Part shown: positions 1-64,000 of the stretch, in pieces
How the letters are laid out: the number at the start of each line of letters is the position of its first letter
How positions within the stretch are numbered: the stretch's first letter is position 1
NCBI GenBank assembly: GCA_964533575.1
Contig: CAZHMG010000003.1
Coordinates: forward strand, 10,276 to 74,275
Direction of reading: 5' to 3'
Length of the DNA stretch: 64,000 nt
Source: an uncultured Thermoleophilia bacterium
Lineage (GTDB): Bacteria; Actinomycetota; Thermoleophilia; UBA2241
Position numbers and translations under genes: made by a program
Notes under the pieces: model-generated
What the model saw: the letters and a program-made list of their open reading frames with translations, nothing else
Told to the model about the DNA's origin: nothing
Databases searched by the model: none

Positions 1-212
1 TCGTTGCGCCGGAGCACCGCGAGGTAGATGTCATGCTTCGACCCAAGGTAGCGGTGCACCAGCGCGTGACTGACCCCCGCCTCCTGACCGATGTCGCGCA
101 CGGATACGCCAGAGAAGCCGCGTTTGGCGAAGAGCGTCTCAGCGGCGTCGAGAATGGTGCTCGTGGTCTCTTCCCGTCTGGGGCTGAGCGCTGTGTACCG
201 CTCTGTGCTCAT
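1..212 (-). CDS. TetR/AcrR family transcriptional regulator (partial; N-terminal HTH part inside window, rest beyond left edge)
   Basis: Reverse-complement of nt 212..1 translates MSTERYTALSPRREETTSTILDAAETLFAKRGFSGVSVRDIGQEAGVSHALVHRYLGSKHDIYLAVLRRN, a typical TetR N-terminal helix-turn-helix. GGGAGG sits 6 nt upstream of the ATG (complement of 210-212). Not in the ORF track because it runs off the window edge. Confidence 0.75.
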   Translation of the reverse strand, partial: MSTERYTALSPRREETTSTILDAAETLFAKRGFSGVSVRDIGQEAGVSHALVHRYLGSKHDIYLAVLRRN

Positions 213-623
213 CGCACCTCCCGCCGCTGGCGCGTGTCATGGCTTTCACGATCCCCAAGTAACCGATCGGTCAGGATCACGATATACGTGCCCAACGCGA
301 GGGACAACTCCAGGCCCATTGAAGTGACAGACGTCGTAATCGATTGTAACGCGAAATAGTGGGCGGGGACTCCGGGCGCCCGCAGCGCGGCAGGCGGCCA
401 GCGACATCTGCCTGGGCTGGGCCAGGGGCCATCAGGAAGGCCGCTCCATGTACTGGCGGCAGTTGCGCGACATGAAGGGGTCCGCGACGTGGAGTCGATG
501 CGACCGCTCGCTCTCCTCGCCGGTGCCCCGGTTCAATCACCCCGACTTCGAGGGTGAGATCATCGGAACGGCGACGGGGCGGCCTCAAGGCCGCCCCGTC
601 GCATCGCCCCGGTCCCTTGGCTC

Positions 624-1121
624 CTACTTCTCGTGCTTCTTGGCCCCGAAGGCCTCCTTGAGCTGGGCCTCATCGTCCTTGGAAAGGTTCGTGCGCACGA
701 CTTTGGCGTTGGAGCCCTGGATTCCCTCAAGGAACTTGTCCTCGGTCACCTGGCCGATGAGGAGGAACCAGCCGGCCTTGCCCGGGGGTACCGCGTCGCC
801 CATCTGCTCGAGGACGGCGTGACTCAGGCCGGACTTCCCCGCCTTGCCCATCAGTGCGCCCATCGCGGCGCCGAACGCCAGGCCCAGGAAGGGGACGAGG
901 AAGAGCATGCCGAAGAGCATGCCCCAGAAAGCGCCGCCCAATGCCCCGGCGCCGACCATGCTATGGCCGTGCTTGACGTGCGGCTTTCCGTCCAGATCGC
1001 GCACGACTTCCGCCGCGTCCTCGAGTTGGACGACCATGTCCTTCTGCATCTGTGCCAGCTTGACGCCGAACCTGTCGGCGGCGGCCTCATCCTCGAAGCC
1101 GAGAACCATCAGTTCGCTCAT
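624..1121 (-). CDS. DUF1269 family membrane protein (general stress protein-like)
   Basis: 165-aa ORF MSELMVLGFEDE...GAGALGGAFWGMLFGMLF...LSKDDEAQLKEAFG. The architecture and motifs match DUF1269 (COG4803) proteins. High GC3. Confidence 0.8.
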   Translation of the reverse strand: MSELMVLGFEDEAAADRFGVKLAQMQKDMVVQLEDAAEVVRDLDGKPHVKHGHSMVGAGALGGAFWGMLFGMLFLVPFLGLAFGAAMGALMGKAGKSGLSHAVLEQMGDAVPPGKAGWFLLIGQVTEDKFLEGIQGSNAKVVRTNLSKDDEAQLKEAFGAKKHEK

Positions 1122-1400
1122 GCACCACTCCTTCTCGACGCTCCTGTGGTCCCGCCTCGGCGAGACCGTGACGAGATGATGTTACCGTAGGGTCAGTGTT
1201 GCTGCACGAGCCCGGAGCCCTCTCGGGCGTGGCGGACGACCTCATCGCGTGTTCTGCCGGCGACGGCCTTGACGGCCGGCCTGGACGGCAATGGAGTGAT
1301 GGAGCTGTGCGGTGTGCAGCCGGGGAAATGCTGGCGTACCGCTGTCGAGACGCTAGAATCAGTCGGGTACGCTCTGGCTCTCGGCTTTGAGGGGACGCCC

Positions 1401-4400
1401 GTGACACGAGAAGAGCTGCAGCCGGGCGTCTCACTGCCGCGGCTCATCTTCCGTCTGCCGCCTGATCCATCCCGGCTGCTGCGCGCACGCGAACGTATGC
1501 GCGACTACCTCCAGCAGTACTGCTCCGACCAGCGTGCCATTGACGATGTGGTTCTCGCCGTGCAGGAAGCCTGCACGAACGCCATCCGTCACAGCGGCTC
1601 GGAGGAGGACATCGAGGTGAACCTCCGTCTCGACGGGGGCGATCTCTTGGCCGAAGTGCGAGACAAGGGACGCGGGTTCGATGCCGGGGACATCGACCTG
1701 GACAAGCCACCCCCTCCGCTTGAGAACTGTGGCCGTGGTCTGTACCTGATGGCGCACCTCATGGATACCCTGACGCTCGACAACAGCGGGGGGCTCCGGG
1801 TGAGCATGACCAAGACCTGCATCCTGGGTCCTCCGTCGCTCCGCCCCTTCATTCCCTCTCTCGAGGGGGGTCTCACGAGTACGACCCGGCAGGCTCCTGA
1901 GGCCTCGCGGGAGGACCGTCTGCACGTGCTGCTCGAGGAGATCAACGAGGCGTTCTTCGCCCTCAACTGGGAGTACCGTGTCGTTCACGTCAATCGCCTC
2001 ACTGCCGAGCTCGCGGGCGAACCGTCGGAGCGGCTGCTGAACCGCGAGATCTCGGAGGCGTTCCCGCTTCTCGGCGACGAGGTGAAGAAGGCCTGCAGGG
2101 ACGCGATGGAGCTGGGCAGGCCCTCCGTGATCGAGCACTACTGCCCTCGGACGCTCCACTGGTTCGAGATCCGCGTCTATCCGACACTGGTCGGCATCAG
2201 TCTCTATCTGCGGGAGATCGACGAGCGCAAGCAGGCGGAGGAACAGCGGCGGCTGGCGGAGGAGAAGCTGCGTCAGCGGACTGAGGATCTGCTCGAGCGC
2301 GTGCGGTTGGACGATATCCTGCTCACGATCGACCAGCTCATCCATTCGACGCTCGAGATCCGCGAGATCATCCATCGCGCCCTCGACGAATCGCTGGCGG
2401 CGCTGCATGCGGACGTCGGCACGGTTGAAGTGCGTGAGGGCGACGAATGGAAGATGCATTATCAGCGAGGGGAAGGGTCGGCAGAGGACGAACGCGCCAG
2501 GCCGGACACGGAGATGCCGGTCGTCGCACGGGCTGCGCGCGCCAAGTCGGCCGTCGCCTTCTCGGACCTTCTCGACGATCCGGCCACGGCCGAGTTCGCC
2601 CGCGACCACAACGTGCGCAGCTGTCTGGCGGCGCCACTGATCATGCGCGAGGCGGTCGCCGGCTTCCTGATCATCTGGTGTCGCCGCCCGCGTGTCTTCT
2701 CGCCGATTGAGGTCGAGTTCGCGCGCAGGCTGGCTTCCTCGGTCTCCCTCGCCCTCGAGAACTCCCGGCTCTATGAGAGGGAGGCCCGCCTGGCCCAGAT
2801 GCCGGCGACGGATCCCTCGTTTCTCTGGCGCTTCATCTCCGTCTCGCGGAAGCACCCGCTGAAGGTGCTGGGCGTCGCCTCAGTGGTGTTGATCGTGCTG
2901 CTGGGGTCCATCGCCATCTGGGGCGACATGCCGCAGATCTACGGCATACCGGGATCGCTGGTCGCGCTGATCGTGATCATCACGGCCGCGCTGGGCGGCG
3001 GCAGAGCCGGGGTGGCGGCGGCTGTTATCGCGGGCGCCGTCTTCTTCGCGGGTCCGGCTGAGCTGGGGGAGGTAGTCTCGGCGGCGGCAGCACTCTCCGC
3101 CACCGCGCTCTGGGCCGTCACGGCGCTCATCGTCGGGTACTTGACGGACGCGCTGCGCCAGCAGGCTCGGCGCCAGAGGGCGGCCGCGCTCGCGCTGGGC
3201 AAGGCTGCCGCAGTCCGCGACGCCGAGCTCGCCGAGCAGCGCCGGGTCGAGAGTCTTGCCGTTGAGCTCGCCGCCGAGCGCGAGCAACTGCTGACCATGA
3301 TCGAACAGACGGACACCTCCATCGCCATCCTTGACCGTGACTTCGTCTTCCAACTCGTCAACTCGGCGTACGCGCGCAACAACGGCAAGCGCGCCGACGA
3401 GCTCATCGGACAGGACTACTTCGCCGTCTTCGAACGGGACGACTACCGGGAGGTGTTTGAGCGGGCGCGACACTCGGGCGAGCCGAGCGTGGCTCGCGCC
3501 CGCCCGATCCGATTCCAGAACCAGCCGGAGCGCGGCGTCACCTATTGGGATTGGCGGCTGGCGCCGGTCAAGGACGAGGCCGGACGCGTTCGCCGGCTGG
3601 TGGTCTCGGCGGTGGACGTGACCGAACGGGTTCAGTCGGCGCAGCTGAGCGAGACGCTCAATGCGATCAACGCCAGAGTCAGCTCGAGGCTCGACGCTCA
3701 TCACATCCGTGATGCCGTCCTCGAGCTGGCGGGGGCGGCGCTCTCGGCCGACGGAGGTATGGTCGTTGTCAAACGCCGGGGACAGTGGCGCCCCGTCCAG
3801 ATCTGGAAGCTGCCGGCCGAGCTGGAGACAGAGACGTTCACCCCGGACGAGTTCCCGCTGGCCGAGCTGGCGCTGCGCGAGCAGCGGCCGGTCTTCACGG
3901 CCGCCTACGGGGAAGAAGCCCGCATCAACCCCGTGCTGGCCCGGCGGCTGGGCATAGAGGCCCTGGTCGTGATCCCGCTGACGAGCAGCAAGGACATGCT
4001 GGGATGTCTGTACTTCGTGTACAACAGCCGCCGCGAACACAGCAGCGTCGAGATCGACTTCGCGCGGAAAGTCGGTGCAGTCATCTCGCAGGCGCTTGTC
4101 AACGCTCGTCTCCTCGACGACGTGCAGCGGGTGGCGACGACCCTGCAGGAGAATTTGATCCACCCGCTCAAAGCGTTCTACGGCCTCGAGCTCGGGCGTG
4201 TGTCACAGACGGCTTACCAGCCGGAGCTCGTGGGCGGCGACTTCAGTCATGTGTTTCGAGTCGACGAGAACCGGGTCGGCGTCCTGATCGGCGATGTGGA
4301 GGGCAAGGGTATTCTCGCCGCCGGGCTGACCGAGACGGTACGGAGCGCGCTTTCGGCATTCGCCTTGGTGAATCCCGCGCCGGAGTTCGTTCTTGAGAAG

Positions 4401-4835
4401 ACGAACGAGCTGCTGCTCGAGGGAGCCCCGACCGATCAGTTCGTCACCGCGTGCTACCTGCTCATTGATCTCCCATCGGGCGCGATCGCGTACGCGATCG
4501 CGGGCCACCCCGCGCCCGTCCTCCTGCGATCCGCGTCGTGCACGAGACTGGACACCGAACACGGGCTGCCGCTGGGCGTGTTTCCGGGAACGTACACCGC
4601 GGGACGCGCGCGCCTCGTGTACGGGGACACGATCATCCTCTTCACGGACGGTCTCACCGAGACGCGGCGCAAGAAGGAGTTCTTCGGCGAACAGCGCGTG
4701 ATCTCGACCGTGTGCGGGCTCGGCGGCCTCGGGGCCCAAGCCGTCGCCGAGCAGCTGAGGCAAGCGGCCATCGAGTTCGCGAACGAATTGCGCGACGACC
4801 TGCAGATCCTGACCGTGAGGTACACGCGTCGGTAG
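1401..4835 (+). CDS. Multidomain signalling protein: N-terminal RsbW-like anti-sigma Ser kinase domain (HATPase_c_2), PAS, GAF, hydrophobic segment, PAS, GAF and C-terminal PP2C (SpoIIE-type) phosphatase
   Basis: ORF 1269..4835. The start is placed at GTG 1401, which has GAGGGGA 5 nt upstream and gives the same N-terminal spacing (12 aa before PRLIFRLPPDP) as the paralog at 17905. The N-terminus has DDVVLAVQEACTNAIRHSG...GRGFD...GRGLYLM (HATPase). A hydrophobic block (LGVASVVLIVLLGSIAIWG...ALIVIITAALGGG...AVFFAGPA...ALWAVTALIVGYL) sits mid-protein. The C-terminus has VGGDFSHVF...GDVEGKGILAAGLTETVRSA...FTDGLTETRR (PP2C). Confidence 0.85.
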   Translation: MTREELQPGVSLPRLIFRLPPDPSRLLRARERMRDYLQQYCSDQRAIDDVVLAVQEACTNAIRHSGSEEDIEVNLRLDGGDLLAEVRDKGRGFDAGDIDLDKPPPPLENCGRGLYLMAHLMDTLTLDNSGGLRVSMTKTCILGPPSLRPFIPSLEGGLTSTTRQAPEASREDRLHVLLEEINEAFFALNWEYRVVHVNRLTAELAGEPSERLLNREISEAFPLLGDEVKKACRDAMELGRPSVIEHYCPRTLHWFEIRVYPTLVGISLYLREIDERKQAEEQRRLAEEKLRQRTEDLLERVRLDDILLTIDQLIHSTLEIREIIHRALDESLAALHADVGTVEVREGDEWKMHYQRGEGSAEDERARPDTEMPVVARAARAKSAVAFSDLLDDPATAEFARDHNVRSCLAAPLIMREAVAGFLIIWCRRPRVFSPIEVEFARRLASSVSLALENSRLYEREARLAQMPATDPSFLWRFISVSRKHPLKVLGVASVVLIVLLGSIAIWGDMPQIYGIPGSLVALIVIITAALGGGRAGVAAAVIAGAVFFAGPAELGEVVSAAAALSATALWAVTALIVGYLTDALRQQARRQRAAALALGKAAAVRDAELAEQRRVESLAVELAAEREQLLTMIEQTDTSIAILDRDFVFQLVNSAYARNNGKRADELIGQDYFAVFERDDYREVFERARHSGEPSVARARPIRFQNQPERGVTYWDWRLAPVKDEAGRVRRLVVSAVDVTERVQSAQLSETLNAINARVSSRLDAHHIRDAVLELAGAALSADGGMVVVKRRGQWRPVQIWKLPAELETETFTPDEFPLAELALREQRPVFTAAYGEEARINPVLARRLGIEALVVIPLTSSKDMLGCLYFVYNSRREHSSVEIDFARKVGAVISQALVNARLLDDVQRVATTLQENLIHPLKAFYGLELGRVSQTAYQPELVGGDFSHVFRVDENRVGVLIGDVEGKGILAAGLTETVRSALSAFALVNPAPEFVLEKTNELLLEGAPTDQFVTACYLLIDLPSGAIAYAIAGHPAPVLLRSASCTRLDTEHGLPLGVFPGTYTAGRARLVYGDTIILFTDGLTETRRKKEFFGEQRVISTVCGLGGLGAQAVAEQLRQAAIEFANELRDDLQILTVRYTRR

Positions 4836-4872
4836 TCGCCCGGGGCGGCCGGGCAGGTGAGAGGAGCAGCGG

Positions 4873-5794
4873 CATGACTGACGAAAGGATCGACCTTCTG
4901 CGCGGGCTTGTGGCACCGCTTCGCGTGGCGCCCGGGTCGACGGTCACGCTCTCGCAGGATTTCGACTCGGGGGCCAAAGCGCACTTCCTGGACAAGGACG
5001 ACGCGGACGAGTTTCTGCGGCGCGGTGTCGAGCTCCTGGCCGAGTACCAGGAGCGTCTGGCCGCACAGGACACCTGGGGCGTCCTCGTCTGCCTGCAGGC
5101 GCTCGACGCGGCCGGCAAGGACGGCACGATCCGCCACGTCATGAGCGGCGTGAATCCGCAGGGCGTGCATGTCCACTCCTTCAAAGTGCCGTCCGCGGAA
5201 GAGCTGGACCACGATTACCTCTGGCGCTACACGCAGTACCTCCCGGCCCGCGGCGACATTACCATCTTCAACCGGTCGCACTACGAGGAGGTCCTGGTCG
5301 TGCGCGTGCACCCCGAGCTGCTGGAGCGCCAGCGCCTGCCGAAGCAGGACCGGGTTCACGACACATGGGCCTGCCGCTACCGCGACATCAACGCGTGGGA
5401 ACGCCACCTCGCGGACAACGGCTTTCGTATCGTCAAGCTCTTTCTCAACATATCGCGCGAGGAGCAGCGTCAGCGCTTCCTCGCGCGCATCGACGAACCT
5501 GACAAGCACTGGAAGTTCTCCGCGGGCGACGTGAAGGAGCACGCGCGCTGGGATGACTATCAGCATGCCTTCTCGGAGATGCTCTCCCACACGAGCACCG
5601 AGTGGGCGCCCTGGTACGTGATCCCCGGCGATCACAAGTGGTTCGCCCGCATATGCGTGTCCGCCATCCTCGCCGTCACGCTGATGGAGATTGACCCCCA
5701 GTTCCCCGTGCTGGGGAAGGAGCAGTTGCTGGAGCTCGAGCAGGCGAGAAGACTGCTCGAGGACGAGGCGGCGCACGAGAAGACGGGGAAATGA
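4873..5794 (+). CDS. ppk2: Polyphosphate kinase 2 (PPK2) family, polyphosphate:nucleotide phosphotransferase
   Basis: MTDERIDLLRGL...WGVLVCLQALDAAGKDGTIRHVMSGVNPQGVHVHSFKVPSAEEL...ITIFNRSHYEEVLVVRVHPE are the PPK2 Walker A and lid motifs. GAGAGGAG SD precedes ATG 4873. It lies 38 nt downstream of the giant signalling gene. Confidence 0.85.
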
Positions 5795-5929
5795 CTGCGG
5801 GACTGAGCCGAGGCGCGGGCCGAGGAAGACCGGTCCGGACGGCCGCCAGACGACGGGCCTGATCGGCAGGGGGCGGCGCCCCCTGCCGTGGCCCTGACTA
5901 CTCTGGCGAGCAGCCGTCCTTTGGGGTAG

Positions 5930-6670
5930 CTACTCGCTCGCTTCGCCCGGACCTTCGATCTTGTCCTGCTCGGACTTGGGCACCTCGAGAAGATACCGAT
6001 AGACCAGGCCGGCGATGATCGCTCCGAGGATCGGGAACACGATGAAGAGCCAGAGCTGGGTGAGCGCCCAGCTCCCGACGAACAGGGCCGGCGCCAGGCT
6101 CCGGGCCGGGTTCACCGAGGTGTTCGTCACGGGGATGCTTATGAGGTGGATGAGAGTCAGCGCCAAGCCGATGGCGAGGGGCGCGAGACCCGCGGGTGCG
6201 CGTCGGTCGGTCACGCCGTGGATCACCAGCAGGAAGAAGAACGTCAGCAGCAGTTCCGCGACGATGGCCGCCAGCATGCTGTAGCCCTGCGGAGAATGCT
6301 CTCCGTAGCCGTTGGCGGCGAAGCCGTCGGCGAGCGTGAACCCGGCCTTGCCGCTGGCGATCACATACAGGACCGCCGACGCCGCCACGGCTCCGAGGAG
6401 TTGGGCGATGATGTACGGCGCCAGCTTGCTCGCAGGGAAGCGGCCACCGATCCAGAGGCCGATGCTGACCGCGGGATTGAAGTGCCCGCCGGAGATGTGA
6501 CCGACGGCGTAGGCCATGGTCACGACCGTGAGACCAAAGGCCAGCGATACGCCGAGCAGGCCGATGCCTTCGGCGCCGAGCGAGGCTGCCAGGACGGCGG
6601 CGCCGGTCCCGCCGAAGACCAACCAGAACGTGCCGAAGAACTCGGCCCCCAACTGCTTTCCTGTGTTCAT
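5930..6670 (-). CDS. aqpZ: Aquaporin Z / MIP family channel
   Basis: [21 protein letters not shown]...[17 protein letters not shown]...[11 protein letters not shown] carries two NPA motifs. ATG is at complement 6668-6670. Confidence 0.9.
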
Positions 6671-6872
6671 CGCTGTTCTCCCTTGGTCTTGAGTACGGCA
6701 GTGTGTTCCTCCCATTCAGGGGAACGCGAGCGCATACTAAACCATACGAACGAGTGCAAAGCCCCGCGCACGCATGGCTGCGAGTATCTGCGCGGGAGGG
6801 TGGTGAGCAGCGAAGGGGGAAGGGCCGGCGGTGTGCCGCCGGCCCTTCCCCCTGTGCGCTTCCGCAGTCGAC

Positions 6873-7016
6873 TCAGGCGGCCTTGCGCTCCGCCTCCTGC
6901 ATGTGCTGTTGCTTCTGCTGGTCGAACTTCCCGACCATCTGCTCGGCGGTCTCCTCATCGAGGATCATGCGCGCCGCTTGGAAGCCGAGCCCTTCCTCGT
7001 CGGTCACATGGTGCAT
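6873..7016 (-). CDS. Hypothetical small protein (47 aa), low-confidence ORF not in the track
   Basis: MHHVTDEEGLGFQAARMILDEETAEQMVGKFDQQKQQHMQEAERKAA has very high GC3 codon usage, consistent with coding. There is no clear SD. It could instead be a C-terminal remnant of a decayed gene. Confidence 0.25.
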   Translation of the reverse strand: MHHVTDEEGLGFQAARMILDEETAEQMVGKFDQQKQQHMQEAERKAA

Positions 7017-7192
7017 CACGAGCTCCGCAAGCAGCTGTGCGCCGGCGCCCTTCGCTCCCCCTGCCGTCCACGGGGAATTTCGCGGCGCTTGCAGGGGCGA
7101 GGCACTCGACGCCGTACCTGTAGTGACGGGACGAGAATGCGCCGCGTTCGGCGCTGCGAGGCTTGGAGAGGCGCCAGGCAGGGAGGCGTCAG

Positions 7193-7927
7193 ATGGACGA
7201 CGTGGATCATGTGCGGAAAGAGCTGGAAGCGCTGCTGCGAGCGGGCCGGGAGCTGAGCGCCGAAGCGGGCGGTGAACAGTTCGACCCGCGGGAGATCAAC
7301 GGTAGCTACCAGACCTGGTACACGCAGACCCGGCGCTTGGTCGCAACCGTGTTGCCGGACCGGCGGCGCGAGTTCGAGGCGTACTATCGGCCCTCGTCTG
7401 GCGGTGACGAATCGCATCCGACCATTGCCGGCATTCTCATCGGGTGGCGATCCGCGAAGGCTGTCGGCGAGAAGCGAGAGGGCTTGGCCCAGCTCTTCGG
7501 TCCCGGCAGCGAACGACGGGCCTTCCTGCACCTCTTTGACATGCAGCTCGCCATTCTCGCCTCGGCCCTGCCGACGATGCTGCCTCCGGAGAGGCCTCAT
7601 GACCGTGAACTCGAGCTCGCGCACGAACTCCTGAAAGGAGGTCATCGCCGGGCGGCAGGCGCGCTGGCCGGCATGGCGCTCGAGCAGCACCTGCAGCGGG
7701 TGGCTCTCCGGCGCGGCGTGGACGTTGCCCCGTCGGACGCTCGCAGCGCGGCGCGCCTCAACCGTGTCCTGCGCGCGGCGGGTGTATACGGCGGCGCTCG
7801 CAGCAGGCAGATACGCGACCTCATCGACCTCAGCACGGCGTGCCTGAGGGGCAAGGAGAAGCCGTCGCCGCAGCGCCTCGCATGGCTTCTGGCCGGTGCC
7901 GACGACGTCCTGCGGCACGTTCGCTGA
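7193..7927 (+). CDS. Hypothetical protein (244 aa), alpha-helical C-terminal half
   Basis: ORF 7163..7927. The start is placed at ATG 7193 because GGGAGG lies 7 nt upstream. GC3 is good on the + strand, and the overlapping minus ORF 7016..7918 has arginine-rich junk composition. No recognisable family. Confidence 0.45.
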   Translation: MDDVDHVRKELEALLRAGRELSAEAGGEQFDPREINGSYQTWYTQTRRLVATVLPDRRREFEAYYRPSSGGDESHPTIAGILIGWRSAKAVGEKREGLAQLFGPGSERRAFLHLFDMQLAILASALPTMLPPERPHDRELELAHELLKGGHRRAAGALAGMALEQHLQRVALRRGVDVAPSDARSAARLNRVLRAAGVYGGARSRQIRDLIDLSTACLRGKEKPSPQRLAWLLAGADDVLRHVR

Positions 7928-8119
7928 GGCAACGCCACGCCGCCGCGTTCGCCGCGTCGGCTGTTCTCGGTTACTCTAAATTGTGAGGCGTCGTGCCTGC
8001 CCGCCCGCACGACGCCCTCCGCGTTCCCGGTAAGAGGCTGCGCCCATCCGATCGCCCTCGGCTCCAGTGACGCGACTGCTGGCGGCGGGTGACGAGCGAC
8101 GAAACGAAGGAGGACGGCG

Positions 8120-8314
8120 ATGGCTGTTCCAGTGGTCGATCCCGAGCGCTGCACCGGCTGCGGCCTCTGCGAGACGATTTGTCCTGAAGTGTTCGAGCTG
8201 GGCGAAGACGGCATCGCGCGCGTCATCGACCCGGGGGCCTGCGATGAGGCGGGCTGCTGCGAGGAGGCCGCGGAGTCCTGCCCTGACGAGGCGATCATCC
8301 TGCAGGAGGACTGA
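8120..8314 (+). CDS. fdx: 4Fe-4S single-cluster ferredoxin
   Basis: MAVPVVDPERCTGCGLCETICPEVFELGEDGIARVIDPGACDEAGCCEEAAESCPDEA has the Cx2Cx2C...CP pattern. GAAGGAGGA SD is upstream. Confidence 0.8.
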   Translation: MAVPVVDPERCTGCGLCETICPEVFELGEDGIARVIDPGACDEAGCCEEAAESCPDEAIILQED

Positions 8315-8476
8315 GGCTTCTAGACTGCGTGACGAGCTGGGTGTGAAGGGCCACTCAGACGGCGACTCATCACCGCCAGGGTGGTGACGATCAGCGAGAG
8401 ATGGCGCCGAAGCTCGCCGGCGTGCCGGGGAATCCCTGTCGATAGAGTATGTCGGTCACGCGGCCCTCAAGGCCAT

Positions 8477-9265
8477 CTAGCGGGCCAGCCGGCCGAAGGC
8501 GAGGATGGTCGCGGCGTGCAGGACCACCCCGGCAATCGTCATGGAGAGCAGCGCGTCGCCGATCGCGCTCCAGTCGTATCCCGTCACCATCAGGCTGCGG
8601 ATGGCCTCGATCTGATAGCTCACCGGATTCCAGTCGTTGACGACCTGCATCCAGCCCGGCATCAGCTCACGGGGCACGAAGGCCGTGGAGATGAAGATCA
8701 CGGGGAACATCAGCAATGAGAGGGCGCTCGTCGCCTGCTCGCTCTTGGTAAGCAGCGCCGGGATGAAGCTCACGCCGGCGAAGGCGATGCCAAAGACGCC
8801 GCAGAGCAGCAGGATCAGGATGAAGCCGCCTGCGCCCGTGGCTATCGTGGCGCCCAGTATCAGGCTGGCGACAAGGAGCACTGCCGCCATGGCGGCTGAC
8901 TGGAAGAACAGGGGGAACATCTCGCCGCCCAGGATGGACCAGCGGCCGATCGGGCTGGTGCGCAGCCTGTCGAGGTAGCCGTTGCGGTACTCGACGAGGA
9001 GGCCGTAGCTGGCCCAGCCGACGGCCATGAAGGCGGCGAAGACGATCTGGCCGGGAGCCAGATACGCGAGGTAACTGTCGCCTCCGAAGGCGGGCAGCGC
9101 GACGATGTCCTGGTAAAGCTGGCTGAAGACGAGGAGCTGGATCAGCGGGAAGAAGATGATGCTGATCCAGTTGGCCGGCACGCGCAGGAAGCGCCGGGTC
9201 GTGCGCACCCCGAGATGGTAGGTTTCGTAGACGAATCCGGCGAGCGCGTGCACCCGTCTCACCAC
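8477..9265 (-). CDS. ABC-2 type transporter permease
   Basis: 262-aa polytopic membrane protein with the ABC-2 (DrrB-like) permease architecture. It overlaps the upstream ATPase gene by 7 nt, suggesting an operon. Confidence 0.8.
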   Translation of the reverse strand: MVRRVHALAGFVYETYHLGVRTTRRFLRVPANWISIIFFPLIQLLVFSQLYQDIVALPAFGGDSYLAYLAPGQIVFAAFMAVGWASYGLLVEYRNGYLDRLRTSPIGRWSILGGEMFPLFFQSAAMAAVLLVASLILGATIATGAGGFILILLLCGVFGIAFAGVSFIPALLTKSEQATSALSLLMFPVIFISTAFVPRELMPGWMQVVNDWNPVSYQIEAIRSLMVTGYDWSAIGDALLSMTIAGVVLHAATILAFGRLAR

Positions 9266-10257
9266 CCCAGAATGATCGGCTGATTCGCCGACTCCTCGCG
9301 GATGTGGCGCCCCGTGTACTTCAGAAAGACATCGTCCAGAACCGGACGGCTCATGTGGAGGCCCACCACCCGGAGTCCGTCACCCTCGAGCCGGCGCAGG
9401 ACTTCCGGGATGGCCGCGCCGGCGTCCGGCACCGAGAGGCTGACGCCGGCCGGATGCGAGGTCACTGCGTCCGCGGGCACCGTGCCCGCCAGCCGGCTCC
9501 GTACGGTGGAGGTGACGTCGTCGCCGTGCGGCTCCATCGCCAGGACCACGGTGTCCGCGCCCACGCTCGCCTTGAGCCTCTCCGGCGTGCCGTCCACGAC
9601 GATCCTGCCCGCGTCGATGATCGCGAGCCGCGAGCAGAGACGGTCCGCTTCCTCCATGTAGTGCGTTGTCAGCAGCATCGTCGTCCCCGCCGCGTTGATG
9701 CGCTCGAGCTCTTCCCACAGCGCGGTGCGGCTCTGCGGGTCCAGGCCCTCGGTCGGCTCGTCAAGGATGAGCAGCGAGGGCCGGTGCATGAGGGCGGCCG
9801 CCAGGTCGAGACGGCGCTTCATGCCGCCCGAGTACGTGCCTGTCAGCTTCTTCGCGGACTTCGTGAGCCCCATGAGCTCGAGCAGTTCGTCGCTGCGGCG
9901 GCGGATCTCCCGGGCTGGCAGCCGATGCAGCCGGCCGGCCAGCTCGAGCGTCTCGCGTCCGGTTGAGAAGGCGTCGAGCGTCGGTGTCTGCAGTGCGATC
10001 CCGAGCCGCTTGCGCACCTCCCGCGGCTGACGGCACACGTCGTGACCCGCAACCGCTGCCACGCCGGACGTCGGGCAGAGGAGGGTGGCCAGGATGCGGA
10101 TGGTCGTCGTCTTGCCGGCCCCGTTGGGTCCGAGAAAGCCGAACAGTTCGCCGGCCGCGACCGAGAAGCTGATCCCGTCGACGGCGCGTGTCTCGCCGTA
10201 GACCTTGACCAGATCGCGCACCTCGATGATCGGCATCTCGTCCACAGTGGGCATCAT
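9259..10257 (-). CDS. ABC transporter ATP-binding protein (DrrA-like)
   Basis: Has Walker A GPNGAGKTTT, signature LSGGMKRRL and Walker B LLILDEPTEGLD. The start is taken at MMPTVDEMPIIEVRDL. Confidence 0.9.
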   Translation of the reverse strand: MMPTVDEMPIIEVRDLVKVYGETRAVDGISFSVAAGELFGFLGPNGAGKTTTIRILATLLCPTSGVAAVAGHDVCRQPREVRKRLGIALQTPTLDAFSTGRETLELAGRLHRLPAREIRRRSDELLELMGLTKSAKKLTGTYSGGMKRRLDLAAALMHRPSLLILDEPTEGLDPQSRTALWEELERINAAGTTMLLTTHYMEEADRLCSRLAIIDAGRIVVDGTPERLKASVGADTVVLAMEPHGDDVTSTVRSRLAGTVPADAVTSHPAGVSLSVPDAGAAIPEVLRRLEGDGLRVVGLHMSRPVLDDVFLKYTGRHIREESANQPIILGW

Positions 10258-10386
10258 GGAGGCCTCAGGCCCTCCTGCGCAAACCCGTGCGCAGACGGCA
10301 TCTTCGTGCAAGGGAGGCGGGCACCGGCAGCGTGAGAAGCCCGGGGCGGAGGCTTTCACTCCGGGCTTCTCACGAAACCCGATCGT

Positions 10387-10692
10387 CTAGACCTCGACCT
10401 GGAACATCCCGTTCTCGACGATGGAGACGCGGCGCACCTCGTCCTCGGGCTCGAGGAGCGGCTCGACGAGACCCCGGATGTGCATCGCGACCGCCTCGAG
10501 CGAGGAACGGCCGGCTGATTCGCTGAGATTCGTGCCGTCCAGCTCGGCGATCTTGTCGATGATGGGCCCGGCGTCCGTCATGAAGGGCCGCTCTGGGCCT
10601 TCAAACTCGACGTGGACCTCATAGCTGGCCGGCTGCGTCTCACCTCTGCGCGTCCAGGACGCACCGAACGACTGATCCCAGCTCACGATCAT
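10387..10692 (-). CDS. Hypothetical protein (101 aa) upstream of the ABC-2 transporter operon
   Basis: MIVSWDQSFGASW...EVHVEFEGPERPFMTDAGPIIDKIAELDGT... has high GC3 and is on the same strand as the ABC ATPase and permease. No family recognised. Confidence 0.5.
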   Translation of the reverse strand: MIVSWDQSFGASWTRRGETQPASYEVHVEFEGPERPFMTDAGPIIDKIAELDGTNLSESAGRSSLEAVAMHIRGLVEPLLEPEDEVRRVSIVENGMFQVEV

Positions 10693-10851
10693 GATGACCT
10701 CCCTTGCTGCCTGTCAGGGCGACTCGACTGTCTGATCGGCATATACCCGTCCGGCAGGGGAAAAGGAATGCTGGGTCCATTATGCGATGCGGGCGGTCGC
10801 GGGTGTAGCCTTGCCGAAGGCCCCTGGAGTCCGGACGGGAGGGTGAGCACG

Positions 10852-11349
10852 ATGAAGGCAATCGTCGTTTACGAGTCGTTGTGGGGGAACACGGCGGCCG
10901 TGGCTCGTGCCGTGGCCGAGGGCCTGGGGGGCGAAGCAAGAGCCCTCTCGACGGCCGAGGCGGTTGGTGAGGAGGTGCAGGACGCGGATCTGATCGTCGC
11001 CGGGTCACCCGTGCTCGCCTTCAAGATGCCGTCGGACAAGGTGCGCGAAGGTCTCCGCAGGACGCCGGCCGACGCCCCTGGGCCGGCAGATCTCTCGCAT
11101 CCGTCAATGCGGTCCTGGCTGGAGGGGCTGCCGGCCGGCAGCGCGAGCGCCGCCGCCTTCGACACCCAGATCCGGGGCCCCTTCGGCAGTGCCGCGCCGG
11201 CCATCGCCAAGGCGCTCGAGAAGGCCGGGTATCGCCTTCTGGCCAAGCCGGCCGGCTTCATGGTGAGCGGCAAGTACGGTCCGCTGCGTGAGGGCGAGCT
11301 CGAGCGAGCCCGGCGCTGGGGAGAAGAGTTGCGGGAGATGCTGAAATGA
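10852..11349 (+). CDS. Flavodoxin family protein
   Basis: MKAIVVYESLWGNTAAVARAVAEGLG...ADLIVAGSPVLAFKMP is a flavodoxin-like fold N-terminus. GGGAGGGTGAG SD is upstream of ATG 10852. Confidence 0.7.
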   Translation: MKAIVVYESLWGNTAAVARAVAEGLGGEARALSTAEAVGEEVQDADLIVAGSPVLAFKMPSDKVREGLRRTPADAPGPADLSHPSMRSWLEGLPAGSASAAAFDTQIRGPFGSAAPAIAKALEKAGYRLLAKPAGFMVSGKYGPLREGELERARRWGEELREMLK

Positions 11350-11554
11350 GCGCGACCCCGCTGCCGGAGTGGGCGGCCTACGCGCTGCTGGCCGCGATGG
11401 GGGCCGCCACGATCGGCCTGGTCGTCCTCATCCGCAGGATCAGGGGCAGATCGAATGACGTGAGGTTGTGGCCGCGAGGCAGGCCTCCTCGCCGCCTCCC
11501 TCCATTCTGAACCGATCCGGCAGGAACGCGAGCACGCGAGAAAGAGAGGCCGCC

Positions 11555-13510
11555 ATGAGCGGGATGACCCCTGATGACGTGTTCGCTCTGCGTGCGGCGG
11601 CTGATCCGCGCATCTCTCCTGACGGCGGCACGGTGGCGTACGTCGTCCAAGCAGTCAATCGCGAGGGGAATGCCTACACGAGTGCGATCTGGCTGCAGAG
11701 GGTCGACCGCTCCAAGGAGGCGCGTCAGCTCACCCGCGGCGAGAAGCAGGACGGCGAGCCGCGATGGTCGCCCGACGGTACGCGGCTCGCCTTCACATCC
11801 AATCGTGACGGGGACACGGCCCAGCTCTACGTGCTTCCGCTGTGCGGCGGCGAGCCTCGCAAGCTCACTTCACTCGAGGAGGACGTGACCGAGGCGACGT
11901 GGTCGCCGGACGGCAGTGCCATCGCCTTCGTTGCTCGGGTGCGCGACGCCGCCTACGACGAGAAGGACGAGCGGCGTCGCGCTCCCCGGCGTATCACCCG
12001 GCTACAGTACAAGCTTGAGCATGTCGGTTGGACTGCCGACAGGCCGCGGCACGTCTTCACCGTCGCGGCCGATGGATCCGGCGAACCGGTACAGCTCACG
12101 GCCGGCGATTTCGAGGACGCGGGACCTTCGTGGTCCCCGGACGGCGAGCAGATCGCTTTCGTCTCTGCCCGCCACCCCGACTGGGACACGGACACCGTGC
12201 GCGACGTGTACCTGGTCGACAGTGCCGGTGGAAAGCCGCGGCGGCTCACGCCGGGCGGTGCCGCCGTCGAAATGGTCTCCTGGTCGCCCGACGGACGGCG
12301 TCTGGCCGCGCAGCACTACGAGGGCGTCCTCGATGATCCGCGGCACACGCAGATCGCCGTCGTCGACGCCGAGACGGGCGCCGTGCAGGTGGTCACAGGC
12401 AGCCTCGACCGCAACTGCGGCGCCTACCCGCAGCTTCGCGAACCGTTGTGGGAGGGCGACGACCTCGTCTTCGCCGTCGAGGATCACGGAAACACGCACC
12501 TGTATCGGACCGGCGCCGACGGAACAGGGATCCCCCGGCTCGTCGTCGGCGGAGACCTCGCCGTGACCGGTTTCGATCTCGTCGCCGGACGGCTCGTCTA
12601 CGCGGCCTCGCCCCCGACCCGGCTGCCAGAGCTCTTCACCGCAGAGCGTCGCTTGACGGGCGTCGGCGACGCGTTCGCCGAAACGCGCCTGCTCAGCGAG
12701 CCGGCGCGTTTCACGGCCCGGTCGGCCGACGGGACGGAGGTCGAGGCCTGGGTCATGAAGCCGGCCGGCTGCGAGACCGGCCTCACCTGTCCCACCCTGC
12801 TGTGCATCCACGGCGGACCGTTCACTCAGTACGGCAACCACTTCTTCGACGAGTTTCAGGTGTACTGCGGCGCCGGCTTCGCGGTCGTCTACGCCAACCC
12901 GCGCGGCTCGTCCGGCTACAGCGAGGAATGGGGACGCGCCATCCGTGGCGACGGGACGAGTGGCGACGGCTGGGGGTCTGTCGACTACGAGGACTGCATG
13001 GCGGTCATCGACGAGGCCGTGCGTCGCTTCGACTTCATCGACGGCGACCGTCTTGGCGTGATGGGCGGCTCCTACGGCGGCTACTTGACGTCCTGGATCG
13101 TCGCCCACACGAACCGGTTCAAGGCCGCCATCTCAGAACGCGCCGTCAACCAGCTCGTCTCCCAGTGGGGCTCCAGCGACTCGGGATGGGATCTCCGGGG
13201 CTACATCGGATCGTTTCTGCACGAGGATGTGGAGGCCTACCTGCGGTTGTCGCCGGCATCGTACGCCGCGCACATCCACACGCCGCTCCTGCTGCTGCAC
13301 TCCGAGGAGGATCTGCGCTGTCCCGTCGAGCAGGCGGAGCACCTCTTCGTGACGCTGCGTCTGCTGCGAAGGCCGGTGGAACTCGTTCGCTTTCCCGGAG
13401 AGTCGCACGAACTGACGCGCTCGGGGAGCCCGATGCACCGGGTCCAGCGCTTCGAGATCGTGCTCGAATGGTTCGGCCGCTACCTCAAGAGCGAAGCGCC
13501 ATCCGGTTGA
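11555..13510 (+). CDS. S9 family peptidase (prolyl oligopeptidase / acylaminoacyl-peptidase-like, beta-propeller + alpha/beta hydrolase)
   Basis: Repeated WSPDG propeller motifs are followed by GGSYGGYLT (catalytic Ser) and C-terminal Asp/His segments. AAAGAGAGG SD precedes ATG 11555. Confidence 0.9.
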
Positions 13511-14170
13511 TCGTGCTCGCCTGATCGCCGGCGCCGAAACCGTTGTCGAGACTGACGACAGAGAAGCCGGGCGAGCAGGAGTTCATCATCGGGAGCAGCG
13601 CCGCGATGCCGCCGACGTTGGCCCCATAGCCGATACTGGTGGGCACCGCGATGACCGGGCATGAGACGAGTCCGCCGACGACGCTGGCCAACACTCCCTC
13701 CATGCCGGCGAACGCGACGATGGCGTTGGCTCGTTCCAGCGTCTCGCGCTTATCGAGGAGACGATGAATGCCGGCGACGCCGACATCGCGTTCGACCGCA
13801 CTGCCGGCGCACTCCGCCGTGAGCGCCGCCTCCTCGGCCACCGGGATGTCAGATGTGCCCGCGCTACAGACGCAGACGCAGCCCTCGAGCGGGATCTCGA
13901 CAGGGTTCACGACGGCAAGCCTGACGGCCTCATGGATCGGGCGGGGACGTGCTCGGCCAGCGCCGCCAGTACGTCCGGCGTCGCCCGGGTGGCGAGGACG
14001 TTCGTGTGGCCGTGGTCCACCATGCGCTGCGCGATCGCCACGACCTGCGCCGTGCTCTCGCCGGCGCAGAAGATGGCCTCGGCGTGGCCGCGTCGCAGGC
14101 GTCTTCGAGCTCCAGATCATCGTTGCGCACGGCGAGCAGCAGCTTGCGCAGTTCTTCTCGCTTTATGACA
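13485..14170 (-). pseudogene. larB: larB homologue (nickel-pincer cofactor biosynthesis, PurE-like) disrupted by at least two frameshifts
   Basis: Three minus-strand frames each carry consecutive LarB segments. The N-terminal ...[18 protein letters not shown] is in one frame. [52 protein letters not shown] follows in a second frame and ends in a stop. [35 protein letters not shown]...[64 protein letters not shown] is in the third (ORF 13485..14120). No larC or larE is nearby. Confidence 0.6.
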
Positions 14171-14197
14171 CGCTTCCCGGCCCTTGGAGTCTTCGTC

Positions 14198-15121
14198 TCA
14201 TGGGGACGGCGAAGCAGCCGTCAGCGGCAGCGGGATTTTGACGACATGGGTGGGGAGACCGCTGGCGGCCGACGGCTCGAAGAGCTCGAGGACGATGCTG
14301 GACGAGGGCGCGATGAATCTCATCGTCGCGTTGAACGTGCCCCGCGTCCCCGAGCCCGATGTCGCCATCACGCTCTCCTCGACCAGCGTCGTTCCGCTCG
14401 CGTCGCGGACGCGGATCATGAATTGGGCCTCGAAGGTGTTGGCTGTCCCTTGAACGACGAGCGGACTGGCGACCCGATCGCCGACGGCGGGCCGCTCGAC
14501 GAAGATGGCCGGGGTGACGTCCTCGAACGAGCGGCGTGTCTGCGGCTGGCGTTGCGGCTCTCCTTCGCCGCTCCGGAAGACGAGGGGCTCACCGGCGACA
14601 CGAAAGCGCACGCCGTCGACTGTGGGGAACTGCGTCAGCGTGTAGACGATCTGAGCCAGCCTGGCCCTGTCTTCGATCGGGTCGACGCCGGCAACGAACT
14701 CCGGGCTCAGGTCGACGACTGCGAGCCCGTCACGAATCGTGAGGCCCAGCACTTTTGTGCCGGCTGGTATCTGCGTGTGCAGGCCGGCTGCGCGCTCTTC
14801 GCTGGTTGGACCCATGAGCAACTCCTCGAGCGCGGCGCCCGCCGGTGCGTTGGTGGCGGCGATCGCGCGATGTGCGGTCGCGACGAAGGCCCCGCGCAGG
14901 AGGTATACGGAGACTGTCGCTCTCTGCGGCGATGCGGTCGGGGAAGGGCTCGGCGCGCCCGACGTGGGGGAGGGCAGGGGGCTTGCGGTCGGCGAGGCGT
15001 CGCCGGGAGCGCTTGCCGAGGGTGTGGGACTTTCGTCGCTGCGGGAGATGCCGCAGCCGCCGAGCGAGAGGAGGGCGACAGTCGCGAGCAGGATGATGAT
15101 GAGTGAACGCGATACGCCCAT
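14198..15121 (-). CDS. GerMN domain-containing lipoprotein (Gmad2/LpqB-like)
   Basis: The start MGVSRSLIIILLATVALLSLGGCG gives a signal peptide plus lipobox. It is followed by a Pro/Ser/Thr-rich linker, a GerMN-like region (LLRGAFVATAHRAIAATNAPAGAALEELLMGPT) and a C-terminal beta-rich domain. Confidence 0.75.
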   Translation of the reverse strand: MGVSRSLIIILLATVALLSLGGCGISRSDESPTPSASAPGDASPTASPLPSPTSGAPSPSPTASPQRATVSVYLLRGAFVATAHRAIAATNAPAGAALEELLMGPTSEERAAGLHTQIPAGTKVLGLTIRDGLAVVDLSPEFVAGVDPIEDRARLAQIVYTLTQFPTVDGVRFRVAGEPLVFRSGEGEPQRQPQTRRSFEDVTPAIFVERPAVGDRVASPLVVQGTANTFEAQFMIRVRDASGTTLVEESVMATSGSGTRGTFNATMRFIAPSSSIVLELFEPSAASGLPTHVVKIPLPLTAASPSP

Positions 15122-15266
15122 GATGCGCCCTCCGCGGCCGAGGCCGCCGCCGATTGTCTGTCGCGAAAACGATGCAGGCCCCAATGACAGCATGCGGGCC
15201 GTGCACGACCACTATACCCTCGCGGGCGTGATGCTCGTCAGCCGGGCTGCGGTCAGGGTTTACGCG

Positions 15267-15911
15267 TCAGGGAAGCAGCTTGATGGCGCTGCCGTAGTTG
15301 GTACCGAGCGGACCCTGCATCGCCATGTGCAGGTAGCCGAGCGCTTCGAGTTCGCGGGCGCGTCGCAGAGGACCTGCGTCGACGGCTCTCAACCCGCTCT
15401 CCTCGATCAGCTGGGCTATTGTCCACTTGGCGTCCTCGTCGTCCCCGGCGACGAACACGTCGAGCGACTTGTCGGCGACCTCGCCGGTGATGAGTGTCCC
15501 AGCGAAGGTCGTGGTGAAGGCCTTCACCACCCGTGCTCCGAATGGAGCCCGGCGGGCGACATGCTCGGCGGCCGATCCCTCCTCGACGGAGAGCGGCTCG
15601 AAGGCCGTGCGTTCGATAGGGATCGTGATGTCCACGATGATCTTGTCGCGCAGTTTCTCGCCGTAGGCTCCCAGCACCTCGTCCAGGTCGTCGTACCAGA
15701 CGGCGAGCACGATCACGTCGCCCGCGACGTCTCCGCCGGACGTCGCGGCATGGACCGAGTCGTGATTGTAGCCCTCTCTGCCCAGCTCCCTGACGAGGTC
15801 TTCGGCCTCCTGCAGAGTCTTCCCGTGCAACGTGACGTCGTGCCCAGCCCGGACCAGACGCACCGTGATGGCACGCGCCATGTTGCCTGTGCCGACCACC
15901 GTGATGTTCAT
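15267..15911 (-). CDS. npdG: NADPH-dependent F420 reductase family (NAD(P)-binding Rossmann)
   Basis: MNITVVGTGNMARAITVRLVRAGHDVTLHGKT... matches the GxGxxG Rossmann motif and overall NpdG/F420-reductase-like sequence. The start is at ATG 15911; the upstream in-frame extension looks non-coding. Confidence 0.7.
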   Translation of the reverse strand: MNITVVGTGNMARAITVRLVRAGHDVTLHGKTLQEAEDLVRELGREGYNHDSVHAATSGGDVAGDVIVLAVWYDDLDEVLGAYGEKLRDKIIVDITIPIERTAFEPLSVEEGSAAEHVARRAPFGARVVKAFTTTFAGTLITGEVADKSLDVFVAGDDEDAKWTIAQLIEESGLRAVDAGPLRRARELEALGYLHMAMQGPLGTNYGSAIKLLP

Positions 15912-16121
15912 GATGCACCTGTCTCTCGCCTGTGGGTTCGCTCGAGTAAGTTCCCGGCGTGTCCCTGCGGCAAACGACGGAGAGTCCCGCAGCCAACGCA
16001 GGCGGAAGGAGGCATAGAGGCGCGGGCAGCGAAGCAGATACGCGGCGCGCGACAGGAGCAAAACGACGCTCACCCATGTCGGCTGATGCGTGCCTGTGAA
16101 TGACGTGGGTGCGGAGGAATC

Positions 16122-16556
16122 ATGGGTGTTGGCGAATCACTGCGCAAGGCGGTCGGCCATTTCGGTGGCGGCACTTACGACGAGTACGACGACGACCGCT
16201 ACGAACAGTACGAGCCCGATGACGACGGGCCGCGACAGCATGACGGAACACACACGCTGGTCCTCGTGAGACAGACGTCCAGGGACTTCTTCCTCTCGGC
16301 GCCGCACGTCTTCGACGACGTCCAGGGGATCGGCTCCCACCTCAAGGCCAACACGTCGGTCATCGTGGACCTGCACAGCTGCCCCGCTGGGCTTGCCGAG
16401 CGCGTCCTCGACTTCTGCAGCGGGCTCGTCTATGCGCTCGGGGGCGGGCTGTATCGCATCGGCGACAGGGTGCTCCTGCTCTCGCCTGGGTCTGTGGATC
16501 TCTCGACCGAAGTCGGCGCGGAGGCTTTCCAGCACCCCATCTTCGCTCAGACCTGA
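16122..16556 (+). CDS. sepF: Cell division protein SepF
   Basis: An acidic N-terminal linker is followed by the DUF552 core LVLVRQTSRDFFLSAPHVFDDVQGIGSHLKANTSVIVDLHSCPAGLAERVLDFCSGLVYALGGGLYRIGDRVLLLSP. Confidence 0.85.
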   Translation: MGVGESLRKAVGHFGGGTYDEYDDDRYEQYEPDDDGPRQHDGTHTLVLVRQTSRDFFLSAPHVFDDVQGIGSHLKANTSVIVDLHSCPAGLAERVLDFCSGLVYALGGGLYRIGDRVLLLSPGSVDLSTEVGAEAFQHPIFAQT

Positions 16557-16609
16557 CGAAGACGCCCGGCTGGGAGCGTCTGCCGAGCGGTGGGGCGACT
16601 GGACGGGGT

Positions 16610-17800
16610 TCAGGAGGACGGCGACAGCAGGCCGTTGCCCACCGCGACGACGAGCCCTGCCGCGATGCCGCAGCGCCGGCTCACCGAGGTGAGATCGATG
16701 CGCTCATCCGGCGAGTGATCGTCGGCGCCGACCGGTCCAAGACCGTCGAGCGTGGGAATGCCCTCTGCCGCCGTCCAGCAGCCGTCGCTCATGCCGCCTG
16801 AAGTCTCGCCTTTGAGCGGGCGTCCCAAGGCGGCGGCGAGGGCGATGGCGGCATCCACAAGGCGGCCGCCCGCAGGCGACGGCTCGATGCCGGGCCACCG
16901 CCCATCCTGCGCGAGCTCGATTCGCAGGCCGTCGTAGCCGGCGAAACGGCCCATCTGCTCGAGCGCCCAGCGCACGTCTTCGCCCAGTCGGGCCCGCACG
17001 TCCAGCACAGCTTCGGCTTTGCCGGGGACGACGTTCGGTATTGTTCCCGCCGTCAATCGCGTGAGTGTGACGGTGAGTCCGGGGCGTCCGCCGCTCAGGG
17101 CCGCGCAACGCAGCGCCTCGCGGCAGAGCGCGAGCGCCGCGTTCCGGCCGCGTTCCGGCTCGGTGCCGGCGTGAGCCGCCCTGCCATGTACGCTGAGCCG
17201 GACCCAGGCCCCCGTCTTGCGCCCGTCGACGATGTTGCCGTTCTCGCGGCCGCACTCGAAGACCAGCGCGGCGTCGGCGCCGCGTACGAGATCCATGGTC
17301 GCAAACGGCGCTTTGCGCACCTCCTCGTCCGGCACGCTGTGGAGCTCGACGGCGGGCAGGGGCACGTCAGCGGCGAGCAGCGCTTCCATGACGGCCAGCG
17401 CCACGAGCAGGCCGCCTTTCATGTCGGCCGTCCCCGGGCCGCGAGCGATGTCGTGATGGACCGTCAACGGTCGTTCGCTCGCTGTGCCATGCGCATACAC
17501 GGTGTCGTGATGTCCGAGCAGGACCACGCGCGAGGGCAGACGGCCGGGGAGAGCAGCGCGGAGGAACAGGCCGGGGGGGCGGTCGAGAAGCTCGACCGCC
17601 AAGCCGGCTGCGCGCCCCCATGCGGCCAGCAGCAGAGCCGCCCTGTCCCGACCGGCCCGGTCGTCGGGACCGCTGTCGATTGCCGTCAGCTGGCGCAAGC
17701 GCTCGATGTAGCCCGGCAAGCGGCCTTCGCAGTGCCGCTGGGCGAACTCGGCCGCGGCAGAGGCCGCTTCCATTGCGCCGGCATCAGGTCTGGGGTTCAT
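16610..17800 (-). CDS. M20 family metallopeptidase (ArgE/DapE/CPG2-like)
   Basis: LLGHHDTV...ADMKGGL...HSVPDEE metal-binding motifs and an M20 dimerisation region are present. The start is uncertain (MNPRPD or the downstream MEAAS). Confidence 0.8.
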   Translation of the reverse strand: MNPRPDAGAMEAASAAAEFAQRHCEGRLPGYIERLRQLTAIDSGPDDRAGRDRAALLLAAWGRAAGLAVELLDRPPGLFLRAALPGRLPSRVVLLGHHDTVYAHGTASERPLTVHHDIARGPGTADMKGGLLVALAVMEALLAADVPLPAVELHSVPDEEVRKAPFATMDLVRGADAALVFECGRENGNIVDGRKTGAWVRLSVHGRAAHAGTEPERGRNAALALCREALRCAALSGGRPGLTVTLTRLTAGTIPNVVPGKAEAVLDVRARLGEDVRWALEQMGRFAGYDGLRIELAQDGRWPGIEPSPAGGRLVDAAIALAAALGRPLKGETSGGMSDGCWTAAEGIPTLDGLGPVGADDHSPDERIDLTSVSRRCGIAAGLVVAVGNGLLSPSS

Positions 17801-17904
17801 GAGGCCGCGGACCCTACCGAGCACAGAAGCCCGTGTCAACGGCCATGTACCGGCGTCCGGACCCTGTTCTATACTCGGTCTTCGTCCTTCGCGATTGTTG
17901 GAGC

Positions 17905-20900
17905 ATGGTGAGTCAGACAGACGTCGGCGAGGCTGGGTCCGTTCCGCGGCTCGAGTTCAGTCTCCCATATGATCCTGCCCGCCTCCTGCGCGCTCGGGTG
18001 CGCTTGCGTGAGTACCTGAGCCATCTGACGACCGAGGAGCACACGGTCGACGAGGTCATTCTCGCGATCATGGAGGCGGCGACCAACGCTCTTCGCCACA
18101 GCGGCGGATCAGGGTCGTTCGACATCAGGCTGTCCGTCGAGGACGACGAGCTGGTGGCCGTCGTTCGGGACGACGGCCAAGGATTCGATCCCTCTGGATT
18201 CCACAGGGACGAAACGCCCGATCCGCTGAGCATCGGCGGGCGGGGCCTCTTCCTCATGACCAGGCTCATGGACGCGGTGGACTTCAGTTTCGACGGAGGG
18301 TGTCAGGTGCTGATGCGCAAGCGCCTGGCCCTGGCCCCGGGATTCACGCCGCTCGGCTTCGCCCGCGCGGCCTCGCCCGAGCGCATGCACGACGGCCTCA
18401 ACGAGCGCCTCATCGAGATGCTGGAAGACGGCGACGAGGCCTTCACCGCCCTCGACTGGGAGTTCCGTTACCTGTACGTCAATCGCGCTTCAGAGCGCCT
18501 GGCGAGGCACTCCCGCCAGGAGGTCATCGGCCGCTGTGTCTTCGACGTCTTTCCGACCATGAAGGAAAGCGTGTACGAGCGCAACTACCGGCTGGCCATG
18601 GAGGAGGGTGTCGTCGCCTATTTCGAGGCGCGGTTCGAGCCGTACGGCGCATGGGACGAGCTGCGCGTCTACCCCGCGCCCTTCGGCATCGCCATCTACT
18701 TCCGTGACATCACGGAGCGCAAGCGGGTGGAGGCCGAGCATCGCGAGCTGCTGAGCGCCGTCGAGCGGCAGCGGGCGCAACTGGGAGCCGTCCTCGAGCA
18801 CCTCAACGAGGGCGTTGTGGTCGTCGATGCCGAGGCCAAGGTGCTCCAGGCGAACGCCGCCGCGCGGCGTATGGGAGGCTTCGACCGGGAGCGCGTCAGC
18901 CGCGTGCCGGACATGTGGTCCGAGTTCGAGTTGCTGACGCTGTCTGGACGGCGCCTCGCGGCGCACGAGCTACCGGGGGAGCGCGTCGCCCGCGGCGAAC
19001 GGTTCTCCGGCCTCGAGCTCACGGTCCGCAATCAGGAGAGTGGACGAGAGTTGCTGGTCAGCTTCGACGGCGTGCCCGTCCGGGACGAGCAGGGCCAGGT
19101 GGCGCTGGGCCTGCTCGCGATTCACGACATCAGCGACCGGAAGCGGGAGGAGGCGCGCGAAGCCCTGCACGGCGCGGTGGTGCGCGGCGTCACGGAGATC
19201 CTTGAGGCCGCGCTCGCCTGTACCGACGAGGAAGCGCTTGGTCGCGTGTGCCTCCGGGTCGCCGAGGGGGTGACGCAGAGCGAGTTCGGCTTCATCGACG
19301 AGATCGTCGAGGGCGACAGGCTGGCCGGCATCGCCATGAGCGACGCGGGGTATGGGGCCTGTTCGGTCGGCGAGCATCCCGGCTTCGTCGAGGGCAAAGC
19401 GAGCGACAAGGCGGCGCTGATACGCGGGCTGCACGGCGAGGTCGTTCGCTGTGGCGAGGCCTTCTACACGAACGATCCGGCGACCCACCCGGCGAGCGAA
19501 GGTCTGCCCGCGGGTCACGTCCCGTTGCACGCTTTCCTGGGTGCGCCCCTCAAGCGCGGTGCCGAGACCATCGGTGTCGTCGCGGTAGGCAATCGCGCCG
19601 GCGGATACGGCGACGATCAGCGCTGGGCGCTGGAGAGCCTTGCCTCCGTGATCGTTCAGGCGATCGATCGCCTGCGGGCACGCGCAGCCCTGCAGGAGTC
19701 CCTGGCGAGAACCCGGGTGCTGGCCAGGATCGCGGCAGCCGCGGCGGGGGCCGACAGTGCAGAACAGGTGTCGGAGGCCGTCCTGGTCGCCGCCGCCCTG
19801 CATCTCGGGCTCAAGGCGGGCAGCGTCAATTGTCTTGACGAGGTGCACGGAGAACTGCAGCGCTGCGCCACGTTCGGCGCCGCCTATGGCGATGATCCGT
19901 CCCTTCGCCTCGCCATCCCCATGGACGACACGTTCAACGTCGGCCGGATGCTGAGCGGGGGGCTGCCGTACATGACTCATGAGAGTCCCGGCCAGTCAGA
20001 GGCCAGTCGAGCGCGTTTCGCAGGGATGGGGTTCGCGGGCGACAGCTGGGTCAAGGTGCCGATCAAGACGAGCGAGAGAGTCCTCGGCGCGATGACCCTC
20101 GTGTTTCCGGGCAAGCGCGCCTTTCATCGGGACGACATCGCCTTCTACGGCGCCGTCGCTGACCAACTCGGCGTCGCGCTGCAACGCGCGCGGCTGGCTG
20201 ACGAACGCGAGACGCAGCGTCGCCTGCTCCAGCGGACGGCGCACCTCAGCCTCACTCTCGACGTGGTGAACGATGCCGTTCGGGGCGTCGTTGAGCCGCT
20301 CTCCGCCTTGGCGCAGGGCGCCCACCTGGCGGCAGCGGCGCTCGGCGCCCGGCTGTCTTCGCTCCACCTCCTCAGCGACGGCACGTGGCAGGAGCTCCGC
20401 AGAGAGAACGACGCCATCCTCTCTCGCCCTTGCGCCGCGGAGGAGGTGCCGTTGGGCGACCTGGTGCGAGAGGTCATGCGCCCTGTGGCATTCTGTCGCT
20501 TACCCGGCGCAGCCGCCCTTCTGAGTGAAGGCGCCCCACGCAGCGAATGCCTGCTCGGCGCGCCGCTTGCCAGCGGCGGTGAGATGCTCGGCGCGGTCTT
20601 CTTCGCCTCAGAGGAGGCGAGGGAGTACACGCAGGCCGAGCTCGACTTCGCACGCAAGGTCGGCGTGGCGCTCGGAGGCGCTCTCCAGAACAGGCAGCTG
20701 TATGTGGCGCTGAACGAGCAACTCGAGCTTTCGCACCTGCTTCTGCGGGCCTCCAAGGTTCTCACGCAGTGGACCGACCTCGCAGCCATGCTCGAGCGCC
20801 TGACCGACGTTCTGCTGCTCTCTGCCCCCGGTTCGCGCGTCGGTGTCGTCCTGGTCCATCCAGAGCGACATCACGCGGAGCTGGCCGCCTCCAAGGGCAT

Positions 20901-22950
20901 CGCTCCCCTCGAGAAGGGCGAGTACCTGCCGGAGGTGCTGCTCGCCGGCAGGGGAGACCTGATCCGTGCGCCGCGCACCGTCGTGGCTGAGTACGATGGT
21001 GACCTGGGGATGTCACGGGCGAAGACAGGCTTCCCGCGTCACAGACTCTTTGTGCCGGTGATGTCACGCGGCCGTCTCATGGGCTTTCTGACCGTCGAGG
21101 CTCCGGAGTCGCGGCAGGGGTTCACCCCCGGTGAGGTGAGGACGGTGGAGGCGATTGCCGACCAGGCCGCCACCGCCATCGAGAACGCACGGCTGTACGA
21201 CGCGGAGGTCGAGGCTCAGCGCCGCGCCGCGCGCGAGCTGGAGACGTCCCAACTGCTCCTCACGACCGCTTCCGCCTTCAGCTCGGAGACGGATCCCAGG
21301 CAACTCCTCAATGTGGTCACCGAAACGCTGATGCGTCGTTTCGACGAGGCCCGCGTGTCGATCACGTTGCGTCATGACGACGTGGAGACGATTGTCGCCA
21401 CCTCCGGCGGCCACGCCTACCCTGTCGGGACCGTCTTCAGGCGCGAGGAGTACTCCAAGCCGGCCCTCGAGGCCATGGAGACGGGCCGCGCCGTCGCAAT
21501 CGACTATGAGGTGCTGCCTCCCGAGGAGCGCGGTACGTCCTGCCAGTACGGCATGTGCAACAGCATTGTCGCTCCGCTCGTCACCCGCGGCCGGACCATC
21601 GGCATCCTGGTCATCGACCAAGCCAACGCTCGCACCGTCTTCACGGAGCGGGATGTGCGTCTTGCCCAGGCCATCGCCGACCAGGCCGCCGTCGCGATCG
21701 ACAACGCCATGATGCTCGACAAGGAGCGCGAGGACGCGCGCTTCGGCGAAGCGCTCGACGAGGCGGGGAAGCTGCTGCACTCTTCGCTGGACGACGACAC
21801 CATTCTGGCCGGCGCGCTGCAGTCCGGGGCACGCGCGCTGCTCGCCATCTCCGGCGTGATCGCAGTCATCGAGCGGGGAAGATGGGTCGCGAAGTGCCAG
21901 GTCGGCTTCTCGCCGGATGTTGTCGGACGCTCGTGGCCTGATGAAACGGTGCCGTTCATGGCGCAGGTTCGGCGACAGCGTGGACCGGCGATCATGAGGG
22001 ACGCGCAGGGCGGCGATAGACATCTGGCCGGGAGCGCGACCCCGCCGTCTGTCGGCTCTACGCTGGCGATTCCGCTGACGGTCGGGGAGGAGGTCGTCGG
22101 CGTGCTCGTCTACAACAAGGCCGAGATCGATGCGTTCTCGGAGGCGGAAGTGACGTTTGCCGGCAGGCTCGCGCGCTCCGTTTCGCTCGCCCTGCAGAAC
22201 GCGCGGCTCTTTGCGAACGAGCACACCATCGCCGAGACGCTGCAGGAGGCGCTGCTCGCCATGCCGGAAGCGGTGCCCGGCTTCACCATCGCCCACACGT
22301 ACCACTCCGCAACAGTGGCGGCTCGGGTGGGCGGTGACTTCTACGACGTCTTCGAGATCGCCGACGACGTCGTCGGCGTCGTCGTGGGCGACATCTCAGG
22401 CAAGGGTCTTGACGCAGCCGTGTTCACCTCAGTGGTCAAGAACGCGATCCGGGCCCAGGCCATGGACGAGGGCAAGTCGCCGGCAGACGTGCTGCGCGTC
22501 GTCAACGAGGTCCTGCTGCGCAGTTCGGCGCCGGAGATCTTCGCTTCCGTCTTCTTCGCGATCATCGAGAACGGGCACGTCGTGTACTGCAATGCAGGCC
22601 ACACGCCGGCACTGCTCCTGCATCACGACCTCAGTCTCGAGTGGTTGCCGCATACATCGCCCGTGGTGGGCGCCTTCCCGGACATGCCCTTTGTTTGCGC
22701 GGAGGCCCGTATCGAGCCCGGCGAGCTGCTCTTCCTCTACACAGACGGGCTCGTCGAGGCGCGCGTGGACGGCGTCCTCTTCGGCGAACACGGGCTCCTC
22801 GCACTGTTCGCCGAGCCGGGGATGAATGACGCCGCCTCGGCGGTGAATCGTGTGTCCGCCGCCGTGGTCGAGTTCGCCGAAGGCCGGCTGTCGGACGACC
22901 TCGCCCTGCTCGCCATCACGCCGGACGGCGCCTCCGGGTTCACGCGTTAG
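17905..22950 (+). CDS. Giant multidomain signalling protein (~1680 aa): N-terminal RsbW-like HATPase_c_2 kinase domain, two PAS, at least four GAF domains, C-terminal PP2C (SpoIIE-type) phosphatase
   Basis: It is a paralog of the 1401..4835 gene (PRLEFSLPYDPARLLRARVRLREYL vs PRLIFRLPPDPSRLLRARERMRDYL). HATPase motifs are EVILAIMEAATNALRHSG...GQGFD...GRGLFLM. The PAS domain contains DWEFRYLYVNRASERLARHSRQEVIGRCVFDVFP. Repeated GAF-like blocks each end ...ALQNARL(Y/F). The C-terminus is VGGDFYDVFEIADDVVGVVVGDISGKGLDAAVFTSVVKNAIRA...YTDGLVEAR. Confidence 0.85.
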   Translation: MVSQTDVGEAGSVPRLEFSLPYDPARLLRARVRLREYLSHLTTEEHTVDEVILAIMEAATNALRHSGGSGSFDIRLSVEDDELVAVVRDDGQGFDPSGFHRDETPDPLSIGGRGLFLMTRLMDAVDFSFDGGCQVLMRKRLALAPGFTPLGFARAASPERMHDGLNERLIEMLEDGDEAFTALDWEFRYLYVNRASERLARHSRQEVIGRCVFDVFPTMKESVYERNYRLAMEEGVVAYFEARFEPYGAWDELRVYPAPFGIAIYFRDITERKRVEAEHRELLSAVERQRAQLGAVLEHLNEGVVVVDAEAKVLQANAAARRMGGFDRERVSRVPDMWSEFELLTLSGRRLAAHELPGERVARGERFSGLELTVRNQESGRELLVSFDGVPVRDEQGQVALGLLAIHDISDRKREEAREALHGAVVRGVTEILEAALACTDEEALGRVCLRVAEGVTQSEFGFIDEIVEGDRLAGIAMSDAGYGACSVGEHPGFVEGKASDKAALIRGLHGEVVRCGEAFYTNDPATHPASEGLPAGHVPLHAFLGAPLKRGAETIGVVAVGNRAGGYGDDQRWALESLASVIVQAIDRLRARAALQESLARTRVLARIAAAAAGADSAEQVSEAVLVAAALHLGLKAGSVNCLDEVHGELQRCATFGAAYGDDPSLRLAIPMDDTFNVGRMLSGGLPYMTHESPGQSEASRARFAGMGFAGDSWVKVPIKTSERVLGAMTLVFPGKRAFHRDDIAFYGAVADQLGVALQRARLADERETQRRLLQRTAHLSLTLDVVNDAVRGVVEPLSALAQGAHLAAAALGARLSSLHLLSDGTWQELRRENDAILSRPCAAEEVPLGDLVREVMRPVAFCRLPGAAALLSEGAPRSECLLGAPLASGGEMLGAVFFASEEAREYTQAELDFARKVGVALGGALQNRQLYVALNEQLELSHLLLRASKVLTQWTDLAAMLERLTDVLLLSAPGSRVGVVLVHPERHHAELAASKGIAPLEKGEYLPEVLLAGRGDLIRAPRTVVAEYDGDLGMSRAKTGFPRHRLFVPVMSRGRLMGFLTVEAPESRQGFTPGEVRTVEAIADQAATAIENARLYDAEVEAQRRAARELETSQLLLTTASAFSSETDPRQLLNVVTETLMRRFDEARVSITLRHDDVETIVATSGGHAYPVGTVFRREEYSKPALEAMETGRAVAIDYEVLPPEERGTSCQYGMCNSIVAPLVTRGRTIGILVIDQANARTVFTERDVRLAQAIADQAAVAIDNAMMLDKEREDARFGEALDEAGKLLHSSLDDDTILAGALQSGARALLAISGVIAVIERGRWVAKCQVGFSPDVVGRSWPDETVPFMAQVRRQRGPAIMRDAQGGDRHLAGSATPPSVGSTLAIPLTVGEEVVGVLVYNKAEIDAFSEAEVTFAGRLARSVSLALQNARLFANEHTIAETLQEALLAMPEAVPGFTIAHTYHSATVAARVGGDFYDVFEIADDVVGVVVGDISGKGLDAAVFTSVVKNAIRAQAMDEGKSPADVLRVVNEVLLRSSAPEIFASVFFAIIENGHVVYCNAGHTPALLLHHDLSLEWLPHTSPVVGAFPDMPFVCAEARIEPGELLFLYTDGLVEARVDGVLFGEHGLLALFAEPGMNDAASAVNRVSAAVVEFAEGRLSDDLALLAITPDGASGFTR

Positions 22951-23142
22951 CCGGGGCTGGCTGCGCCGCACCGGCTGCCTCTCCCTTCCGCCGCCCTTCC
23001 CGCCTCGTTCTGATTTCCGCCGGGGCAACGGCGCAAAGGGGGAGGAGTATCGCCAGACTCTGCCGAAAAACGCTCACATCGCACGATGCCGGCGCCGATG
23101 GTGCCCCGGCAGGCTATGGAGCGTTTGACGGAGGCGCACGAC

Positions 23143-23544
23143 ATGAGAACCGGTATGCTGACCACTCGCAAGCTGCGCAGCACCAGTGATCTGCAGAGCC
23201 TGCGCGAGTGGTTGCGGGGTGAGCTCGCCTCGTACGCCGACAGAGCATTGGTGGCTGACGTGGTCGTGGCCACCCAGGAGGCGGTGACCAACTCACTCCG
23301 CTCTCACGGCGAAGGCACGCGCCCCGTCAAAGTGAGACTCACTGTCGATGATGACTACCTTTGGGTGGAGGTCGAGGACTGTGGTTCCGGCTTCCTGAGG
23401 GTCGAGACATGGTGCCAGCGGCCGTCTTCCGATGCCGTCCACGGACGCGGGCTTTATCTCATGCGGACCCTCATGGATGTCCTTGAGATCTCCTCTTACC
23501 CGGCGGGGTCACGCGTTCGCATGGGGAAGCGCCTCGTCGCCTGA
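23143..23544 (+). CDS. Anti-sigma regulatory factor (RsbW/SpoIIAB-like Ser/Thr kinase, HATPase_c_2), stand-alone
   Basis: MRTGMLTTRKL...ADVVVATQEAVTNSLRSHGEG...VEVEDCGSGF...HGRGLYLMRTLMD. GGAGG lies 8 nt before ATG 23143. The in-frame 23086 start is less likely. Confidence 0.8.
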   Translation: MRTGMLTTRKLRSTSDLQSLREWLRGELASYADRALVADVVVATQEAVTNSLRSHGEGTRPVKVRLTVDDDYLWVEVEDCGSGFLRVETWCQRPSSDAVHGRGLYLMRTLMDVLEISSYPAGSRVRMGKRLVA

Positions 23545-23718
23545 CGTCGTCCCCCGGCGCACGCATCTGACACGCGCCCGTTCACCGCGATTCCAGCCGG
23601 CTGTGGCCGTCAACGCCGCGGTCGGGTACCATCAGGACCATCTCACGCCGCCTCGATGCGTGAGCCGTGCGCTTGCGGGTAACACTGCTCGTACTGAGGC
23701 CGAAGGAGGGAGAGCGGT

Positions 23719-24546
23719 GTGAGCGTCGGATACGTTGAAGTCGGCGGCGGCAGACTCTGGTATGAGGAGGCCGGCGAAGGGCCATCCATCGTCCTTCTCC
23801 ACGCGGAAGCCGCCGATTGCCGCATGTGGGACGCGCAGTGGGACGTCTTTCGCGAGCACTTCCATGTCATCCGCCTGGATCTCCCTGGCTCCGGTCACTC
23901 TCCATACCCCGACCAGCCGTGGCGTGAGACCGAGTTGCTCGAGGGCCTGCTCGACACGCTGGGCGTGAAGCAGGCCGCGGTGATCGGGGCAGGCCTTGGC
24001 GGGGCGCTCGCGACCGACTTCGCCATCGAGCGCCCCGAGCGCGTGTGGGCCCTGGTCGCGGCGTCGGTATCGCCTTATGGGCAGGACGGCAACTACGCCG
24101 ATCTGCGCGCCGCGGAAGTGCTCACTTTGCTTGTGGCCGGAAGACCCGGGCGCGCGGCCGATCTGTACCTCGACGTCTGGTGCCCGTTGCGAACGTCATC
24201 CGAGCTCGACGCGCGTATCCAAGGGATGGTGCACGAGAACATCGCCATGCTCACTCAGATTCCGAACGGTCGCATGCAGCTGACGCAGCACTGGGCGGGA
24301 GATCGGGCCCGTGAGATCCAAGCCCCGGCTCTGGTGATCTGGGGTGACAAGGACGCCAAGTCGGCGCAGGCGGCCGCCCAGCGCCTGGCGACCACGATCC
24401 GGCACGCTGTGGCCATGGTGCTCCCCGGGGTCGACCATTTCGTCGCGATGCGAGCGCCGCAGCTGTTCACCGGCGAGGTCATGAGCTTCCTCAACCACGC
24501 CGTGGCCGAGGGAGCGGAGGCAGGTGTGGCGGGCGAGGGCCGTTGA
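23719..24546 (+). CDS. Alpha/beta hydrolase fold protein
   Basis: GGGRLWYEEAGEGPSIVLLHAEAADCRMWD... followed by IGAGLGGALA (nucleophile elbow). GGAGGGAGAG SD precedes GTG 23719. Confidence 0.85.
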   Translation: MSVGYVEVGGGRLWYEEAGEGPSIVLLHAEAADCRMWDAQWDVFREHFHVIRLDLPGSGHSPYPDQPWRETELLEGLLDTLGVKQAAVIGAGLGGALATDFAIERPERVWALVAASVSPYGQDGNYADLRAAEVLTLLVAGRPGRAADLYLDVWCPLRTSSELDARIQGMVHENIAMLTQIPNGRMQLTQHWAGDRAREIQAPALVIWGDKDAKSAQAAAQRLATTIRHAVAMVLPGVDHFVAMRAPQLFTGEVMSFLNHAVAEGAEAGVAGEGR

Positions 24547-24624
24547 GGAAGGTCGCCGAGGTTGGCCTTGGAGCATCCTCAGAGCAGGTGCTGACTGAGA
24601 CCGGGTTACGTCGCGGGAGGGATC

Positions 24625-26514
24625 ATGGTTTCGCAAACAGAGGCGGCGGAGCACACGCCGAGTCGGGAGGTGGTGTGCGATCTAGCCCGCCAGCTTCGTT
24701 CCGACAGCATCCGCTGCACCAGCTCCGCGGGCTCAGGACATCCCAGTTCGAGCCTGTCGGCGGCGGATCTCATGGCTGTGCTGCTGGCATGGCACCTTCG
24801 CTACGACTGGGAAACACCCGATCTGGCCAACAACGACCATCTCGTGTTCTCAAAGGGCCATGCGTCGCCGCTGCTCTACGCGATGTTCAAGGCGGCCGGC
24901 GTGATCTCCGACGACGACCTGATCGGGACCTATCGCCGCGCCGGCTCCCTGCTGCAGGGTCACCCGACGCCGGCGCTGCCGTGGGTCGACGTCGCGACCG
25001 GCTCGCTCGGCCAGGGCCTGCCCGACGCAGTCGGGATCGCCCTGGCAGGGAAGTACCTGGACCGGCTCGACTACCACGTCTGGGTTCTCTGCGGCGACGG
25101 CGAGATGGCCGAAGGGTCCATGTGGGAGGCCCTCGGTAGGGCCGCCTACTACTCCCTCGGCAATCTCACGGCCATCGTCGACGTCAATCGCCTCGGTCAG
25201 CGCGGCCCCACCGAGCTCGAATGGGACATGGACGCGTACAAGCGCCGCGTCGAGGCGTTCGGCTGCGCGGCCCATATCGTTAACGGTCATGACGTCGACG
25301 CGATCGATGCCGCCTGTGCGGCCTCGCGGGGCGGCAAGCAGCCCAGCGTCATTCTGGCGCGCACCCTCAAAGGCAAGTGCGTGCCGGAGATCGAGGACAA
25401 GGGCGACTGGCATGGCAAGCCGCTGCCGGCCGACATCGCCGACCGAGCCGTGAAGAGGCTCGGCGGGGTGCGTCACCTGCGTGTCACAGGATCGCGTCCC
25501 CTTCCGTGGAGCAGCGCCGTCGTCCCGCGCCCGGACGCCGTCATCGAGTTGCCGCAGTACGCCGTGGGCGATCTGGTGGCGACGAGGAAGGCGTACGGCC
25601 AGGCTCTGGCTGCGGTGGGCGCCCGGCCGGAAGTGGTCGTGCTGGACGGAGAGGTGAGCAACTCGACCTTCTCGCAGGAGTTTCGAAAGGCGCACCCCGA
25701 GCGCTTCTTCGAGATGTTCATCGCGGAGCAGCAGCTCGTCGCCGCGGCCGTGGGCCTCAGCGTTCGCGGCTACATTCCGTTCGCCTCCACATTCGCGGCG
25801 TTCCTCACGAGAGCATACGACTTCATTCGCATGGCCGGCGTCTCAGAGGCCGACATCCGGCTGTGCGGCTCTCATGCGGGCGTCGAGATAGGGGAAGACG
25901 GTCCGTCGCAGATGGCGCTCGAAGACATCGCCATGATGCGCGCCGTCTACGGTTCCATCGTCCTCTACCCGAGCGACGCCGTCTCGACGGCCTCGCTGGT
26001 GCGAACGATGGCCGATACTCCCGGAATCGTGTACATGCGCACGACTCGGGGCGCCTACCCCGTCCTCTACGGTCCCGACGACACGTTCCCGGTCGGCGGT
26101 TCACAGCTCTTGCTGTCGTCAGACGAGGACGTCGTCACCCTGGTCGGCGCCGGCGTCACGGTGTACACATGCCTTGAGGCCGCGAAGGAATTGGCGGACG
26201 AGGGCATCAGCGCGCGCGTCATTGACCTGTACTCGATCAAGCCGGTCGACAACGAGGCGCTCGAGCAAGCCGTCGCGGCAACGGGAGGACGTCTCGTCGT
26301 CGTCGAGGATCACTACCGGCAGGGCGGCATCGGCGCGGCGGTGATGGAGGCGTTCGCCGAGAGCCGGCGGCAGCCGCGCATCGCTCACCTCGCGGTGAGC
26401 GGCCTGCCCGGCTCCGGGCCGAACGACGAGCTCATGGATAAGGCCGGCATCTCGGTGCGACACGTTTGTGCGGCGGCCCGCCGGCTGGCTGAAGAGCGAC
26501 CGGCGACAGCCTGA
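24625..26514 (+). CDS. tkt: Transketolase (fused N- and C-terminal sections, short ~630 aa type)
   Basis: SAGSGHPSSSLSAADLMAVLLAWHL...GSLGQGLPDAVGIALAGKYLD...VLCGDGEMAEGSMWEA (TPP-binding) is followed by a pyrimidine-binding and C-terminal transketolase domain. GGGAGGG SD is upstream. Confidence 0.85.
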   Translation: MVSQTEAAEHTPSREVVCDLARQLRSDSIRCTSSAGSGHPSSSLSAADLMAVLLAWHLRYDWETPDLANNDHLVFSKGHASPLLYAMFKAAGVISDDDLIGTYRRAGSLLQGHPTPALPWVDVATGSLGQGLPDAVGIALAGKYLDRLDYHVWVLCGDGEMAEGSMWEALGRAAYYSLGNLTAIVDVNRLGQRGPTELEWDMDAYKRRVEAFGCAAHIVNGHDVDAIDAACAASRGGKQPSVILARTLKGKCVPEIEDKGDWHGKPLPADIADRAVKRLGGVRHLRVTGSRPLPWSSAVVPRPDAVIELPQYAVGDLVATRKAYGQALAAVGARPEVVVLDGEVSNSTFSQEFRKAHPERFFEMFIAEQQLVAAAVGLSVRGYIPFASTFAAFLTRAYDFIRMAGVSEADIRLCGSHAGVEIGEDGPSQMALEDIAMMRAVYGSIVLYPSDAVSTASLVRTMADTPGIVYMRTTRGAYPVLYGPDDTFPVGGSQLLLSSDEDVVTLVGAGVTVYTCLEAAKELADEGISARVIDLYSIKPVDNEALEQAVAATGGRLVVVEDHYRQGGIGAAVMEAFAESRRQPRIAHLAVSGLPGSGPNDELMDKAGISVRHVCAAARRLAEERPATA

Positions 26515-26583
26515 GGAGGGATTGGGCCGGTGACCTGATCGCCTGGCTTTGGGGAGCGGCAGGCGGCCTGGCGCCTCCAGGCG

Positions 26584-27420
26584 TCAGGATCTGATGCGCG
26601 GCTCGAGCCAGGCGATCAGGTCGGCGAAGACGACGTCCCGCCCGGACTCGTTGTAGATCTCGTGGAAATACCCCTCGTAGCGCCGGCTCGTCTTGTCTTG
26701 TGACGCCGCCCCGGTGAACAGGGCTTCGCTGCCCGCTGGGGCGGTGATGACGTCCGCGCCGCCATACTGGAGCAGCAGCGGCAGACGAAGGGCGGGAGCC
26801 GCGGCCAAAGCCTCCGCCTGCGCCGCCAGCGTCTCGACTCCCCACCGCGCCGTCGCCACCCGATGAATGAGCTCGTCGGAGTAGCACGCGCTGACCACGT
26901 CGGGATCGTGCGACAAGTCCTCAGCCCGCAGCGGATTGCCGACGTCACACGCGGGTACGACGCGCGAGAGCACCTTGGCTGCGGCGAGCTTCGCCCCGGA
27001 TACCGGCAGTGCGAGGCGGATCAGTGGTGACGAAAGGACAAGGAGGTCAGGGGCATCGGCGGCGGTCTGCACCTGGCGCGTCGCGATGAGCCCCCCGAGA
27101 CTATGGCCCAGGAGTACCAGCGGTCGCCCGGGATGGTCGTGACGAAGGGCCGCGACGAGCGCCGCTCCCGCATCGACGTAGCGGCTGAAGCGATCGATGT
27201 GTCCGCGGCGACCAGGGGAACGGCCGTGTCCGGGCAGGTCAACGGCGTGAACGGCGTAGCCGTGGGAGACGAGCGCGTGCGCCAGTATTGAGTAGCGGCC
27301 GCCGTGCTCGCCGTACCCGTGGAGGACCGCGACGATTGCGGCCGGTTCTCCGGACGGGATCCAGGCGCGCGTGGACAGGGTCCCCGACGACGTTCGAAGT
27401 GTTCCGACGCTCTGGCGCAC
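26584..27420 (-). CDS. Alpha/beta hydrolase (lysophospholipase / monoglyceride lipase-like)
   Basis: AIVAVLHGYGEHGGRYSILAHALVSHGYAVHAVDLPGHGRSPG...LLGHSLGGLIA. Confidence 0.8.
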   Translation of the reverse strand: MRQSVGTLRTSSGTLSTRAWIPSGEPAAIVAVLHGYGEHGGRYSILAHALVSHGYAVHAVDLPGHGRSPGRRGHIDRFSRYVDAGAALVAALRHDHPGRPLVLLGHSLGGLIATRQVQTAADAPDLLVLSSPLIRLALPVSGAKLAAAKVLSRVVPACDVGNPLRAEDLSHDPDVVSACYSDELIHRVATARWGVETLAAQAEALAAAPALRLPLLLQYGGADVITAPAGSEALFTGAASQDKTSRRYEGYFHEIYNESGRDVVFADLIAWLEPRIRS

Positions 27421-27478
27421 GGCCCAACTCTACAACCGTCGCCGGCCGCCTGCGATGCAGGCGCTCGCCCGGGGCAGG

Positions 27479-27781
27479 CTAGGCCGCTCTCTCCCGCACC
27501 CGCACCGTCCGGTTGAGCAACTTGAAGAAGTCGCTGGGTTCGCCTTCGCGGTTGATGTCCTGATAGAGGAACTCCAGCTCTTTGTCCTCGAAGATGGTGA
27601 AGAATTCGTCCCACGTGATCTTCTCCAGCCAGGAACCATGGCTGCCGGGGAAGTCGAGACGCAGGCCGCTGGCTTCGTTGCCAGGCCCTGTGCCTCTGAC
27701 TGCCGCGGGCGTCGCGCCTCGCTGTTCGGCCCATCGCCGGATCGTGGCGTGATCCGTCGTGCGTTTCGTCGTCCCGGCCAT
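27479..27781 (-). CDS. Hypothetical conserved small protein (100 aa)
   Basis: MAGTTKRTTDHATIRRWAEQRGATPAAV...WDEFFTIFEDKELEFLYQD... GGGAGG lies upstream of the ATG at complement 27779-27781. It is the last gene of the minus-strand TopIB-Ku cluster. Confidence 0.5.
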   Translation of the reverse strand: MAGTTKRTTDHATIRRWAEQRGATPAAVRGTGPGNEASGLRLDFPGSHGSWLEKITWDEFFTIFEDKELEFLYQDINREGEPSDFFKLLNRTVRVRERAA

Positions 27782-27890
27782 GACCGCCTCCCGCGGAGAT
27801 GACTGCTTCGTTCGGTTCACGTGTAGCCGAGGCGACGGGAATTCAAACGCGTGACGGTTGTCGCCTCTCCGGGCGGACGCAGGGATGCGG

Positions 27891-28736
27891 TCAGCGGGAG
27901 GCATGGCGCTCCGCCATGTCGCCGGCGGCCTCGCCTTGCGTCTGCTGACGTTCGACACTCGCCTTGAGGAGGGTCATGATGTCGACGACCTCGGCCTCCT
28001 GCTCCTCGGCGACGCGGGCGGGCTCCAGCACCTCGTGCTCCTGCCCCGCCTCGACCTTGCGCTTTACGAGGTCCAGCACTTCGTCGCGGTACTGGTCGCG
28101 GTACTGCTCCGGTTGCCACGTCTCGACCATGGCCGAGACCAGCTGCTCGGCGAGGGCGACCTCGCGGTCCTTGACGCCGAGGGCCTCGAGATCCTCATCG
28201 GGAATCTCGAGCTCGGCGGTCCCGCGCAGCTCATGCGCGTAGCGCAGCTGCTCGAGCACCAGCACGGTACCGACGGGGAGCACGGCGGCGAGGTACTCCT
28301 TGGTGCGCATGACGATCTTGGCGATAGCCACATGGCGGCTGCGGCGGAGCGCCTCGCGCAGGAGGGCGTACCCCTTTTGGCCCCCCTGTGTGGGGACGAC
28401 GTAGTAGGGCCGGTCGAAGTAGCGAGGATCTATCTCGTCGGTGGAGACGAACGCCTGGATGTCGATCGTGTGGGTGGCCTTGGGATCGACGGCGTCGAGC
28501 TCCTCCTCGCTGACCACCACATACCGGTCTGGCGCGTACTCGTAGCCCTTGATGACGTCGCCCCACTCCACCTCTCGCCCGGTCTGTTCGTTGATGCGGT
28601 GCTCCCGTACGGGGGTGAGCGTCGAACGGTCGAGCTGACGAAAACGCAGCGCATCGCGGCTCTCGGCCGCGTAGAGCGCTACCGGCACGTTGACGAGCCC
28701 GAAGCTTATGGCGCCTTTCCAGATCGGACGAGGCAT
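27891..28736 (-). CDS. ku: Ku protein (non-homologous end joining DNA-binding protein)
   Basis: MPRPIWKGAISFGLVNVPVALYAAESRDALRFRQL...YFDRPYYVVP... is the canonical bacterial Ku core with an acidic/basic C-terminal tail. The start is at ATG complement 28734-28736 inside the longer ORF 27891..29162. Confidence 0.9.
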   Translation of the reverse strand: MPRPIWKGAISFGLVNVPVALYAAESRDALRFRQLDRSTLTPVREHRINEQTGREVEWGDVIKGYEYAPDRYVVVSEEELDAVDPKATHTIDIQAFVSTDEIDPRYFDRPYYVVPTQGGQKGYALLREALRRSRHVAIAKIVMRTKEYLAAVLPVGTVLVLEQLRYAHELRGTAELEIPDEDLEALGVKDREVALAEQLVSAMVETWQPEQYRDQYRDEVLDLVKRKVEAGQEHEVLEPARVAEEQEAEVVDIMTLLKASVERQQTQGEAAGDMAERHASR

Positions 28737-28890
28737 TCGTGGGCCTTTCGTTGCGTCAGCGATGGTGCCTGTGACACACAGGCTTCCCGCCCGCAGGATG
28801 GGACAAACGGGACGCGAACGAGGACACTCGCGGCTGAGGCCGAGCGGGGCGGGAGACTCAGCCTGGCCGCGGGGCGGCCCGGCTCGCGCA

Positions 28891-29268
28891 CTACTTGTGC
28901 AGCTCGTCGTGCACGTGGTCGAGGAACGCTTGGCCGGCGCGCTCGCTGAGGAGACCAGCCACCTGCTCGGTGGCGCCGCGATCCTCAAAGGATGGAAGAC
29001 GCAGCGGGGCGCTTCTGAAGCCGCCCCGTTCGCGCACCACGCCGAGGTCGGAATGTCCGAGATCGCCCAAGGCGGCAACGGCGTCGAGCATGAGCGTTCG
29101 CTCGCGCTGGCCGTCACCCGCGTCGCGCGTCTCCATGCACATGAGGTACACGACCTGGTCATGCAGCAGGTAGGCGGGCTTGCCGGTCAGCAGTCGCCGC
29201 AGCGCTGCTGCCGGGACGTTGTCCACGGCCCGCTCCTGCGGATAGTCGAGAAGCTGCCACTTGCCCAT
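28891..29268 (-). CDS. Hypothetical protein (125 aa) between hemerythrin and Ku
   Basis: MGKWQLLDYPQERAVDNVPAAALRRLL... AGGAGG lies 6 nt upstream of the ATG. No family recognised. Confidence 0.5.
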   Translation of the reverse strand: MGKWQLLDYPQERAVDNVPAAALRRLLTGKPAYLLHDQVVYLMCMETRDAGDGQRERTLMLDAVAALGDLGHSDLGVVRERGGFRSAPLRLPSFEDRGATEQVAGLLSERAGQAFLDHVHDELHK

Positions 29269-29365
29269 GTTCGCCTCCTGCTGATGATCTTGGACTCGTC
29301 GTGCGTGTCGCCGAAAGCGGTCCGGCGGCCGGTTCAGGGGGAGGTCGGCCGCCGGACCGCAACCG

Positions 29366-30967
29366 TCAGGCTGCTCTCTTGCGCTCCTCGAACCTCTCGC
29401 CGAGCTCCTCGGCCTGCTGCTGGTCCACGATCTGGCGTGCCGCCGGGAAGAACTCGCCTTCCTCCTCCTCCACGTGGTGCTGGACCAGGTCCGTGAGCAC
29501 CTTGAGTTTGGCGCTCCACTTCTCGTCGTCGTCGCCGCGCGCCAGCTCGCCGAGCACTCGCTTGGTCACTTTGTGTTCCTCGTACCCCTCGAGCACCAGT
29601 TTACGCGTCGCCTCCTCTTTCTCGAAGCGCTTGTACACCACCTTCTCCTCAGCTTCCATATGGCTGCTGAGCTCCTTCTCGAGCTTGTCGAAGATGCGCT
29701 TCTGCTTGCCCTTCTCGGCAAGCTGTTCGAGCAGGTCATTGACCTCGGCGTGCTCCTGTGTCAGCTCCTCGAAGATGTCCATCCGTCCTCCTCCGTCATC
29801 GTCAGGATGCCTAGAATCGGTACCCTCGACGGAGAGGCCGTTAACGCGGTCGGCCGTTCCCGGCGGGCGCGCGAAGGGGGCTACACAGGCTTCGAACCGC
29901 TGCAGCAGGTCGAGCACGGCGCGTTCCGCCACATGCTGAGCCTCGAGCGGCAGGGGGTAGGAATCACCGCCGAGGAGGGAGTCCGGGAGTTCGGCGGTCT
30001 CTCCCCGCAGAAATGCCTCCGTGACGTATGGGTGGATGTACGAGGATCGTGAGACCGCCGGGGTGTTGCCCAGTTGCTGGGCGACGTCCCGGACGACCCC
30101 GGGGATCGGGCTTCGCCTGCCCCGGGCGGCGCGGGCGGCACGCGCCAGTCCGAGCGCCGCGAGGACCGTGGCGTGCCATGTCCTGAAATCCTTGGCCGTG
30201 AAGGACCGGCCTGCCGACTGCTTGATGTAGTCGTTGATGTCGGAGGAGCGCACATCCCGCCATGCGCGATCGTCGTCCATGTAGGCAAGGAGCTCCTCGC
30301 CGCCCCCGCGCCGCAGCTCGAGGCGCCAGATGATGTGGCGCACATCATGGTCGTCTATGCTCACCGTCCGCTCGATGCCGCCTTTGGCGTCATAGCTGAA
30401 CCGGACGATTCCCGAACGCGTCACGGTCACGTGATCCCTGAGGATCGTGGCCAGGCCGAAGGTCGCGTTCTGGGCGGCGTAGCTCTCGCCGCCGACACGG
30501 AAGAGACCCAGATCGAGGAGGCGAACCGCGGCCGCCAGCACCTGCTCACGGCTCATGTCGTTGCGCGCCAGATCCTGTGCCACCTGCCGGCGCAGCGACG
30601 GCAGCGCCTCGGCGAAGGGGATCATGCGGCCGAACTTCTCCTCGCTGCGGCAGTCCCGCCAGCGCTCGTGATAGAGGTACTGGCGGCGACCGGCCGCATC
30701 CGTTCCCATCGCTTGGATGTGCCCGTTGCGCCAGGGGCAGATCCACACGTGTTCCCACGCCGGCGGGATCACCAGGGCTTCGATGCGGGCGAGCGTTGTC
30801 CCGTCGACGACGAGCAGCCCGTCGGCGTCCAGGTAGTCGAAGCCGTCGCCGCGACGGACGCGGCGCAGCCCCGGGAGTGACGGGTCGCTGCGCCGCAGGC
30901 GGCAGCGATCCGGCCGTTTGCGACGTGCCCGCCTCTCCTCATCACTCTGAGCTCCGCCGTGCGCCAC
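29366..30967 (-). CDS. Type IB DNA topoisomerase (bacterial TopIB) reading through in-frame into a C-terminal hemerythrin-like domain. The hemerythrin part (29366..29782) has its own SD+ATG.
   Basis: TopIB motifs are GLRRVRRGDGFDYLDADG, VIPPAWEHVWICP, FRVGGESYAAQNATFG, FTAKDFRTWHAT and the active-site SRSSYIHP (SKxxY). There is no stop codon before MDIFEELTQEHAEVNDLL...HHVEEEEGEFFP (hemerythrin HHE-type). GGAGGAGG sits 4 nt upstream of that internal ATG and also encodes DDDGGGR. The TopIB start (GTG at complement 30965-30967) is uncertain. Confidence 0.65.
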   Translation of the reverse strand: MAHGGAQSDEERRARRKRPDRCRLRRSDPSLPGLRRVRRGDGFDYLDADGLLVVDGTTLARIEALVIPPAWEHVWICPWRNGHIQAMGTDAAGRRQYLYHERWRDCRSEEKFGRMIPFAEALPSLRRQVAQDLARNDMSREQVLAAAVRLLDLGLFRVGGESYAAQNATFGLATILRDHVTVTRSGIVRFSYDAKGGIERTVSIDDHDVRHIIWRLELRRGGGEELLAYMDDDRAWRDVRSSDINDYIKQSAGRSFTAKDFRTWHATVLAALGLARAARAARGRRSPIPGVVRDVAQQLGNTPAVSRSSYIHPYVTEAFLRGETAELPDSLLGGDSYPLPLEAQHVAERAVLDLLQRFEACVAPFARPPGTADRVNGLSVEGTDSRHPDDDGGGRMDIFEELTQEHAEVNDLLEQLAEKGKQKRIFDKLEKELSSHMEAEEKVVYKRFEKEEATRKLVLEGYEEHKVTKRVLGELARGDDDEKWSAKLKVLTDLVQHHVEEEEGEFFPAARQIVDQQQAEELGERFEERKRAA

Positions 30968-31130
30968 AGCCAGCCGTCGCCTTCCGATGCTCGTCGTCGC
31001 CGAGGAACTTCCCGAGCGTGGGAGGGGCGAAACAGCACGCGGTGCCTGCGCCGGCAGCCGGTGAGGAAATGGTTTCGCCGCGCTCCGCGCGGGAACCTCA
31101 CGAGAGGTGCAGCTGTGAAGGAGGTGCAAG

Positions 31131-31196
31131 ATGTACATCGGAGTCGGAGCAGCCGTCGTGATTCTGATCATCATCCTGTTGATCATCCTGCTCTAG
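31131..31196 (+). CDS. Candidate 21-aa hydrophobic mini-protein (type I toxin-like or small membrane peptide)
   Basis: ATG MYIGVGAAVVILIIILLIILL TAG. AAGGAGGTG SD lies 4-5 nt upstream. It is an AT-rich codon island in a 70% GC genome. Not in the ORF track because it is below the size cutoff. Confidence 0.3.
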   Translation: MYIGVGAAVVILIIILLIILL

Positions 31197-31344
31197 GAGC
31201 GAGACGGCACGGTGACAGGCCCATCTGCTTGATCTCGATGAAGGAGAAACGATGGACTGGAACATCATTGAGGGCAAGTGAAGCCCACAAACGCGCCGAC
31301 GACCGGGCTCGTCGGCAGGCGGCGTGGTGCAGGGTCGAGGATGA

Positions 31345-31387
31345 GGGACACACCAGGCCCGCCCGCCGGGCGGGCCTGGTGTGTCCC
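31345..31387. repeat. 43-bp perfect palindrome (21-bp arms), candidate stem-loop, bidirectional terminator or protein-binding site
   Basis: gggacacaccaggcccgcccg c cgggcgggcctggtgtgtccc. Its reverse complement is identical except for the central base. Confidence 0.5.
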
Positions 31388-31466
31388 TCGTGTGACGGGA
31401 AGGTCACCCTTTGGCGGCCGTCCGTGTGATAGGGAAGACCGCCATTTGGCGGCACGATGGGGGTCT

Positions 31467-31495
31467 TGCGCAAGTCGCGCTGCCCTGCTATCATC
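31467..31495 (+). promoter_or_regulatory. Putative sigma-70-type promoter for the downstream sigma-factor gene
   Basis: TTGCGC, a 17-nt spacer, then TATCAT, ending about 78 nt upstream of the GTG start at 31574. Confidence 0.3.
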
Positions 31496-31573
31496 ACACG
31501 TTCACTTCGCACCGCTCCGCCGTGCGACGTTTCTTGACGACTGCAGCCCCGCTCGGGGCAGGAGATAGAGCGC

Positions 31574-32686
<1,113 letters not shown>

Positions 32687-32698
32687 CGCCCGACCCGG

Positions 32699-33580
32699 CT
32701 ACGGCGCCGGCGGAGGTGGCGGCGCCGTGCGGAGCGACGGCGCCGTCGCCAGCGCCGAGCCGAGCAGAACCAGCGGCATTCCCAGCGCTATTCCCAGCGT
32801 GAACGGCTCGCTGAGCACGATCACGCCGAGGAGCACTGCGACAAGCGGATTGACGTACGTCACGATCGTCGTGCGCGACGGTCCCACTTCGCGCACCAGG
32901 TCGAAGAACAGCAGGAAGGCGAGGGCCGTGCACACGAGCGACAGCGTGAGCACGGACCCGGCGGCGGCCGGCGACAACGACTGCGGCGGCCACAGCGCGA
33001 TCGCCGGCGCGTACAGCACGGCATTCATGATCAGCGATGCCGTGATGACGCCGAGGGTCGGCAGATCGCACAGATGCCGGTCGACGACGTAAGGGCCGAT
33101 GGCGAAGCACACGGCGACGCCGGCCATCTCGACCACGGCGAGGGGGTCGCTGGCGCCTATGTCGATTCCGACCAGCGCGACGACCCCCGCGAATCCGATG
33201 ATCAAGCCGATGGTCCGTCGCCGATCGTAGAGCTCGGCGCCGCTCCCCTTGCGGTAGAGGACGGCAGCGATGAGCGGCACCGAGGCGACCAGCAGTCCGG
33301 CAAGCGAGCTCGAGATTCGCTGCTGCGCATGCGACAGCAGCAGCCAGGGCAGCGATACCTCGACGAGCGTGTAGACAGCGACCCAGCGCCAATGCGAGAA
33401 CGCGAGCCGGAGCTGACCGCGGCGCAGGGCGAGCGGCGTGAGGAGGACGGCGGCCGGCAGAGCCCTCAGAAACACCAGGGTCTGCGGGGGGATCTCGCGC
33501 ACGGCGATGCTCGTGAACAGGTAGGGAATGCCCCAGATGATGCACAGGGCGATGAAGAGCGCCCAGCCGCGGCGTGACAC
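32699..33580 (-). CDS. EamA family transporter (DMT superfamily)
   Basis: 10-TM protein with two EamA-like halves (ALFIALCIIWGIPYLFTSIAV..., ...LSLVCTALAFLLFFDLVREVGPSRTTIVTYVNPLVAVLLGVIVLSEPF). Confidence 0.8.
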   Translation of the reverse strand: MSRRGWALFIALCIIWGIPYLFTSIAVREIPPQTLVFLRALPAAVLLTPLALRRGQLRLAFSHWRWVAVYTLVEVSLPWLLLSHAQQRISSSLAGLLVASVPLIAAVLYRKGSGAELYDRRRTIGLIIGFAGVVALVGIDIGASDPLAVVEMAGVAVCFAIGPYVVDRHLCDLPTLGVITASLIMNAVLYAPAIALWPPQSLSPAAAGSVLTLSLVCTALAFLLFFDLVREVGPSRTTIVTYVNPLVAVLLGVIVLSEPFTLGIALGMPLVLLGSALATAPSLRTAPPPPPAP

Positions 33581-33742
33581 GCGTCAGCCTGCGGAGAGGA
33601 TCGGCGCATCGGGCTTGATGCCCGGAAACGCCCGACGCATCGTCCTCTGTTTCGCCGGCTTGACGATCATAGGTACTATTCTATGCGCGCCCACCAGACC
33701 GTCGTGACCAGCTGACGTCGGGCGGCGTGGCGGAGGAGGGGG

Positions 33743-34369
33743 ATGAGCGAGCCCAGAGAGACAGCCCAATGCATCGAGGAAGTCGTCCCCGGTTTGCACC
33801 ACTGGCGCATCCACAACGGCGCGATCGGGGGCGGGATCTCCAGCTCTCACGCCCTGCTCACCGGTCAGGGCACGGTGTTCGTCGATCCCGTCCGCTTGTC
33901 CGACGACGCGCTGCAGTCGATACCTCGGCCGGCGGCGATCCTGCTGACCGCAACGTGTCACCAGCGGTCGGCGTGGCGCTACCGCTCCGCCTATGGCGCC
34001 TGCGTCTGGCTCCCGTCGGACGCCGACGCTGCCGACGAGGAGCCGGACCGGCGCTACGCGGAGGGAGACCTGCTGCCCGGCGGCCTCAGGGCGGTGCGCA
34101 CGCCGGGGCCAGAGTGGGCCCACTACTGCTTCCTCCTTGAACGAGACCCCGGCGTCCTGTTCTGCTCGGACCTCGTCATGCAACGCGACGACATCCCGGG
34201 CGGATTGGACTTCATCCCCGCCGAGTATCACGAGGATCCCGCGGAGACGCGGCGCAGCGTGCGGCGTCTGCTCGAACTTCCCTTCGGGGTTCTCTGCCTC
34301 GCACACGGCGCGCCGCTGACCGATGATCCGAAGGCGACGCTCCGCGAACTGCTCGAGTCCGGGCGGTGA
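33743..34369 (+). CDS. MBL-fold metallo-hydrolase
   Basis: A metallo-beta-lactamase-like fold. The ATCHQRS segment is probably the HxHxDH motif region. GGAGGAGGGGG SD is upstream of ATG 33743. Confidence 0.75.
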   Translation: MSEPRETAQCIEEVVPGLHHWRIHNGAIGGGISSSHALLTGQGTVFVDPVRLSDDALQSIPRPAAILLTATCHQRSAWRYRSAYGACVWLPSDADAADEEPDRRYAEGDLLPGGLRAVRTPGPEWAHYCFLLERDPGVLFCSDLVMQRDDIPGGLDFIPAEYHEDPAETRRSVRRLLELPFGVLCLAHGAPLTDDPKATLRELLESGR

Positions 34370-34455
34370 GCGCGGCCGCCGGCGTGAAGCGCGTGCAGCG
34401 TTGCCGCAGTCTGTCGCCTTCCACGGCCCTGTGTCCGTTTCGGGCGGCGCCATCG

Positions 34456-35690
34456 TGAGTTCAGGCCGCTGGGCGGCGGTGGCTGCGGCCGGCAGCAGGA
34501 TCCTGCTGGCGCTCGTCGCGCTCGTCACCATGCTGACGATCGGGGTGCGAGAACGGGCGCCGTTCCTCCGCGATCCGCGCGCCGAGGCGCTTGACGGCCC
34601 TGCGGCGGCGATGCTCGAGCCGTGGGCCCACTGGGACGGCGTATGGTTCATCCGCATCGCCGCCGACGGCTACGGCGCTCATCAGAACAGCCAGGCTTTC
34701 TTCCCGTTGTACCCGCTGCTGGTACGCGCCGTCTCCTGGGTGGCGGGCGACTTCGTCATCGCCGGCGTGCTCGTCTCGCTGACCTGCTACGCAGGCGCCA
34801 TGATCCTCCTCTACCAGCTAGTCAAGGAGGACTTCGGCGCTTCTGCCGGGGCCTGGACGATCGTCTTCATTTCGCTCTTCCCGACCGCGCTCGTGTTTCA
34901 GGCTGTGTACAGCGAATCGCTCTTCCTGCTGTTGTCAGTGGCCTGCTTCGCCGCCGCCCGGCGCGGCAACTGGCTGGCCGCGGGACTGGCCGGCCTGCTG
35001 GCGACGGCGACGCGCAGCAGCGGGCTGGCGCTGCTCGTGCCCTTGGCCTTCATGTGGTGGGAACAACGGCACGCCATCGCCCTGCGGCTGCCCGGGGGAC
35101 CGCAGGCGAGGGCGCCACGGCTTCGCCGGCCCACCCTGGCTTCGCTCGCCTGCCTCCTCCTCGTCCCTGCGGGCCTCGCGCTCTACATGGCGCATCTCTG
35201 GGCGACGTTCGGCGACCCGCTGCTGTTCGGACAGGTGCAGGCCAGCTGGGGACGCGCTTTCGCGGCGCCCTGGGCGTCCATCTGGCACGGAGCGGTCGAG
35301 GCGATTCGCGGTACGGGGTGGCTGCTCGCCAACGGGCCAGGCGAGCTGTTGGGCACGCGAAACGACTCGGGCGGCATGCCACTGGAGGTTCTCGGCAACC
35401 TCTACGAGTTCGCCGGGCTGCTGGCCGCGCTCGTCCTGCTCGCCCTGTGCTGGCGCAGGCTTCCCGCCGCCTACACGGTCTACGCGCTCGCGGCCTTCCT
35501 CTTCCCGCTCTTCTATCCCGCAGCGGGCCGCCCGCTCTCCAATCTGCCGCGTTTCGTGCTCGCCGACTTCCCGCTGTTCATCGCCCTGGCGGTGACCCTT
35601 GCGCCCCATCGCATTGCGCGATGGGTCGTCGCCGCGGTCATGGCGGCGCTGCTGATCGTGGGCACCGTCTACTTCGCCAGCTGGAGCTGA
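34456..35690 (+). CDS. Polytopic membrane protein, probable glycosyltransferase (mannosyltransferase PIG-V / DUF2029-like)
   Basis: A multi-TM protein with the conserved ...WDGVWFIRIAADGYGAHQNSQAFFPLYPLL... motif typical of GT-C membrane mannosyltransferases. The start is taken at GTG 34456, after the MBL gene stop at 34369. Confidence 0.55.
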
Positions 35691-35792
35691 CAGCCTCGCC
35701 TGACCCCGTCGTCCCTGCCCCGTGCTCGCTTGAAGCGCGTCGCGGCCTGTCGTGAAACCGTTGCTTAACGGTAGGGTTGCCCAGGGCACATC

Positions 35793-37424
35793 ATGCACAG
35801 CACATCAGCAGCGAGCATCGGAGGGACCATGGACCTGGTGCAGCTTTCACGCAAGGACCTCGACGCCGTCGTATTCGACATGGATGGCGTCGTCACGCGA
35901 ACGGCCGCCGTCCACGCCGCCGCTTGGAAGAGGCTCTTCGACGCCTACCTCGCCGGCCGCGGCGTGCGAGAGCAGGTCGTCTACGAACCCTTCGACGCGG
36001 ACGGCGACTACCGGCTCTATGTCGACGGCAAGCCGCGCTACGACGGCGTCGCCTCCTTCCTGCTCTCACGGGGCATCGAGCTTCCGTGGGGCGACCCGAG
36101 CGACCCCCCGGATGCAGAGACCGTCTGCGGGCTGGGCAACTCGAAGAACGACTACTTCCGCAGCGAGATCGAGGAGCACGGGGTGCGTCCGTTCGAGACC
36201 ACGGTCGATCTGGTCCGGGAGCTGCAGGCGCACGGGTTCGGGACAGCAATCATCTCCGCCAGCCGGAACGCCGAAGTCGTTTTGAACGCAGCCGGCGTCG
36301 GCGACCTGTTTCCGGTCCGCGTCGACGGCCTCGTCGCCGAAGAGCTCTCGCTGCCGGGCAAGCCGGATCCCGCCGTGTTCGTCGAGGCGGCTCGGCAGCT
36401 AGGGGCGACGCCGGCGCGCACGGCGATCGTCGAAGACGCCATCGCCGGCGTGACCGCCGGCCGCCGCGGAGCGTTCGCCCTCGTCATCGGCGTCGACCGC
36501 AGCGGCAGCGACGCCCCCGGCCTGCTCGAGAACGGCGCCGACGTCGTTGTTCGCGACCTGGCTGAGGTGGTCGTCGCCGAGGAGGGATCGCAGGCAGCAG
36601 CGCCGTCGATCGGCGCCGAGCAGAGACCGCGGGCAGCCGCGCCGACGATCAGCGCCGACGAGGTGGTGGCTGGGCTGGAAGGCGCTCTGGCGGTCTTCCT
36701 GGACTACGACGGCACGCTCACGCCGATTGTCAACGACCCGGCGGCAGCGTTTCTGCCGACGGCCATGCGGCCGGTGTTGGAGCGCCTCGCCAAGGTTTGT
36801 CCCGTCGCCATCGTGAGCGGCCGCGACTTGGCCGACGTGAAGCAGCTCGTCGCCGTAGAAGGCCTTGTCTACGCGGGCAGCCACGGCTACGACATCGATG
36901 CGCCCATGAACCTCGGCGGCCGCCGCCAGGTCGGAGACGACTACACGGCGGCCCTGGACGAGGCCGAGAAGGCGCTGCACGAGGAGCTCGACGGCATCCC
37001 GCGCGTCTTCATCGAGCGCAAGCGCTTCGCGATCGCCATCCACTATCGTAACGTCGATCCCGGCGACGAGCCGCGCGTCGACGACGGTGTGAGCCGCGTC
37101 GCCCCTCGCTTCGCCAATCTGCGCCGCACCGGCGGCAAGAAGGTCTTCGAGTTGCGCCCCGCGATGGCCTGGGACAAGGGGGCCCTGGTGCGCTGGCTGC
37201 TCGAGCAGCTCTCGGCGGCCAGCCACGCGCCGCTGACGCCTCTCTATATGGGCGACGATGTGACGGACGAGGACGCCTTCCGCGCCATAGCGGACGACGG
37301 CATCGGCGTCAGGGTCGGCGACCCCGGCGAAACCACCGCGGCGCGCTACGTCCTCGAGGACACCGAGGCCGCGCGCGAGTTCCTCGAGGAGCTCGCGGCC
37401 GCGCTCGAGGAGAGTGCCGCATGA
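35793..37424 (+). CDS. Bifunctional HAD hydrolase: beta-phosphoglucomutase-like domain fused to trehalose-6-phosphate phosphatase (OtsB-like) domain
   Basis: The N-terminal half has LDAVVFDMDGVVTRTAAVHAAAWKRLF...GKPDPAVFVEAARQLG...IVEDAIAGVTAG (beta-PGM HAD subfamily IA). The C-terminal half has LAVFLDYDGTLTPIV...IVSGRD...GSHGYD...LYMGDDVTDEDAF (T6PP HAD IIB). Its stop overlaps the GH65 start (ATGA). Confidence 0.8.
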   Translation: MHSTSAASIGGTMDLVQLSRKDLDAVVFDMDGVVTRTAAVHAAAWKRLFDAYLAGRGVREQVVYEPFDADGDYRLYVDGKPRYDGVASFLLSRGIELPWGDPSDPPDAETVCGLGNSKNDYFRSEIEEHGVRPFETTVDLVRELQAHGFGTAIISASRNAEVVLNAAGVGDLFPVRVDGLVAEELSLPGKPDPAVFVEAARQLGATPARTAIVEDAIAGVTAGRRGAFALVIGVDRSGSDAPGLLENGADVVVRDLAEVVVAEEGSQAAAPSIGAEQRPRAAAPTISADEVVAGLEGALAVFLDYDGTLTPIVNDPAAAFLPTAMRPVLERLAKVCPVAIVSGRDLADVKQLVAVEGLVYAGSHGYDIDAPMNLGGRRQVGDDYTAALDEAEKALHEELDGIPRVFIERKRFAIAIHYRNVDPGDEPRVDDGVSRVAPRFANLRRTGGKKVFELRPAMAWDKGALVRWLLEQLSAASHAPLTPLYMGDDVTDEDAFRAIADDGIGVRVGDPGETTAARYVLEDTEAAREFLEELAAALEESAA

Positions 37425-39823
37425 ACGGCTGGACCCTCGTCTATGATGGATTCGACCCGGCCGACGAAGGGCTGCGCGAGGCGCTGTGCACGCTCGGCAA
37501 CGGCTACTTCGCCACCCGCGGGGCGCTGCCGGAAGCGAGCGCCGACGAGGTCCACTACCCGGGCACGTACGTCGCCGGGTGTTTCAACCGTCTCACGACC
37601 GAGATCGCCGGGAGGGACGTCGAGAACGAGGACATGGTCAATGTCCCGAACTGGCTGTCCTTCACCTTCCGCATCGAAGACGGTCCGTGGCTCGACCTGC
37701 GATCCGTGACCGTTCTGAGCCACACGCTCGAGCTCGACGTGCGCCGGGGCGTGCTCACACGCTTCACCAGGTTCATGGACGACGCCGGCCGGACGACCTC
37801 CCTCACACAGCGCCGCTTCGTTCACATGGACCTGCATCACCTCGCCGGGGTCGAGACCACGATCGTGGCCGAGGATTGGGCCGGCCGCGTGGACATCCTG
37901 TCCGCGCTCGACGGTACTGTGACGAACTCGGGTGTGCCTCGCTACCGGGAGCTGAGCCATATCCACCTCGCTCCCGTGGAGGAGGTCGTGGAGCAGGACG
38001 GCACGATGACGCTGGCCGTCGAGACGAGCCAGTCGCACATCCGTCTGGCGGAGTCGGCCTCCCTGAAGGTAAACGGGGCTTCCCTGGCCGACGGCGCGAT
38101 CCGCGAACGGATAGTCCGCCCCGGATACGTTGCAGTGCGCTTCACAGCCGATGTGGAGGCGGGCCAGCCGCTGCGCGTCGAGAAGGTCGTCACGCTCCTT
38201 TCATCGCGCGACGCGGCCATCTCCGCCCCGGAGACGTCGAGCCGGGCGATGCTCGATGCGGCGCTGCCGTTCGCCGAGCTCTTAGCGCTCCACGAGAAGG
38301 CCTGGGACCGGCTGTGGCGGCGCGCCGACGTCTCGCTGCCCGGCTCCCCAGACATGGAGCTCATGTTGCGCCTGCACGCGTATCACACCCTGCAGGTGGC
38401 ATCGCCGAACGTCGTGGGCCTCGACGTGGGGGCTCCCGCTCGCGGCCTCCACGGGGAGGCCTACCGCGGGCACATCTTCTGGGACGAGCTCTACATCCTG
38501 CCGTTTGTGACAAGGTCGCTGCCTCAGGTCTCGCGCTCGCTGCTGCTCTACCGCCATCGGCGCCTGCCTGCGGCCCGCGCCGCGGCCAGGGCAGCCGGGC
38601 TTCAGGGCGCCATGTTCCCCTGGCAGAGCGGCAGTGACGGGCGCGAAGAGACGCAGACGATGCACCTCAACCCGAAGTCCGGGCGCTGGCTGCCGGACAA
38701 CTCGCACCTCCAGCGTCACGTTGCTCTGGCCATCGCCTACAACGTCTGGAAGTACTACGAGTGGACCGGGGACGAGGAGTTTCTCGCCGGCTACGGCGCT
38801 GAGCTCTTCCTCGAGCTGTTGCGGTTCATGGCCGGGCTGGCCACGTTCAACGAGACGACTGGGCGCTACGACATCCGTGGCGTCATGGGGCCCGACGAGT
38901 ATCACGACGGGTATCCCGGCGTCGACGAACCCGGGATAGACAACAACACGTACACCAACGCTATGACCGCCTGGATGGCCGCGAAGGCCGGCGAGATTTT
39001 GGCGCGGCTGTCGGAATGGCGCCGCGCCGAGCTCTTCGACCAGCTCGGCATCGCCGACGACGAGCCGGCGCGCTGGGACGAGCTCTCGCGCCGGTTGACG
39101 CTGGTCTTCCAGGACGATGGCGTGCTCAGCCAGTTCGAGGGCTACGACGAGCTGCTGGAGTTCGACTGGGAGGGCTACCGCGCCAAGTACGGCGACATTC
39201 ACCGGCTCGACCGCATTCTGGAGGCGGAAGGCGATACCGCGAACCGCTACAAGCTGTCCAAGCAGGCAGACGTCGTGATGCTGTTCTACCTGCTGTCCTT
39301 TGAGGAGGTGGCGGCTCTGCTGGAGCGGCTGGACTATGGCTTCGATGCGGCTGCGGCCGATCGCACCATCGCCTATCACGAGCAGCGCAGTTCGCACGGC
39401 TCGACGCTCAGCCGAGCCGTGTATGCCTGGGCCATGGGGCGAAGCAATCCGGCAGCGGCCTGGCAGCACTTCGCCGTCGCCCTCGGCAGCGACCTGCATG
39501 ACATCCAGGGCGGCACGACGCGCGAGGGAGTGCACCTCGGCGTGATGGCGAGCACCGTCGATCTCATCCAGCGTGGCTACACGGGTCTGGGGACGAGCGC
39601 GGGGTGCCTCTCCTTCAACCCCCAGCTGCCCGATGAGATCCCGGAACTGTCGTACGCGATGTCGTACCGCGGGCATCTGATCGAGGTGTTCTGCAATCAC
39701 CAGACCCTTCGCCTGAGTCTCGCGGACACCGGTGCGGCATCGATCGCCGCGCGTGTGTGTGGCGACGAATGCCACCTCGTCTCCGGGCAGACGATCGAGG
39801 TGGGGCTGCCGGCGCGCTCATAA
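37421..39823 (+). CDS. Glycoside hydrolase family 65 disaccharide phosphorylase (trehalose / kojibiose / maltose phosphorylase-like)
   Basis: 800-aa protein with GH65 N-terminal, central catalytic (alpha/alpha)6 and C-terminal domains (...YRGHIFWDELYILPF..., ...GPDEYHDGYPGVDEPGIDNNTYTNAM...). Confidence 0.85.
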   Translation: MNGWTLVYDGFDPADEGLREALCTLGNGYFATRGALPEASADEVHYPGTYVAGCFNRLTTEIAGRDVENEDMVNVPNWLSFTFRIEDGPWLDLRSVTVLSHTLELDVRRGVLTRFTRFMDDAGRTTSLTQRRFVHMDLHHLAGVETTIVAEDWAGRVDILSALDGTVTNSGVPRYRELSHIHLAPVEEVVEQDGTMTLAVETSQSHIRLAESASLKVNGASLADGAIRERIVRPGYVAVRFTADVEAGQPLRVEKVVTLLSSRDAAISAPETSSRAMLDAALPFAELLALHEKAWDRLWRRADVSLPGSPDMELMLRLHAYHTLQVASPNVVGLDVGAPARGLHGEAYRGHIFWDELYILPFVTRSLPQVSRSLLLYRHRRLPAARAAARAAGLQGAMFPWQSGSDGREETQTMHLNPKSGRWLPDNSHLQRHVALAIAYNVWKYYEWTGDEEFLAGYGAELFLELLRFMAGLATFNETTGRYDIRGVMGPDEYHDGYPGVDEPGIDNNTYTNAMTAWMAAKAGEILARLSEWRRAELFDQLGIADDEPARWDELSRRLTLVFQDDGVLSQFEGYDELLEFDWEGYRAKYGDIHRLDRILEAEGDTANRYKLSKQADVVMLFYLLSFEEVAALLERLDYGFDAAAADRTIAYHEQRSSHGSTLSRAVYAWAMGRSNPAAAWQHFAVALGSDLHDIQGGTTREGVHLGVMASTVDLIQRGYTGLGTSAGCLSFNPQLPDEIPELSYAMSYRGHLIEVFCNHQTLRLSLADTGAASIAARVCGDECHLVSGQTIEVGLPARS

Positions 39824-39982
39824 CAAGGGATCGCCGATGTGCCGCGGCAGAGGAACCGCCCGGCCGGCGCCGAAGTGTGGCCGGATATGGCCTTTCCGGG
39901 CGGTCGCGCGCCGACCTGCCCGAGCAGGCTCAGGGGGCCACAAGTCGGTTTGCAGCCCTTTTCCCGGCGGCCGGCGGGGTGG

Positions 39983-40016
39983 GCGGGTTGAGGCTGCAGC
40001 CTCCGCCCGCCATAAT
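39983..40016 (+). promoter_or_regulatory. Putative promoter of the ftsE-ftsX operon (TTGAGG-17-CATAAT) overlapping a near-perfect 28-bp palindrome
   Basis: gcgggttGAGGCTGCAGCCTCcgcccgc is a palindrome whose 14-bp core is perfect. The -10 CATAAT is at 40011-40016, 44 nt upstream of ftsE ATG 40060. AAGGGAG SD is present. Confidence 0.35.
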
Positions 40017-40059
40017 CCCTGCTTGGGCTTCCTGACGGCTGACAAGGGAGAACGTCCCG

Positions 40060-40767
40060 ATGATAGTGTTCGAAGACGTCACCAAGACCTACGACCCGGG
40101 TACTGTCGGCCTCCAGAACTTCACCTGTCACATCGGCAAGGGGGAGTTCGTGTTCCTTGTGGGACCTTCGGGCTCGGGTAAATCCACCCTCATCAAGCTG
40201 GTCCTCCGGGAGCTCGTGCCCGACCAGGGGCGCATCCTCGTGGCGGGGCGAAACCTCAACACGCTCAGACGCAGCAAGGTGCCGCTGCTGCGGCGCAACA
40301 TCGGCTGTGTCTTCCAGGACTTCAAGCTGCTTCCCAACAAGACGGTGCATGACAACGTCGCGTACGCGCTCGAGGTCGTGGGCGAACCCAGACGATCGAT
40401 CCGCCGAAAGGTGCCCGAGATTCTCAGTCTCGTCGGCCTCTCAGAGAAGGTGAACAACTACCCGCACGAGATCTCGGGCGGCGAGCAGCAGCGTGTCTCG
40501 GTGGCACGCGCTTTCGTCAATCACCCGCCGCTGCTCCTGGCCGACGAGCCGACAGGCAACATCGACCCGGACACGGCCGTGGGCATCATGCAGCTGCTCG
40601 TGCGCATCCAGCGCACCGGCACCACCGTCGTCGTCGCCACACACGACCGCGACATGGTCAACCGCATGCGCCGGCGCGTGCTCCAGCTCGATCGCGGCGT
40701 GCTCGTACGCGACGAGCGGCGCGGCGCGTACGATCAGGTCGCAGAAGAGGTCGTCAGTGAGGTCTAG
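40060..40767 (+). CDS. ftsE: Cell division ATP-binding protein FtsE
   Basis: Walker A GPSGSGKST, signature ISGGEQQRVSVARA and Walker B LLLADEPTGNID. Confidence 0.9.
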   Translation: MIVFEDVTKTYDPGTVGLQNFTCHIGKGEFVFLVGPSGSGKSTLIKLVLRELVPDQGRILVAGRNLNTLRRSKVPLLRRNIGCVFQDFKLLPNKTVHDNVAYALEVVGEPRRSIRRKVPEILSLVGLSEKVNNYPHEISGGEQQRVSVARAFVNHPPLLLADEPTGNIDPDTAVGIMQLLVRIQRTGTTVVVATHDRDMVNRMRRRVLQLDRGVLVRDERRGAYDQVAEEVVSEV

Positions 40768-41665
40768 CTTCTTCTTCGGCGAGGCCCTCGGGTCGATGCG
40801 CCGCAACTGGGTCATGGCCATGGCGGCCGTGATCACCGTGTTCATCAGCACAGCCATCCTGGGCGGCGTACTCGTGACGCGCGACAACCTGAACGAGGGT
40901 GCAACAAACCTCAAGAACCGCGTCATGGTCGAGGTCTTCGTGCGCGATGAGGCGACGCCGGAAGCAGTGCAGGAACTGGAGCGTCGCATCCAGAACATCG
41001 CCGAGGTCAAGACGTACCGCTACATCTCCAAGGAGGAGGCGCTGGCCATCTTCCGCCAGCGCTACGGCAGCCTCGCCGACAATCTGCAGACCAATCCCCT
41101 CCCGGCGTCATTCGAGATCCAGGCCACCGACGCCAACGACGTCGACATGATCGCGCAGCAGTTCTTTGACGATCCGACCGTCGACAACGATCCCGGCACG
41201 CACAACGGAGTCAAGTACGCGCGTGAGACGGTGCGCAAGATGCTGGGGACGATCAGCATCATCGAGAAGGCCATGTGGGCGACGACGGGCATCTTCGCCG
41301 TCGCCGCCGTACTGCTCATCAGCACGACCGTGCGCCTTTCCATCTTCGCGCGACGGCGCGAGGTCGAGATCATGCGTCTGGTCGGAGCGACCAACTGGTT
41401 CATTCGCTGGCCTTTCGTGCTCGAGGGCTTCATGACGGGGCTCATCGGCGCGCTGCTCGCCTCAGCGTTCGTGTACGCCGGCAACTGGGCGATCTCAAGC
41501 TGGATTCAGAGCTCGGAGATCAACTTCATCGATCTGCAGGTGTATGAGATGTGGTGGCGAGCGGACGTCTGGCCGCTCGGCCTGATGCCGACGCTCGTCG
41601 TCATCGGCGCCCTCCTGGGCGCGTTCGGGAGCCTCGTGGCTCTGCGCCGCTACCTGAAGACGTGA
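40757..41665 (+). CDS. ftsX: Cell division permease-like protein FtsX
   Basis: VRSSFFFGEALGSMRRNWVMAMAAVITVFIS... with the typical FtsX 4-TM plus periplasmic loop topology. GTG 40757 overlaps the ftsE end. The ORF-track 5' extension to 40493 lies inside ftsE. Confidence 0.85.
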   Translation: MRSSFFFGEALGSMRRNWVMAMAAVITVFISTAILGGVLVTRDNLNEGATNLKNRVMVEVFVRDEATPEAVQELERRIQNIAEVKTYRYISKEEALAIFRQRYGSLADNLQTNPLPASFEIQATDANDVDMIAQQFFDDPTVDNDPGTHNGVKYARETVRKMLGTISIIEKAMWATTGIFAVAAVLLISTTVRLSIFARRREVEIMRLVGATNWFIRWPFVLEGFMTGLIGALLASAFVYAGNWAISSWIQSSEINFIDLQVYEMWWRADVWPLGLMPTLVVIGALLGAFGSLVALRRYLKT

Positions 41666-41711
41666 GAAACGGCGCGTCTACAGGATTCCGCCGTGCGTCC
41701 GAAGAACACTG

Positions 41712-42920
41712 GTGATTACCATGACAATCGCCCGTAGGCTCATCATCGCCGTCGTCCTTGCCGTCCTGGTGGCCGGCGTTGGGCAGGGCGTGTTCGCCCA
41801 GCCCGCAGACGCGAAGACGCAGGCCCAGATAAAGAAGGAGCTCAAGGCCGCGCGGACCAAGATCGCCGGCGCCAACGACCGCAAGCAGAACCTCGCCGAG
41901 CAGATCGCGGCGCTCGACAAGCGCCTCAACCAGATCGAGTCGGAGTTGCGACGCCTGGCGGGCAAGATCGAGTCGGTCGAAGCCAGACTGCAGGCAACCC
42001 GCGGACGGCTCGACGTGCTGCGCGAGCAGCTGCGCGTCAAGCGCCTGGAGCTGAGGGCGGCGGAGGCGAAGCTGCGGGCCGAAGAAGAGAACCTGCAGAC
42101 GCGCATGGTGCTCGCCTACAAGACCTCCGACCTCACGTATGTCGATGTCGTCCTGGCCTCGACCAGCTTCGAGGATCTCGTCACCCGCACGAGCATGGTG
42201 CAGGATCTCATCGACAGCAACAACGACCTGGTGGGGACGCTTGAGGAGGCGCGCGTCGTCGTCGAGCGCGAGAAGGTCGCCCTCGCCGAGAAGGAAGACG
42301 CCGTCCACGCTGCCGTGATCGAGCTTCAGGAGGAAGAGGACGAGCTGCTGACGTTGCGCGCGTCCCAGCGCGATCAGAAGGCTCAGTCGCTCACGGCGCG
42401 CAGCGAGAAGAACAGGGCGATGGCGGCCGTCAGGAAAGACATCGCCGTGCTCAAGCGCCAGGAGGCGCAGCTCATGGCCGAGAGCCGCCAGCTCTCCGGC
42501 GTCATCAGCAACTGGGGCGGAGGCGGAGGCGGCACCGGCGACATGATGCGGCCCGTCAACGGTCCTGTCACATCGCCCTTCGGCTATCGCATCCATCCGA
42601 TCCTCGCCTACAGGAGAATGCACACCGGCGTCGACTTCGGCGTGGGCTATGGGGCACCGATCCGGGCAGCCGACAGCGGTACAGTCATCTACGCGACATG
42701 GATGGGCGGCTACGGCAACGTGATCATCATCAATCACGGCGGGGGTCTGTCGACCCTGTACGCCCATCAGTCGTCGCTGGCCGCGGGAGCGGGAGCGAGC
42801 GTCGGCAGGGGCCAGGTGATCGGTTATGTCGGGTCGACCGGCTTGTCCACCGGGCCGCACCTGCATTTCGAGGTGAGGCGTAACGGAACCCCAGTCGACC
42901 CCATGCGCTACATCAACTGA
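41712..42920 (+). CDS. M23 family peptidase with N-terminal coiled coil (EnvC/PcsB-like murein hydrolase, FtsEX partner)
   Basis: A signal/TM N-terminus and a long coiled coil are followed by the LytM domain HTGVDFGVGYGAPIRAADSGTVIYATWMGGYGNVIIINHGGGLSTLYAHQS...GPHLHFEV. Confidence 0.8.
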   Translation: MITMTIARRLIIAVVLAVLVAGVGQGVFAQPADAKTQAQIKKELKAARTKIAGANDRKQNLAEQIAALDKRLNQIESELRRLAGKIESVEARLQATRGRLDVLREQLRVKRLELRAAEAKLRAEEENLQTRMVLAYKTSDLTYVDVVLASTSFEDLVTRTSMVQDLIDSNNDLVGTLEEARVVVEREKVALAEKEDAVHAAVIELQEEEDELLTLRASQRDQKAQSLTARSEKNRAMAAVRKDIAVLKRQEAQLMAESRQLSGVISNWGGGGGGTGDMMRPVNGPVTSPFGYRIHPILAYRRMHTGVDFGVGYGAPIRAADSGTVIYATWMGGYGNVIIINHGGGLSTLYAHQSSLAAGAGASVGRGQVIGYVGSTGLSTGPHLHFEVRRNGTPVDPMRYIN

Positions 42921-44095
42921 TGCGCGCCCTGCGCGCAATTGTCATCGTCCTGCTCGTCGCTCTCGGGTTCCTGGGAGGCTACTTCGCCGGCTGGTACCTG
43001 CACGGCGAAAACGTGACCTTCGGATCCAGCAGGAACAGCTCAGATAAGGCCGAGAAGGCGGGTGAGCTGCAACAGCGCATCGTGCAGGAGTTGCTGGATC
43101 GTTACTACAAGCCCGTGGATGTCGACCAGCTCTCACAGTCGGGCGTGCGCGGCACGCTCGAGTCGCTCGACGACCCATATACCGTGTACCTGTCGCCGGA
43201 AGAGACGCAGGCCTTCGAAGAGAAGCAGAAGGGCGAGTATTCGGGCATCGGCGCCGCCTTGCAGGCCGAGCCCGAGGGCCTGGTCATCACCAGCGTCTTC
43301 GAAGGGTCGCCAGCCGCCGGGGCGGGGCTGGAACCCGGCGATACCATCCTGATGGTCGACGAGCATGCGACGGCCGGCGTCGCCATCGAGACGAGCATCG
43401 CACGCATCAAGGGCGAGCCGGGCACCGATGTCGAACTCACGATCCAGCCGAAGAGCGGCGGGGAGAAGACGGTCAGCGTCACGCGCCGAACGATCGAGAT
43501 CCCGGAGACCAGCATTCGGATGGAGCGAACCGGCGGCGAGAAGATCGGCTACATCCAGCTGTACGAGTTTGGGGGCAACGCAGCGCGCGACGTGCGCGAG
43601 GACATCGAGACTCTCACAAAGCAGGGCGCCCAGTCGTTTGTTCTCGATCTGCGTTTCAACGGCGGGGGGCTCCTCGATCAGGCGGTGGACGTGACTGGTC
43701 TCTTCCGCACCGGCGTGGTGACGTCCACCAAGGGTTTGCACTCCCCGCTGGAGGTACTCGAGACGCGCGGGCCCGTGGCGACGACGAAGCCGCTGGCCGT
43801 CCTCGTCAACGGCTACTCGGCGAGCGCGTCAGAGATCGTGACGGGCGCTCTCAAGGATGCCGATCGCGCCGAGATCATCGGCACCAGGACGTTCGGAAAA
43901 GGCCTCGTCCAGAGCATCATTCCTCTCGGCGAGGGATCGGCGCTCAAGCTGACGACGGCCGTGTACCTCACGCCCAACGGCACCAGCATCAATAAGAAGG
44001 GTATCGCTCCGGACATCAAGGTCGTCGACGTGAAGAAGACGAAGAAGGACGAGCAGTTGGAGCGTGCGCTCGCCTATCTGGCGTCGCTGAACTGA
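42920..44095 (+). CDS. ctpA: S41 family carboxyl-terminal processing protease (CtpA-like) with PDZ domain
   Basis: An N-terminal TM and PDZ domain (GSPAAGAGLEPGDTILMVD) are followed by the catalytic GYSASASEIVTGALKD...TFGKGLVQS. Confidence 0.85.
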   Translation: MRALRAIVIVLLVALGFLGGYFAGWYLHGENVTFGSSRNSSDKAEKAGELQQRIVQELLDRYYKPVDVDQLSQSGVRGTLESLDDPYTVYLSPEETQAFEEKQKGEYSGIGAALQAEPEGLVITSVFEGSPAAGAGLEPGDTILMVDEHATAGVAIETSIARIKGEPGTDVELTIQPKSGGEKTVSVTRRTIEIPETSIRMERTGGEKIGYIQLYEFGGNAARDVREDIETLTKQGAQSFVLDLRFNGGGLLDQAVDVTGLFRTGVVTSTKGLHSPLEVLETRGPVATTKPLAVLVNGYSASASEIVTGALKDADRAEIIGTRTFGKGLVQSIIPLGEGSALKLTTAVYLTPNGTSINKKGIAPDIKVVDVKKTKKDEQLERALAYLASLN

Positions 44096-44160
44096 CGATT
44101 GAAGCCGGCCCCGGGGCGTGACTCGTCGCGTCGCCCAGCCGGAAGGGGGTGCCCGAACGC

Positions 44161-46197
44161 ATGGCGACTCGTCGAAACCAGCCGGCGCGCGGCGCCCACG
44201 GCAGAGGCGCCTCCAAGCGCGGCGAGCAGCCCCGCCGGCGTGAGCGGTCGGGCGCGAAGCCGCCGGGCGGGGAGCGGCACCCCGGTTCCGCCACCCAGCC
44301 CAAGCCGATGCCGTATCGGGTCACCAAGTGGGGCCGGTTCACGGCCCTCGAGCCCCTCTTCGCGGACGAACGCACGTATCTGATCGCCAAGGGCGGGCGG
44401 CCCGTCCAGCTCGATCAGGTCGTCCTCGCCGTCCCGTCACGAGGCGAGCGGCGCACTGTCGTCGAGGTGCTGGGGACGGTGGACGACCTCGACGCCGTCC
44501 TGGTCGGCATGCTCGCAGTCGCCGGCATTCCCCGCGGTTTCGATGACGATGTGCAAGAGGAGGCCGTGGCCGTCAGAGGCCGGTCGGGAAGAGTGGATGC
44601 GGGACGTCGAGACCTGACGGGACTGGCGGCCTTCACCATCGACCCCGACACGGCGCGGGACTTCGACGATGCGATCAGCGTGCGCCGCGATGGGGACGGG
44701 TATCGCGCGCACGTGCACATCGCCGACGTGTCGTACTTCGTGGACGACGACGGCGCGATCGAGGCGGAGGCGCGCCGCCGAACGTCGAGCGTGTACCTGC
44801 CGCTCTTCGCCGAGCCGATGCTGCCGTCGGCGCTGAGCAGCGACGTATGCAGTCTCGTGCCGCGCGAGTCGCGCAAGTGCCTGACGGTCGAGTTCACTTT
44901 CGATGCTGAGGGGCGCCGGACCACGACGCACTTCTATCGTTCCCTGATCCGCAGCGATCACCGCCTGACGTACGGCTTCGTCGACACGATCATCGGGCCT
45001 GACGAGGCGCCGCCGCCGGCGACGCGCGAGGCGGCGGCCGAGGCGGTCGGCACGCTGGGCGTCCCGGGAGCCACGACGCACGCCTCTGCTGAACTCATCC
45101 AGCAGCTCCGCCTGGCGGCGGAACTGGCGGAGGTGCTGCGCCGACGCCGCCAGGCCCGCGGCGCACTCACGCTCGGCTCGTTCGAACCGGAGTACGCGTT
45201 CGACCACGCCGGCGAGCTGTCCGCCGCGGTCATGCGCCCGGAGACGCCCTCGCACGCCCTCGTCGAGGAGTTCATGCTCGTCGCAAACGAGGCGGTGGCC
45301 GAGTTTCTGCTGCGCAAGAAGGCCAAGACCCTCTATCGTGTCCACGAGCCGCCGGCCGCAGCCAGCATGCGCGAGCTGCTGGACGCGCTGGAGGAGCTCG
45401 ACATACCCACGCCTGCGTTCCCCGAGGGTCAGGCGGTGCAGGCCGGTGACCTGGCTGAAGCATTCGCCGCAGTGGCGCGGATCGTTGCCGAGACGAGCGC
45501 TCGCGAGGGCCGTGGCCGGTGGGCTTGGTCCACCCTTCTGCTGCGCTCGCTCAAGCAGGCGCGGTACGCCCCCGTGAATCTCGGCCATTTCGGTCTCGCC
45601 AGTCCGGCGTACCTGCACTTCACGTCCCCCATCCGGCGCTACCCGGACCTCGTGACGCATCGCAGTCTCCTGCTTCACCTCGGCGAGACCGGGAGCGAGA
45701 TGGGCGAAGCGGAGATCGCGGCGGCCGGCGAGGACTGTTCCAGGCTGGAGCGCGACATCTCTCGTCTCGAGCTGAAGGCGGACGACGTCGCCCTCTGTGT
45801 CCTGCTGGAGCGGCGCCTCGGGAAGCAGGGCTGGGACGAGGTTTTCTCCGGCGAGATCATCGGGCTGATCGGCGCCGGTCTGTTCATCCGCTTCGGCGAG
45901 GTCTTCGAGGGGTTCCTGTCGTGCCGCCGTCTGGGCGGGGAACGCTTTGAGCCGAGCCCGCATTCAACGGCGCTCATCGGTCAACAGACCGGCCTCCGCT
46001 ATCGGCTCGGCGATACGGTTGACGTCAAGGTCGAGCGCGTGGACCGCCTGCGAGGGCGAGTTGACCTGGCCCTTTTCGAGCAGCCGGAGGCCACGGGACG
46101 CCGGGAAAGCGGGCCTTCCTCCGGTCGCACTGACCGCGGCCGAGGCCGGCCTCCGCGTCGTGGCGGGAGCACTCCTGCAGCTCGCCGTCGTCGCTGA
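44161..46197 (+). CDS. rnr: Ribonuclease R (RNase II/R family, RNB domain + S1)
   Basis: FTIDPDTARDFDDAISV...HIADVSYFV...SSVYLP are RNB motifs. A C-terminal S1-like region and a basic tail are present. The start is uncertain: ATG 44161 is chosen inside ORF 44149..46197. Confidence 0.85.
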   Translation: MATRRNQPARGAHGRGASKRGEQPRRRERSGAKPPGGERHPGSATQPKPMPYRVTKWGRFTALEPLFADERTYLIAKGGRPVQLDQVVLAVPSRGERRTVVEVLGTVDDLDAVLVGMLAVAGIPRGFDDDVQEEAVAVRGRSGRVDAGRRDLTGLAAFTIDPDTARDFDDAISVRRDGDGYRAHVHIADVSYFVDDDGAIEAEARRRTSSVYLPLFAEPMLPSALSSDVCSLVPRESRKCLTVEFTFDAEGRRTTTHFYRSLIRSDHRLTYGFVDTIIGPDEAPPPATREAAAEAVGTLGVPGATTHASAELIQQLRLAAELAEVLRRRRQARGALTLGSFEPEYAFDHAGELSAAVMRPETPSHALVEEFMLVANEAVAEFLLRKKAKTLYRVHEPPAAASMRELLDALEELDIPTPAFPEGQAVQAGDLAEAFAAVARIVAETSAREGRGRWAWSTLLLRSLKQARYAPVNLGHFGLASPAYLHFTSPIRRYPDLVTHRSLLLHLGETGSEMGEAEIAAAGEDCSRLERDISRLELKADDVALCVLLERRLGKQGWDEVFSGEIIGLIGAGLFIRFGEVFEGFLSCRRLGGERFEPSPHSTALIGQQTGLRYRLGDTVDVKVERVDRLRGRVDLALFEQPEATGRRESGPSSGRTDRGRGRPPRRGGSTPAARRRR

Positions 46198-46261
46198 TCC
46201 CAGAGGTCGCGCCTATGCCGAGCGCGGCGCAGGCTTGGGTTCCATAGGGTACGCTACGTGC

Positions 46262-46750
46262 ATGGCGCGCGAGACCGGCATCAAGAGAGTCGCGGAGAAC
46301 CGCAAGGCCTTCCACGACTACTTCATAGACGAGACGTACGAGGCGGGGATGGCGCTCGTAGGCACCGAGGTGAAGTCCCTCCGTGAAGGCCGCATCAATC
46401 TGCGTGACAGCTTCGTCGAGGTCAGGGGGGCGCTTCATGCCCCCGAGCTCTACCTCGTCGGAGCGCACATCAGCCCCTTCGCCCAAGGCAACATCTGGAA
46501 CCACGAGCCGTTGCGCTCGCGCAAGCTGCTGCTGCACCGTCAGGAGATCGAGCGCATCGCCCAGCGCGTCCGGGAGCGCGGCTACACGGTGGTTCCCACG
46601 AAGGTCTACTTCAAGGACGGGCGCGCCAAGATCGAGATAGGGCTGGCGCGCGGCAAGAAACTGTACGACAAACGCCAGGACATGGCTGAGCGCGACGCCA
46701 AGCGAGATGTCGAGCGGGTCCTGCGCGGGCGGGGGGAGGACGGCAGGTGA
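46262..46750 (+). CDS. smpB: SsrA-binding protein SmpB
   Basis: IKRVAENRKAFHDYFIDETYEAGMALVGTEVKSLREGRINLRDSFV...LLLHRQEI...KIEIGLARGKKLYDKRQ. Confidence 0.9.
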   Translation: MARETGIKRVAENRKAFHDYFIDETYEAGMALVGTEVKSLREGRINLRDSFVEVRGALHAPELYLVGAHISPFAQGNIWNHEPLRSRKLLLHRQEIERIAQRVRERGYTVVPTKVYFKDGRAKIEIGLARGKKLYDKRQDMAERDAKRDVERVLRGRGEDGR

Positions 46751-46752
46751 GG

Positions 46753-47031
46753 ATGGAGAGACTGAGTGACGCACAGAGGGATGAGGCGATTGGCCGCCTC
46801 GCCGGATGGAGCGCCGACGAGGCCGCGCTGACCCGCACGGTGCGCTTCGCCGACTTCGTCCAGGCGATGGATTTCGTCAACGAGGTGGCCGACCTGGCCG
46901 AGCGCCACAATCATCACCCGGACATCGACATCCGCTACAACAGGGTTACGCTGCGGCTCTCCTCACATGACGCCGGTGGCGTCACAGAGCGCGACGTCGC
47001 GCTGGCGAGGGCCATCGACCACCTCGCATGA
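46753..47031 (+). CDS. phhB: 4a-hydroxytetrahydrobiopterin dehydratase (pterin-4-alpha-carbinolamine dehydratase, PCD/DCoH)
   Basis: LAGWSADEAALTRTVRFADFVQAMDFVNEVADLAERHNHHPDIDIRYNRVTLRLSSHDAGGVT. AGGTGAGG SD lies before ATG 46753. Confidence 0.8.
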   Translation: MERLSDAQRDEAIGRLAGWSADEAALTRTVRFADFVQAMDFVNEVADLAERHNHHPDIDIRYNRVTLRLSSHDAGGVTERDVALARAIDHLA

Positions 47032-47156
47032 CGCCGGGCCCGGGCCGACCCGGCTCCGTTCAACGCACATCGGCAGCGGCCATCATGGGTGGCCGCTGCC
47101 GATGGTGCGTTACCGTGACTCTCTGACGCCGCGACCGCGGCGTGGGGTCAGGCCCC

Positions 47157-47372
47157 TCAGGTGAAGCCGCAGCCGGCGGGCGCCGCGCAGCTGCCGGCCG
47201 ACGCCGAACTCGCCGATGACGACGTCCCGCCGCACATGAAGCTCGTGAACTTCTGCTGCACATCCGTGGAGCCGCAGGCGGGGCACTGCTTCTGATCGTC
47301 CTTGAGAAACCCCATCGAGAACACTTCGAAGACGTTGTCGCAGGAGCGACAGGTGAGATCGTACGTTGCCAT
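47157..47372 (-). CDS. FmdB family zinc-ribbon protein
   Basis: MATYDLTCRSCDNVFEVFSMGFLKDDQKQCPACGS... is followed by a Ser/Ala/Cys tail, the typical FmdB architecture. Confidence 0.7.
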   Translation of the reverse strand: MATYDLTCRSCDNVFEVFSMGFLKDDQKQCPACGSTDVQQKFTSFMCGGTSSSASSASAGSCAAPAGCGFT

Positions 47373-47405
47373 GGACCAAGCATCCTTTCCGAGATCAGTC
47401 TGAGC

Positions 47406-47600
47406 TTACACCACTGCCGCCACGGGCCTCACCTCGAACGTTCGGCAGACGAGAGCGCACGAGCCACACTCGGTACAAAGCTCGTACTCGATCCGGGGGG
47501 CAGACGTGGCGGTATCCTGGATGATCGCGCCCTGAGGGCAGCAGGAGACGGCTGGGCAGCGATGATTCTTGGGACAATGCTGGTCGTTGACGACGATCAT
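47406..47600 (-). CDS. 4Fe-4S ferredoxin
   Basis: MIVVNDQHCPKNHRCPAVSCCPQGAI...CTECGSCALVCR. AGGAGG SD is upstream. Confidence 0.75.
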   Translation of the reverse strand: MIVVNDQHCPKNHRCPAVSCCPQGAIIQDTATSAPRIEYELCTECGSCALVCRTFEVRPVAAVV

Positions 47601-47618
47601 GCGCGTTCCTCCTGCCTG

Positions 47619-47643
47619 ATACCCTTAGGGGTATAAAGTATAC
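47619..47643. promoter_or_regulatory. AT-rich inverted repeat / candidate operator in the divergent ferredoxin-capA intergenic region
   Basis: ATACCCttagGGGTAT (6-bp arms) is immediately followed by TATAAAGTATAC. This is a conspicuously AT-rich island in a 70% GC background. Confidence 0.3.
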
Positions 47644-47783
47644 GGCACAGCCGGGCTGCCGCAACCCCCACTCTCGGTTGGACGCCGCCGCCAAGGCGCT
47701 CGCGGAAGCAAGGCGGCCGACCGTCGCCATCGTGGCCGCAGGGTCCTCGGACGCCCTGCCGCTTCTGCTACACTGCGCGCGAC

Positions 47784-49043
47784 ATGAGCGAGGGGCCGCG
47801 TCGTCGCGAGCATAGCCAGGTCTGCCGGTCGACTCGGACCATGCGTCGCCGTCAAGTGCGCCGTCGGCGAGCGGCTGCCCTCGCCGTCTTCCTCATCGCC
47901 CTCGGCGCGCTCGCCTTCGGAGCGCGCGTGTTCATCACCGAAGGGGCAGACCCGGCATCGGGCGCCAGCGACCAAGTGCCGGGGCGTGCCGTGAACGGGA
48001 GCGCGGCCAAGTCGCCATCCGCCGCTCGCAGCTCGGTCGCCTCCACCTCGACCTCCCCTGCTGTTTCCGCCACCTCGTCGCCTTCATCGAAGGTGATCGA
48101 GATCGGCTGGGTGGGTGACACGATACCCGGTTCGAGGTACGGCATGCCGCCGAACGGCGGACGTGCTCTCTTCGCGAGCGTGAGGGATGAGCTCCAGGCG
48201 CCTGACCTCATGATCGCCAACCTCGAGGGAACGTATTCGACCGCGGGACCTTCAAAGTGTGACGGCGTGGATTCCAGGGTGTGCTTCGCCTTTCAGGCTC
48301 CCCCGGCGTACGCGAAGGCCTTGGCTTGGGCAGGTATTGATCTCGTGAGCTTGGCCAACAACCACTCCTACGATTACTTGCAGCGTGGGTTCGACCAGAC
48401 GAAACAGGCTCTGGAGAGCGCAGGCGTTGACTACACGGGCCTCCTGGAGACCGTCAAGGTCGTCAAGGTCGACGGCGTACGCGTGGCGGCGGTGGGCTTC
48501 TCGCCGTACTCTTGGAGTCCGAATGTCAACGACATCGCCGGATCTGTCGCACTCGTCGAACGCGCAGCTGACATGGCGGACGTCGTGGTAGTGATCATGC
48601 ACGTCGGAGCGGAGGGATCCGACAAGATCCACACACCGAAGGGGCCGGAGGTGGCCTTCGGCGAGCTTCGCGGCGACTCACGCTCGTTCGCCCACGCGAT
48701 GATAGACGCCGGCGCCGATCTCGTGCTCGGCTCCGGCCCGCACGTGATCCGCGGCATCGAGCGCTACAAGAATCGCCTGATCGCCTACTCGCTCGGGAAC
48801 TTCGCCAGCTGGAGGAACTTCGGCACAGGCGGCAACCTGAGCCTGTCCGGCCTGCTCACAGTGCGCATCGATCAGAAGGGCCGCCCGCAGGGCGGGCGCT
48901 GGCAGTCGATGCTCATAGTGAGCCCCGGCGTGCCCGTCGTGGACTCAGGCCACAGTGCCGCCCGGCTCGTCAAACAGCTCTCGGCCGCGGACTTTGCGCG
49001 CACGTATGACCTGGACGCCGAGGGCGCATTCTCCGCGGAGTAG
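47784..49043 (+). CDS. CapA family protein (PGA_cap metallophosphatase-like, poly-gamma-glutamate synthesis CapA/PgsA homologue)
   Basis: An N-terminal TM is followed by the conserved core ...LMIANLEGT...SLANNHSYDYL...IMHVGAEGSD... Confidence 0.8.
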   Translation: MSEGPRRREHSQVCRSTRTMRRRQVRRRRAAALAVFLIALGALAFGARVFITEGADPASGASDQVPGRAVNGSAAKSPSAARSSVASTSTSPAVSATSSPSSKVIEIGWVGDTIPGSRYGMPPNGGRALFASVRDELQAPDLMIANLEGTYSTAGPSKCDGVDSRVCFAFQAPPAYAKALAWAGIDLVSLANNHSYDYLQRGFDQTKQALESAGVDYTGLLETVKVVKVDGVRVAAVGFSPYSWSPNVNDIAGSVALVERAADMADVVVVIMHVGAEGSDKIHTPKGPEVAFGELRGDSRSFAHAMIDAGADLVLGSGPHVIRGIERYKNRLIAYSLGNFASWRNFGTGGNLSLSGLLTVRIDQKGRPQGGRWQSMLIVSPGVPVVDSGHSAARLVKQLSAADFARTYDLDAEGAFSAE

Positions 49044-49128
49044 CCGTCCGCGATGCAGCCATCGCGGTCCTTGCGGTGCGCGGGACGGCGGCGGTTCGAC
49101 AGTCGCGGCACCGTGCCAGTCGGGAAGG

Positions 49129-49509
49129 CTAGCTGTCTGTCATGGCGGCGATGAACGCCGACGCGAATGCAGACTCCAGCCTCTCGAAGCAGGCGTCGAG
49201 ATCCATCTCGGGACCCCGGGTGCGGATCTGCGAGGTGGTGAGGTCGAGGCGCGTCGCCACGCTCCTGCCCGGGGTCCAGGCGGCGGCGCGGCGCAGGCCC
49301 CAGCCGATCGCCTCGGTCACGAGGACGAACAGGACGAGGACCAGCAGCCCGATCGCCACGAAGAGGAGTTCCTGGACCGCGGACTCCGCCGGGACGGCGA
49401 ACAGCACGCCGAGCAGCGCGATGCTCGCGAACTCGGCGACGGCTCCGCCGGCGACGACGAGGGCCCCCACGTCCGAGTGCAGGTTGTGGGTGTCGCGGAG
49501 CACCGGCAC
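49129..49509 (-). CDS. Hypothetical small membrane protein (126 aa, 2 predicted TM)
   Basis: Very high GC3. It has two hydrophobic helices (ALVVAGGAVAEFASIALLGVLFAV, LLFVAIGLLVLVLFVLV). It is divergent from the K+ channel gene. Confidence 0.5.
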   Translation of the reverse strand: MPVLRDTHNLHSDVGALVVAGGAVAEFASIALLGVLFAVPAESAVQELLFVAIGLLVLVLFVLVTEAIGWGLRRAAAWTPGRSVATRLDLTTSQIRTRGPEMDLDACFERLESAFASAFIAAMTDS

Positions 49510-49607
49510 GGGCGCTCACTTCTCTTTGGGCCTCCGAGCGGGCCTTGGTCGTGAGTGGCGAATACTCATGCAGCCAGCGTCCGCAGTCCCGCCCGTGAGG
49601 AGGCACC

Positions 49608-50345
49608 ATGCCGAGCCAGAAGAGACACCTCCTGTTCGACGATCGGTCCAGATACCTGGACAGGTTCGGACTGGTTCTGGCGCTGACCGCCATAGCCATC
49701 GTGTCGCTGGCACTCTTCGACCTCTCGGCGTCAGTCGGCGACCTCGTTGCCGGCGTCGCATCCGTCGGGACCAGCGTCCTCGTCGGCGTCACGTTGCTGC
49801 TGGCGCTGCGCGCGTCCGGACTGAGACTCAAGTGGCTGCGCGTTGCCGACGTGCTCGTAGCCCTGTTCCTCACAATTGTGGTCGTCCAGATCACCTACGG
49901 CCTGGCCACGGACACCGCGTTGTTCGCCCGGGAGGCCACCCGGCCTCTGACGCTCCTCATCCTCTCCGCGTTGGCGCCGATGGTGGTGGTGCGGCGTCTG
50001 CTGCAGCACCGCTCCGTCACGACGGGGACGCTGTTCGGCGCCATCTCGGCGTTCCTTCTGATGACCATCGCCTTCTGCTACGCGTTCCTCAGTATCGACG
50101 GGCTGCAGGCGACGCCGTTCTTCGCGCAGGCTCAGCCGACTACGTCGTTCATGTACTTCAGCCTCAGCACCATCACGACGGTGGGTTACGGCGACCTGAC
50201 TCCGATCACGCCGCTTGCGCGGCTGGTCGCGACGGCCGAGGCCGTGTCCGGGCAGGTGTACCTGGTGACTTTTGTCGCCATGCTCGTCGGCCTGCGGGCC
50301 CAGCACCTGGTCTCCGCCCGGCACTCGGACACGACGAACGAGTAG
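49608..50345 (+). CDS. Potassium channel family protein (pore loop with TVGYGD selectivity filter)
   Basis: Multiple TM helices are followed by the pore helix and signature YFSLSTITTVGYGDLTP. AGGAGG SD is upstream of the ATG. Confidence 0.8.
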   Translation: MPSQKRHLLFDDRSRYLDRFGLVLALTAIAIVSLALFDLSASVGDLVAGVASVGTSVLVGVTLLLALRASGLRLKWLRVADVLVALFLTIVVVQITYGLATDTALFAREATRPLTLLILSALAPMVVVRRLLQHRSVTTGTLFGAISAFLLMTIAFCYAFLSIDGLQATPFFAQAQPTTSFMYFSLSTITTVGYGDLTPITPLARLVATAEAVSGQVYLVTFVAMLVGLRAQHLVSARHSDTTNE

Positions 50346-50480
50346 CGGGACGGCGCGGCGCCGTGCGCCGACTGAGGCGCCCGCCGCCGCGCCGTGCGAG
50401 CGCTGCTCGCTCGAGAACCGCTGCCCGCTTCCTGTCCCACGGGTGCGTGCTGCCCCTCGGATCGCGAGGTGCCGTCGTCG

Positions 50481-51000
50481 TCAGACGGGCCTGACGACGG
50501 CGGCGGTGCCCGACACGGTCACCAGAAACATCGAGGTGTTGGTGCCGACGCCCTCTAGGTCTATCGAGGTGGCGACGACGGCCTTCGCGCCGAGGTCCTC
50601 AGCCGCGGCTGCATCTCGGCCATGGCCTCGCTCTGACTCTTGTCGATCTCCTCCTCGTAGGCGCCGGCGCGGCCCGCCGCCGAGGTTGCGGCCGAACGCT
50701 TTGAAGTCCTTGCCGACATCGACGCCGTGGATCGCAGCGCCGCTGACCAGGCCCTTGTAGGCGGTGGCGAGCGCCAGCCAGAGGATCATGGCGCCGCCCA
50801 TGTCGCCGAGGTTGACGTAGTCAAGGCCGAGCAGCGCCGCGATGAAGACCAGGATCGGCAATCCCCCCCGATGATGGTCGCCGGGTTCGCGGCGATGGCG
50901 TCGTAGTCGATCCCCATGATCGCCTCGAGGGCGAGGATGAGGAACGCGCACCCGATGCCGATGATCCAGGCCACGCTCGGCCGCGGATTGACTCTCATGA
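50481..51000 (-). pseudogene. YbjQ/UPF0145-like heavy-metal-binding domain protein with N-terminal TM extension, disrupted by about three frameshifts (one in a C7/G7 homopolymer)
   Basis: The N-terminal MRVNPRPSVAWIIGIGCAFLILALEAIMGIDYDAIAANPATIIGG continues after a shift at the homopolymer (plus strand ccccccc at 50866-50872) as LPILVFIAALLGLDYVNLGDMGGAMILWLALATAYKGLVSGAAIHGVDVGKDFKAFGRNLGGG. Two further shifts are then needed to read AGAYEEEIDKSQSEAMAEMQPRL and ...DLGAKAVVATSIDLEGVGTNTSMFLVTVSGTAAVV, which resembles the intact YbjQ at 52726..53061. Confidence 0.55.
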
Positions 51001-51757
51001 TGGAACCCTCCGGTGACAACCCGCTGTCGGCGACCCATCTCGGGCCGTCGTCGCCGCGACCTTGGCCGCATCGGAACATGGCGGCGGCGCTGGATCATCC
51101 GGTCAGACTCGCGCGATGGCGTCACCGCGTCACGCGTAGAATGGGACGTCATCTATTCGCTGAGCCGGGAGTAGCCGACGCTCGTGAGGAACCGTCCTCT
51201 CGCGTCCACCGGCCGACTCATCGCCCCTGACGCCGGCCGCGGTCGGTCGGCCGCCTACCGGCATGGACCCGGCGCTGCCAGAGTCCTTCAGACGGCGGTT
51301 GCGCCACGTTGATGAGATCGTGGCGCAGCCCGAGATCCGCCGGGAAGTCGCAGCGCGGATGTATTCTCCCGTCGCCCGCCAGGTGTCTACGAGGAGTCGG
51401 CGGACGTCGCGGTTGTCGGCTTGGTCGTCGTTGGCGGTGGTGATCACCGCGATAAATCCTGCCGCAGGATGCGCCTCGGCCGCTTGGTCGGCGGCCGTCT
51501 TGACAAGGACCTAAATGGATGCGAGGGCGCGAGTGGATACGCCGGGGTAGATGTGTTCGGTGGCGCCGCCGCCGCTCGGTAGGGAAATGTCTTGGGATAC
51601 GCGAGAAGAGGTTGCGGAAGGCGCTGCCGAGGGCGTTGGGCTTTCCCTTGACACCATGCCGGGGCCCGTCATGGTGCGGGATAATAGCATCACTCTCGGT
51701 TTGGCAGAGAACCGAGACGCCCGCAGTTCTGGACTCTTCGTTGTTGAGGGAGATGAC

Positions 51758-52681
51758 ATGCTCGCAGTGATTGACGCTGTCGGTGAGAGTCTTCTCGGTC
51801 CGAGTCGCGCCGCCGTCGCGGCCTTCACGCTGGGCTTGCTCGTAACCTTCCTCGCCGTGCGCATCAACACGCGCTTGATCAGGGCCAGAGTGAGTTGGTG
51901 GTTTCACGATATCGAGTCCGACAGCGGCCTCCACGTCCACCACATGGTGATCGGCGTCGTCCTCATGGTGGCCAGCGGACTCGGCCTCATCGCGCTCTCG
52001 CCACACGGCCTCGCTCTCCAGGGCGGCGCGTTCATTTTCGGTGTGGGCGTCGCCCTCACGCTGGACGAGTTCGCTCTCATCCTGCGCCTCCAGGACGTCT
52101 ACTGGACGACCGAGGGACGTCTCTCGGTCGACGCGATCGTCGTCGTGATCTGCACGGGAATCCTGCTCCTGCTGGGCGCGACGCCGCTCGGCTTCGCCGA
52201 CTTCGGAGCGGTGTCAGGGGCGGCGGCATACGCCCTCGTTTCCGTCACTCTGCTCGTGCACATCTGCGTGGCCGTGGTCTGTCTCTTGAAGGGGAAGATA
52301 TGGACCGGCTTCTTTGCGGTGTTCATCCCGATCGTCGGAACAGTCGGGGCCATCCGGGTGGCGCGGCCGGATTCACCCTGGGCGCGCCGGCGCTACGAGG
52401 ATAAGCCGGCCAGGATGGCGAATGCCCGCCGCCGGGAGGATCACATGAACGCGACCTGGCGCGCCTGGCGCGAGGCCTTCTTCGATCTGATCGCCGGGAA
52501 GCCGCATCTGCCCAGTATCATGAGCATCGGCGCCAGGGCATCAGCCCCGAGCCCTGATGAGGGTCGTCCACATCCTCCCGCTCCCGCGTTTGGCGAGGGG
52601 GACGGTCAGGCAGGGGACGACGTTCCGCCGCCGGCAGGGAGAGGGCGTCAAGCCGGTGGGAGTAGCAGCGGCGGTGGGTGA
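51758..52681 (+). CDS. Hypothetical integral membrane protein
   Basis: Start at MLAVIDAVGE with GAGGGAG SD. It has 6 or more TM helices (WWFHDIESDSGLHVHHMVIGVVLMVASGLGL...) and a Gly/Pro-rich disordered C-terminus. Confidence 0.55.
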   Translation: MLAVIDAVGESLLGPSRAAVAAFTLGLLVTFLAVRINTRLIRARVSWWFHDIESDSGLHVHHMVIGVVLMVASGLGLIALSPHGLALQGGAFIFGVGVALTLDEFALILRLQDVYWTTEGRLSVDAIVVVICTGILLLLGATPLGFADFGAVSGAAAYALVSVTLLVHICVAVVCLLKGKIWTGFFAVFIPIVGTVGAIRVARPDSPWARRRYEDKPARMANARRREDHMNATWRAWREAFFDLIAGKPHLPSIMSIGARASAPSPDEGRPHPPAPAFGEGDGQAGDDVPPPAGRGRQAGGSSSGGG

Positions 52682-52725
52682 CGGCTCTCGTCACCCACCG
52701 CCGCTGCTACCCTCTGTGGACCGGC

Positions 52726-53061
52726 CTACTCGATGGTCACGGCCGTGCCGCTCGCCGACACCATGAGCATGCTGCCGTTCTGGCCGACCGTCTCGTAATC
52801 GAGGTCGACGCCGATGACGGCGTTGGCGCCAAGAGCGACCGCCTCAGCCGTCAGTTCGTTGAGCGCGATCTCCTTCGCCTGCTTGAGCTCGCGCTCGTAT
52901 GCCGCGGAACGCCCGCCGACGATGTCGCGCACGCCCGCGAACAAGTCCTTCACGATGTTCGCGCCGAGGATCGCGTCGCCGCTCACCAGGCCGTGGTAGG
53001 CGATGATTCGCCTGCCCTCGACGCTCGGCGTGGTTGTGACGATCATGGCGCTGTCACTCAC
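52726..53061 (-). CDS. YbjQ family protein (UPF0145 / DUF74 heavy-metal-binding domain)
   Basis: [88 protein letters not shown]...[13 protein letters not shown]. Confidence 0.8.
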
Positions 53062-53100
53062 GGCAGCCTCCCTTGTGTTCTCTGGTCCTGTTCATGTTGT

Positions 53101-54576
53101 TCAGACCCCGGCCGCCGCGCTCACACGGCCGGCATCGACTGCTTCTGTGAGAGTCTCGTAGTCCCGCTGGTTCTGGTCCGCGTACGCGTCGGAGAAGTCG
53201 GCAATGGCTTTGTCGAAGGTGCTGCCGCCGCCCATATAGCCGGCAATGGCGATGCGATCGCCCGTGCGCGCGTGGGCCTTGGCGAGCGTCCACGCGCAGA
53301 GGTGAGCATAGGGTGCCCATGTGCTCTCGTCCATGGCCTCCATATCGAAGGCGCCCTTGCCGTCCCAGAGCTGGCGCACGTAGAAGTCGTAGGGCCTGCC
53401 GTCGAAGCCGACGACGTGGTACCAGCCGAGCAGCATGTCGCTGGCGGCCTGCATCAGACGCTGGCCCTCAACGACGCGGCGGCCGGCGTTGTCGTAGCGG
53501 CTGCTGCCGGCGAAGCGCTCCAGAACCGAGTCCCGCGCCTGTTTGGCCTGCAGGATCAACGGGTCGTTCTCGTCGCGTCCGAGGAAGAGCAGCACCCAGG
53601 CACGGGTCCCCACGCTGCCGACGCCGACGATTTTGCGGGCGATCTCCTTGTACCGGTAGAGGTCGTAGAGCGGTCGGCGATCGGCGGGGAGACTCGCGCG
53701 ATAGCTCTGCAGCGCCATCTCGACCGCATGCCGGTAGTCGTCCCGCTCTTCTCCCTCGAGCAGCTCGTCGGCCGGGACGAGGATGGGCGGGATGGAGCGA
53801 AACCGGGGCCGCCCGCCGGCGACGTGCGTCAGTCTGGAGAGAGCCCTCAGCGAGTCCCTGCCGGTGGCCTTGCTGAGGACGCGGTCGACTTGGGACCGGC
53901 CGCGGCTTCTGCTCAGGGTGGCGCGAACCAACTCGGCGTCGAGGCGCGCGTACCACACGTCGATGGCCCGCATTCCGGCCAACTCGGCCATGGTCTCTCT
54001 GTATGACTTCACGCACGAGAGAATGACGGCGCGCCTCGTCGAGGCCGACAGGCCACGCTCGCGGCCCGCGATCTCGAAGCCCGCGGCGAGACGCTTCACG
54101 TCCCACTCCCACGGCCCGGGGAGGGTCTCGTCGAAATCGTTGATGTCGAACACCAGATGGCGCTCGGGAGACTGGAAAAGGCCGAAGTTCATGAGGTGCG
54201 CGTCCCCGCAGAGCTGCGCATGCAGTCCGGAAACCGGTGTGCTGGAGAGATCGCCGGCCATGATCAGGGCGGCGCCGCGATAGAAGGCGAACGGCGACGC
54301 GAGCATGCGGCCATATCTGATCGGCACCAGATCCGGATCTCGTTCGGCCGCCTGTTCCTCGAGCAGGTCCACCGGGTTCGGACGGTCAGGCCTAGGCTCC
54401 CAGGAAGCGTGGCTCGATCGCGGCGCCGTCTTGCGCGCCTCCCTGCCATGGCTGGCCCGGGCAGCCGGAGTGTCCTTGGGAGCCTGGAAGATCGCCGGCA
54501 ACTCGGCCGCGGCGCCTGAAACGGCCCCCGGTACGGGCGCTTCAGTGGGCGCAATGGATCCTGGTGCGTCTCCCAT
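53101..54576 (-). CDS. DUF2252 domain-containing protein
   Basis: YGRMLASPFAFYRGAALIMAGDL...LCGDAHLMNFGLF...FDINDFDET is the characteristic DUF2252 N-terminal signature. 491 aa. Confidence 0.75.
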   Translation of the reverse strand: MGDAPGSIAPTEAPVPGAVSGAAAELPAIFQAPKDTPAARASHGREARKTAPRSSHASWEPRPDRPNPVDLLEEQAAERDPDLVPIRYGRMLASPFAFYRGAALIMAGDLSSTPVSGLHAQLCGDAHLMNFGLFQSPERHLVFDINDFDETLPGPWEWDVKRLAAGFEIAGRERGLSASTRRAVILSCVKSYRETMAELAGMRAIDVWYARLDAELVRATLSRSRGRSQVDRVLSKATGRDSLRALSRLTHVAGGRPRFRSIPPILVPADELLEGEERDDYRHAVEMALQSYRASLPADRRPLYDLYRYKEIARKIVGVGSVGTRAWVLLFLGRDENDPLILQAKQARDSVLERFAGSSRYDNAGRRVVEGQRLMQAASDMLLGWYHVVGFDGRPYDFYVRQLWDGKGAFDMEAMDESTWAPYAHLCAWTLAKAHARTGDRIAIAGYMGGGSTFDKAIADFSDAYADQNQRDYETLTEAVDAGRVSAAAGV

Positions 54577-54691
54577 TCAGCCGCCCCCTTCTCTGTCGCC
54601 GCAGGGATACCGTAAGCCTATCGCCCGCGTAGTGTGAAGGGCGCGTGCTGTGCTGACAAGCATTACGTGGTTCCACGACCGCGCCCCGAGG

Positions 54692-55684
54692 TCAGAGCTC
54701 CGATTCGGCTCCGGACACCTCGACAACACGGACGGACACGGACTTCGGCACCTGTTCCCTGACGTAGCGGCGCAGTTCCTCTATTGGCGGAGACGAGCCT
54801 GGACCCACGACGGTGATGACGATCTCGTCGTGCACGAGGTTCACCCCGTCAAGCCGCCACGAGGTGTCATCGATCCAGCGCTCAGCCGACTGCTCGGCCT
54901 TCGAGACCCAGAACTGATAGGCGAAGGTGCGGATCGAGGTCGCCGCCAGCGGGACGAGGAGCGCGACCAGGACGACAATGATGACCGCCCGTGCCCGTCT
55001 CCCCACACGCGGCGACGCGTCCTTCGCGTCCGAGTAGTAGCGCGCGGCCCCGAAGACCAGCACGCCGGAGACGACGATGGCGGCGGCGTTGGTGAGAAAG
55101 AGGATGAAGGCGCCGAAGGCGAGGTCCGTGCGGCCTGCGCCGAGCGTGATGCCCACGGTGGCCAGCACCGGCACGAGGGAGATCGCGATGGCGACGCCGG
55201 CGACGATGCTGGAGACGTCGCGCCGGGCGAGGGCGAAAGAGCCCGCGATGCCGACCGCGATGGCGACCGTGAGGTCGAGCACGGTCGGCGCTGTGCGCCC
55301 GGTGATTTGCGGGTTCACGTCCAGCGGCATCCGGTTGAAGCTCGTGGCTGCCACGAACATGCCGACGAGGATGTTGACGGCGATCCCGGACACCAGGAGG
55401 AGCAGGCTGTCGCGAAGGGCCTTGGTCGCGCCGATTGTCGTCGCCAGAGCGACGCCGTAGATGGGCGTGGCCAGCGGAGCGATGATCATGGCTCCGATCA
55501 CGGCCGGCGTGGAGTTGCTGATGACTCCGCCGGCGGCGATATAGCTGGAGAGCACGAGCAGCACCCAGAACTGGGTCTGCTTCGCCTTCCTGTTGCCCTC
55601 ACCGACGAACAGGCTCTCGCGGATCTCGGCGAGGTCGTATCGATACTCCGCGCCTGAATCGATGATCCGGTTCATGAGGCTCAT
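54692..55684 (-). CDS. DUF389 domain-containing membrane protein
   Basis: A cluster of TM helices (AVIGAMIIAPLATPIYGVALA..., LLLLVSGIAVNILVGMFVA...) is followed by a soluble C-terminal region, the DUF389/TIGR00341-like architecture. Confidence 0.65.
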   Translation of the reverse strand: MSLMNRIIDSGAEYRYDLAEIRESLFVGEGNRKAKQTQFWVLLVLSSYIAAGGVISNSTPAVIGAMIIAPLATPIYGVALATTIGATKALRDSLLLLVSGIAVNILVGMFVAATSFNRMPLDVNPQITGRTAPTVLDLTVAIAVGIAGSFALARRDVSSIVAGVAIAISLVPVLATVGITLGAGRTDLAFGAFILFLTNAAAIVVSGVLVFGAARYYSDAKDASPRVGRRARAVIIVVLVALLVPLAATSIRTFAYQFWVSKAEQSAERWIDDTSWRLDGVNLVHDEIVITVVGPGSSPPIEELRRYVREQVPKSVSVRVVEVSGAESEL

Positions 55685-55712
55685 GGCCGCTCCTTCTCAG
55701 AACCGACGGCGT

Positions 55713-56507
55713 TCACCCTGCGCCGCCGCCGCTGCCTGCCGCCGCGCTGCCGCCTTCCTCGTACGGCTGCAGCGCGACGAAGCCGCGGCCCTTGAAGGTC
55801 AACTGGTAGGACTCTCCTGAGGCGCGGCCGGTGAAGGTCTTGAAGGACATGTCGGTCTTCAGGATCGTCTGCAGGCCCGCCGACCATGCCACCGTCGCGT
55901 TGGGATCTGCATGCAACGGATGCGTCTCGTCGACTCCGAGCACGACCGGCCTGCCCATTGTGGCGATGGCGCAGTAGCCGCGCCCCGAGAGCTGCAGGCT
56001 GAAGAGGCCGCCGGCAAGCATGCTGCCGCCCTTCGTGCGGGCGATGTCCCACTCCAGCGTGTCAGAGTAGGCGAGGCAGTTGGCTCCATTGACGTGGATC
56101 GTCTCGCCCTTGAGCTCGAGGATGCGGATCGTCTTGCCCATGTCGGCGCAGTAGAGGATGCCCGTTCCTTGTACCTTCATCGTCGTCGCCGTCTCACCGG
56201 TCATCTTGGCTTTAACGTACTTCCCGAGGCCACCCTGGTCCTTGACGCCGGTACGCTCAAACCTGAGATCCCCGTAGTACCCGATCATCGCCCCGGACTT
56301 GGTGTAGACCACGCCGTCGGACAGATGGATCTCGAGGATGCGCTCGTTCTCGAGTTGCCAGTCGCCTTGGTTATCCTTCTGCGCGTTCTGGGCCACGAAG
56401 TCGCTCAGCGACTGGGCCAGGTGTTCCTGAATGGACTCGGGCATGGCTCCTCCAACGATCGTCATCGCAGATACCGCCAGTATCTGCAGTTCGTCGCCTT
56501 GACCCAT
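55713..56507 (-). CDS. AIM24 family protein (DUF124 / TIGR00266)
   Basis: A beta-rich 264-aa protein with ...GAMIGYYGDLRFERTG...MKVQGTGILYCADMGKTIRILELKGETIHVNGANCLAYSDTLEWDI...GGLFSLQLSGRGYCAIATMG... typical of the AIM24 double-psi barrel family. Confidence 0.7.
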   Translation of the reverse strand: MGQGDELQILAVSAMTIVGGAMPESIQEHLAQSLSDFVAQNAQKDNQGDWQLENERILEIHLSDGVVYTKSGAMIGYYGDLRFERTGVKDQGGLGKYVKAKMTGETATTMKVQGTGILYCADMGKTIRILELKGETIHVNGANCLAYSDTLEWDIARTKGGSMLAGGLFSLQLSGRGYCAIATMGRPVVLGVDETHPLHADPNATVAWSAGLQTILKTDMSFKTFTGRASGESYQLTFKGRGFVALQPYEEGGSAAAGSGGGAG

Positions 56508-56587
56508 GCATCCTTTGCGCCCTTGCGAGTTGACGTCCCGGGACCGTCGTCCGTACAGGTTGACTGTGCTACACTCGACGCTCCGTT

Positions 56588-56664
56588 GCCCTCGTAGCTC
56601 AGGGGATTAGAGCGCGCGCCTCCGGAGCGCGAGGTCGAAGGTTCGAATCCTTCCGGGGGCACCA
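56588..56664 (+). tRNA. tRNA-Arg (anticodon CCG)
   Basis: GCCCTCGTAGCTCAGGGGATTAGAGCGCGCGCCTCCGGAGCGCGAGGTCGAAGGTTCGAATCCTTCCGGGGGCACCA. The acceptor stem has 7 bp (one G-U), plus a D arm, an anticodon stem cgcgc/gcgcg with loop cuCCGga, and a T arm gaagg-TTCGAAT-ccttc. CCA is encoded. Confidence 0.9.
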
Positions 56665-57099
56665 CTTGGGATGCTGCACAGAGCGCTTTCGTGCCGGGGC
56701 GGTCGGCAGTACTTCTTCCCAATCGGCAAGGCTGCGGACACACGATGCCGACGCGCCCGGAATCACCGGACACTTGAGTGCTGAGGTGCCGGCCCGCCCC
56801 ACGTGTGGCTCACTCACTTTGACTTCAGGCCCACGGCGCCTGCATGGGCTGGCACAGCAATCGGCAGACGGATTCGCCGCAATCCCGGTATGATTAGCGG
56901 GATCAAACGGTGCGAGCGTGAGCGAGGAAAGCTTCATCGTCGTCGCCTGGAACTGCAATCACGTTGCGGCGAGCAGTCGCCCTTGGGGCTGCTTGCTGGA
57001 ACTCGAGCCCGACGCGGCCGTGCTCCAGGAGTTCGGAGATCTTCCCGCTGCTGCATCTGAGCAGTATGGGCGCGAGCTGCAAACGGCTCCAGACAGTCA

Positions 57100-57852
57100 A
57101 TGCGACGCCTTATGACGGGACTGGAATCCGGGCGGGTTCTTGCTGTTCTTCTTCTCGTCAGCGCCGCCCTGTCTGGTTGTGCGCGGACCTCCGACGGGCC
57201 TTCCCCGATGCCGTCGCCGACGCCTGAAACATCGATGACGACACCGTCGATGATTCGTCTGCCTGCCCCCAGTCTGAGCGGATCACCGTCTGTCGAGGAG
57301 GCGCTTGCGGGCCGACGATCGGTGCGTGAATACGCCGCCGCATCGTTGACGATCGAGCAGCTCTCACAACTTCTCTGGTCCGCGCAGGGGATCACCGATC
57401 GCAGACACGGTCAACGGAGCGCCCCTTCAGCCGGGGCGCTCTACCCACTGGAGGTCTACGTGGCTGTCGAGCATGTGGACGGCCTGGCCATCGGTGTCTA
57501 TCGCTACGTCCCCCGGCAGCATGGCCTGCAGGTGGTCGTCGATCGCTCCGTTCGCGGGCAGTTGTTCCGCAACGCCCTCTCGCAGTCGGCGGTGGCTGAC
57601 GCGCCGGCCACGCTGGCGTTCGCCGCCGTCTTCGCGCGAACAACGCAGAAGTACGGCGAACGCGGGCGGCGCTACGTTTACATGGAGGTCGGTCACGCAG
57701 CGGAGAACGTTTATCTGCAGGCCACTGCTCTCGGGCTGGGGACAGTGGCCATCGGCGCCTTCGATGACGACTCGGTCAAACGCACGCTCGGCATGCGTGG
57801 TGACGAGGAGCCGCTCTACCTGATGCCGGTGGGCAGGCCGGCGTCGCAGTGA
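57100..57852 (+). CDS. SagB/ThcOx-type dehydrogenase domain (nitroreductase superfamily) lipoprotein
   Basis: A signal peptide with lipobox LSGCA and a Pro-rich linker are followed by ...EQLSQLLWSAQGITDRRHGQRSAPSAGALYPLEVYV...YVYMEVGHAAENVYLQATALGLGTVAIGAFDD. Confidence 0.75.
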   Translation: MRRLMTGLESGRVLAVLLLVSAALSGCARTSDGPSPMPSPTPETSMTTPSMIRLPAPSLSGSPSVEEALAGRRSVREYAAASLTIEQLSQLLWSAQGITDRRHGQRSAPSAGALYPLEVYVAVEHVDGLAIGVYRYVPRQHGLQVVVDRSVRGQLFRNALSQSAVADAPATLAFAAVFARTTQKYGERGRRYVYMEVGHAAENVYLQATALGLGTVAIGAFDDDSVKRTLGMRGDEEPLYLMPVGRPASQ

Positions 57853-58100
57853 CGCCGGCCGCTGATGTCGCATGCGCGCCGGGTCGCAGGAATGTGGGAT
57901 TGCGAGACACAGGCACCCCGCCAGTCGAGAGCGGCTGAGCAGTCGCTGAGGGGGTCGCCGGCAGAGCTGAAGCGACTCGGCATGGCCCCTTGACGCCCTG
58001 CGGCCGGCGGTCGGCCGCATTGGGCCAACTGCCTCACTTCGCGAGGCCGGCGACGAGGTATCCCGCAGGCATCATCGTCGGCGTGCGGTAAGCTGTCGTC

Positions 58101-59027
58101 GTGCGCCTCAAGCCCTCCTCTCCGCCATCGTACGCTGCCCTGGCTGTCGCCACTGTGGCGTTCGGCCTCTCCTTCGTGGCCATCAAGGTTGCCCTCCGCG
58201 GCTTCGAGCCGCTGCTCGGGGCGTTCCTTCGTTTCGCGCTGGCGGCCGTTCTTCTTTACGTTGCATGGCTCATCTTCGGCAGGCAAGAGCGGCGGATGAG
58301 ACGTGCGAGTCGGGCGGAGCTCGCACGTATGGCTTTGCTCGGCCTGGTCTCCCTGACCGTCTACATCAGCCTGGAGAACCTGGGGATCGCACGCACCAGC
58401 GCCGGCGTGGCCGCGGTGCTGGCCGGGGCGATCCCGATCTTCGTGATCGTCCTGAACGCCTTTACGCTGCACGAGGCCAACGGCGTTCGTCAGTGGGTGG
58501 GTGTCATCATCTCCTTCGTGGGCATCGTCGGTCTGGTCTGGTTCGGGGCGGGGATCGGAGGCGGCACGCTTCTCGGAAACATGCTGGTGCTGGGCGCCTC
58601 TCTCTCGGTCGCGGTCTACACCCTGATGGCACGCCGGTTCCTTGTTGAACGCTCGGCGCTCTATGTGACGACCTACCAGACGATATTCGGAGCGCTCCTC
58701 ATCATTCCGGCAGTGGTGGTGGAGGCGCTGATCCAGGGAGTGCGGGCGCCGACATGGCCTGCGGCCGGAGCAATCGTCTACCTGGCTATCGGCGCCTCGG
58801 CGCTCGGTTACCTGCTCTTCAACTACGCCTTGCGCTTCGTTTCGGCGAGCCGGGTGAGCGTCTTCGTGAATCTGACGCCTGTGGTCGGTATCGCAGCGGC
58901 CTACGCGCTGCTCGGGGAGCGTTTCACGCTTGCTCAGGCAATCGCGGCCGCCGTCGTCGGCGCGGGTGTATGGCTCGCCAACAGCGGCGGTCGTTGCCCG
59001 GGCACTGCCTGCCCGCCCACCGCCTGA
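58101..59027 (+). CDS. EamA family transporter (DMT superfamily), tandem copy 1
   Basis: 10-TM protein: AALAVATVAFGLSFVAIKVALRGFEPLLGAFLRFALAAVLL...SLENLGIARTSAGVAAVLAGAIPIFVIVLNAFTL... Confidence 0.8.
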   Translation: MRLKPSSPPSYAALAVATVAFGLSFVAIKVALRGFEPLLGAFLRFALAAVLLYVAWLIFGRQERRMRRASRAELARMALLGLVSLTVYISLENLGIARTSAGVAAVLAGAIPIFVIVLNAFTLHEANGVRQWVGVIISFVGIVGLVWFGAGIGGGTLLGNMLVLGASLSVAVYTLMARRFLVERSALYVTTYQTIFGALLIIPAVVVEALIQGVRAPTWPAAGAIVYLAIGASALGYLLFNYALRFVSASRVSVFVNLTPVVGIAAAYALLGERFTLAQAIAAAVVGAGVWLANSGGRCPGTACPPTA

Positions 59028-59032
59028 GTCTC

Positions 59033-59938
59033 GTGGAGCCACGCCCGCCCGCGTCAGCCTATGCTGCCCTCGGGGGCACGACGCTCGTCTTCGGCCTCTC
59101 GTTCGTGGGCACGAAGTACGCGCTGCGCGGCTTCGAGCCCCTCCTGCTGGCCACACTGCGCTTCACGCTGGCCGGCGTCATCCTGTGGATCGTCTGGCGG
59201 CTGATCGGCACTCGCGAGCACGCCACGCGCAGCGATCTCGCCCGCGTGGCGGTGCTCGGCTTCGTGTCGCTGACCGTGTACTTCGCTTTCGAGAACATGG
59301 GGATCGCGCGGACCAGCGCCAGCCAGGCCGCGATCCTCATGGCAGCCGTCCCGATCTTCGTCATCGTGCTCAACATCTTCACGCTGCGCGAGCGCAACAC
59401 GTCGCGTCAGTGGGCTGGAGTGGCCCTCTCGTTCGTGGGCATCGTCGGGCTCGTGGGGCTCGGCGGCGGCACCGGCGCGGGGACCCTCTCGGGCGATCTG
59501 TTGCTGCTGATCGCATGCGTCGCCGCGGCCGCTTACGCACTCATGGCCCGGCACATGCTGGTGAAACGCTCGGCGCTCTTTGTGACCGCTTTCCAGAACC
59601 TGTTCGGGGCGGTCTTCATGCTCCCTCTTGCCATCCTCGAGATGCTTCTCGTCGGCATGCGCCGGCCTGCTTGGGGCACAGTCGGCGCACTCGCCTACCT
59701 GACGCTGTTCTGTTCAGTGGCCGGCTACTGGCTGCTCAACTTCGCCCTCAGCCATGTGGAGGCGAGCAAGGCCAGCGTCTTCCTCAACCTCATCCCGGTC
59801 GTCGGGGTTGCCGGCGCGTACCTCCTGCTGGGCGAGCGGTTCACGCTGCCGCAGGCGGCCGCGTCCGGTGTCGTCGTGCTGGGGGTGTGGCTGACGAACA
59901 GCGGCCGTACCAGAGTCGCCGTCACGCCGGCCGCCTAG
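59033..59938 (+). CDS. EamA family transporter (DMT superfamily), tandem copy 2 (paralog of the upstream gene)
   Basis: AALGGTTLVFGLSFVGTKYALRGFEPLLLATLRFTLAGVILW...FENMGIARTSASQAAILMAAVPIFVIVLNIFTL... is colinear with copy 1 and about 55-60% identical. GTG is 6 nt after the copy-1 stop. Confidence 0.8.
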   Translation: MEPRPPASAYAALGGTTLVFGLSFVGTKYALRGFEPLLLATLRFTLAGVILWIVWRLIGTREHATRSDLARVAVLGFVSLTVYFAFENMGIARTSASQAAILMAAVPIFVIVLNIFTLRERNTSRQWAGVALSFVGIVGLVGLGGGTGAGTLSGDLLLLIACVAAAAYALMARHMLVKRSALFVTAFQNLFGAVFMLPLAILEMLLVGMRRPAWGTVGALAYLTLFCSVAGYWLLNFALSHVEASKASVFLNLIPVVGVAGAYLLLGERFTLPQAAASGVVVLGVWLTNSGRTRVAVTPAA

Positions 59939-60020
59939 CCCTGTCGTCGCTCGAGTCGTCTGGACAGGCAGCCGCGGGCTGGGGGATACTAGGCTGCGCC
60001 TTTGACGGCGTTGCGCAGCC

Positions 60021-60872
60021 ATGACTCGTTCTCTCACCGACATTCGCGATCTCGCCGCCCTGCCCATCGGCATGTTCGACTCAGGCATGGGTGGTCTCAC
60101 CGTGCTGCATCAGTGCCTCGTGGCCCTGCCTGACGAGGATTTCGTCTATGTCGGCGACACGGCGCGCTTCCCGTATGGCGAGAAGAGCCGCGACGAACTC
60201 GAGGCGTACGCGTCGCAGATCGCGGCGTTCCTCGAGCGGACCGGCGTCAAACTGCTCGTCGTGGCATGCTTCTCTGCGACGGCTGCGGCGCTGCCGGCCC
60301 TGCAGGAGCGCTTCGCGACACCGATCGTCGGCGTCGTCATGCCCGGGGCGCGAGCCGCGGTACAGAGCTCGCGCTATCGTCGCATCGGCGTCCTCGCCAC
60401 CGAGGCGACGGTGGCCAGCGGGAGCTACGTGCGTGCCATCCACGGCTTCGACGCCGCGGCGGAGGTTCACCAGCAGGCCTGCCCTGGGCTCGCCTCGTTC
60501 ATTCAGGAAGGGGATGTGGCCAGCCAGGAAGTGACAGACGCGGTGCGCCGCTTCACGACGCCGCTCAAGGAGAAGCGGCCGGACGTCGTCATCATGGGCT
60601 GTACCCACTATCCGCTGGTCGCGCCGATGCTGCAGCGTCACCTCGGCCGCGATGTCAGACTCGTCAATCCTGCCGTGGAGATCGCCCGTGAGGTTGGCGA
60701 CGTCCTCGATCGGCAGGGAATCGCACGCAACGACGACCGCGAAGGTGTCTACAGCTTCTACTGCACCGGCGACGTCGAGACCTTCCGCGCCGTCGGCGCC
60801 CGTTTCCTGCAGATGCCGCTCGGCGAGGTCCGGCAGGTGCCGCTCACGGAGCTCGAGGCGTTGCGGGCTTGA
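60021..60872 (+). CDS. murI: Glutamate racemase
   Basis: PIGMFDSGMGGLTVLHQCLVALPDEDFVYVGDTARFPYGEKS...VVACFSATAAAL...VIMGCTHYPLV carries both catalytic Cys motifs. Confidence 0.9.
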   Translation: MTRSLTDIRDLAALPIGMFDSGMGGLTVLHQCLVALPDEDFVYVGDTARFPYGEKSRDELEAYASQIAAFLERTGVKLLVVACFSATAAALPALQERFATPIVGVVMPGARAAVQSSRYRRIGVLATEATVASGSYVRAIHGFDAAAEVHQQACPGLASFIQEGDVASQEVTDAVRRFTTPLKEKRPDVVIMGCTHYPLVAPMLQRHLGRDVRLVNPAVEIAREVGDVLDRQGIARNDDREGVYSFYCTGDVETFRAVGARFLQMPLGEVRQVPLTELEALRA

Positions 60873-61351
60873 GCAGTCGTTACCTGGTACGCGCCGCCCT
60901 CTATGCCGCGTTGTATGCCGTGCTCACGCTGGCGCCGGGTCTCAATGCGCTGGCGTACGGCCAGCTCCAGTTCCGGCTCTCCGAGGCGCTCACCGTCCTG
61001 GCCTGCGTCGACCCCGCGGCCGTGCCGGGCCTCACCATCGGCACGGCTCTTGGCAATCTCAACAGCCCGATGCTCGTCGTGGACGTGCTCTTCGGGTCAC
61101 TGCTCACGTTGCTTGCCGTTTCGCTGATGCAACGCATAGGGCCGCGGTTCATCGCCCTCGTCGTTCCGGTGATCGTCAACGGCTTGGGCGTCGCCGCCAT
61201 GCTGGCGATCATGCTCGAACTGCCGTTCTGGGCCAGCGCCGTGTGGGTCGGCGCGGGCGAGGCGGCGGTCATGGCGACCGCCGGGGCCGCGCTCCTCGTC
61301 GTCGTCCGCCAGCGCCGCGAGTTGTTCGAACTCACCAGACCAGCCGCATGA
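60869..61351 (+). CDS. Small polytopic membrane protein, possibly QueT/ECF S-component-like transporter
   Basis: 160-aa protein with 4-5 TM helices. Its start overlaps the murI stop (ATGA). The family assignment is tentative, from memory of QueT-like sequences. Confidence 0.4.
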   Translation: MSSRYLVRAALYAALYAVLTLAPGLNALAYGQLQFRLSEALTVLACVDPAAVPGLTIGTALGNLNSPMLVVDVLFGSLLTLLAVSLMQRIGPRFIALVVPVIVNGLGVAAMLAIMLELPFWASAVWVGAGEAAVMATAGAALLVVVRQRRELFELTRPAA

Positions 61352-61391
61352 GCGCGGCGCAGACACCGCAGCGCGGGCGAGGAGGACCAGT

Positions 61392-62117
61392 GTGAGAACA
61401 GGACGCGGACCAGCAGAATTGCGCCCGGTGCGCATCATCCCGAATGTGTCGAAGTTCGCTTCGGGATCCGCCCGCATCGAACTCGGCGATACGCATGTGC
61501 TGTGCACTGCGTCCGTCAGCGACGGAGTGCCCGGCTGGCTGCGGGGGTCGGGGCAGGGATGGCTCACGGCCGAGTACAGCATGCTGCCGGCGGCCACGCC
61601 CACACGTACGCCGCGCGAGGCTGTTCGCGGCCGCCAGGGCGGCCGCACGATGGAGATCCAGCGCCTCATCGGACGCAGCCTGCGTTCCATCGTCGATCTT
61701 CGCATCATCGGCGAGCGTACGATCGCGGTCGACTGCGACGTCATCCAGGCGGATGGCGGCACGCGAACCGCAAGTATCTCGGGCGCCTACGTGGCGGTGT
61801 ACGAGGCCGCCCTCAAGATCGAGCAGATGCTGGGGCTCAACGAGATACCGCTGTTCGACTCGATCGCCGCCATCAGCGTCGGCATGGCAGAGGGACAGGC
61901 GCTGCTCGACCTGGACTATCAGGAAGATGTCTCGGCAAGCGTCGACATGAACGTGGTCATGACCGGCGACGGCCGTCTCGTGGAAGTCCAGGCGACCGCT
62001 GAGGGGGAGCCGTACGACCGCGTCATGCTGGACGCGATGCTCGACCTGGCCGCCGAGGGCGCCTCCGCTCTGGCCGCCGCTCAGGCCGCGGCCGTTGCCG
62101 TCCTTCGCCAGAGTTGA
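61392..62117 (+). CDS. rph: Ribonuclease PH
   Basis: RTGRGPAELRPVRIIPNVSKFASGSARIELGDTHVLCTASV...GWLTAEYSMLPAATPTRTPREAVRGRQGGRTMEIQRLIGRSLRS...CDVIQADGGTRTASISGAYVA. Confidence 0.9.
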   Translation: MRTGRGPAELRPVRIIPNVSKFASGSARIELGDTHVLCTASVSDGVPGWLRGSGQGWLTAEYSMLPAATPTRTPREAVRGRQGGRTMEIQRLIGRSLRSIVDLRIIGERTIAVDCDVIQADGGTRTASISGAYVAVYEAALKIEQMLGLNEIPLFDSIAAISVGMAEGQALLDLDYQEDVSASVDMNVVMTGDGRLVEVQATAEGEPYDRVMLDAMLDLAAEGASALAAAQAAAVAVLRQS

Positions 62118-62118
62118 C

Positions 62119-62739
62119 ATGCGCTTCGTTCTGGCAACGGGCAACGCCCACAAGCTGAGCGAGTTTCGCCAGATTCTGGCTCCGAGCGATGTTCTGGCGA
62201 TGCCTGAGGGGCTCACACTGCCGCCGGAAGGCGTCGTCTCGTTCGCGGCGAACGCTCGCGGCAAGGCGGTGGCGCTTGCGCTGGCGCTGCGCAAGCGCGG
62301 TGAGGCAGATGGCATGTGGTGCCTGGGCGACGATTCGGGCCTGGAGGTCGAAGCGCTCGGATGGGCGCCGGGTGTGTCGAGCGCCCGCTACGCGGGCGTC
62401 GACGGACCCGGCGCCGACGCCGCCAACGTGGCGCGGCTTCTGCGCGAGATGGCCGGCTTCGCCGGCCCGCACGCGCGCCGCGCCCGCTTCGTGTGCTCTT
62501 TGTGCGCCATCGCCCCCGACGGCCGTGAGCTCGCAGTGGAGGGTTCTTGGTGGGGGGCGATCGTCGACGAGCCACGGGGTTCAGGCGGCTTCGGATACGA
62601 CCCCGTCTTTCTGCCCGACGGATCGGAGCTCACGGTGGCTCAATGGACGGCGCCGGAGAAGGATCGCGCCAGTCATCGCGCGCGAGCCGGGAGGGCCCTC
62701 CTGGAGCGCCTGCGGCAGGAGGGTGTGCCCGGCGCCTGA
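62119..62739 (+). CDS. rdgB: RdgB/HAM1 family non-canonical purine NTP pyrophosphatase
   Basis: MRFVLATGNAHKLSEFRQILAP...GDDSGLEVEAL...FGYDPVFLPDGSELTVAQWTAPEKDRASHRARA. ATG lies 1 nt after the rph stop. Confidence 0.85.
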   Translation: MRFVLATGNAHKLSEFRQILAPSDVLAMPEGLTLPPEGVVSFAANARGKAVALALALRKRGEADGMWCLGDDSGLEVEALGWAPGVSSARYAGVDGPGADAANVARLLREMAGFAGPHARRARFVCSLCAIAPDGRELAVEGSWWGAIVDEPRGSGGFGYDPVFLPDGSELTVAQWTAPEKDRASHRARAGRALLERLRQEGVPGA

Positions 62740-62743
62740 TGCG

Positions 62744-64000
62744 CTACTTCAGGCGGAGCACCAGCACCTCGAGGTCGTCGCGCAGCGTCCCGCAGAATGC
62801 CTGCGCGGCGTCTCGCACGCCTTGGGCCACCTGGTCTGCCGGCCGCTCCGCAAGGGTACGCAGGCTCGAGAGCAACCCGCTCTCGCCGAAGAGCCGGGTG
62901 CCGCAGCGCGCCTCGGTGACGCCGTCCGTGTACAGCACGAGTGCGTCATCCCGGTCCAAGGTGAAACGGAACGCCCGGTAGTCGCCGGGCAAGCCTCCCA
63001 GCGGCAGGCCGTACTCGGGGTTGATGGTGGTCACGGAGCCGGCGTGGATGTGAGCTGGCCCGGGATGCCCCGCGCTGGCCATGGTCACCTCGCCGTTCGT
63101 GCAATCGATGACGAGCACGAGCGCCGTCACGAGCAGGTCCTCCTCCACATGGCGCGCAATGAGGAGCTCGTTCGTCTCGTGCAGGATGAAGGCGGGCTCG
63201 GGCTCGACGTGCGCGAAAGCGCGCAGGGTGCTGCGCACGGTCTCCGTCATGCCGGCGGCCGGGATTCCCTTGCCCGCGACATCACCGACGATCGCGACGA
63301 CGCGCTGTCCCGGCAGTTCGAAGAGATCCCAGAAATCGCCGCCGATGAGGCCGGGCTCCGAGGCGGGCGCCTCGACGAGGCCCACCTCGAGATCCGAGAG
63401 TTCGGGCAACTCGTGCAGGAAGCTCTGCTGCAGCGTCGTCGCGATTCGTTTCTCTGACTCGTACAGGGTCCGCAACTCCTCCTGGGCCCGTCGGCGCTCG
63501 GTGACGTCCTGCGACAGACCGATGAGACGGACCGGTGCGCCTTGAGCATCGTGCTCCACGCGACCGCGCTCGGAGAGCCAGCCTGTGTCTCCGTCCTCGC
63601 GCACGATGCGAAACTCGCTTTCGTAGAGGCCATCCCCGCGCTCGAGGGCCGCCCGGACATTCCCGAGGAAGAGCCCTCGGTCGTCCGGATGCACGTGCTC
63701 CAGGACAGACTCGAGCGTGACGGGGTGGTCTGATGGTGTGACGCCCAATGACGGCTCGGAAGAGACGAACCTGCGCACCTCGTTCCGTTGGACATCCCAT
63801 TCGAAAGAGATCAGGTATGCGGACTCGAGCGCGAGGCGCAGGCGCAGCTCGTTCTGCCGGAGCCTCTCTTCACTCCCCTTGAGCGCCTCCTCGGTGCTGC
63901 GGCGCTCCGTCATGTCGGTCACGGCGCCGCGCATCACGCGGTCCGCCTTGCCGGCGTCGAGGGAGTTGACGCTCTCCAGCCAGCGCACGCTCCCGTCGCG
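62744..64000 (-). CDS. PAS domain-containing PP2C (SpoIIE-type) Ser/Thr phosphatase, RsbU/RsbP-like (partial: N-terminus beyond right edge)
   Basis: The C-terminus IGGDFWDLFELPGQRVVAIVGDVAGKGIPAAGMTETVRS...YTDGVTEAR...LRLK is PP2C. PAS/PAC sequence (SFEWDVQRNEVRRFVS..., ...REDGDTGWLSERGRVEHDAQGAPVRLIGLSQDVTERRRAQEEL) lies upstream. The ORF is still open at the window end. Confidence 0.8.
   Translation of the reverse strand, partial: RDGSVRWLESVNSLDAGKADRVMRGAVTDMTERRSTEEALKGSEERLRQNELRLRLALESAYLISFEWDVQRNEVRRFVSSEPSLGVTPSDHPVTLESVLEHVHPDDRGLFLGNVRAALERGDGLYESEFRIVREDGDTGWLSERGRVEHDAQGAPVRLIGLSQDVTERRRAQEELRTLYESEKRIATTLQQSFLHELPELSDLEVGLVEAPASEPGLIGGDFWDLFELPGQRVVAIVGDVAGKGIPAAGMTETVRSTLRAFAHVEPEPAFILHETNELLIARHVEEDLLVTALVLVIDCTNGEVTMASAGHPGPAHIHAGSVTTINPEYGLPLGGLPGDYRAFRFTLDRDDALVLYTDGVTEARCGTRLFGESGLLSSLRTLAERPADQVAQGVRDAAQAFCGTLRDDLEVLVLRLK

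Follow-up and report, generated by a model that had tools for sequence, protein, structure and literature searches.

larB is the first gene in the making of the nickel-pincer cofactor. Its product, LarB, carboxylates NaAD at C5 and hydrolyses it to P2CMN and AMP, and P2CMN is then converted into the nickel-pincer cofactor via LarE and LarC (PMC11796402; PMC13524815). The cofactor is used by racemases and epimerases of the LarA family and by other enzymes, and its use goes beyond lactate racemase (PMC11796402; PMC13524815). Here we describe a larB homologue on the minus strand of a 64-kb window (by which we mean the whole stretch of DNA that was analysed) from an uncultured, Thermoleophilia-like bacterium. 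The locus is very probably a non-functional, vertically inherited larB pseudogene and not an assembly artefact.

Like LarB, the remnant is homologous across the whole family model once its reading frames have been joined. Specifically, the joined conceptual protein matches NCBIfam LarB NF033503 with 241.1 bits (E=9e-72) over model positions 2-209 of 209. Its GTSD, MEG and NSC motifs correspond to S127, E180 and C221 of L. plantarum LarB, and the equivalents of all three residues are still present (counted from the alignment to 7mj0). Going by its title, the study of Rankin et al. 2021 (cited in PMC11796402) reportedly deals with the role of C221 in L. plantarum LarB. Unlike LarB, the remnant has no start codon, is broken in frame at two places, has lost 23 N-terminal residues and a Leu-Tyr pair, and carries Glu in place of the Lys of GK(T/S), together with other substitutions at invariant columns. 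It descends from the LarB family but is dead, and no longer a working member.

The nearest points of comparison are the intact Thermoleophilia orthologues (P0001/L001, P0005/L082, P0135/L083-L084 and P0003/L090-L091), with which the remnant shares its chromosomal position. These orthologues are uninterrupted and encode 251-255 aa, whereas the remnant carries four lesions and three to five times more lineage-specific changes. The C-terminal domain of the remnant also resembles PurE (N5-CAIR mutase / AIR carboxylase, the parent fold) in that it matches Pfam AIRC. Nevertheless, we rejected a PurE identity for this domain, as it reached only 22.6 bits against the purE equivalog TIGR01162, far under the cutoff of 149.6 bits. 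The features of the locus and of its two neighbours are given below, in positions of the window.

13485..14166, minus strand: whole larB remnant, very probably a pseudogene; length 682 nt (intact orthologue L001: 756 nt)
14164..14166, minus strand: ATA at the ancestral start position (ATG in L001 and L082, GTG in L083)
14101..14166, minus strand: N-terminal helix segment, 22 codons in the first frame, aligning to MNPDDLRRLLTEVRDGGVEID of P0001
14098..14099, minus strand: junction of a frame-shifting 67-nt deletion; the 67 nt are kept in 3/3 intact orthologues
13938..14098, minus strand: middle segment (...VLATRA...VPAR) in the second frame; NF033503 positions 4-60, 38.8 bits
13937..13938, minus strand: 1-nt deletion, the second frameshift; CG-ATC against CGN ATC/GTC in relatives
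13485..13937, minus strand: PurE-like C-terminal domain (...NSCSPG...RMALRS, then stop TGA at 13487-13485) in the third frame; Pfam AIRC E=1.4e-11
13788..13789, minus strand: 6-nt in-frame deletion; the Leu-Tyr/Phe of the R-L-Y-D-V-G-V-A-G motif is gone
13485..13910, minus strand: 141-aa ORF with a GTG start; P0017 on record is 99% identical, the start residue being the only difference
14198..15121, minus strand: intact gene for a Germane/Gmad2 lipoprotein (307 aa), the upstream neighbour, ending 31 nt before the larB remnant
11555..13510, plus strand: convergent neighbour, an intact gene for an S9 prolyl-oligopeptidase-type peptidase (651 aa); the 3' ends of this gene and larB overlap by 26 nt

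A larB homologue with four lesions in three reading frames

Three-frame translation of the minus strand between 13485 and 14166 gave one LarB homologue divided among three reading frames. An earlier note, made from the DNA alone, had placed a larB homologue at this position and on this strand in three frames, and both the translation and the NF033503 match agree with it. The cutoff of NF033503 is 175 bits, and a full-length score requires manual joining of the three frames; only the joined translation exceeded the cutoff over the full model, while the longest single-frame piece reached 190.8 bits at model positions 65-209. Judged by its score, the LarB match of the joined translation lies far above chance level. 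The joined translation was 66-73% identical to intact Thermoleophilia LarB proteins of 251-255 aa. Its closest relative was P0001, which itself matches the L. plantarum LarB structure 7mj0 (E=5e-66). When the pieces were compared with P0001 by tblastn, identity was 68% for the middle segment (to P0001 residues 44-106) and 81% for the C-terminal domain. At the DNA level, column identity to L001 was 85% in the pairwise alignment.

Lesions were called from the pairwise DNA alignment to L001 and from a four-way alignment with two further orthologues. Both alignments showed four lesions that are specific to the window sequence and absent from the intact syntenic orthologues. At the 5' end, where the ancestral start codon has become ATA, the first frame contains no ATG, GTG or TTG from the upstream stop to the 67-nt deletion. 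This deletion removed ~23 codons including the conserved motif L..LP..DLGFA..D.HR, and the remnant thereby lacks the N-terminal motif L..LP..(D/E)LG.A..D.HR that is conserved ahead of R.G..E. The 1-nt deletion lies in the context CCCGCCCG-ATCC, which has no homopolymer run. The 6-nt deletion took out a Tyr column that is at least 97% conserved among homologues. An uninterrupted ORF of ~250 aa with a usable start, which is intact in 118/118 homologues (at least 240 aa), is not found in the remnant.

The two frameshifts recorded in the earlier note stand as frame breaks and can now be specified, the first being the 67-nt deletion and the second the loss of a single base. As a list of lesions the note was incomplete, with the ATA start and the 6-nt in-frame deletion missing from it.

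Lapsed constraint

Conservation was assessed against 118 LarB homologues of at least 240 aa each. The remnant departs at 5 of the 54 columns that are invariant in the 118 homologues, and at 11 of the 83 columns that are at least 97% conserved; at the latter, the homologues depart at 0.45 columns on average and at 4 at most. These 11 deviating columns consist of six gaps and five substitutions. Five of the gaps (L, L, P, A, D) fall in the deleted N-terminal motif and the sixth is the deleted Tyr, and the substitutions are K to E in GK(T/S), A to V in MEGAL, L to M in MLNSC, and both N to S and I to L in VVNIDNG. None of the 118 homologues combines all the changes seen in the catalytic domain (K to E, loss of the Tyr, and others). 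The set of catalytic-domain residues made up by GK(T/S), GTSD, YDVGVAG, GMEGAL, PTS.GYG, MLNSC and VVNIDNG is therefore not complete in the remnant, in which GTSD, PTS.GYG, NSC and MEG are retained. Decay is thus advanced but incomplete, with the equivalents of Ser127, Glu180 and the cysteine of NSC yet to be erased.

The larB of the window has also accumulated far more amino-acid changes of its own than its relatives have. With four taxa, 26 lineage-specific changes were counted in the window larB vs 5, 7 and 10 in the intact orthologues, and with five taxa the counts were 21 vs 4-7. In three genes near larB (S9, Gmad2 and SepF) the window had 34, 16 and 4 lineage-specific changes vs 60, 32 and 10 in L083, and its lineage was not the fastest there. 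Relative to the neighbouring genes, the larB excess was roughly 4-5-fold (Fisher odds ratio 4.9, p=6e-5), and the excess of lineage-specific changes persisted when the C-terminal domain was taken alone (five taxa).

Counts by codon position point in the same direction. Nucleotide singletons in the C-terminal domain at first, second and third positions numbered 10/7/12 in the window vs 1/1/5, 4/3/8, 4/3/20 and 3/2/3 in intact orthologues, and the nucleotide changes specific to the window were about equally frequent at the three positions (17/13/17). When five taxa were used, the codon-position ratio, resting on small counts, ceased to set the window apart from every orthologue, and pairwise dN/dS was only marginally raised (0.20-0.27 in window pairs vs 0.17-0.28). 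Pairwise dN/dS was rejected as a sensitive test, since it hardly tells the window and the intact orthologues apart, and singleton counts on the terminal branch were preferred. Given that pairwise dN/dS was barely up and that the codon-position ratio was unstable, we count both as supportive only. Overall, the remnant does not appear to be held under purifying selection. Judging from the proportion of terminal-branch changes that are of the non-synonymous type, the gene has probably been unconstrained over a substantial part of that branch, although this is a rough and undated estimate. The pseudogene is moderately old.

Assembly error, residual function and the proposed history

The earlier note had offered two explanations for the broken frames, a gene in decay or indel errors in the assembly. 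According to the second, the organism would have an intact larB, and assembly or sequencing errors in the MAG contig would account for the frame breaks. The window does appear to stem from a metagenome-assembled contig, and MAGs can carry errors. In addition, a 24-nt exact pattern across the 67-nt junction had no match in JGI metagenome contigs, and support for the junction comes from Logan contigs only, maybe from the same study. Against this, two Logan assemblies, each built from a single run, agree with the window at 100% identity over the ATA and the 67-nt deletion, one of them also over the 1-nt deletion, although these contigs may share reads with the MAG and are stronger evidence against an artefact of the assembler than against one of the sequencing chemistry. 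Specifically, L088 (SRR13723393) corresponds to window positions 16224-13793 and spans the ATA, the 67-nt junction and the 1-nt deletion, and L089 (SRR13723394) corresponds to 16116-13990 and spans the ATA and the 67-nt junction, both at 100% identity and gap-free. The two contigs were retrieved via the exact Germane/Gmad2 protein, which is present in Logan contigs, and their coverage stops short of the 6-nt deletion and of the last 300 nt at the 3' end. Two more Logan contigs matched the window at 100% at its left end. In exact-protein look-ups, Logan contigs were reached with the DUF1269 and Gmad2 proteins alone; the 141-aa ORF, a 211-aa ORF, RNase PH and the S9 peptidase returned no match.

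The nature of the lesions also argues against error. A 67-nt deletion is not plausible as a read error; the 67-nt and 6-nt deletions and the start-codon substitution are atypical of indel errors, the 1-nt deletion lies outside a homopolymer, and indel errors cannot generate an excess of substitutions at invariant residues. No other gene is broken in the 64-kb window, where ~50 other ORFs show full-length domain matches without frameshifts or split genes. Overlapping same-strand ORF pairs at 8477-10386, 27891-31192, 35775-39823, 40036-41665, 44122-46750 and 58092-59938 were considered as frameshifts and rejected, as they are separate genes with complete domains. We therefore give an intact larB hidden by assembly errors next to no chance: the gap-free, identical per-run Logan contigs and the unbroken remainder of the window effectively refute it. 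The note's other explanation, a decaying gene, is strongly favoured by the four independent lesions, the substitutions at invariant residues and the ~4-5-fold excess of lineage-specific changes. Even so, a decayed gene might still yield a shortened functional product, either the 141-aa PurE-like domain started at GTG 13910 or a full product made through recoding. It is consistent with such a product that P0017 on record equals the 141-aa ORF apart from the start residue, and that the C-terminal domain alone reaches the 190.8 bits against NCBIfam LarB and retains the GTSD, MEG and NSC motifs. However, the same domain taken alone shows the same excess of lineage-specific changes, is substituted at invariant columns and lacks the conserved Tyr; no Shine-Dalgarno-like sequence lies ahead of GTG 13910, and the N-terminal region missing here is present in 118/118 homologues. 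Programmed frameshifting was likewise rejected as a route to a full product, because two shifts and a non-canonical ATA start would be needed and 23 conserved residues would still be absent. A functional product of either kind is thus very unlikely. P0017 most likely represents the gene call made for the source record itself, and the 141-aa ORF would be a gene-caller artefact inside the pseudogene.

On the reading that we prefer, a non-functional larB pseudogene inherited vertically, the ancestor carried an intact larB of 251-255 aa between the Germane/Gmad2 lipoprotein gene and the convergent S9 peptidase gene, as the intact orthologues do. The lineage then acquired the change from ATG to ATA, the 67-nt deletion, the 1-nt deletion and the 6-nt in-frame deletion, all of which are seen in the alignments. 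Substitutions at otherwise invariant positions would have followed later, as expected if purifying selection was absent for a substantial part of the terminal branch. Production of LarB protein from this locus would be impossible. With the start codon absent, two frame breaks and the N-terminal segment gone, the locus in all likelihood could not supply LarB activity. As a consequence, this copy would be unable to carboxylate or hydrolyse NaAD, and an organism without a second larB elsewhere would be unable to make the nickel-pincer cofactor.

Isolated position and the cause of decay

The synteny common to the orthologues is (F420 oxidoreductase, SepF) - Germane/Gmad2 - larB - convergent S9 peptidase. 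The P0001 gene, for instance, sits on a 1.37-Mb contig with F420 oxidoreductase, Germane/Gmad2 and the convergent S9 peptidase. An intact larB stands alone between the Gmad2 and S9 peptidase genes in four of five related populations (among them L001, L083/L084 and L090/L091). In the fifth, L082, larB lies between the same two genes with extra genes inserted beside it; just upstream of larB are an AraC regulator, a 592-aa protein with no Pfam hit and a LarC C-terminal fragment of 162 aa. L085, which is more distant, carries larC directly after larB.

Among the ~50 ORFs spanning the 64-kb window there was no LarA (PF09861), LarC (PF01969) or LarE-type domain, and tblastn with two Thermoleophilia LarC sequences found no larC remnant in the window. 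This agrees with the earlier report that larC, larE and larA are absent nearby. The window also held no second LarB-like sequence. The description of the gene as an orphan had been taken further, as a sign of pathway loss, and here we differ: the intact orthologues in four related populations are equally isolated, and since the isolation is common to them, the position is uninformative on pathway loss. From the shared gene order, the isolated position of larB appears to be ancestral for the subclade. Other lar genes, if any, are sited elsewhere in the genome.

As to why larB decayed, the nickel-pincer pathway and its client enzymes may have become dispensable and been lost, an explanation that we regard as evenly balanced. 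LarA, LarC and LarE domains are absent throughout the 64-kb window, and LarB has no known role outside the nickel-pincer pathway (PMC11796402; PMC13524815). Moreover, with many substitutions since the decay, cofactor from this copy has apparently been unneeded for a long time. Nonetheless, the local absence of lar genes is uninformative, given that the intact larB in L001, L083/L084 and L090 is equally isolated, and a second larB paralogue is conceivable, as Sporomusa termitida and Sporomusa ovata each have two LarB entries. The pathway could accordingly persist if another larB, either a paralogue or a horizontally acquired copy, had taken over. The two LarB entries of Sporomusa termitida share one contig size of 5.18 Mb and the two of S. 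ovata one of 5.43 Mb, and lar genes have been rearranged near the locus in relatives (the LarC fragment in L082 and the adjacent larB and larC in L085). Such a replacement seems unlikely to us, however: the window has no second LarB-like sequence, and LarB matches apart from the 141-aa fragment were none closer than 73% identity, which is a weak argument against a close paralogue in public assemblies. When genome contigs were searched with the C-terminal domain, generic LarB motifs saturated the search, and the LarB loci that it yielded were all distant (56-67% identity). It is possible, but somewhat doubtful, that the decay of larB marks a single Thermoleophilia population that has lost the entire nickel-pincer system, while its close relatives keep it.

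The finding itself is a routine one, an ordinary pseudogene of a known family, and it matters mainly for annotation. In the record, a larB pseudogene at 13485-14166 should take the place of the 141-aa 'AIRC-domain protein', and metabolic reconstruction of the MAG should give no credit for nickel-pincer cofactor synthesis from this locus. With the isolation of larB being ancestral in the clade, local absence of lar partners is no sign of pathway loss there. If larC and larE also proved absent genome-wide, comparison with the intact relatives could nominate cofactor-dependent enzymes. If the loss of the whole system is true, genes that decayed alongside larB and are intact in relatives could point to such enzymes, and the candidates would include enzymes outside the LarA family; the population would then offer a natural knock-out for phylogenetic profiling.

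The 141-aa reading frame and single-run contigs

The recorded protein P0017, which corresponds to the C-terminal PurE-like part of the larB pseudogene, is identical except for its start residue to the 141-aa ORF at window 13485-13910 (-), and very probably represents the gene prediction of the source record itself. This ORF lies wholly within the pseudogene, and an AIRC-domain protein would be the annotation expected for it.

Contigs assembled from single sequencing runs (Logan) overlap the larB remnant or, in other cases, the left edge of the window. The contig from SRR13723393 (L088) ends at window 13793, 4-5 nt short of the 6-nt deletion site between 13789 and 13788; low coverage, or a graph branch from a variant, could account for this end. 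Since the contig stops before that site, the 6-nt larB lesion is without independent confirmation. The contigs from SRR13723394 and SRR13723397 (L086 and L087) share 100% identity with window 1-1265 and 1-1322, and run ~0.9 kb past position 1 on the left, into a TetR-family regulator gene. Given this identity, three or more sequencing runs contain the same strain.

Gene content beside larB in relatives

In a related Thermoleophilia locus with an intact larB (L082), three genes are inserted between the Gmad2 lipoprotein gene and larB, at L082:6559-9959:

Genes of the L082 insertion (all within 6559-9959)
AraC-family regulator
592-aa protein, without a Pfam match
162-aa LarC C-terminal fragment, PF01969 positions 250-362/375

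A Pfam search at E<=0.1 matched nothing in the 592-aa protein, which is, by adjacency, a candidate nickel-pincer-related gene. Not a trace of the three-gene block was found in the window.

SpoIIE-type signalling proteins

Three large signalling proteins of the window have a SpoIIE-type PP2C phosphatase as output, and the window also encodes a small stand-alone HATPase_c_2 protein:

Signalling genes of the window
1191-4835 (+), SpoIIE-type, 1214 aa, with HATPase_c_2, PAS and multiple GAF domains
17803-22950 (+), SpoIIE-type, 1715 aa, with HATPase_c_2, PAS and multiple GAF domains
62744-64000 (-), SpoIIE-type, with PAS domains and SpoIIE only
23014-23544, small stand-alone HATPase_c_2 protein

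Proteins related to these SpoIIE/HATPase_c_2 signalling proteins adjoin the larB locus of relatives.

Other features of the window

The SmpB gene within window 45869-47637 has a full-length PF01668 match; ARAGORN and Rfam were both negative for tmRNA over the entire window. About 600 nt (47031-47637), 3' of the pterin-4a-carbinolamine dehydratase gene, carry no assigned feature. A tandem pair of neighbouring EamA-family transporter genes, with two EamA repeats per gene, occupies 58092-59938 (+).

A single unbroken ORF at 29369-31192 (-) places topoisomerase IB domains N-terminal of a hemerythrin domain:

Domains of ORF 29369-31192 (-)
aa 117-383, Top1B_N_bact and Topoisom_I (bacterial topoisomerase IB)
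aa 473-585, hemerythrin HHE, C-terminal

This ORF may encode a TopIB-hemerythrin fusion.

Follow-up and report, generated by a model that had tools for sequence, protein, structure and literature searches.

Architecture of the locus

The window, the whole 64-kb stretch of DNA analysed here, comes from a soil-type actinobacterium (Thermoleophilia) and carries a gene for a giant regulator that unites in one chain a kinase of the anti-sigma type, eight sensor modules and a phosphatase, with a small kinase-like gene downstream of it. The features of this pair are as follows.

17905..22950, + strand: giant regulator gene, 1681 aa, cytoplasmic, with an RsbW-like kinase, two PAS, six GAF and a PP2C domain
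17950..18321, + strand: HATPase_c_2 (RsbW/SpoIIAB-type) module at the giant N-terminus (local profile E 7e-34)
18433..19137, + strand: two PAS domains of the giant (Pfam PAS_4 in two stretches, E 6e-25, with PAS and PAS_9; NCBIfam sensory_box in two stretches)
19222..22194, + strand: six GAF modules of the giant (Pfam GAF_2 in six stretches, E 4e-73)
22141..22254, + strand: long single helix running from the last GAF to the PP2C domain, a predicted signalling linker (AlphaFold2 model)
22336..22926, + strand: C-terminal SpoIIE/PP2C (PPM) serine phosphatase domain of the giant (Pfam SpoIIE, PF07228, 140.2 bits)
23063..23105, + strand: partly conserved intergenic block GCTCAC, N17-19, CGAT(A/G) (alignment of six orthologous upstream regions)
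23143..23544, + strand: stand-alone RsbW-like ATP-binding protein gene, 133 aa (NCBI-called P0121)

The longest open reading frame for the giant spans 17833-22950, and Pfam residue positions given here refer to it, while the NCBI-called product (P0001, 100% identity) starts at 17905 and has 1681 aa, one residue more than the 1680 aa of an earlier note on this DNA. No TM-like segments were found in the protein. Pfam placed HATPase_c_2 (PF13581) at aa 45-163 with 74.1 bits against a cut-off of 27.4, PAS_4/PAS domains at aa 201-298 and 318-435, and SpoIIE at aa 1511-1696 with 140.2 bits against a cut-off of 25. The kinase-sensor-phosphatase architecture proposed in the earlier note was thus confirmed by scores far above the cut-offs at both ends of the protein. 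A local GAF profile located sensor modules at aa ~440-587, ~620-759, ~790-927, 958-1092, 1130-1265 and 1292-1430, each closed by an A(L/I)(Q/E/D)NARL-like helix, and gave six matches at corresponding positions in the orthologues P0002, P0003 and P0005; the GAF-like blocks with ALQNARL-type endings described earlier were therefore seen, while their number, put at "at least four", is six. A reading of the giant as a two-component histidine kinase was rejected, as there was no HisKA or HisKA_3 match and the ATPase module, a HATPase_c_2 domain, stands at the N-terminus.

The closest solved structure to the N-terminal module was Bacillus subtilis RsbW (6M36, E 5e-11, aligned end to end), and alignment to segments of 6M36 and of SpoIIAB (1TIL) revealed that the N-box E-x3-N, the G1 motif DxGxG and the G2 motif GGRGL (G-x-G-L) were retained in all 11 clade sequences. 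At the other end of the protein, the motifs GGDFYD, GDISGKG, TDGLVE and SDD were found, and the metal-binding Asp motifs GGD, GDxxGxG, TDG and DD occurred in each of the three PP2C proteins of the window. Residues G197, G198, D199, G216, D217, G220, G222, D335, G336, D385 and D386 were invariant in 18 PP2C homologues. The catalytic motifs of kinases and phosphatase at the locus are all intact.

Sequence comparison gave Rv1364c (3KE6, E 8e-16) as the best solved relative of the phosphatase. An AlphaFold2 model of aa 1280-1681 of the giant (mean pLDDT 88.1) contained an unbroken helix (H134-171, 38 residues) leading from GAF6 into the PP2C domain, and the top Foldseek matches of the modelled region were the RssB PP2C, Rv1364c (ranks 2-3), SpoIIE and SiaA, with E 1e-13 to the RssB PP2C, Rv1364c and SpoIIE. 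As modelled, the phosphatase is a predicted PPM fold with a regulatory helix entering from the sensor domain. Control of PPM phosphatases by dimeric helical linkers has been described, with OsaC and Rv1364c among the examples (PMC12143880).

The small gene at 23143..23544, listed earlier as a stand-alone RsbW-type kinase, was verified by Pfam (HATPase_c_2, 67.0 bits against a cut-off of 27.4, E 2e-18). Its orthogroup comprised about 30 clusters at 43-74% identity, with 64 invariant columns that include the N-box, G1 and G2 motifs, and a metagenome scan with the alignment returned two short loci only. It does not follow the giant "directly", as had been stated, since a 192-nt gap separates the two, and the gap measured 124-192 nt in all orthologues. 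The conserved block at 23063..23105 may be a candidate promoter of the small gene itself. A consensus sigma-70 promoter and terminator scan of 17400-24000 found no promoter-like site, that block included, and a single terminator-like site, which falls within the giant gene and is fewer than chance would give; by eye, the alignment upstream of the small gene showed no SigB/F-type promoter of the form GTTT-N-GGGTA.

Kinases, phosphatases and partner genes in the window

Unfiltered local profiles run over all six-frame open reading frames returned precisely three RsbW-like and three PP2C domains, in agreement with both counts given earlier. The two large fused genes (1269-4835 and 17905-22950) hold one of each, the third RsbW-like domain belongs to the small gene, and the third PP2C domain to the gene at 62744-64000 on the minus strand. 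The genes beyond the pair that enter this census, together with the only sigma factor gene, are these.

1269..4835, + strand: paralogous fused protein of up to 1188 aa, with an RsbW-like domain, PAS, GAF, 3-4 membrane segments, PAS, GAF and PP2C (Pfam)
31574..32686, + strand: principal sigma factor RpoD, the sole sigma gene of the window (Pfam regions 1.1, 1.2, 2, 3 and 4)
62744..64000, - strand: third PP2C protein, PAS-PP2C (Pfam PAS_3 and SpoIIE, 144.8 bits), its N-terminus cut by the window edge

The first of these proteins matched HATPase_c_2 at 80.9 bits and SpoIIE at 143.8 bits, and its TM-like segments (aa 528-626) overlie a weak DUF4118 match. It shares 39% identity with the giant over the kinase and PAS region and 29% over the GAF and PP2C region, in line with the paralogy proposed before. 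For the right-edge protein, the PAS and PP2C domains named earlier were recovered, although its complete architecture was not, the reading frame being open to base 64000; on a Logan contig it extends to at least 440 aa, still incomplete, and its homologues carry REC, PAS or HATPase_c_2 N-termini.

Pfam found no STAS domain in 132 small and 50 larger open reading frames of the window. A STAS profile of 33 sequences, run with --max on every window open reading frame of at least 50 aa, had a best E of 0.36 and thus found no STAS protein; it was built mainly from 29 STAS open reading frames of the loci compared, plus SpoIIAA, RsbV, BldG and RsfB seeds, which were accepted because SpoIIAA, BldG and RsfB matched the C-terminus of P0029, where precomputed PF01740/PF13466 hits lie. 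Nothing in the 192-nt gap between the giant and small genes matched this profile as a STAS remnant, and no STAS gene was found in 137 kb of clade loci. The absence of a STAS gene from the 64-kb window, noted earlier with the caveat that one might have been missed, therefore stood in any frame.

The product of 31574-32686 scored 366.8 against the NCBIfam RpoD_Cterm cut-off of 354 and 144 against the SigB/F/G cut-off of 234, and its cluster members are named RpoD [Thermoleophilia bacterium]. The window accordingly has no group-3 sigma, as had been said, and neither the window nor the clade loci yielded an alternative sigma factor. With neither a STAS gene nor a SigB/F/G-type sigma gene beside a kinase, the window lacks a canonical partner-switching operon. 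The RsbW-like modules scored 22.7-51.2 bits against the NCBIfam equivalog cut-offs of NF003144, TIGR01924 and TIGR01925 (135-155), so they are generic family members, not RsbW or SpoIIAB orthologues; with scores so far under the cut-offs, partner specificity is not readable from sequence.

Because rpoD lies 8 kb downstream in conserved synteny, we considered whether the RsbW-like modules might control the principal sigma factor itself. The window and four further loci (L001, L084, L091 and L092) share the synteny of rpoD and the small RsbW gene, and an Rsb network of Chlamydia reportedly acts on the primary sigma factor. However, 5-7 unrelated genes on both strands lie between the two, and there is therefore no operon link; L082 has no rpoD within 8 kb, and synteny of a housekeeping gene is expected from vertical descent. 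We regard control of RpoD as very improbable.

Conservation of the neighbourhood and the likely wiring

Orthologues of the giant with 53-66% identity were found in syntenic loci (L001, L082, L083 and L084), its relatives among species-representative genomes reached at most 43% identity, and the giant and small genes together form a neighbourhood conserved in a Thermoleophilia clade. The architecture itself is common. PF13581 and PF07228 occurred together in about 30 of the best 120 giant homologues, named Streptomyces and Actinoplanes proteins among them, and such fusions, widespread in Actinomycetota, are named "SpoIIE family protein phosphatase" by NCBI. Across 27 loci we counted 29 open reading frames with an N-terminal kinase and a C-terminal PP2C domain, and a STAS gene lay within 10 kb in three loci and in none of the other 24; most of the fused homologues from cultured actinomycetes among these loci were 740-850 aa long.

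In near-full-length distant homologues (aligned to query residues 23-1671, 44-1671 and 55-1671), by contrast with the window, STAS genes were present on the flanks. The gene order was STAS, kinase, sensor-PP2C, STAS, kinase in L013 and L020; STAS, kinase, one in-frame stop, sensor-PP2C, kinase in L028; and STAS followed by a fused kinase-sensor-PP2C gene in L036 and L029. P0029 holds kinase, PP2C and STAS domains in one chain. Since STAS genes persist on one or both flanks of the distant full-length homologues, the wiring was canonical in the ancestor. The loci form a series that starts with split genes between two STAS genes, continues with fusions that have an upstream STAS gene and ends with fusions lacking any STAS gene nearby, and this series is a plausible route by which the fusions arose.

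These patterns bear on a circuit that would work without any STAS protein, in which the RsbW-like modules act on each other. The small RsbW, a member of a family (RsbW/SpoIIAB) that functions in dimeric form, would form mixed dimers with the N-terminal module of either or both fused proteins and so titrate or activate them, and the PP2C domain would take phosphate off a kinase module or the sensor protein instead of off a STAS protein. Apart from its orthologues, the small RsbW is closest to the N-terminal modules of fused proteins (50-52 bits and, for the giant module, 43% identity over 100 aa; stand-alone kinases from other loci reached at most 36 bits). Where gene order has been rearranged, it is still found no more than two genes from a fused kinase-PP2C gene, lying directly downstream, divergent or across sepF. 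The lack of STAS genes in the window and in the clade DNA is also consistent with such a circuit, and there is a partial precedent in Mycobacterium smegmatis, where RsbW3 antagonises RsbW1 by direct interaction, with a heterodimer proposed (PMC7693655, PMC10950880). However, the genes for a Germane-domain protein, SepF, a hydrolase, Ku and RpoD are as syntenic as the small RsbW gene, indicating that the proximity may be inherited gene order and not a functional link. Moreover, L083 has a giant orthologue without the small gene, L094 has a distant small-RsbW orthologue without a fused neighbour, and homologous systems elsewhere retain STAS genes. We consider this circuit unlikely. A stronger version, in which the clade has lost its STAS antagonists and the fused proteins and the small RsbW regulate one another by mixed dimers, trans phosphorylation and PP2C reversal, thereby controlling a sigma factor, perhaps even RpoD, we consider decidedly unlikely.

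A further possibility is that the kinase and phosphatase act on a STAS protein encoded elsewhere whose target is not a sigma factor but, for instance, an enzyme, a transporter or a second-messenger pathway. Such an output would fit the lack of an alternative sigma gene in the window and clade loci and a small-RsbW orthologue with a GAF-GGDEF gene two ORFs downstream (L089), and sigma-independent partner-switch outputs, including SypE/SypA, have been discussed outside Bacillus (PMC12344097, PMC10120452). On the other hand, the genes around the locus (M20 peptidase, SepF, hydrolases, a transketolase-like protein and Ku) point to no specific alternative output, and OsaC, the nearest protein of this architecture to have been characterised, acts on SigB (PMC10117811). 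We judge a non-sigma output unlikely.

The reading that we find probable, with some reserve, is that the locus encodes an OsaC-type multi-sensor partner-switching regulator and a lineage-specific RsbW paralogue, and that the genes for the STAS and sigma partners lie at other places in the genome. Under this OsaC-type reading, the N-terminal module of the giant would bind an alternative sigma factor, phosphorylate a STAS-type antagonist, or do both, as RsbW does and as the OsaC kinase domain does with SigB, while the C-terminal PP2C, predicted to be Mn/Mg-dependent, would take the phosphate off the STAS-type antagonist. The PAS/GAF array would read ligand or redox signals and shift the balance of kinase and phosphatase through the helical linker, and the small RsbW would serve as a second kinase or anti-sigma unit sharing the same partner pool. 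The STAS and sigma partners, whose existence in the genome we assume, would be encoded elsewhere, as is usual for the fused architecture and for actinobacterial partner-switching networks. In Streptomyces coelicolor, 45 RsbW, 17 RsbV and 44 PP2C homologues have been counted, the partner-switching genes of actinobacteria being scattered and unequal in number (PMC8346170). Of the two alternatives raised in the earlier note, substrates encoded elsewhere is thus the better, compared with fused proteins acting on each other.

The giant is a well-preserved and very sensor-rich member of a poorly studied class that places a partner-switch kinase and phosphatase in one protein; to our knowledge, OsaC is the only member of this class studied experimentally. 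The series from split to fused genes also offers a small set of natural variants for asking whether fused proteins still need a STAS partner. The locus alone overturns nothing, and it would be of much greater interest if the clade genomes lacked STAS proteins.

Comparison with known partner-switching systems

The RsbU-RsbV-RsbW system of the B. subtilis sigB operon and its actinobacterial counterparts involve the identical three domain families, and the order sensor-PP2C, STAS, kinase is kept in distant homologues (L010, L013, L018, L020, L032 and L035). The window differs in that it lacks a STAS gene, has one kinase as part of the phosphatase protein and shows no sigB-type gene after it.

Rv1364c (MursiF) of M. 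tuberculosis likewise combines a PAS sensor, an RsbU-type PP2C and an RsbW-type kinase in one protein, but its domain order is PAS, PP2C, kinase, STAS (PMC10950880), whereas the giant has an N-terminal kinase, a C-terminal PP2C and no STAS domain. A reading of the giant as an Rv1364c/MursiF-type protein was rejected on domain order and the missing STAS domain, and among the loci compared the Rv1364c-like order occurred in L055 only.

As in M. smegmatis, there are several RsbW paralogues in one organism, and those of M. smegmatis (RsbW1, RsbW2 and RsbW3) share out the roles of anti-sigma factor, STAS kinase and antagonist that interacts directly with another RsbW (PMC7693655). All three are stand-alone proteins encoded beside sigF or STAS genes, whereas in the window two of the three RsbW-like modules form part of sensor phosphatases, with no STAS or sigF gene near.

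The closest likeness is to OsaC (SCO5747) of S. coelicolor, which has an N-terminal RsbW-like kinase, PAS/GAF sensors and a C-terminal PPM/PP2C domain (PMC10117811, PMC12143880), and which resets the SigB regulon, binding SigB by way of its kinase domain (PMC10117811, PMC8346170). Both proteins carry RsbW-like, PAS, GAF and PP2C domains in this order in one chain and have an actinobacterial host, and an adjacent STAS gene is absent from the window as it is, as a rule, for the architecture. The giant differs in its eight sensor modules (two PAS and six GAF), its length of 1681 aa and the small RsbW paralogue alongside, and the genes around it include no histidine kinase or response regulator and thus no two-component pair of the osaA/osaB type. 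Among named Streptomyces proteins with this domain architecture, the nearest, P0052, shares 32% identity over 17% of the query. This low similarity to P0052 argues against orthology with SCO5747, and the giant is probably an analogue of OsaC in architecture, or a distant homologue at most. The earlier suggestion of a non-canonical, possibly undescribed wiring is not sustained in view of the OsaC precedent, the common architecture, the 24 of 27 loci without STAS and the STAS-flanked distant homologues. Because the fused design is known from Streptomyces OsaC, a missing nearby partner gene is normal, and the locus is a fairly ordinary one of its kind.

Domain architecture of the fused protein and its neighbour

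A single long ORF, in frame with high third-position G+C, spans 17833-22950 (+) of the window (67% G+C) and encodes a giant fusion of an RsbW-like kinase, sensor modules and a PP2C phosphatase, followed by a small stand-alone RsbW-like gene.

Features of the giant and the small RsbW (Pfam positions numbered along the longest ORF, 17833-22950)
NCBI-called start 17905, +, giant gene, 1681 aa (P0001, 100% identity)
aa 45-163, HATPase_c_2 (Pfam, 74 bits, cut-off 27.4)
aa 201-298 and 318-435, two PAS domains (Pfam)
six GAF stretches (Pfam GAF_2, E 4e-73)
aa ~440-587, ~620-759, ~790-927, 958-1092, 1130-1265, 1292-1430, GAF modules (local GAF profile)
aa 1511-1696, SpoIIE/PP2C (Pfam, 140 bits)
23143-23544, +, small RsbW gene, 133 aa (NCBI-called P0121; HATPase_c_2 E 2e-18)

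The earlier note had described a 1680-aa RsbW-PAS2-GAFn-PP2C protein with at least four GAF-like blocks; Pfam bore out this layout, including both the HATPase_c_2 and SpoIIE domains, while the profile count gave six GAF modules and the NCBI-called product is 1681 aa. Orthologues at 53-66% identity carry GAF modules at the same six positions (local GAF profile), which argues that the array is old and not a recent tandem expansion. The giant has no membrane-like segments and is soluble, whereas the first fused paralogue (1269-4835, +) has three to four strongly hydrophobic mid-chain segments (aa ~528-626, over a weak DUF4118 match) and is therefore predicted to be a membrane-embedded kinase-PAS-GAF-TM-PAS-GAF-PP2C protein. 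PF13493 is also listed for homologues P0018, P0029 and P0062.

Over its whole length, the N-terminal module of the giant aligned with the B. subtilis RsbW structure (6M36, E 5e-11) and also with SpoIIAB, and the small RsbW aligned more weakly with solved RsbW (E 2e-3). Alignment with RsbW and SpoIIAB showed that the N-box Glu/Asn, G1 DxGxG and G2 GGRGL motifs are kept in all clade copies, and these motifs are invariant across small RsbW orthologues. The phosphatase retains GGDFYD, GDISGKG, TDGLVE and SDD motifs, whose Asp/Gly residues do not vary across 18 homologues; among proteins of known structure, its nearest relative by sequence is the RsbU domain of the M. tuberculosis multidomain regulator Rv1364c (3KE6, E 8e-16). 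In an AlphaFold2 model covering the phosphatase and the last GAF (mean pLDDT 88), an unbroken 38-residue helix is predicted to lead from GAF to PP2C, with RssB-PP2C, Rv1364c, SpoIIE and SiaA as top Foldseek matches. Such a helical linker has been proposed to carry sensor-domain signals to PPM phosphatases, OsaC (SCO5747 of S. coelicolor) and Rv1364c being among the examples (PMC12143880).

The small RsbW, said in the earlier note to follow the giant directly, is present but separated from it by 192 nt. Its orthogroup is tight (~30 clusters, 43-74% identity), with generic RsbW-like proteins beyond it at E ~1e-17. Its closest non-orthologue relatives are the N-terminal modules of the fused proteins (50-52 bits, 43% identity over 100 aa), and stand-alone kinases of other loci reached at most 36 bits. 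Lying 40-80 nt upstream of its start, a partly conserved block (23063-23105; GCTCAC, 17-19 nt, CGATAC(C)GT-like) recurs in the orthologous loci L001, L082, L084, L089 and L090; the gene may have its own promoter there, and a sigma-70 consensus scan found no fit for the block.

Partner-switching components in the window

Profiles for RsbW-like, PP2C and STAS (anti-sigma factor antagonist) domains, built from the window copies and ORFs of related loci, were run without speed filters on all six-frame ORFs. They recovered exactly three RsbW-like domains (two fused, one free) and exactly three PP2C domains, in agreement with the earlier count. The STAS profile comprised 33 sequences; of the four seeds, three hit a protein for which PF01740/PF13466 matches were already precomputed. 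The profile's best match among these ORFs had E = 0.36, and Pfam scans of 132 small and 50 larger window ORFs found no STAS domain.

31574-32686, sole sigma factor of the window, regions 1.1 to 4
62744-64000, -, third PP2C gene, running off the window edge with its N-terminal part and upstream neighbours outside

The sigma factor scored above the NCBIfam RpoD_Cterm cut-off (366.8 vs 354) and below the SigB/F/G cut-off (144 vs 234), and its 90% cluster contains proteins named RpoD, Thermoleophilia bacterium. The window thus indeed holds neither a STAS gene nor a group-3 sigma factor, as had been claimed, with the caveat that the third PP2C gene is incomplete here. That the RsbW-like modules control this RpoD is very improbable in our judgement. 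At least two PAS-like regions are present in the third PP2C protein, and REC, PAS or HATPase_c_2 domains form the N-termini of its closest homologues (39-51% identity). The protein could represent either a third kinase-phosphatase fusion or a phosphatase of the response-regulator type.

Gene neighbourhoods and the link to STAS genes

Within this Thermoleophilia lineage, the 53-66%-identical orthologues of the giant share a neighbourhood of a Germane-domain gene, sepF, M20 peptidase, giant, small RsbW, hydrolase, ku and rpoD. In L001, L082 and L084 the small RsbW comes next after the giant; it is missing from L083, divergent from a kinase-PAS-PAS-GAF gene in L090, and placed just after sepF in L091, L092, L093 and an 18.5-kb contig. 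A fused kinase-PP2C gene (1322-1338 aa) precedes sepF on the opposite strand in the three complete loci of the latter set, and in L093 the contig ends within it; in L094 a 43%-identical relative of the small RsbW stands alone. No STAS gene was found in 137 kb of DNA from these clade loci.

An additional fused kinase-PAS-GAF-PP2C paralogue (1151-1338 aa) lies between the Germane-domain gene and sepF in L001 (3851-7306, -) and L091/L092 (5266-9234, -). The window has nothing but an F420-type oxidoreductase gene in that interval, so the fused genes differ in number and location among clade members. On the metagenomic contig L089, a GAF-GGDEF diguanylate cyclase gene (1174-2310, +) replaces the hydrolase gene two ORFs downstream of the small RsbW orthologue. 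A bacterial type IB topoisomerase with a C-terminal hemerythrin (HHE) domain (29366-31186, -) adjoins the Ku gene (27891-29162, -) in the window and is absent at the corresponding position in L001 and L084. At 35793-39823 (+), a trehalose-phosphatase/HAD fusion and, after it, a GH65 glycoside phosphorylase, both syntenic in L091 and L092, probably form a trehalose or compatible-solute pathway, which could matter should the regulators, like OsaC, react to osmotic stress. The regions 6715-8477 and 50345-52726 hold long ORFs without Pfam match on either strand (6146-7123, 7016-7918, 7642-8298, 51218-52006, 51551-52681).

Distant near-full-length homologues of the giant (query residues 23-1671, 44-1671 and 55-1671; 27-32% identity) form a graded series of gene arrangements.

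Arrangements in related loci
L013, L020: STAS, kinase, sensor-PP2C, STAS, kinase, as separate genes
L028: STAS, kinase, one in-frame stop, sensor-PP2C, kinase
L036, L029: STAS, then fused kinase-sensor-PP2C
L010, L018, L032, L035: sensor-PP2C, STAS, kinase (Bacillus-like order)
Apart from the series, P0029: kinase, PP2C and STAS in a single chain
Apart from the series, L055: domains in Rv1364c order

In L028, an Actinomycetota MAG (8333-14095, +), one stop codon separates an RsbW-like ORF from a 1777-codon sensor-PP2C ORF in the same frame. The stop may mark a true boundary between two genes, reflect a sequencing error, or capture a fusion or fission in progress. The window order, a fused gene and then a kinase, resembles this series after the STAS genes have become unlinked, so that a canonical STAS substrate is the default expectation, without being proof for this genome. 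A STAS-free circuit built on mixed RsbW dimers, for which RsbW1-RsbW3 of M. smegmatis provides a precedent (PMC7693655), appears quite unlikely.

Proposed circuit and known architectures

The fused architecture is not unusual. PF13581 and PF07228 occur together in ~30 of the giant's best 120 homologues, among them NCBI-named 'SpoIIE family protein phosphatase' proteins of Streptomyces, Actinoplanes and Paractinoplanes. Across 85 sequences (84 related loci and the window), 29 ORFs in 27 sequences combine an N-terminal kinase with a C-terminal PP2C, cultured Actinospica and Actinocrinis species being among the carriers, and only 3 of the 27 have STAS within 10 kb. The suggestion of a non-canonical, possibly undescribed wiring is therefore unsupported, because it was based on an absence in one window that is normal for this architecture.

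Domains, motifs, fold, paralogy, synteny and the comparative series are established by the analyses above; as to partners, direction of control and signals, we infer that the locus is probably an OsaC-type regulator with partners encoded elsewhere. The N-terminal module of the giant would bind a sigma factor, phosphorylate a STAS antagonist, or both, and its PP2C domain would undo that phosphorylation, with the eight sensor modules tuning the balance via the helical linker. The small RsbW would be a second kinase or anti-sigma unit of the same network, and the sigma and STAS partners of both proteins would lie elsewhere. A switch with a non-sigma output is an unlikely alternative to this OsaC-type reading.

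The earlier observation thus holds with small corrections, and the locus is a further example of a known architecture; STAS proteins absent genome-wide in the clade, if true, would be the one result able to change this assessment. Partner-switching genes of actinobacteria are numerous and scattered, and their families differ in size: S. coelicolor has 45 RsbW, 17 RsbV and 44 PP2C homologues (PMC8346170). Its OsaC, in which the N-terminal kinase domain binds SigB and is joined to PAS and GAF domains and a PPM phosphatase, is required after osmotic stress for the SigB regulon to come back to its basal level (PMC10117811, PMC8346170, PMC12143880), and the giant has the same reported design of N-terminal kinase, PAS/GAF domains and phosphatase.

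Follow-up and report, generated by a model that had tools for sequence, protein, structure and literature searches.

A type IB topoisomerase–hemerythrin fusion near Ku in a predicted stress-regulon DNA-maintenance neighbourhood of an uncultured actinobacterium

The bacterial NHEJ locus, which combines Ku with LigD, was reportedly described by Aravind and Koonin in 2001, and bacterial Ku is generally regarded as a near-exclusive partner of LigD. The poxvirus-like bacterial type IB topoisomerases (TopIB), represented by DraTopIB of D. radiodurans, are said to have been described by Krogh and Shuman in 2002; very little is known of what these enzymes do in the bacterial cell. Ku is under the control of sigma-G in Bacillus, and TopIB strand transfer to heterologous 5′-OH acceptors is established chemistry that forms the basis of TOPO cloning. 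In Sphingomonas melonis, the genes for both Ku and topoisomerase IB are general-stress genes that depend on EcfG (PMC6599016), and in Deinococcus the DNA-end-binding protein PprA binds and stimulates DraTopoIB (PMC3893189). The SigF consensus of M. smegmatis is GTTT-N14-19-GGGTA, with GTTT-N16-GGGAA and GTTT-N16-GGCTA among its examples, the latter recorded for one SigF-dependent gene; a 'Type I topoisomerase' (MSMEG_1784) is part of the regulon, as are two hemerythrin HHE proteins (PMC4694148). A SigB consensus has likewise been given for the S. coelicolor SigB homologues (PMC8346170).

The locus described here lies in a 64 kb stretch of DNA (the window), whose host is a soil actinobacterium. 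Four minus-strand genes encode, in order of transcription, a TopIB–hemerythrin (TopIB::Hr) fusion, the small protein hyp2, Ku, and the small protein hyp1. All four are real, as supported variously by domain searches, homologs, and dN/dS, and lie co-oriented at or near the positions first assigned to them; the intergenic gaps, which the first-pass annotation had called short, measure 97, 154, and 109 nt and are not especially so. The cluster is an assembly of known parts in a new arrangement, a predicted stress-regulon DNA-maintenance neighbourhood, and the presence of Ku, TopIB, and hemerythrin genes together in other orders in related bacteria hints that the three proteins cooperate, in a way not yet described, to maintain the DNA of dormant cells. 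The explanation favoured here, with some but not strong confidence, is that these are separately transcribed genes of one SigF/SigB-driven stationary-phase/general-stress regulon, serving DNA maintenance in non-growing cells.

Ku (27891..28736, minus strand; 281 aa) is, by its sequence, a bona fide bacterial Ku. It matches TIGR02772 over residues 1–255 (6e-87; 291.4 bits, cut-off 150) and PF02735 (163 bits against 25), and its C terminus carries the minimal motif VVDIMTLLKAS and lacks the basic extended tail, VVDIMTLLKASV aligning with VIDIMSLLKAS and VPDLMAALKASL of relatives. The start of the open reading frame at 29162 was rejected, the true start being the ATG at 28736. Ku thus resembles its counterpart in the known NHEJ locus in its score above the TIGR02772 cut-off, in its conserved minimal C-terminal motif, and in its apparent control by a stress/stationary-phase sigma factor (compare sigma-G in Bacillus and EcfG in Sphingomonas). 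Here, however, its neighbours are TopIB::Hr, hyp2, and hyp1, and, as first reported, LigD is missing: a domain search of the large ORFs of the 64 kb window found no ligase or primase-polymerase domain, a result that speaks for the window and not for the whole genome. The ATP-dependent ligase or LigD within ~10 kb of Ku that marks a canonical NHEJ locus was therefore not found in the window, where the sole KxDGxR ligase motif belongs to a PGA_cap protein at 48465. In sister lineages, moreover, TopIB occupies the tightly coupled downstream slot that is often LigD's.

This arrangement could be read as ligase-independent end joining, in which Ku would bridge DNA ends and TopIB would seal or process them through its covalent 3′-phosphotyrosyl chemistry, the strand being passed to a 5′-OH end, replacing LigD when ATP is scarce. 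The chemistry of such transfer is established, as noted above, and no LigD or ligase motif was seen in the window or on the short Ku–TopIB contigs of relatives. In 75% of the genomes that have conventional NHEJ, no more than 10 kb separates Ku from LigD (PMC7719229), so that TopIB here sits where LigD usually does. The locus also bears on the Ku-dependent, LigD-independent end joining recently reported in P. aeruginosa, for which the sealing enzyme is unidentified (PMC13273297). TopIB, however, joins only ends that it has itself cleaved, so ordinary 3′-OH/5′-phosphate breaks would not be sealable, and a literature search found no precedent; this explanation is considered very unlikely.

The TopIB::Hr gene (29366..30967, minus strand; 533 aa) contains three domains above their cut-offs in one open frame, confirming the TopIB-hemerythrin gene initially listed: PF21338 (2e-22; 79.1 bits against 27), PF01028 (1.3e-24; 87.3 bits against 23.7), and PF01814 (1.6e-15; 58–61 bits against 25.3). 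TopIB spans ~29900-30967 and the hemerythrin domain 29366-29782, with the linker (29783-29899) between them. In an alignment of TopIB homologs, R230, K268, R335, N374, and Y383 (numbered on a 606-aa ORF) fall in invariant columns, and these residues are taken to be the catalytic pentad Arg-Lys-Arg-(His/Asn)-Tyr, by analogy with DraTopIB and vaccinia TopIB. The TopIB part thus shares with DraTopIB the two-domain architecture (PF21338 and PF01028) and the presumed pentad, and is of the poxvirus type and apparently catalytically complete. It differs from DraTopIB in its C-terminal hemerythrin domain.

The di-iron ligand pattern H-HxxxE-H-HxxxE is kept in that domain (QEH, SHMEAE, EEH, and HHVEEE, read directly from the translation), for which any sensing role would be purely conjectural. 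The closest curated family is NF053874, the PA2171 family (E 5.6e-20); membership was rejected, the score of 71.7 bits standing against an equivalog cut-off of 190. PA2171 of P. aeruginosa, the nearest curated kin, is a small, stand-alone, stress-/persister-induced hemerythrin-like protein whose binding partners are ribosomes and FtsZ, not DNA (PMC13041383), whereas the related domain here is joined to a DNA enzyme.

Among the best 120 of 7,924 TopIB homologs, this is the only fusion to PF01814, as might be expected if it were an assembly or sequencing error, or the product of a very recent stop-codon loss, with no function as a fusion and with the hemerythrin made from its own ribosome-binding site. 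A perfect internal Shine-Dalgarno sequence, GGAGGAGGA, together with an ATG (29780..29794, minus strand), does occur where the hemerythrin domain begins, and the linker contains several out-of-frame stop codons. Free-standing hemerythrin genes occupy the equivalent position in three relatives (L170, L094, and L179), and the Shine-Dalgarno and ATG of those in L179 and L170 align with the internal pair, which suggests a former, possibly still used, independent hemerythrin start. Against an artefact, however, contig L007, assembled independently from a single run, is identical at 735/735 positions over the domain junction; the frame is open, and the C-terminal similarity of TopIB stays in frame as far as its homologs extend. 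The 533-aa protein is also present in a public protein collection as P0061. Furthermore, the hemerythrin frame of L179 is open for ~95 codons upstream, a stretch that aligns with the TopIB C terminus and linker of the window, suggesting that the read-through state is old. A non-functional fusion accordingly ranks as highly improbable.

The regulon explanation draws on the sequences upstream of the genes. The window contains GTTT-N15/16-GGGAA four times where 0.32 copies would be expected; none of 100 shuffles reached four, and all four matches are correctly oriented and lie 35–47 nt upstream of start codons. Promoter-like elements of the form GTTT-N16-GGGAA precede the GTG of TopIB::Hr by 41 nt (31009..31033, minus strand) and the ATG of Ku by 47 nt (28784..28808, minus strand), and a variant, GTTT-N16-GGCTA, stands 42 nt upstream of hyp1 (27824..27848, minus strand). 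The Ku motif is kept in five lineages with synonymous sites near saturation, CCGTTTG and CGGGAA being invariant in L001, L003, L005, and L010 at dS 0.7–1.6; the hyp1 variant is conserved as GTTTGgATTC-N10-CTCGGCTACACGT in L005 and L010. The same type of motif also precedes both Ku and hemerythrin in L170; in L094 it is found before hemerythrin, and in L172 and L178 before TopIB. With GTTT at −35, GGG(A/T)A at −10, 14–19 nt spacing, a position before the start codon, and conservation, these elements are, as far as sequence can tell, of the SigF/SigB type.

The GTTT-N15/16-GGG(A/T)A motif is shared with the M. smegmatis SigF/S. coelicolor SigB regulon, and there is overlap in content (type I topoisomerase, hemerythrin HHE, alpha/beta hydrolases, and trehalose genes) and in the RsbW/STAS/PP2C genes nearby (PMC4694148, PMC8346170). 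The present case differs in that sigma-factor dependence is predicted from the motif, no SigF/SigB-type sigma factor gene having been identified in the 64 kb window. The window does encode RsbW-like and giant HATPase_c_2-PAS-GAF-PP2C partner-switching proteins, and in L162 and L143 RsbW and STAS genes separate Ku from TopIB or adjoin them. The locus tag MSMEG_5580, presumably that of the M. smegmatis Ku, is absent from the text of the paper on the SigF regulon (PMC4694148).

Directly after the TopIB::Hr stop codon is a terminator-like hairpin (29317..29360, minus strand) with a 15-bp perfect G+C stem (dG −41 kcal/mol, z −5.06). The first-pass annotation had suggested a stress-linked DNA-repair module, while naming strong promoters or terminators between the genes as evidence that would speak against it; this hairpin and Ku's own conserved motif are evidence of that kind. 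A single TopIB::Hr-hyp2-Ku-hyp1 operon was thus rejected in silico on the strength of the hairpin (z −5.1) and the conserved motifs upstream of Ku and hyp1. The stress link itself fares better, with a SigF/SigB-type motif at TopIB::Hr, at Ku, and, as a variant, at hyp1.

Separate promoter-like motifs for each gene, with hairpins in between, would also suit a coincidence, in which Ku, TopIB, hemerythrin, hyp1, and hyp2 are unrelated regulon members that drifted into one variable stress island and do not cooperate directly. Most TopIB loci, indeed, lack Ku, which was nearby in 2/80 metagenome loci, 0/3 further look-ups, and 0/4 plasmid loci; TopIB elsewhere neighbours stress or partner-switching genes with no Ku, and hyp1 elsewhere lies among general-stress genes. 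The contigs of the closest TopIB homologs, however, tell against mere drift: Ku is directly upstream of TopIB on 3/3, with gaps of 2, 4, and 20 nt, and the 2–4 nt gaps in L170 and L171 indicate coupling at the level of co-translation. Within one Thermoleophilia-like clade (contexts drawn from few lineages that are not phylogenetically independent), the trio of Ku, TopIB, and hemerythrin is found in no fewer than three gene orders and at two places on the chromosome, and Ku–TopIB proximity is seen again in a distant actinobacterial group, in which Ku is 45% identical. Coincidence is therefore regarded as possible but rather unlikely.

Conservation of the gene order, put forward at the outset as a check, held in part: Ku, TopIB, and hemerythrin recur together but rearranged, the Ku–TopIB pair being followed by the hemerythrin gene in L170 and the order in L179 being Hr-hyp2-Ku-hyp1, whereas TopIB::Hr is missing from the corresponding locus in most relatives. 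Recurrence in rearranged orders is better evidence of a functional link than simple synteny, and a functional link between Ku, TopIB, and hemerythrin is probable from these comparisons. Nine loci from about six relatives carry hyp2-Ku-hyp1 without TopIB or hemerythrin beside Ku; thus, the Ku–TopIB link would be dispensable, or the partners would lie elsewhere in the genome.

The two small proteins, both proposed initially as accessory factors of Ku and TopIB, part company here. hyp2 (28891..29268, minus strand; 125 aa) is a clade-restricted orphan with 29 full-length homologs, evolving at dN/dS 0.14–0.22, as is hyp1. Its Shine-Dalgarno AGGAGG is conserved, and its AlphaFold2 model has a pLDDT of 93. 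It lies directly upstream of Ku at every recovered hyp2 locus (14/14, several being repeat assemblies of one lineage), with a gap of 16–17 nt in two lineages, and is absent wherever Ku is coupled to TopIB. hyp2 is thus a fair candidate for a Ku partner, and may be a clade-specific small protein that probably works with Ku. hyp1 (27479..27781, minus strand; 100 aa), in contrast, belongs to a widespread uncharacterised family among general-stress genes, with 31 homologs and at least 556 genome loci, matched by no Pfam or NCBIfam model. Among 80 loci from other genomes, Ku was adjacent to hyp1 in none and within 8 kb in one, ~6 kb off, which leaves hyp1 a weak candidate for an accessory factor specific to Ku/TopIB; it may instead be a general stress protein whose adjacency to Ku is merely local. 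Its neighbours elsewhere, assigned by eye from representative sequences rather than by family search, are presumably YhdF-like SDR, DUF892/YciF-like, and Rho_N/ChaB-like proteins. Two uncharacterised families are thereby flagged: hyp2 as an orphan with a confidently predicted fold tied to Ku, and hyp1 as a very widespread small protein of general-stress neighbourhoods.

Under the favoured regulon explanation, starvation, oxidative stress, or desiccation would lead an alternative sigma factor to turn the cluster genes on. Ku would load onto broken DNA ends and keep hold of them, and TopIB would relieve torsional stress or resolve structures on the Ku-held or compacted DNA, a task requiring neither ATP nor Mg2+. 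TopIB might be recruited or stimulated by Ku, much as PprA acts on TopoIB in Deinococcus (PMC3893189); PprA–TopoIB would be a functional analogue of the proposed pairing, differing in that the candidate partner here is Ku and that the link is known from genomics alone (operon/adjacency). The fusion may have arisen through loss of a stop codon between neighbouring TopIB and hemerythrin genes. Its di-iron domain could make the enzyme responsive to the state of O2, oxidants, or iron; alternatively, hemerythrin may also be made separately from the retained internal ribosome-binding site. A bolder version, in which Ku, TopIB, and a hemerythrin-like protein make up a hitherto unrecognised system by which dormant Actinobacteria maintain DNA ends, would have Ku recruit the ATP-/Mg-independent TopIB instead of, or together with, LigD, the di-iron domain gate TopIB by redox, O2, or iron, and hyp2 act as a lineage-specific Ku adaptor; this is speculative and judged unlikely. 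The natural TopIB::hemerythrin fusion nevertheless provides a 'Rosetta-stone' link joining both proteins and, with the recurrent Ku–TopIB pair (2–20 nt gaps) and the shared stress-type promoter, a testable lead to a part for TopIB in Ku-dependent DNA maintenance in non-growing cells.

On the divergent side of TopIB::Hr, a further promoter-like GTTT-N15-GGGAA (31072..31095, plus strand) lies 35 nt upstream of a small ORF (31131..31196, plus strand) with the Shine-Dalgarno GAAGGAGG. This ORF, read from the sequence and shorter than the 60 aa minimum of the ORF listing, would encode a 21-aa hydrophobic product, MYIGVGAAVVILIIILLIILL, predicted to be a membrane peptide. Downstream of it are a perfect 23-bp palindrome forming a hairpin (31343..31389; dG −54 kcal/mol, z −7.8) and a divergent sigma-70 gene (31574-32686, plus strand), whose sigma domains were found by domain search and whose extended −10 element, TGCTATCAT (31486..31494, plus strand), is kept as TGnTAnnnT in five of five aligned lineages.

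The minus-strand cluster is best read as a neighbourhood of SigF/SigB-type stress-regulon genes that would serve DNA maintenance while cells are not growing. [quoted passage not shown] The window is actinobacterial DNA of high G+C content (about 67%), and its nearest relatives are Thermoleophilia MAGs. An open reading frame at 29366–31186 (minus strand) carries the TopIB N-terminal domain, the catalytic core, and the hemerythrin HHE domain in a single frame; the GTG at 30967 is favoured as its start because of homolog comparison and because the coding signal is lost above about 30900, and the 533-aa product is present in a public collection (P0061). The start codon of Ku is the ATG at 28736, giving 281 aa; the protein scores 291 bits against TIGR02772 (cut-off 150). 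Neither hyp2 nor hyp1 has a match in Pfam or NCBIfam, yet both are genuine genes, with 29 and 31 full-length homologs, respectively, dN/dS of 0.14–0.22 (equal to that of Ku, at dS 0.7–1.6), and confident AlphaFold2 models (pLDDT 93 and 82). The reported absence of LigD also holds within the 64-kb window: large ORFs contain no ligase or primase-polymerase domains, and the sole KxDGxR motif falls in a PGA_cap protein.

These genes are not an obvious operon. They are separated by gaps of 97, 154, and 109 nt, and the stop codon of TopIB::Hr is followed at once by a 15-bp perfect G+C hairpin (dG -41 kcal/mol, z -5.1). This hairpin, together with promoter-like motifs upstream of Ku and hyp1, speaks against the single module initially envisaged. 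When the hyp2–Ku spacer was aligned across five lineages, in which synonymous sites are near saturation, the only invariant blocks were CCGTTTG and CGGGAA, with a variable stretch between them. The corresponding pattern, GTTT-N15-17-GGGWA, is present four times in the window, where 0.32 copies would be expected (0 of 100 shuffles reached four), and every copy is oriented toward a start codon 35–47 nt downstream. The genes concerned are Ku, TopIB::Hr, a 21-aa hydrophobic ORF, and an F420/NADP-oxidoreductase-like gene (PF03807; 15267–15911, minus strand), the last preceded at 39 nt by an exact GTTT-N16-GGGAA (15951–15975, minus strand), which suggests further regulon members in the window. Upstream of hyp1 lies a variant, GTTT-N16-GGCTA, kept in two relatives (L005 and L010), and no GTTT/GGGWA-type motif precedes hyp2 in any lineage compared. 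The motif matches the Mycobacterium smegmatis SigF consensus, GTTT-N14-19-GGGTA, examples of which include GTTT-N16-GGGAA and GTTT-N16-GGCTA (PMC4694148), and it also fits the SigB-type consensus of Bacillus and Streptomyces (PMC8346170). A simple sigma-70 and terminator scan of the window was uninformative, which is to be expected with an actinobacterium of high G+C content.

Gene order is conserved only in part. Nine loci from about six relatives (L001–L006, L010, and L180) have a sigma gene divergent from hyp2–Ku–hyp1–alpha/beta hydrolase and lack TopIB and Hr. In another relative, L179, the order is sigma gene divergent from Hr–hyp2–Ku–hyp1, with a stand-alone Hr in the exact place of TopIB::Hr; the minus-strand gene call recorded at this Hr, of 218 aa and without a Pfam hit, looks like a miscall. 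The three closest TopIB homologs (61%–63% identity) each lie immediately downstream of a Ku gene, with gaps of 2, 4, and 20 nt, and these Ku proteins are 69%–72% identical to that of the window. In one of these loci, L170, TopIB is followed by a free-standing hemerythrin gene whose product is 59% identical to the window Hr domain; this Ku–TopIB–Hr set sits elsewhere in the chromosome, with acyl-CoA dehydrogenase and DUF3870 genes on its flanks, and its Ku and Hr genes are preceded by GTTT-N15-GGGAA and GTTA-N15-GGGTA, respectively. Of 80 more distant TopIB loci, two have Ku in the vicinity (L143 and L162, with STAS and RsbW genes) and two others have a hemerythrin gene next to TopIB (L094 and L144); further sampled TopIB loci had no Ku nearby, nor had the four actinobacterial TopIB loci examined on plasmids. 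The Ku/TopIB/Hr association is thus a minority pattern overall and consistent in the window's own clade, where its recurrence in several rearranged forms argues for selection rather than inertia. Of the proposed stress-linked repair module, the stress link (stress-type motifs) and a recurrent association find support, and the single module finds none.

Among the best 120 of 7,924 TopIB homologs by score, only the window protein carries PF01814, and an independent assembly from a single run shows the identical junction. In-frame TopIB similarity reaches the end of the homologs and is followed by about 25 codons containing GGAGGAGGA and then by the ATG of the Hr domain; the GGAGGAGGA Shine-Dalgarno and this ATG line up with the points where the free-standing Hr genes begin in L179 and L170. 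The fusion would most simply have arisen when the stop codon separating two adjacent genes was lost, and Hr may still also be translated separately. In L179 (475–760), the Hr frame continues without a stop for about 95 codons ahead of its ATG (position 760) and aligns weakly, in frame, with the window TopIB C terminus and linker; it may be the remnant of a deleted TopIB, a weak hint that TopIB–Hr was ancestral at the locus and was deleted later in relatives. A mobile-element origin of the TopIB::Hr block was considered and rejected, there being no flanking direct or inverted repeats, tRNA, integrase, or Rfam element, and G+C being normal. All H-HxxxE-H-HxxxE ligands are present in the Hr domain, as are five invariant TopIB residues, which we take to be the catalytic pentad. 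The Hr domain is related to the persister protein PA2171, albeit with a score far below that family's cut-off, and it may have a sensing role. Literature searches returned neither a Ku–TopIB operon nor a TopIB::hemerythrin fusion.

The two hypothetical proteins, put forward as Ku/TopIB accessory factors, fare differently. Hyp2 adjoins Ku at 14 of 14 recovered hyp2 loci (including repeat assemblies of the same lineage), in three different upstream contexts, and is a reasonable candidate for a Ku-associated protein. The hyp2–Ku gap is 16–17 nt in L179 and L180 and 93–166 nt elsewhere, with the Ku promoter motif between the genes; hyp2 was not found at Ku–TopIB loci. TopIB-coupled Ku proteins (L170, L171, L143, and L162) have a Lys/Arg-rich C-terminal tail (1650–1746 in L170), which is missing from hyp2-linked Ku (27891–27960 in the window; L001, L003, and L005). 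Hyp2 might stand in for a function of the basic tail.

For hyp1 the proposal finds no support, as Ku lies within 8 kb at only one of 80 loci (there 6 kb off) and TopIB nearby at two of 80; its usual neighbours are general-stress genes. The family spans at least 556 genome loci across many phyla, including Chloroflexota, Acidobacteriota, Planctomycetota, Bacteroidota, Pseudomonadota, Bacillota, and Cyanobacteriota, with the consensus TTDHxxIRRWAEERGAxPA...ITWDEFF..F....L.FLYQ (window and L010–L089). No structural neighbour of hyp1 was found, and a resemblance to Lsr2-type DNA-binding helices, weak and below threshold, serves as a lead and no more.

Within such a regulon, Ku and TopIB::Hr would probably cooperate in the DNA maintenance of non-growing cells. 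In Sphingomonas, the genes for Ku and topoisomerase IB both belong to the EcfG-dependent general-stress set (PMC6599016); in M. smegmatis, those that depend on SigF include a 'type I topoisomerase' and hemerythrin HHE proteins (PMC4694148); and in Deinococcus, TopoIB is bound and stimulated by the DNA-end-binding protein PprA (PMC3893189). Ku and LigD lie no more than 10 kb apart in 75% of conventional NHEJ genomes (PMC7719229), whereas the window lacks LigD and TopIB takes the coupled position in sister lineages. A role in ligase-independent joining is conceivable, since Ku-dependent, LigD-independent NHEJ has been reported in Pseudomonas aeruginosa (PMC13273297), but would be chemically unsupported for ordinary breaks.

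The divergent sigma gene encodes an RpoD-type protein of 370 aa and is preceded by a conserved extended -10 element of its own. A conserved AT-rich element between the sigma gene and hyp2 was entertained as a hyp2 promoter and dropped: on the sigma strand its sequence fits an extended -10 (TGnTAnnnT), so it was assigned to the sigma gene. In L179, the RpoD-like sigma gene is preceded at ~40 nt by a GTTT-N15-GGGTA motif (469–492, minus strand) and may itself be under SigF/SigB-type control there. TopIB::Hr and the sigma gene are separated by 606 bp, and this spacer contains two 22-nt direct repeats, GGGAAGGTCACCCTTTGGCGGC (31397–31418) and GGGAAGACCGCCATTTGGCGGC (31432–31453), 35 nt apart, which might form an operator. 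Divergent from TopIB::Hr is the unannotated, very hydrophobic 21-aa ORF (MYIGVGAAVVILIIILLIILL; 31131–31196, plus strand), with a perfect Shine-Dalgarno. Its GTTT-N15-GGGAA motif (31072–31095, plus strand) and the promoter motif of TopIB::Hr stand back-to-back, and downstream of the ORF comes a perfect palindrome of 23 bp (31343–31389; dG -54 kcal/mol). Candidate identities are a small membrane peptide induced by stress and a gene resembling type I toxins.

RsbW-like kinases and HATPase_c_2-PAS-GAF-PP2C proteins are typical partner-switching regulators of SigF/SigB-type sigma factors. The window, an unusually rich partner-switching signalling neighbourhood that is kept in relatives, encodes two giant HATPase_c_2-PAS-GAF-(GAF)n-PP2C (SpoIIE) proteins of 1188 and 1705 aa (1269–4835 and 17833–22950, both plus strand) and a small RsbW-like kinase (23086–23544, plus strand). 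A HAD/trehalose-phosphatase-like gene and a GH65 phosphorylase (35793–39823, plus strand), with domains as given by the gene calls of syntenic relatives, lie some 5 kb away from the cluster. The two are syntenic in all relatives and fit a regional desiccation or osmotic-stress theme.

Follow-up and report, generated by a model that had tools for sequence, protein, structure and literature searches.

The locus examined here raises the question of whether a bacterial type IB topoisomerase (TopIB) and a hemerythrin-like (Hr) domain that share a reading frame make up one regulated protein or two neighbouring genes. It lies on the minus strand of the 64,000-nucleotide stretch of DNA analysed (hereafter, the window), and the coordinates of its features are collected in Table 1. 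A single stop-free frame of 533 codons plus a stop runs from a GTG at 30967 to a TGA at 29368–29366 and contains an intact TopIB, followed by a linker of 35 codons and by an Hr domain that is likewise intact. Pfam identifies Top1B_N_bact, Topoisom_I and Hemerythrin in the translation, all three above the gathering score, and the product is identical to a database protein (P0001). That the DNA encodes a TopIB–linker–Hr polypeptide is supported. The uninterrupted frame that a first-pass annotation had traced from the TopIB motifs into MDIFEEL is borne out, and the length given there as 534 residues is corrected to 533 by the ORF count. At the junction the fused product reads ...DDDGGGRMDIFEEL, and the N-terminus of the free Hr protein would be MDIFEEL. 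A longer mechanical ORF beginning at an ATG (31186) and encoding 606 residues was rejected, and the GTG at 30967 or a nearby start is preferred, because the 606-residue product is absent from the record and the first ~90 codons of that ORF have a GC3 that is non-coding-like.

Table 1. Features of the TopIB–Hr locus and its surroundings in window coordinates.
Feature	Coordinates	Strand	Remarks
Ku gene, Met at 28736	27891..28808	-	GTTT-N16-GGGAA at 28808..28784, 47 nt upstream
orf125, conserved hypothetical	28891..29268	-	In L083 the 125-aa gene that precedes Ku is 60% identical; no Pfam match
Perfect 13-bp GC hairpin	29319..29358	-	8 nt beyond the stop; resembles a terminator closing the unit
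Fused TopIB–linker–hemerythrin ORF	29366..30967	-	533 aa + stop; Pfam, P0001, Logan L001
Hr HHE domain	29366..29782	-	138 aa from its own ATG; PF01814, 58.2 bits vs 25.3
35-codon linker CVAPFARPPGTADRVNGLSVEGTDSRHPDDDGGGR	29783..29887	-	Probable former TopIB tail plus intergenic spacer; aligns with the spacers of relatives
Shine-Dalgarno GGAGGAGG	29787..29794	-	4 nt before the Hr ATG at 29782
Internal SigF/sigma-B-type promoter-like motif GTTA-N16-GGGTA	29821..29845	-	38 nt upstream of the Hr ATG
TopIB catalytic core (PF01028, Topoisom_I)	30044..30658	-	87.3 bits vs cutoff 23.7
Top1B_N_bact domain (PF21338)	30698..30844	-	79.1 bits vs cutoff 27
SigF/sigma-B-type promoter-like motif GTTT-N16-GGGAA	31009..31033	-	Ends 41 nt upstream of the TopIB GTG
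Primary-type sigma-70 gene	31574..32686	+	Syntenic neighbour

The N-terminal part is assigned to the bacterial type IB topoisomerases by its profile matches and its catalytic pentad. Comparison with the poxvirus-like enzyme of Deinococcus radiodurans (PDB codes: 2f4q and 3m4a) returned an E value of 1e-47 for 2f4q, with the five catalytic positions aligned and the Arg-Lys-Arg-(His/Asn)-Tyr pentad present. The residues R (FRVGG), K (DAKGG), R (KDFRTW), N (LGNTP) and Y (SSYIHP) correspond to 2f4q chain positions 137, 174, 239, 280 and 289, which we take to be the catalytic residues. The KDFRTWHAT motif is encoded at 30193–30167 and SRSSYIHP at 30052–30029, with the catalytic tyrosine codon of the latter at 30040–30038. 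Both proteins are composed of the Top1B_N_bact domain and the catalytic core, and the core has the same length here as in thousands of bacterial TopIB homologues (~340–360 residues). Unlike the Deinococcus enzyme, however, the protein from the window is elaborated with a C-terminal extension of ~175 residues, formed by the linker and Hr, which is unique among the homologues listed.

The C-terminal part is predicted to be a hemerythrin/HHE domain with ligands in the order H...HxxxE...H...HxxxE and to bind a di-iron centre. The ligand residues (H11, H41xxxE45, H70 and H103xxxE107, the second pair being also numbered H102/E106) are invariant in 11 aligned sequences, and the corresponding columns are still invariant in 53. 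The structure model is a helical bundle with pLDDT 91–98, and a profile search matched PDB entry 6q09 (E 5e-7). A Foldseek search of the model against the PDB gave no match at E ≤ 0.001, with weak matches to the hemerythrin domain of FBXL5 and to PF0695, helical bundles being poorly discriminated. The mycobacterial hemerythrin-like proteins (M. kansasii HLP, 6q09, and M. smegmatis MsmHr/MSMEG_2415) resemble Hr in the HHE domain, the H/HxxxE ligands, a length of ~140 residues and a SigF-type promoter upstream (PMC4295536, PMC4694148), whereas they are distant in sequence and differ in that the gene here is linked to TopIB and Ku and would also be translated as a tail of TopIB. The best NCBIfam match is to the PA2171 family (NF053874, an equivalog model), nearly full-length at 71.4 bits; this is below the curated cutoff of 190, and membership of the family was rejected. 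The ribosome-binding persister protein of that family (PMC13041383) and Hr share an apparent association with stress or dormancy. Both domains of the fused product look functional.

A fusion of this kind could be the product of a sequencing or assembly artefact that masks a stop codon or frameshift between TopIB and Hr. The fused frame is a single case from an assembly of metagenome type, and among metagenome gene calls there are other one-off TopIB fusions (TopIB+SelA_N, GT4+TopIB and TopIB+DUF7218) that would fit such an origin. Against this, the junction is identical in two assemblies: the Logan assembly of SRR13723394 (contig L001) is 100% identical over 2695 bp across the junction, with reads possibly shared with the deposited assembly. 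Moreover, the closest relative (L172, TopIB 80% identical), from a separate sample (SRR22452308), is stop-free in the same frame over the 25 of 35 linker codons that can be aligned, up to GTDS. The concern over a hidden stop that accompanied the first-pass annotation is largely answered by these two comparisons, and we regard an artefact as highly improbable.

A search for the same fusion in homologues recovered only the protein of the window itself, as PF01814 is found in no other of the 120 best TopIB homologues and in an exhaustive HMMER scan the Hr part is left uncovered by all of the 150 best representatives. The fusion thus appears to be essentially a singleton among the homologues listed. 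A protein search with Hr alone did not return even the fusion of the window, and distant fusions could thus be missed by it. Scans of genome and metagenome contigs with Hr gave distant Hr genes only (≤54% identity), none of them with a TopIB neighbour. A literature search found no paper on 'topoisomerase IB' together with 'hemerythrin', and a search for fusion surveys gave nothing useful. Three related lineages, which are probably Thermoleophilia, carry TopIB and Hr as neighbouring genes that are not fused, the spacer being 72 nt (L083/85/86), 135 nt (L002/88) or 150 nt (L173) long. In L172 an apparent deletion of ~95 nt has removed the start of Hr together with its first (ligand) helix, and other related contigs carry TopIB without Hr or Hr without TopIB. 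In a neighbour-joining tree the window is nested beside the unfused L085/86, and the outgroups are all standalone TopIB proteins that end ~10–25 residues past the conserved LL motif.

The linker has the character of an intergenic spacer and contains the expression signals of a second gene. The linker codons gac gat gac gga gga gga cgg and the Shine-Dalgarno sequence 4 nt before the Hr ATG are both present as first reported, and the accompanying claim of an independent translation signal for Hr holds and is extended by a conserved promoter motif in the linker. The pattern GTTA-N14-18-GGGTA has this one match in the whole window, where 0.06 are expected. Its position is kept in five relative loci, which represent the three unfused lineages (L083/86, L002/88 and L173), and additionally in L172, while the surrounding sequence diverges. 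An SD-like AGGAG or AAGGAG stands at the same place in every relative, and all ten close Hr homologues start at the methionine encoded by the ATG at 29782. Promoter motif, SD and ATG are retained in the linker at the spacing seen in the spacers of relatives. Judged by this conservation, the internal SD and ATG are no chance match but mark the start that Hr inherited from an ancestor in which it was a gene of its own. Because the conserved SigF/sigma-B-type promoter motif lies inside the linker, Hr probably has its own mRNA besides its own start, and these putative signals would comprise everything needed for separate expression.

At the protein level the linker appears to be without constraint. 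Its GC3 is 0.55–0.75, versus 0.8–1.0 in the flanking domains. The differences from L172 at the three codon positions amount to 0.48/0.36/0.32 for the linker, whereas TopIB gives 0.14/0.09/0.43 and Hr 0.13/0.07/0.33, so that the linker shows no codon-position pattern and does not seem to evolve as coding sequence, with low power from the 25 alignable codons. The structure model gives it a pLDDT of ~50 without secondary structure, and it is predicted to be disordered. Folding of the linker RNA is unremarkable (z = 0.23), which rules out a hidden terminator or switch, and a scan of 27500–31700 for sigma-70 promoters and intrinsic terminators found nothing relevant. For 35 codons of ~68% GC an open frame is no more than expected by chance once the stop is gone, and the spacers of relatives are stop-free in that frame too.

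We consider it probable that the frame is a real, lineage-specific fusion ORF that arose through loss of the TopIB stop codon, that it is neutral or no more than tolerated, and that free Hr continues to be produced from its own signals. The ancestor would have carried TopIB and then Hr as adjacent genes on the same strand, in a stress-type cluster with Ku, orf125 and CsbD. In the lineage of the window the TopIB frame would now cross the former intergenic spacer into Hr, with the Hr promoter (GTTA-N16-GGGTA), the SD GGAGGAGG and the ATG surviving in that spacer. Because the spacer still holds these elements, two products are expected: a free 138-residue Hr that, as in all relatives, has a transcript and a start to itself, and a 533-residue TopIB with a disordered tether of ~35 residues and a C-terminal Hr, made when the TopIB message is translated. 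Presumably the internal promoter fires and both products accumulate. The arrangement resembles stop-loss fusions of the 'Rosetta-stone' type in that relatives carry the genes as separate neighbours on one strand, with an in-frame spacer to which the linker appears homologous. Unlike in such fusions, the new ORF retains all of the downstream promoter, SD and ATG, and the locus therefore continues to act as two genes too.

Some observations sit uneasily with loss of the stop as a recent and neutral event. The linker of L172 is also open over its alignable part, and the open state may predate the split; if it has persisted since then, it cannot be strongly harmful and may be of use. Each of the three unfused lineages has just one stop codon between TopIB and an Hr in the same frame, a coincidence with a probability of roughly 1/27 to 1/9 under pure neutrality. 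Rapid evolution of a disordered tether is, in addition, compatible with function.

The in-frame position of Hr in relatives could conceivably mean that a single ancestral ORF was later split by stops, or that low-level stop-codon readthrough in relatives became hard-wired in the window. All three spacers are multiples of 3 without a second in-frame stop, and in each lineage the GTT of the -35 element is read in frame as Val. The TopIB stops of the relatives stand in the contexts TAG-A, TGA-C and TGA-A, and UGA-C is a weak terminator in E. coli. However, the other frames of the spacers also hold just 0–1 stops, the spacer GC3 (~0.62) is not coding-like, and the spacers of L002 and L088 differ by one synonymous to three non-synonymous changes. 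Free-standing Hr homologues elsewhere all begin at the same methionine, TopIB homologues are standalone in their thousands, and parsimony on the tree favours one stop loss over two gains. An ancestral or readthrough origin is therefore doubtful. We hold equally doubtful the related proposal that the covalent TopIB–Hr protein is functional, with Hr passing a signal to a stress-induced TopIB beside Ku, and that relatives make it in small amounts through a leaky stop. If it were true, the di-iron domain would couple DNA relaxation by this stress-induced enzyme, acting alongside Ku, to an O2, peroxide, NO or iron signal, and the window would present the hard-wired form of a conserved arrangement in which one locus yields two products.

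The first-pass annotation had suggested a topoisomerase under redox or O2-sensing control, for which we find no support. In such an adapted fusion the C-terminal di-iron Hr would serve as a tethered sensor of O2, NO, H2O2 or iron that regulates or localises TopIB. The covalent attachment of a hemerythrin-like domain to an output domain is a well-known way of building a sensor, as in the chemoreceptor DcrH, the diguanylate cyclase Bhr-DGC and FBXL5, and the fusion is conserved across orthologues in these proteins. The intact state of both domains would be compatible with such a role, as would the open linker common to the window and L172. So would the adjacency of TopIB and Hr, which is kept in five lineages, the pair having moved together when the cluster of the window was rearranged. 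In contrast to the known sensors, however, the fusion here is confined to one lineage and is not seen across the orthologues listed. Its linker appears unconstrained, and Hr has its own promoter, SD and ATG. The sister lineages have two genes, L172 lacks the Hr start and first ligand helix, and either gene may occur without the other in related contigs. We consider an adapted fusion unlikely, and neutral loss of the TopIB stop codon remains the preferred account.

The pair lies in a gene cluster of stress type. In the Thermoleophilia-like clade the cluster comprises TopIB, Hr, Ku, CsbD and the 125-residue orf125, with a promoter motif before each unit. The consensus GTTT-N14-19-GGGTA was taken from work on SigF of M. 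smegmatis (PMC4694148), and the sites here are predicted from sequence by comparison with it. By pattern, and for Hr and Ku also by positional conservation, the motifs upstream of Hr, TopIB and Ku are predicted to be SigF/sigma-B-type (group 3) promoters; the Ku-upstream motif is also found in three relative loci. A looser form of the pattern occurs 9 times across the window versus 4.3 expected, an approximately twofold excess. No gene for a group-3 sigma factor was found within the 64-kb window. Downstream of the fused ORF, the 86-nt stretch with the hairpin folds at -47.8 kcal/mol (z = -4.8), and none of 200 shuffled sequences folds as well. The neighbouring sigma-70 gene shares a 90% cluster with 'MAG: RpoD [Thermoleophilia bacterium]' and with the L083 sigma gene, and because of this neighbour the window is placed in Thermoleophilia-like bacteria.

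The fusion as such appears to be of little import, since two neighbouring genes seem to have merged recently and probably in a neutral event. The locus is nonetheless a clear case from nature of an ORF that has taken in the full set of expression signals of the gene downstream. The comparison of the cluster across relatives is worth more. The SigF regulon of M. smegmatis includes a 'type I topoisomerase' (MSMEG_1784) as well as a hemerythrin HHE protein (MSMEG_2415), both with the same promoter type (PMC4694148), and the predicted motifs of the cluster match this reported SigF dependence. A stress or dormancy module for DNA maintenance would provide a testable context for the physiological role of bacterial TopIB.

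The minus strand of the window carries a frame without stop codons that runs from a GTG to a TGA and encodes a product of 533 amino acids. Pfam assigns three domains to it, each above its gathering score: Top1B_N_bact, the catalytic core of bacterial type IB DNA topoisomerase (hereafter, TopIB) and Hemerythrin HHE (hereafter, Hr). The uninterrupted TopIB-Hr frame proposed in the first-pass annotation is borne out, and the motifs quoted there are found where it had placed them. A longer ORF of 606 amino acids from an upstream ATG was rejected; GC3 is only 0.6–0.75 over its first ~90 codons, and its product is absent from the record. The identical 533 amino acid protein occurs in one NCBI record and in Logan, where a contig assembled from run SRR13723394 matches window positions 29315..32009 with 100% identity across the entire junction, the reads being possibly common to both assemblies. 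In L172, the contig carrying the closest relative of the window TopIB (80% identical; independent sample, SRR22452308), the same frame is stop-free over the aligned 25 of 35 linker codons, up to a common GTDS, and the doubt that a stop might be hidden by sequencing error is therefore mostly settled against such an error.

The fusion does not recur among the homologues listed. When homologues of the full product are ranked by score, the window's own protein is the only one of the best 120 with an Hr domain; the others are 327–474 amino acids long (mostly about 340–390) and lack Hr. HMMER was run exhaustively against 1.84 billion cluster representatives, and none of the matches listed covers the Hr part of the query; these representatives are clustered at 50% identity, and fusions could sit hidden under TopIB-only representatives, as the window's does. 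For the Hr part, every one of the 120 best homologues stands alone as a protein of about 97–206 amino acids. As a test for long fusions this Hr-only search is not valid, since it missed the window's own; a short-domain query to a word index can thus overlook long multi-domain proteins. Other single-case TopIB fusions are present in metagenome gene calls, namely truncated TopIB with the SelA N-terminal domain (SelA_N; database protein P0258), a GT4 glycosyltransferase with TopIB (P0284) and TopIB with DUF7218 (P0024). As a combination of domains TopIB-Hr is new, and the kind of event behind it is known.

The closest Hr proteins (59–72% identity) are encoded by separate genes directly downstream of TopIB in three lineages. 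The gene order is sigma70(-), CsbD(-), orf125, Ku, TopIB, 72 nt, Hr in relative contigs L083, L085 and L086; Ku, TopIB, 135 nt, Hr in L002 and L088; and TopIB, 150 nt, Hr in L173. TopIB without Hr and Hr without TopIB are both seen on related contigs, and a TopIB neighbour was never found for the more distant Hr genes. The window holds the same set as the relatives (primary sigma, TopIB-Hr, orf125 and Ku), but with TopIB-Hr shifted upstream of orf125-Ku; at 90% its sigma gene clusters with an RpoD labelled 'Thermoleophilia bacterium' and with the L083 sigma. Overall, the conserved cluster comprises a divergent primary sigma gene, CsbD, orf125, Ku, TopIB and Hr. Ku and TopIB abut in the relatives, with 2 nt from Ku stop to TopIB start in L002. 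The conserved 125 amino acid orf125 product, 60% identical to its L083 counterpart, is always encoded within this cluster, and no Pfam match to it was found. Elsewhere, the window carries a very long ORF (1705 amino acids) and a single tRNA gene, its sole Rfam match at gathering threshold.

The 105-nt linker differs from the domains on either side. GC3 is 0.8–1.0 in the TopIB core and Hr versus 0.55–0.75 in the linker. Divergence between window and L172 at codon positions 1, 2 and 3 is 0.14, 0.09 and 0.43 in TopIB (295 codons), 0.13, 0.07 and 0.33 in Hr (112 codons), and 0.48, 0.36 and 0.32 in the linker (25 codons), where amino acid identity is 32%. AlphaFold2 models the linker without secondary structure (pLDDT about 50) and Hr as a helical bundle (pLDDT 91–98). 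About six single-base changes in the linker would give a stop, and we estimate the chance of the frame staying open at the observed divergence as roughly one half per lineage, so its persistence is no evidence of selection. Judged by this divergence, the linker evolves like non-coding DNA, its conserved bases being the putative promoter elements alone.

These bases form islands amid divergent sequence in the junction alignment and correspond to a predicted SigF/sigma-B-type promoter motif: GTTA-N16-GGGTA in the window and L172, GTTA-N16-GGGAA in L083 and L086, and GTTA-N15-GGGTA in L002, L088 and L173. It occupies the same position relative to the Hr ATG, 35–39 nt 5' of it and followed by a Shine–Dalgarno (SD) sequence, at the loci where that ATG survives; in L172 the ATG is deleted and gives no distance. 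In the window, the linker ends in gac gat gac gga gga gga cgg, which holds GGAGGAGG 4 nt 5' of the ATG, the SD and start codon that the first-pass annotation had ascribed to Hr. The 64-kb window has a single instance of the exact GTTA pattern, against 0.06 expected. For a looser pattern the excess across the window is no more than about twofold (9 versus 4.3±2.2 expected), so that the case for a promoter is built on position and conservation rather than on counts. The same motif type lies 5' of Ku in the window and three relative loci, 5' of orf125 and CsbD in L083, and 5' of TopIB in the window only, where TopIB would need its own promoter because it no longer follows Ku. Motifs of the form GTTN-N15-18-GGGWA precede every cluster unit. 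In the outgroup Thermoleophilaceae contig L175, the motif lies about 36 nt before the TopIB ATG, with a group-3 sigma gene at a distance of 1.5 kb. GTTT-N14-19-GGGTA is the consensus of the M. smegmatis SigF regulon, among whose members are a 'type I topoisomerase' (MSMEG_1784), the hemerythrin HHE protein MSMEG_2415 and Dps (PMC4694148); MsmHr has been tied to the SigF peroxide response (PMC4295536). The linker itself shows neither a terminator nor unusual RNA structure. A perfect 13-bp GC-rich hairpin (z = -4.8) starting 8 nt 3' of the Hr stop is terminator-like, with only a weak U tract.

Coordinates of features in the window and on relative contigs
Sequence	Feature	Position	Strand
Window	Conserved cluster	27891..32686	
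Window	Rejected ORF, ATG	31186	minus
Window	Fusion ORF, GTG	30967	minus
Window	Fusion ORF, TGA	29368..29366	minus
Window	SD of Hr	29794..29787	minus
Window	ATG of Hr	29782	minus
Window	Motif 5' of TopIB	31033..31009	minus
Window	Motif in linker	29845..29821	minus
Window	Further motif	28808..28784	minus
Window	Hairpin	29358..29319	minus
Window	orf125	28891..29268	minus
Window	1705 amino acid ORF	17833..22950	plus
Window	tRNA gene	56588..56661	plus
L083	Conserved cluster	441..5414	
L083	Motifs	2323, 2898, 4941	plus
L083	Motif	2214	minus
L083	TopIB-Hr spacer	4929..5000	
L002	Conserved cluster	853..3401	
L002	Motifs	777, 2910	
L002	TopIB-Hr spacer	2838..2972	
L173	TopIB-Hr spacer	932..1081	
L172	Site of missing segment	about 1040..1100	
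L175	TopIB ATG	1672	

In a neighbour-joining tree the window groups beside the unfused L085 and L086, with L002, L173 and database protein P0004 as their sister group and ordinary standalone TopIBs outside both. A single stop loss on the window/L172 branch is the simplest history. In L172 the promoter motif is kept, and ~95 nt beyond it are missing: the SD, the start codon and the first ~27 codons of Hr, with ligand H11 among them. Reading on from TopIB, the frame of L172 enters the Hr remnant out of register and stops there. The gap is either genuine pseudogenisation or a Logan assembly error. The remnant is still purifying in pattern, and the deletion is therefore either recent or such an error; if it is real, the hemerythrin of the nearest lineage would be left without its start and first helix.

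The spacers of the three unfused lineages all have lengths divisible by three, and only one stop codon, a TAG or TGA with no further in-frame stop after it, separates TopIB from an in-frame Hr, so that one point mutation would recreate the fusion in each. The spacers are without sign of coding constraint, since their other frames likewise contain only 0–1 stops, GC3 is about 0.62, and L002 and L088 differ by one synonymous and three non-synonymous changes. Chance alone would give this coincidence of frame with a probability of about 1/27 to 1/9, and it stands as an unexplained detail that is suggestive only. It underlies a more novel but unlikely reading, in which the joined protein would be functional and readthrough of the single stop would give the relatives small amounts of it.

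In an alignment with D. radiodurans TopIB (2f4q, E 1e-47), the TopIB part has all of the catalytic positions Arg, Lys, Arg, Asn and Tyr. The Hr part keeps its H/HxxxE ligands, and among solved structures the hemerythrin-like protein 6q09 is nearest to it in sequence; it also has a resemblance to the PA2171 persister family (PMC13041383), but scores far below that family's cutoff. The most likely picture is one of stress-sigma control, in which TopIB and Hr would each be transcribed from its own motif. The short transcript would yield free Hr, to which internal initiation on the long transcript would probably add, and translation starting at the TopIB codon would give TopIB extended by a flexible tether and Hr. 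Sequence signals are the level at which the proposal of two products from this DNA finds support. Nothing indicates that the tethered Hr domain controls TopIB, and the suggested redox-sensing topoisomerase is not supported. As a fusion, TopIB-Hr is of low to moderate interest. More use can be made of two by-products, the Ku-TopIB-Hr stress cluster and its promoter motif, and the linkage of Ku and TopIB may be relevant to the role of bacterial TopIB.
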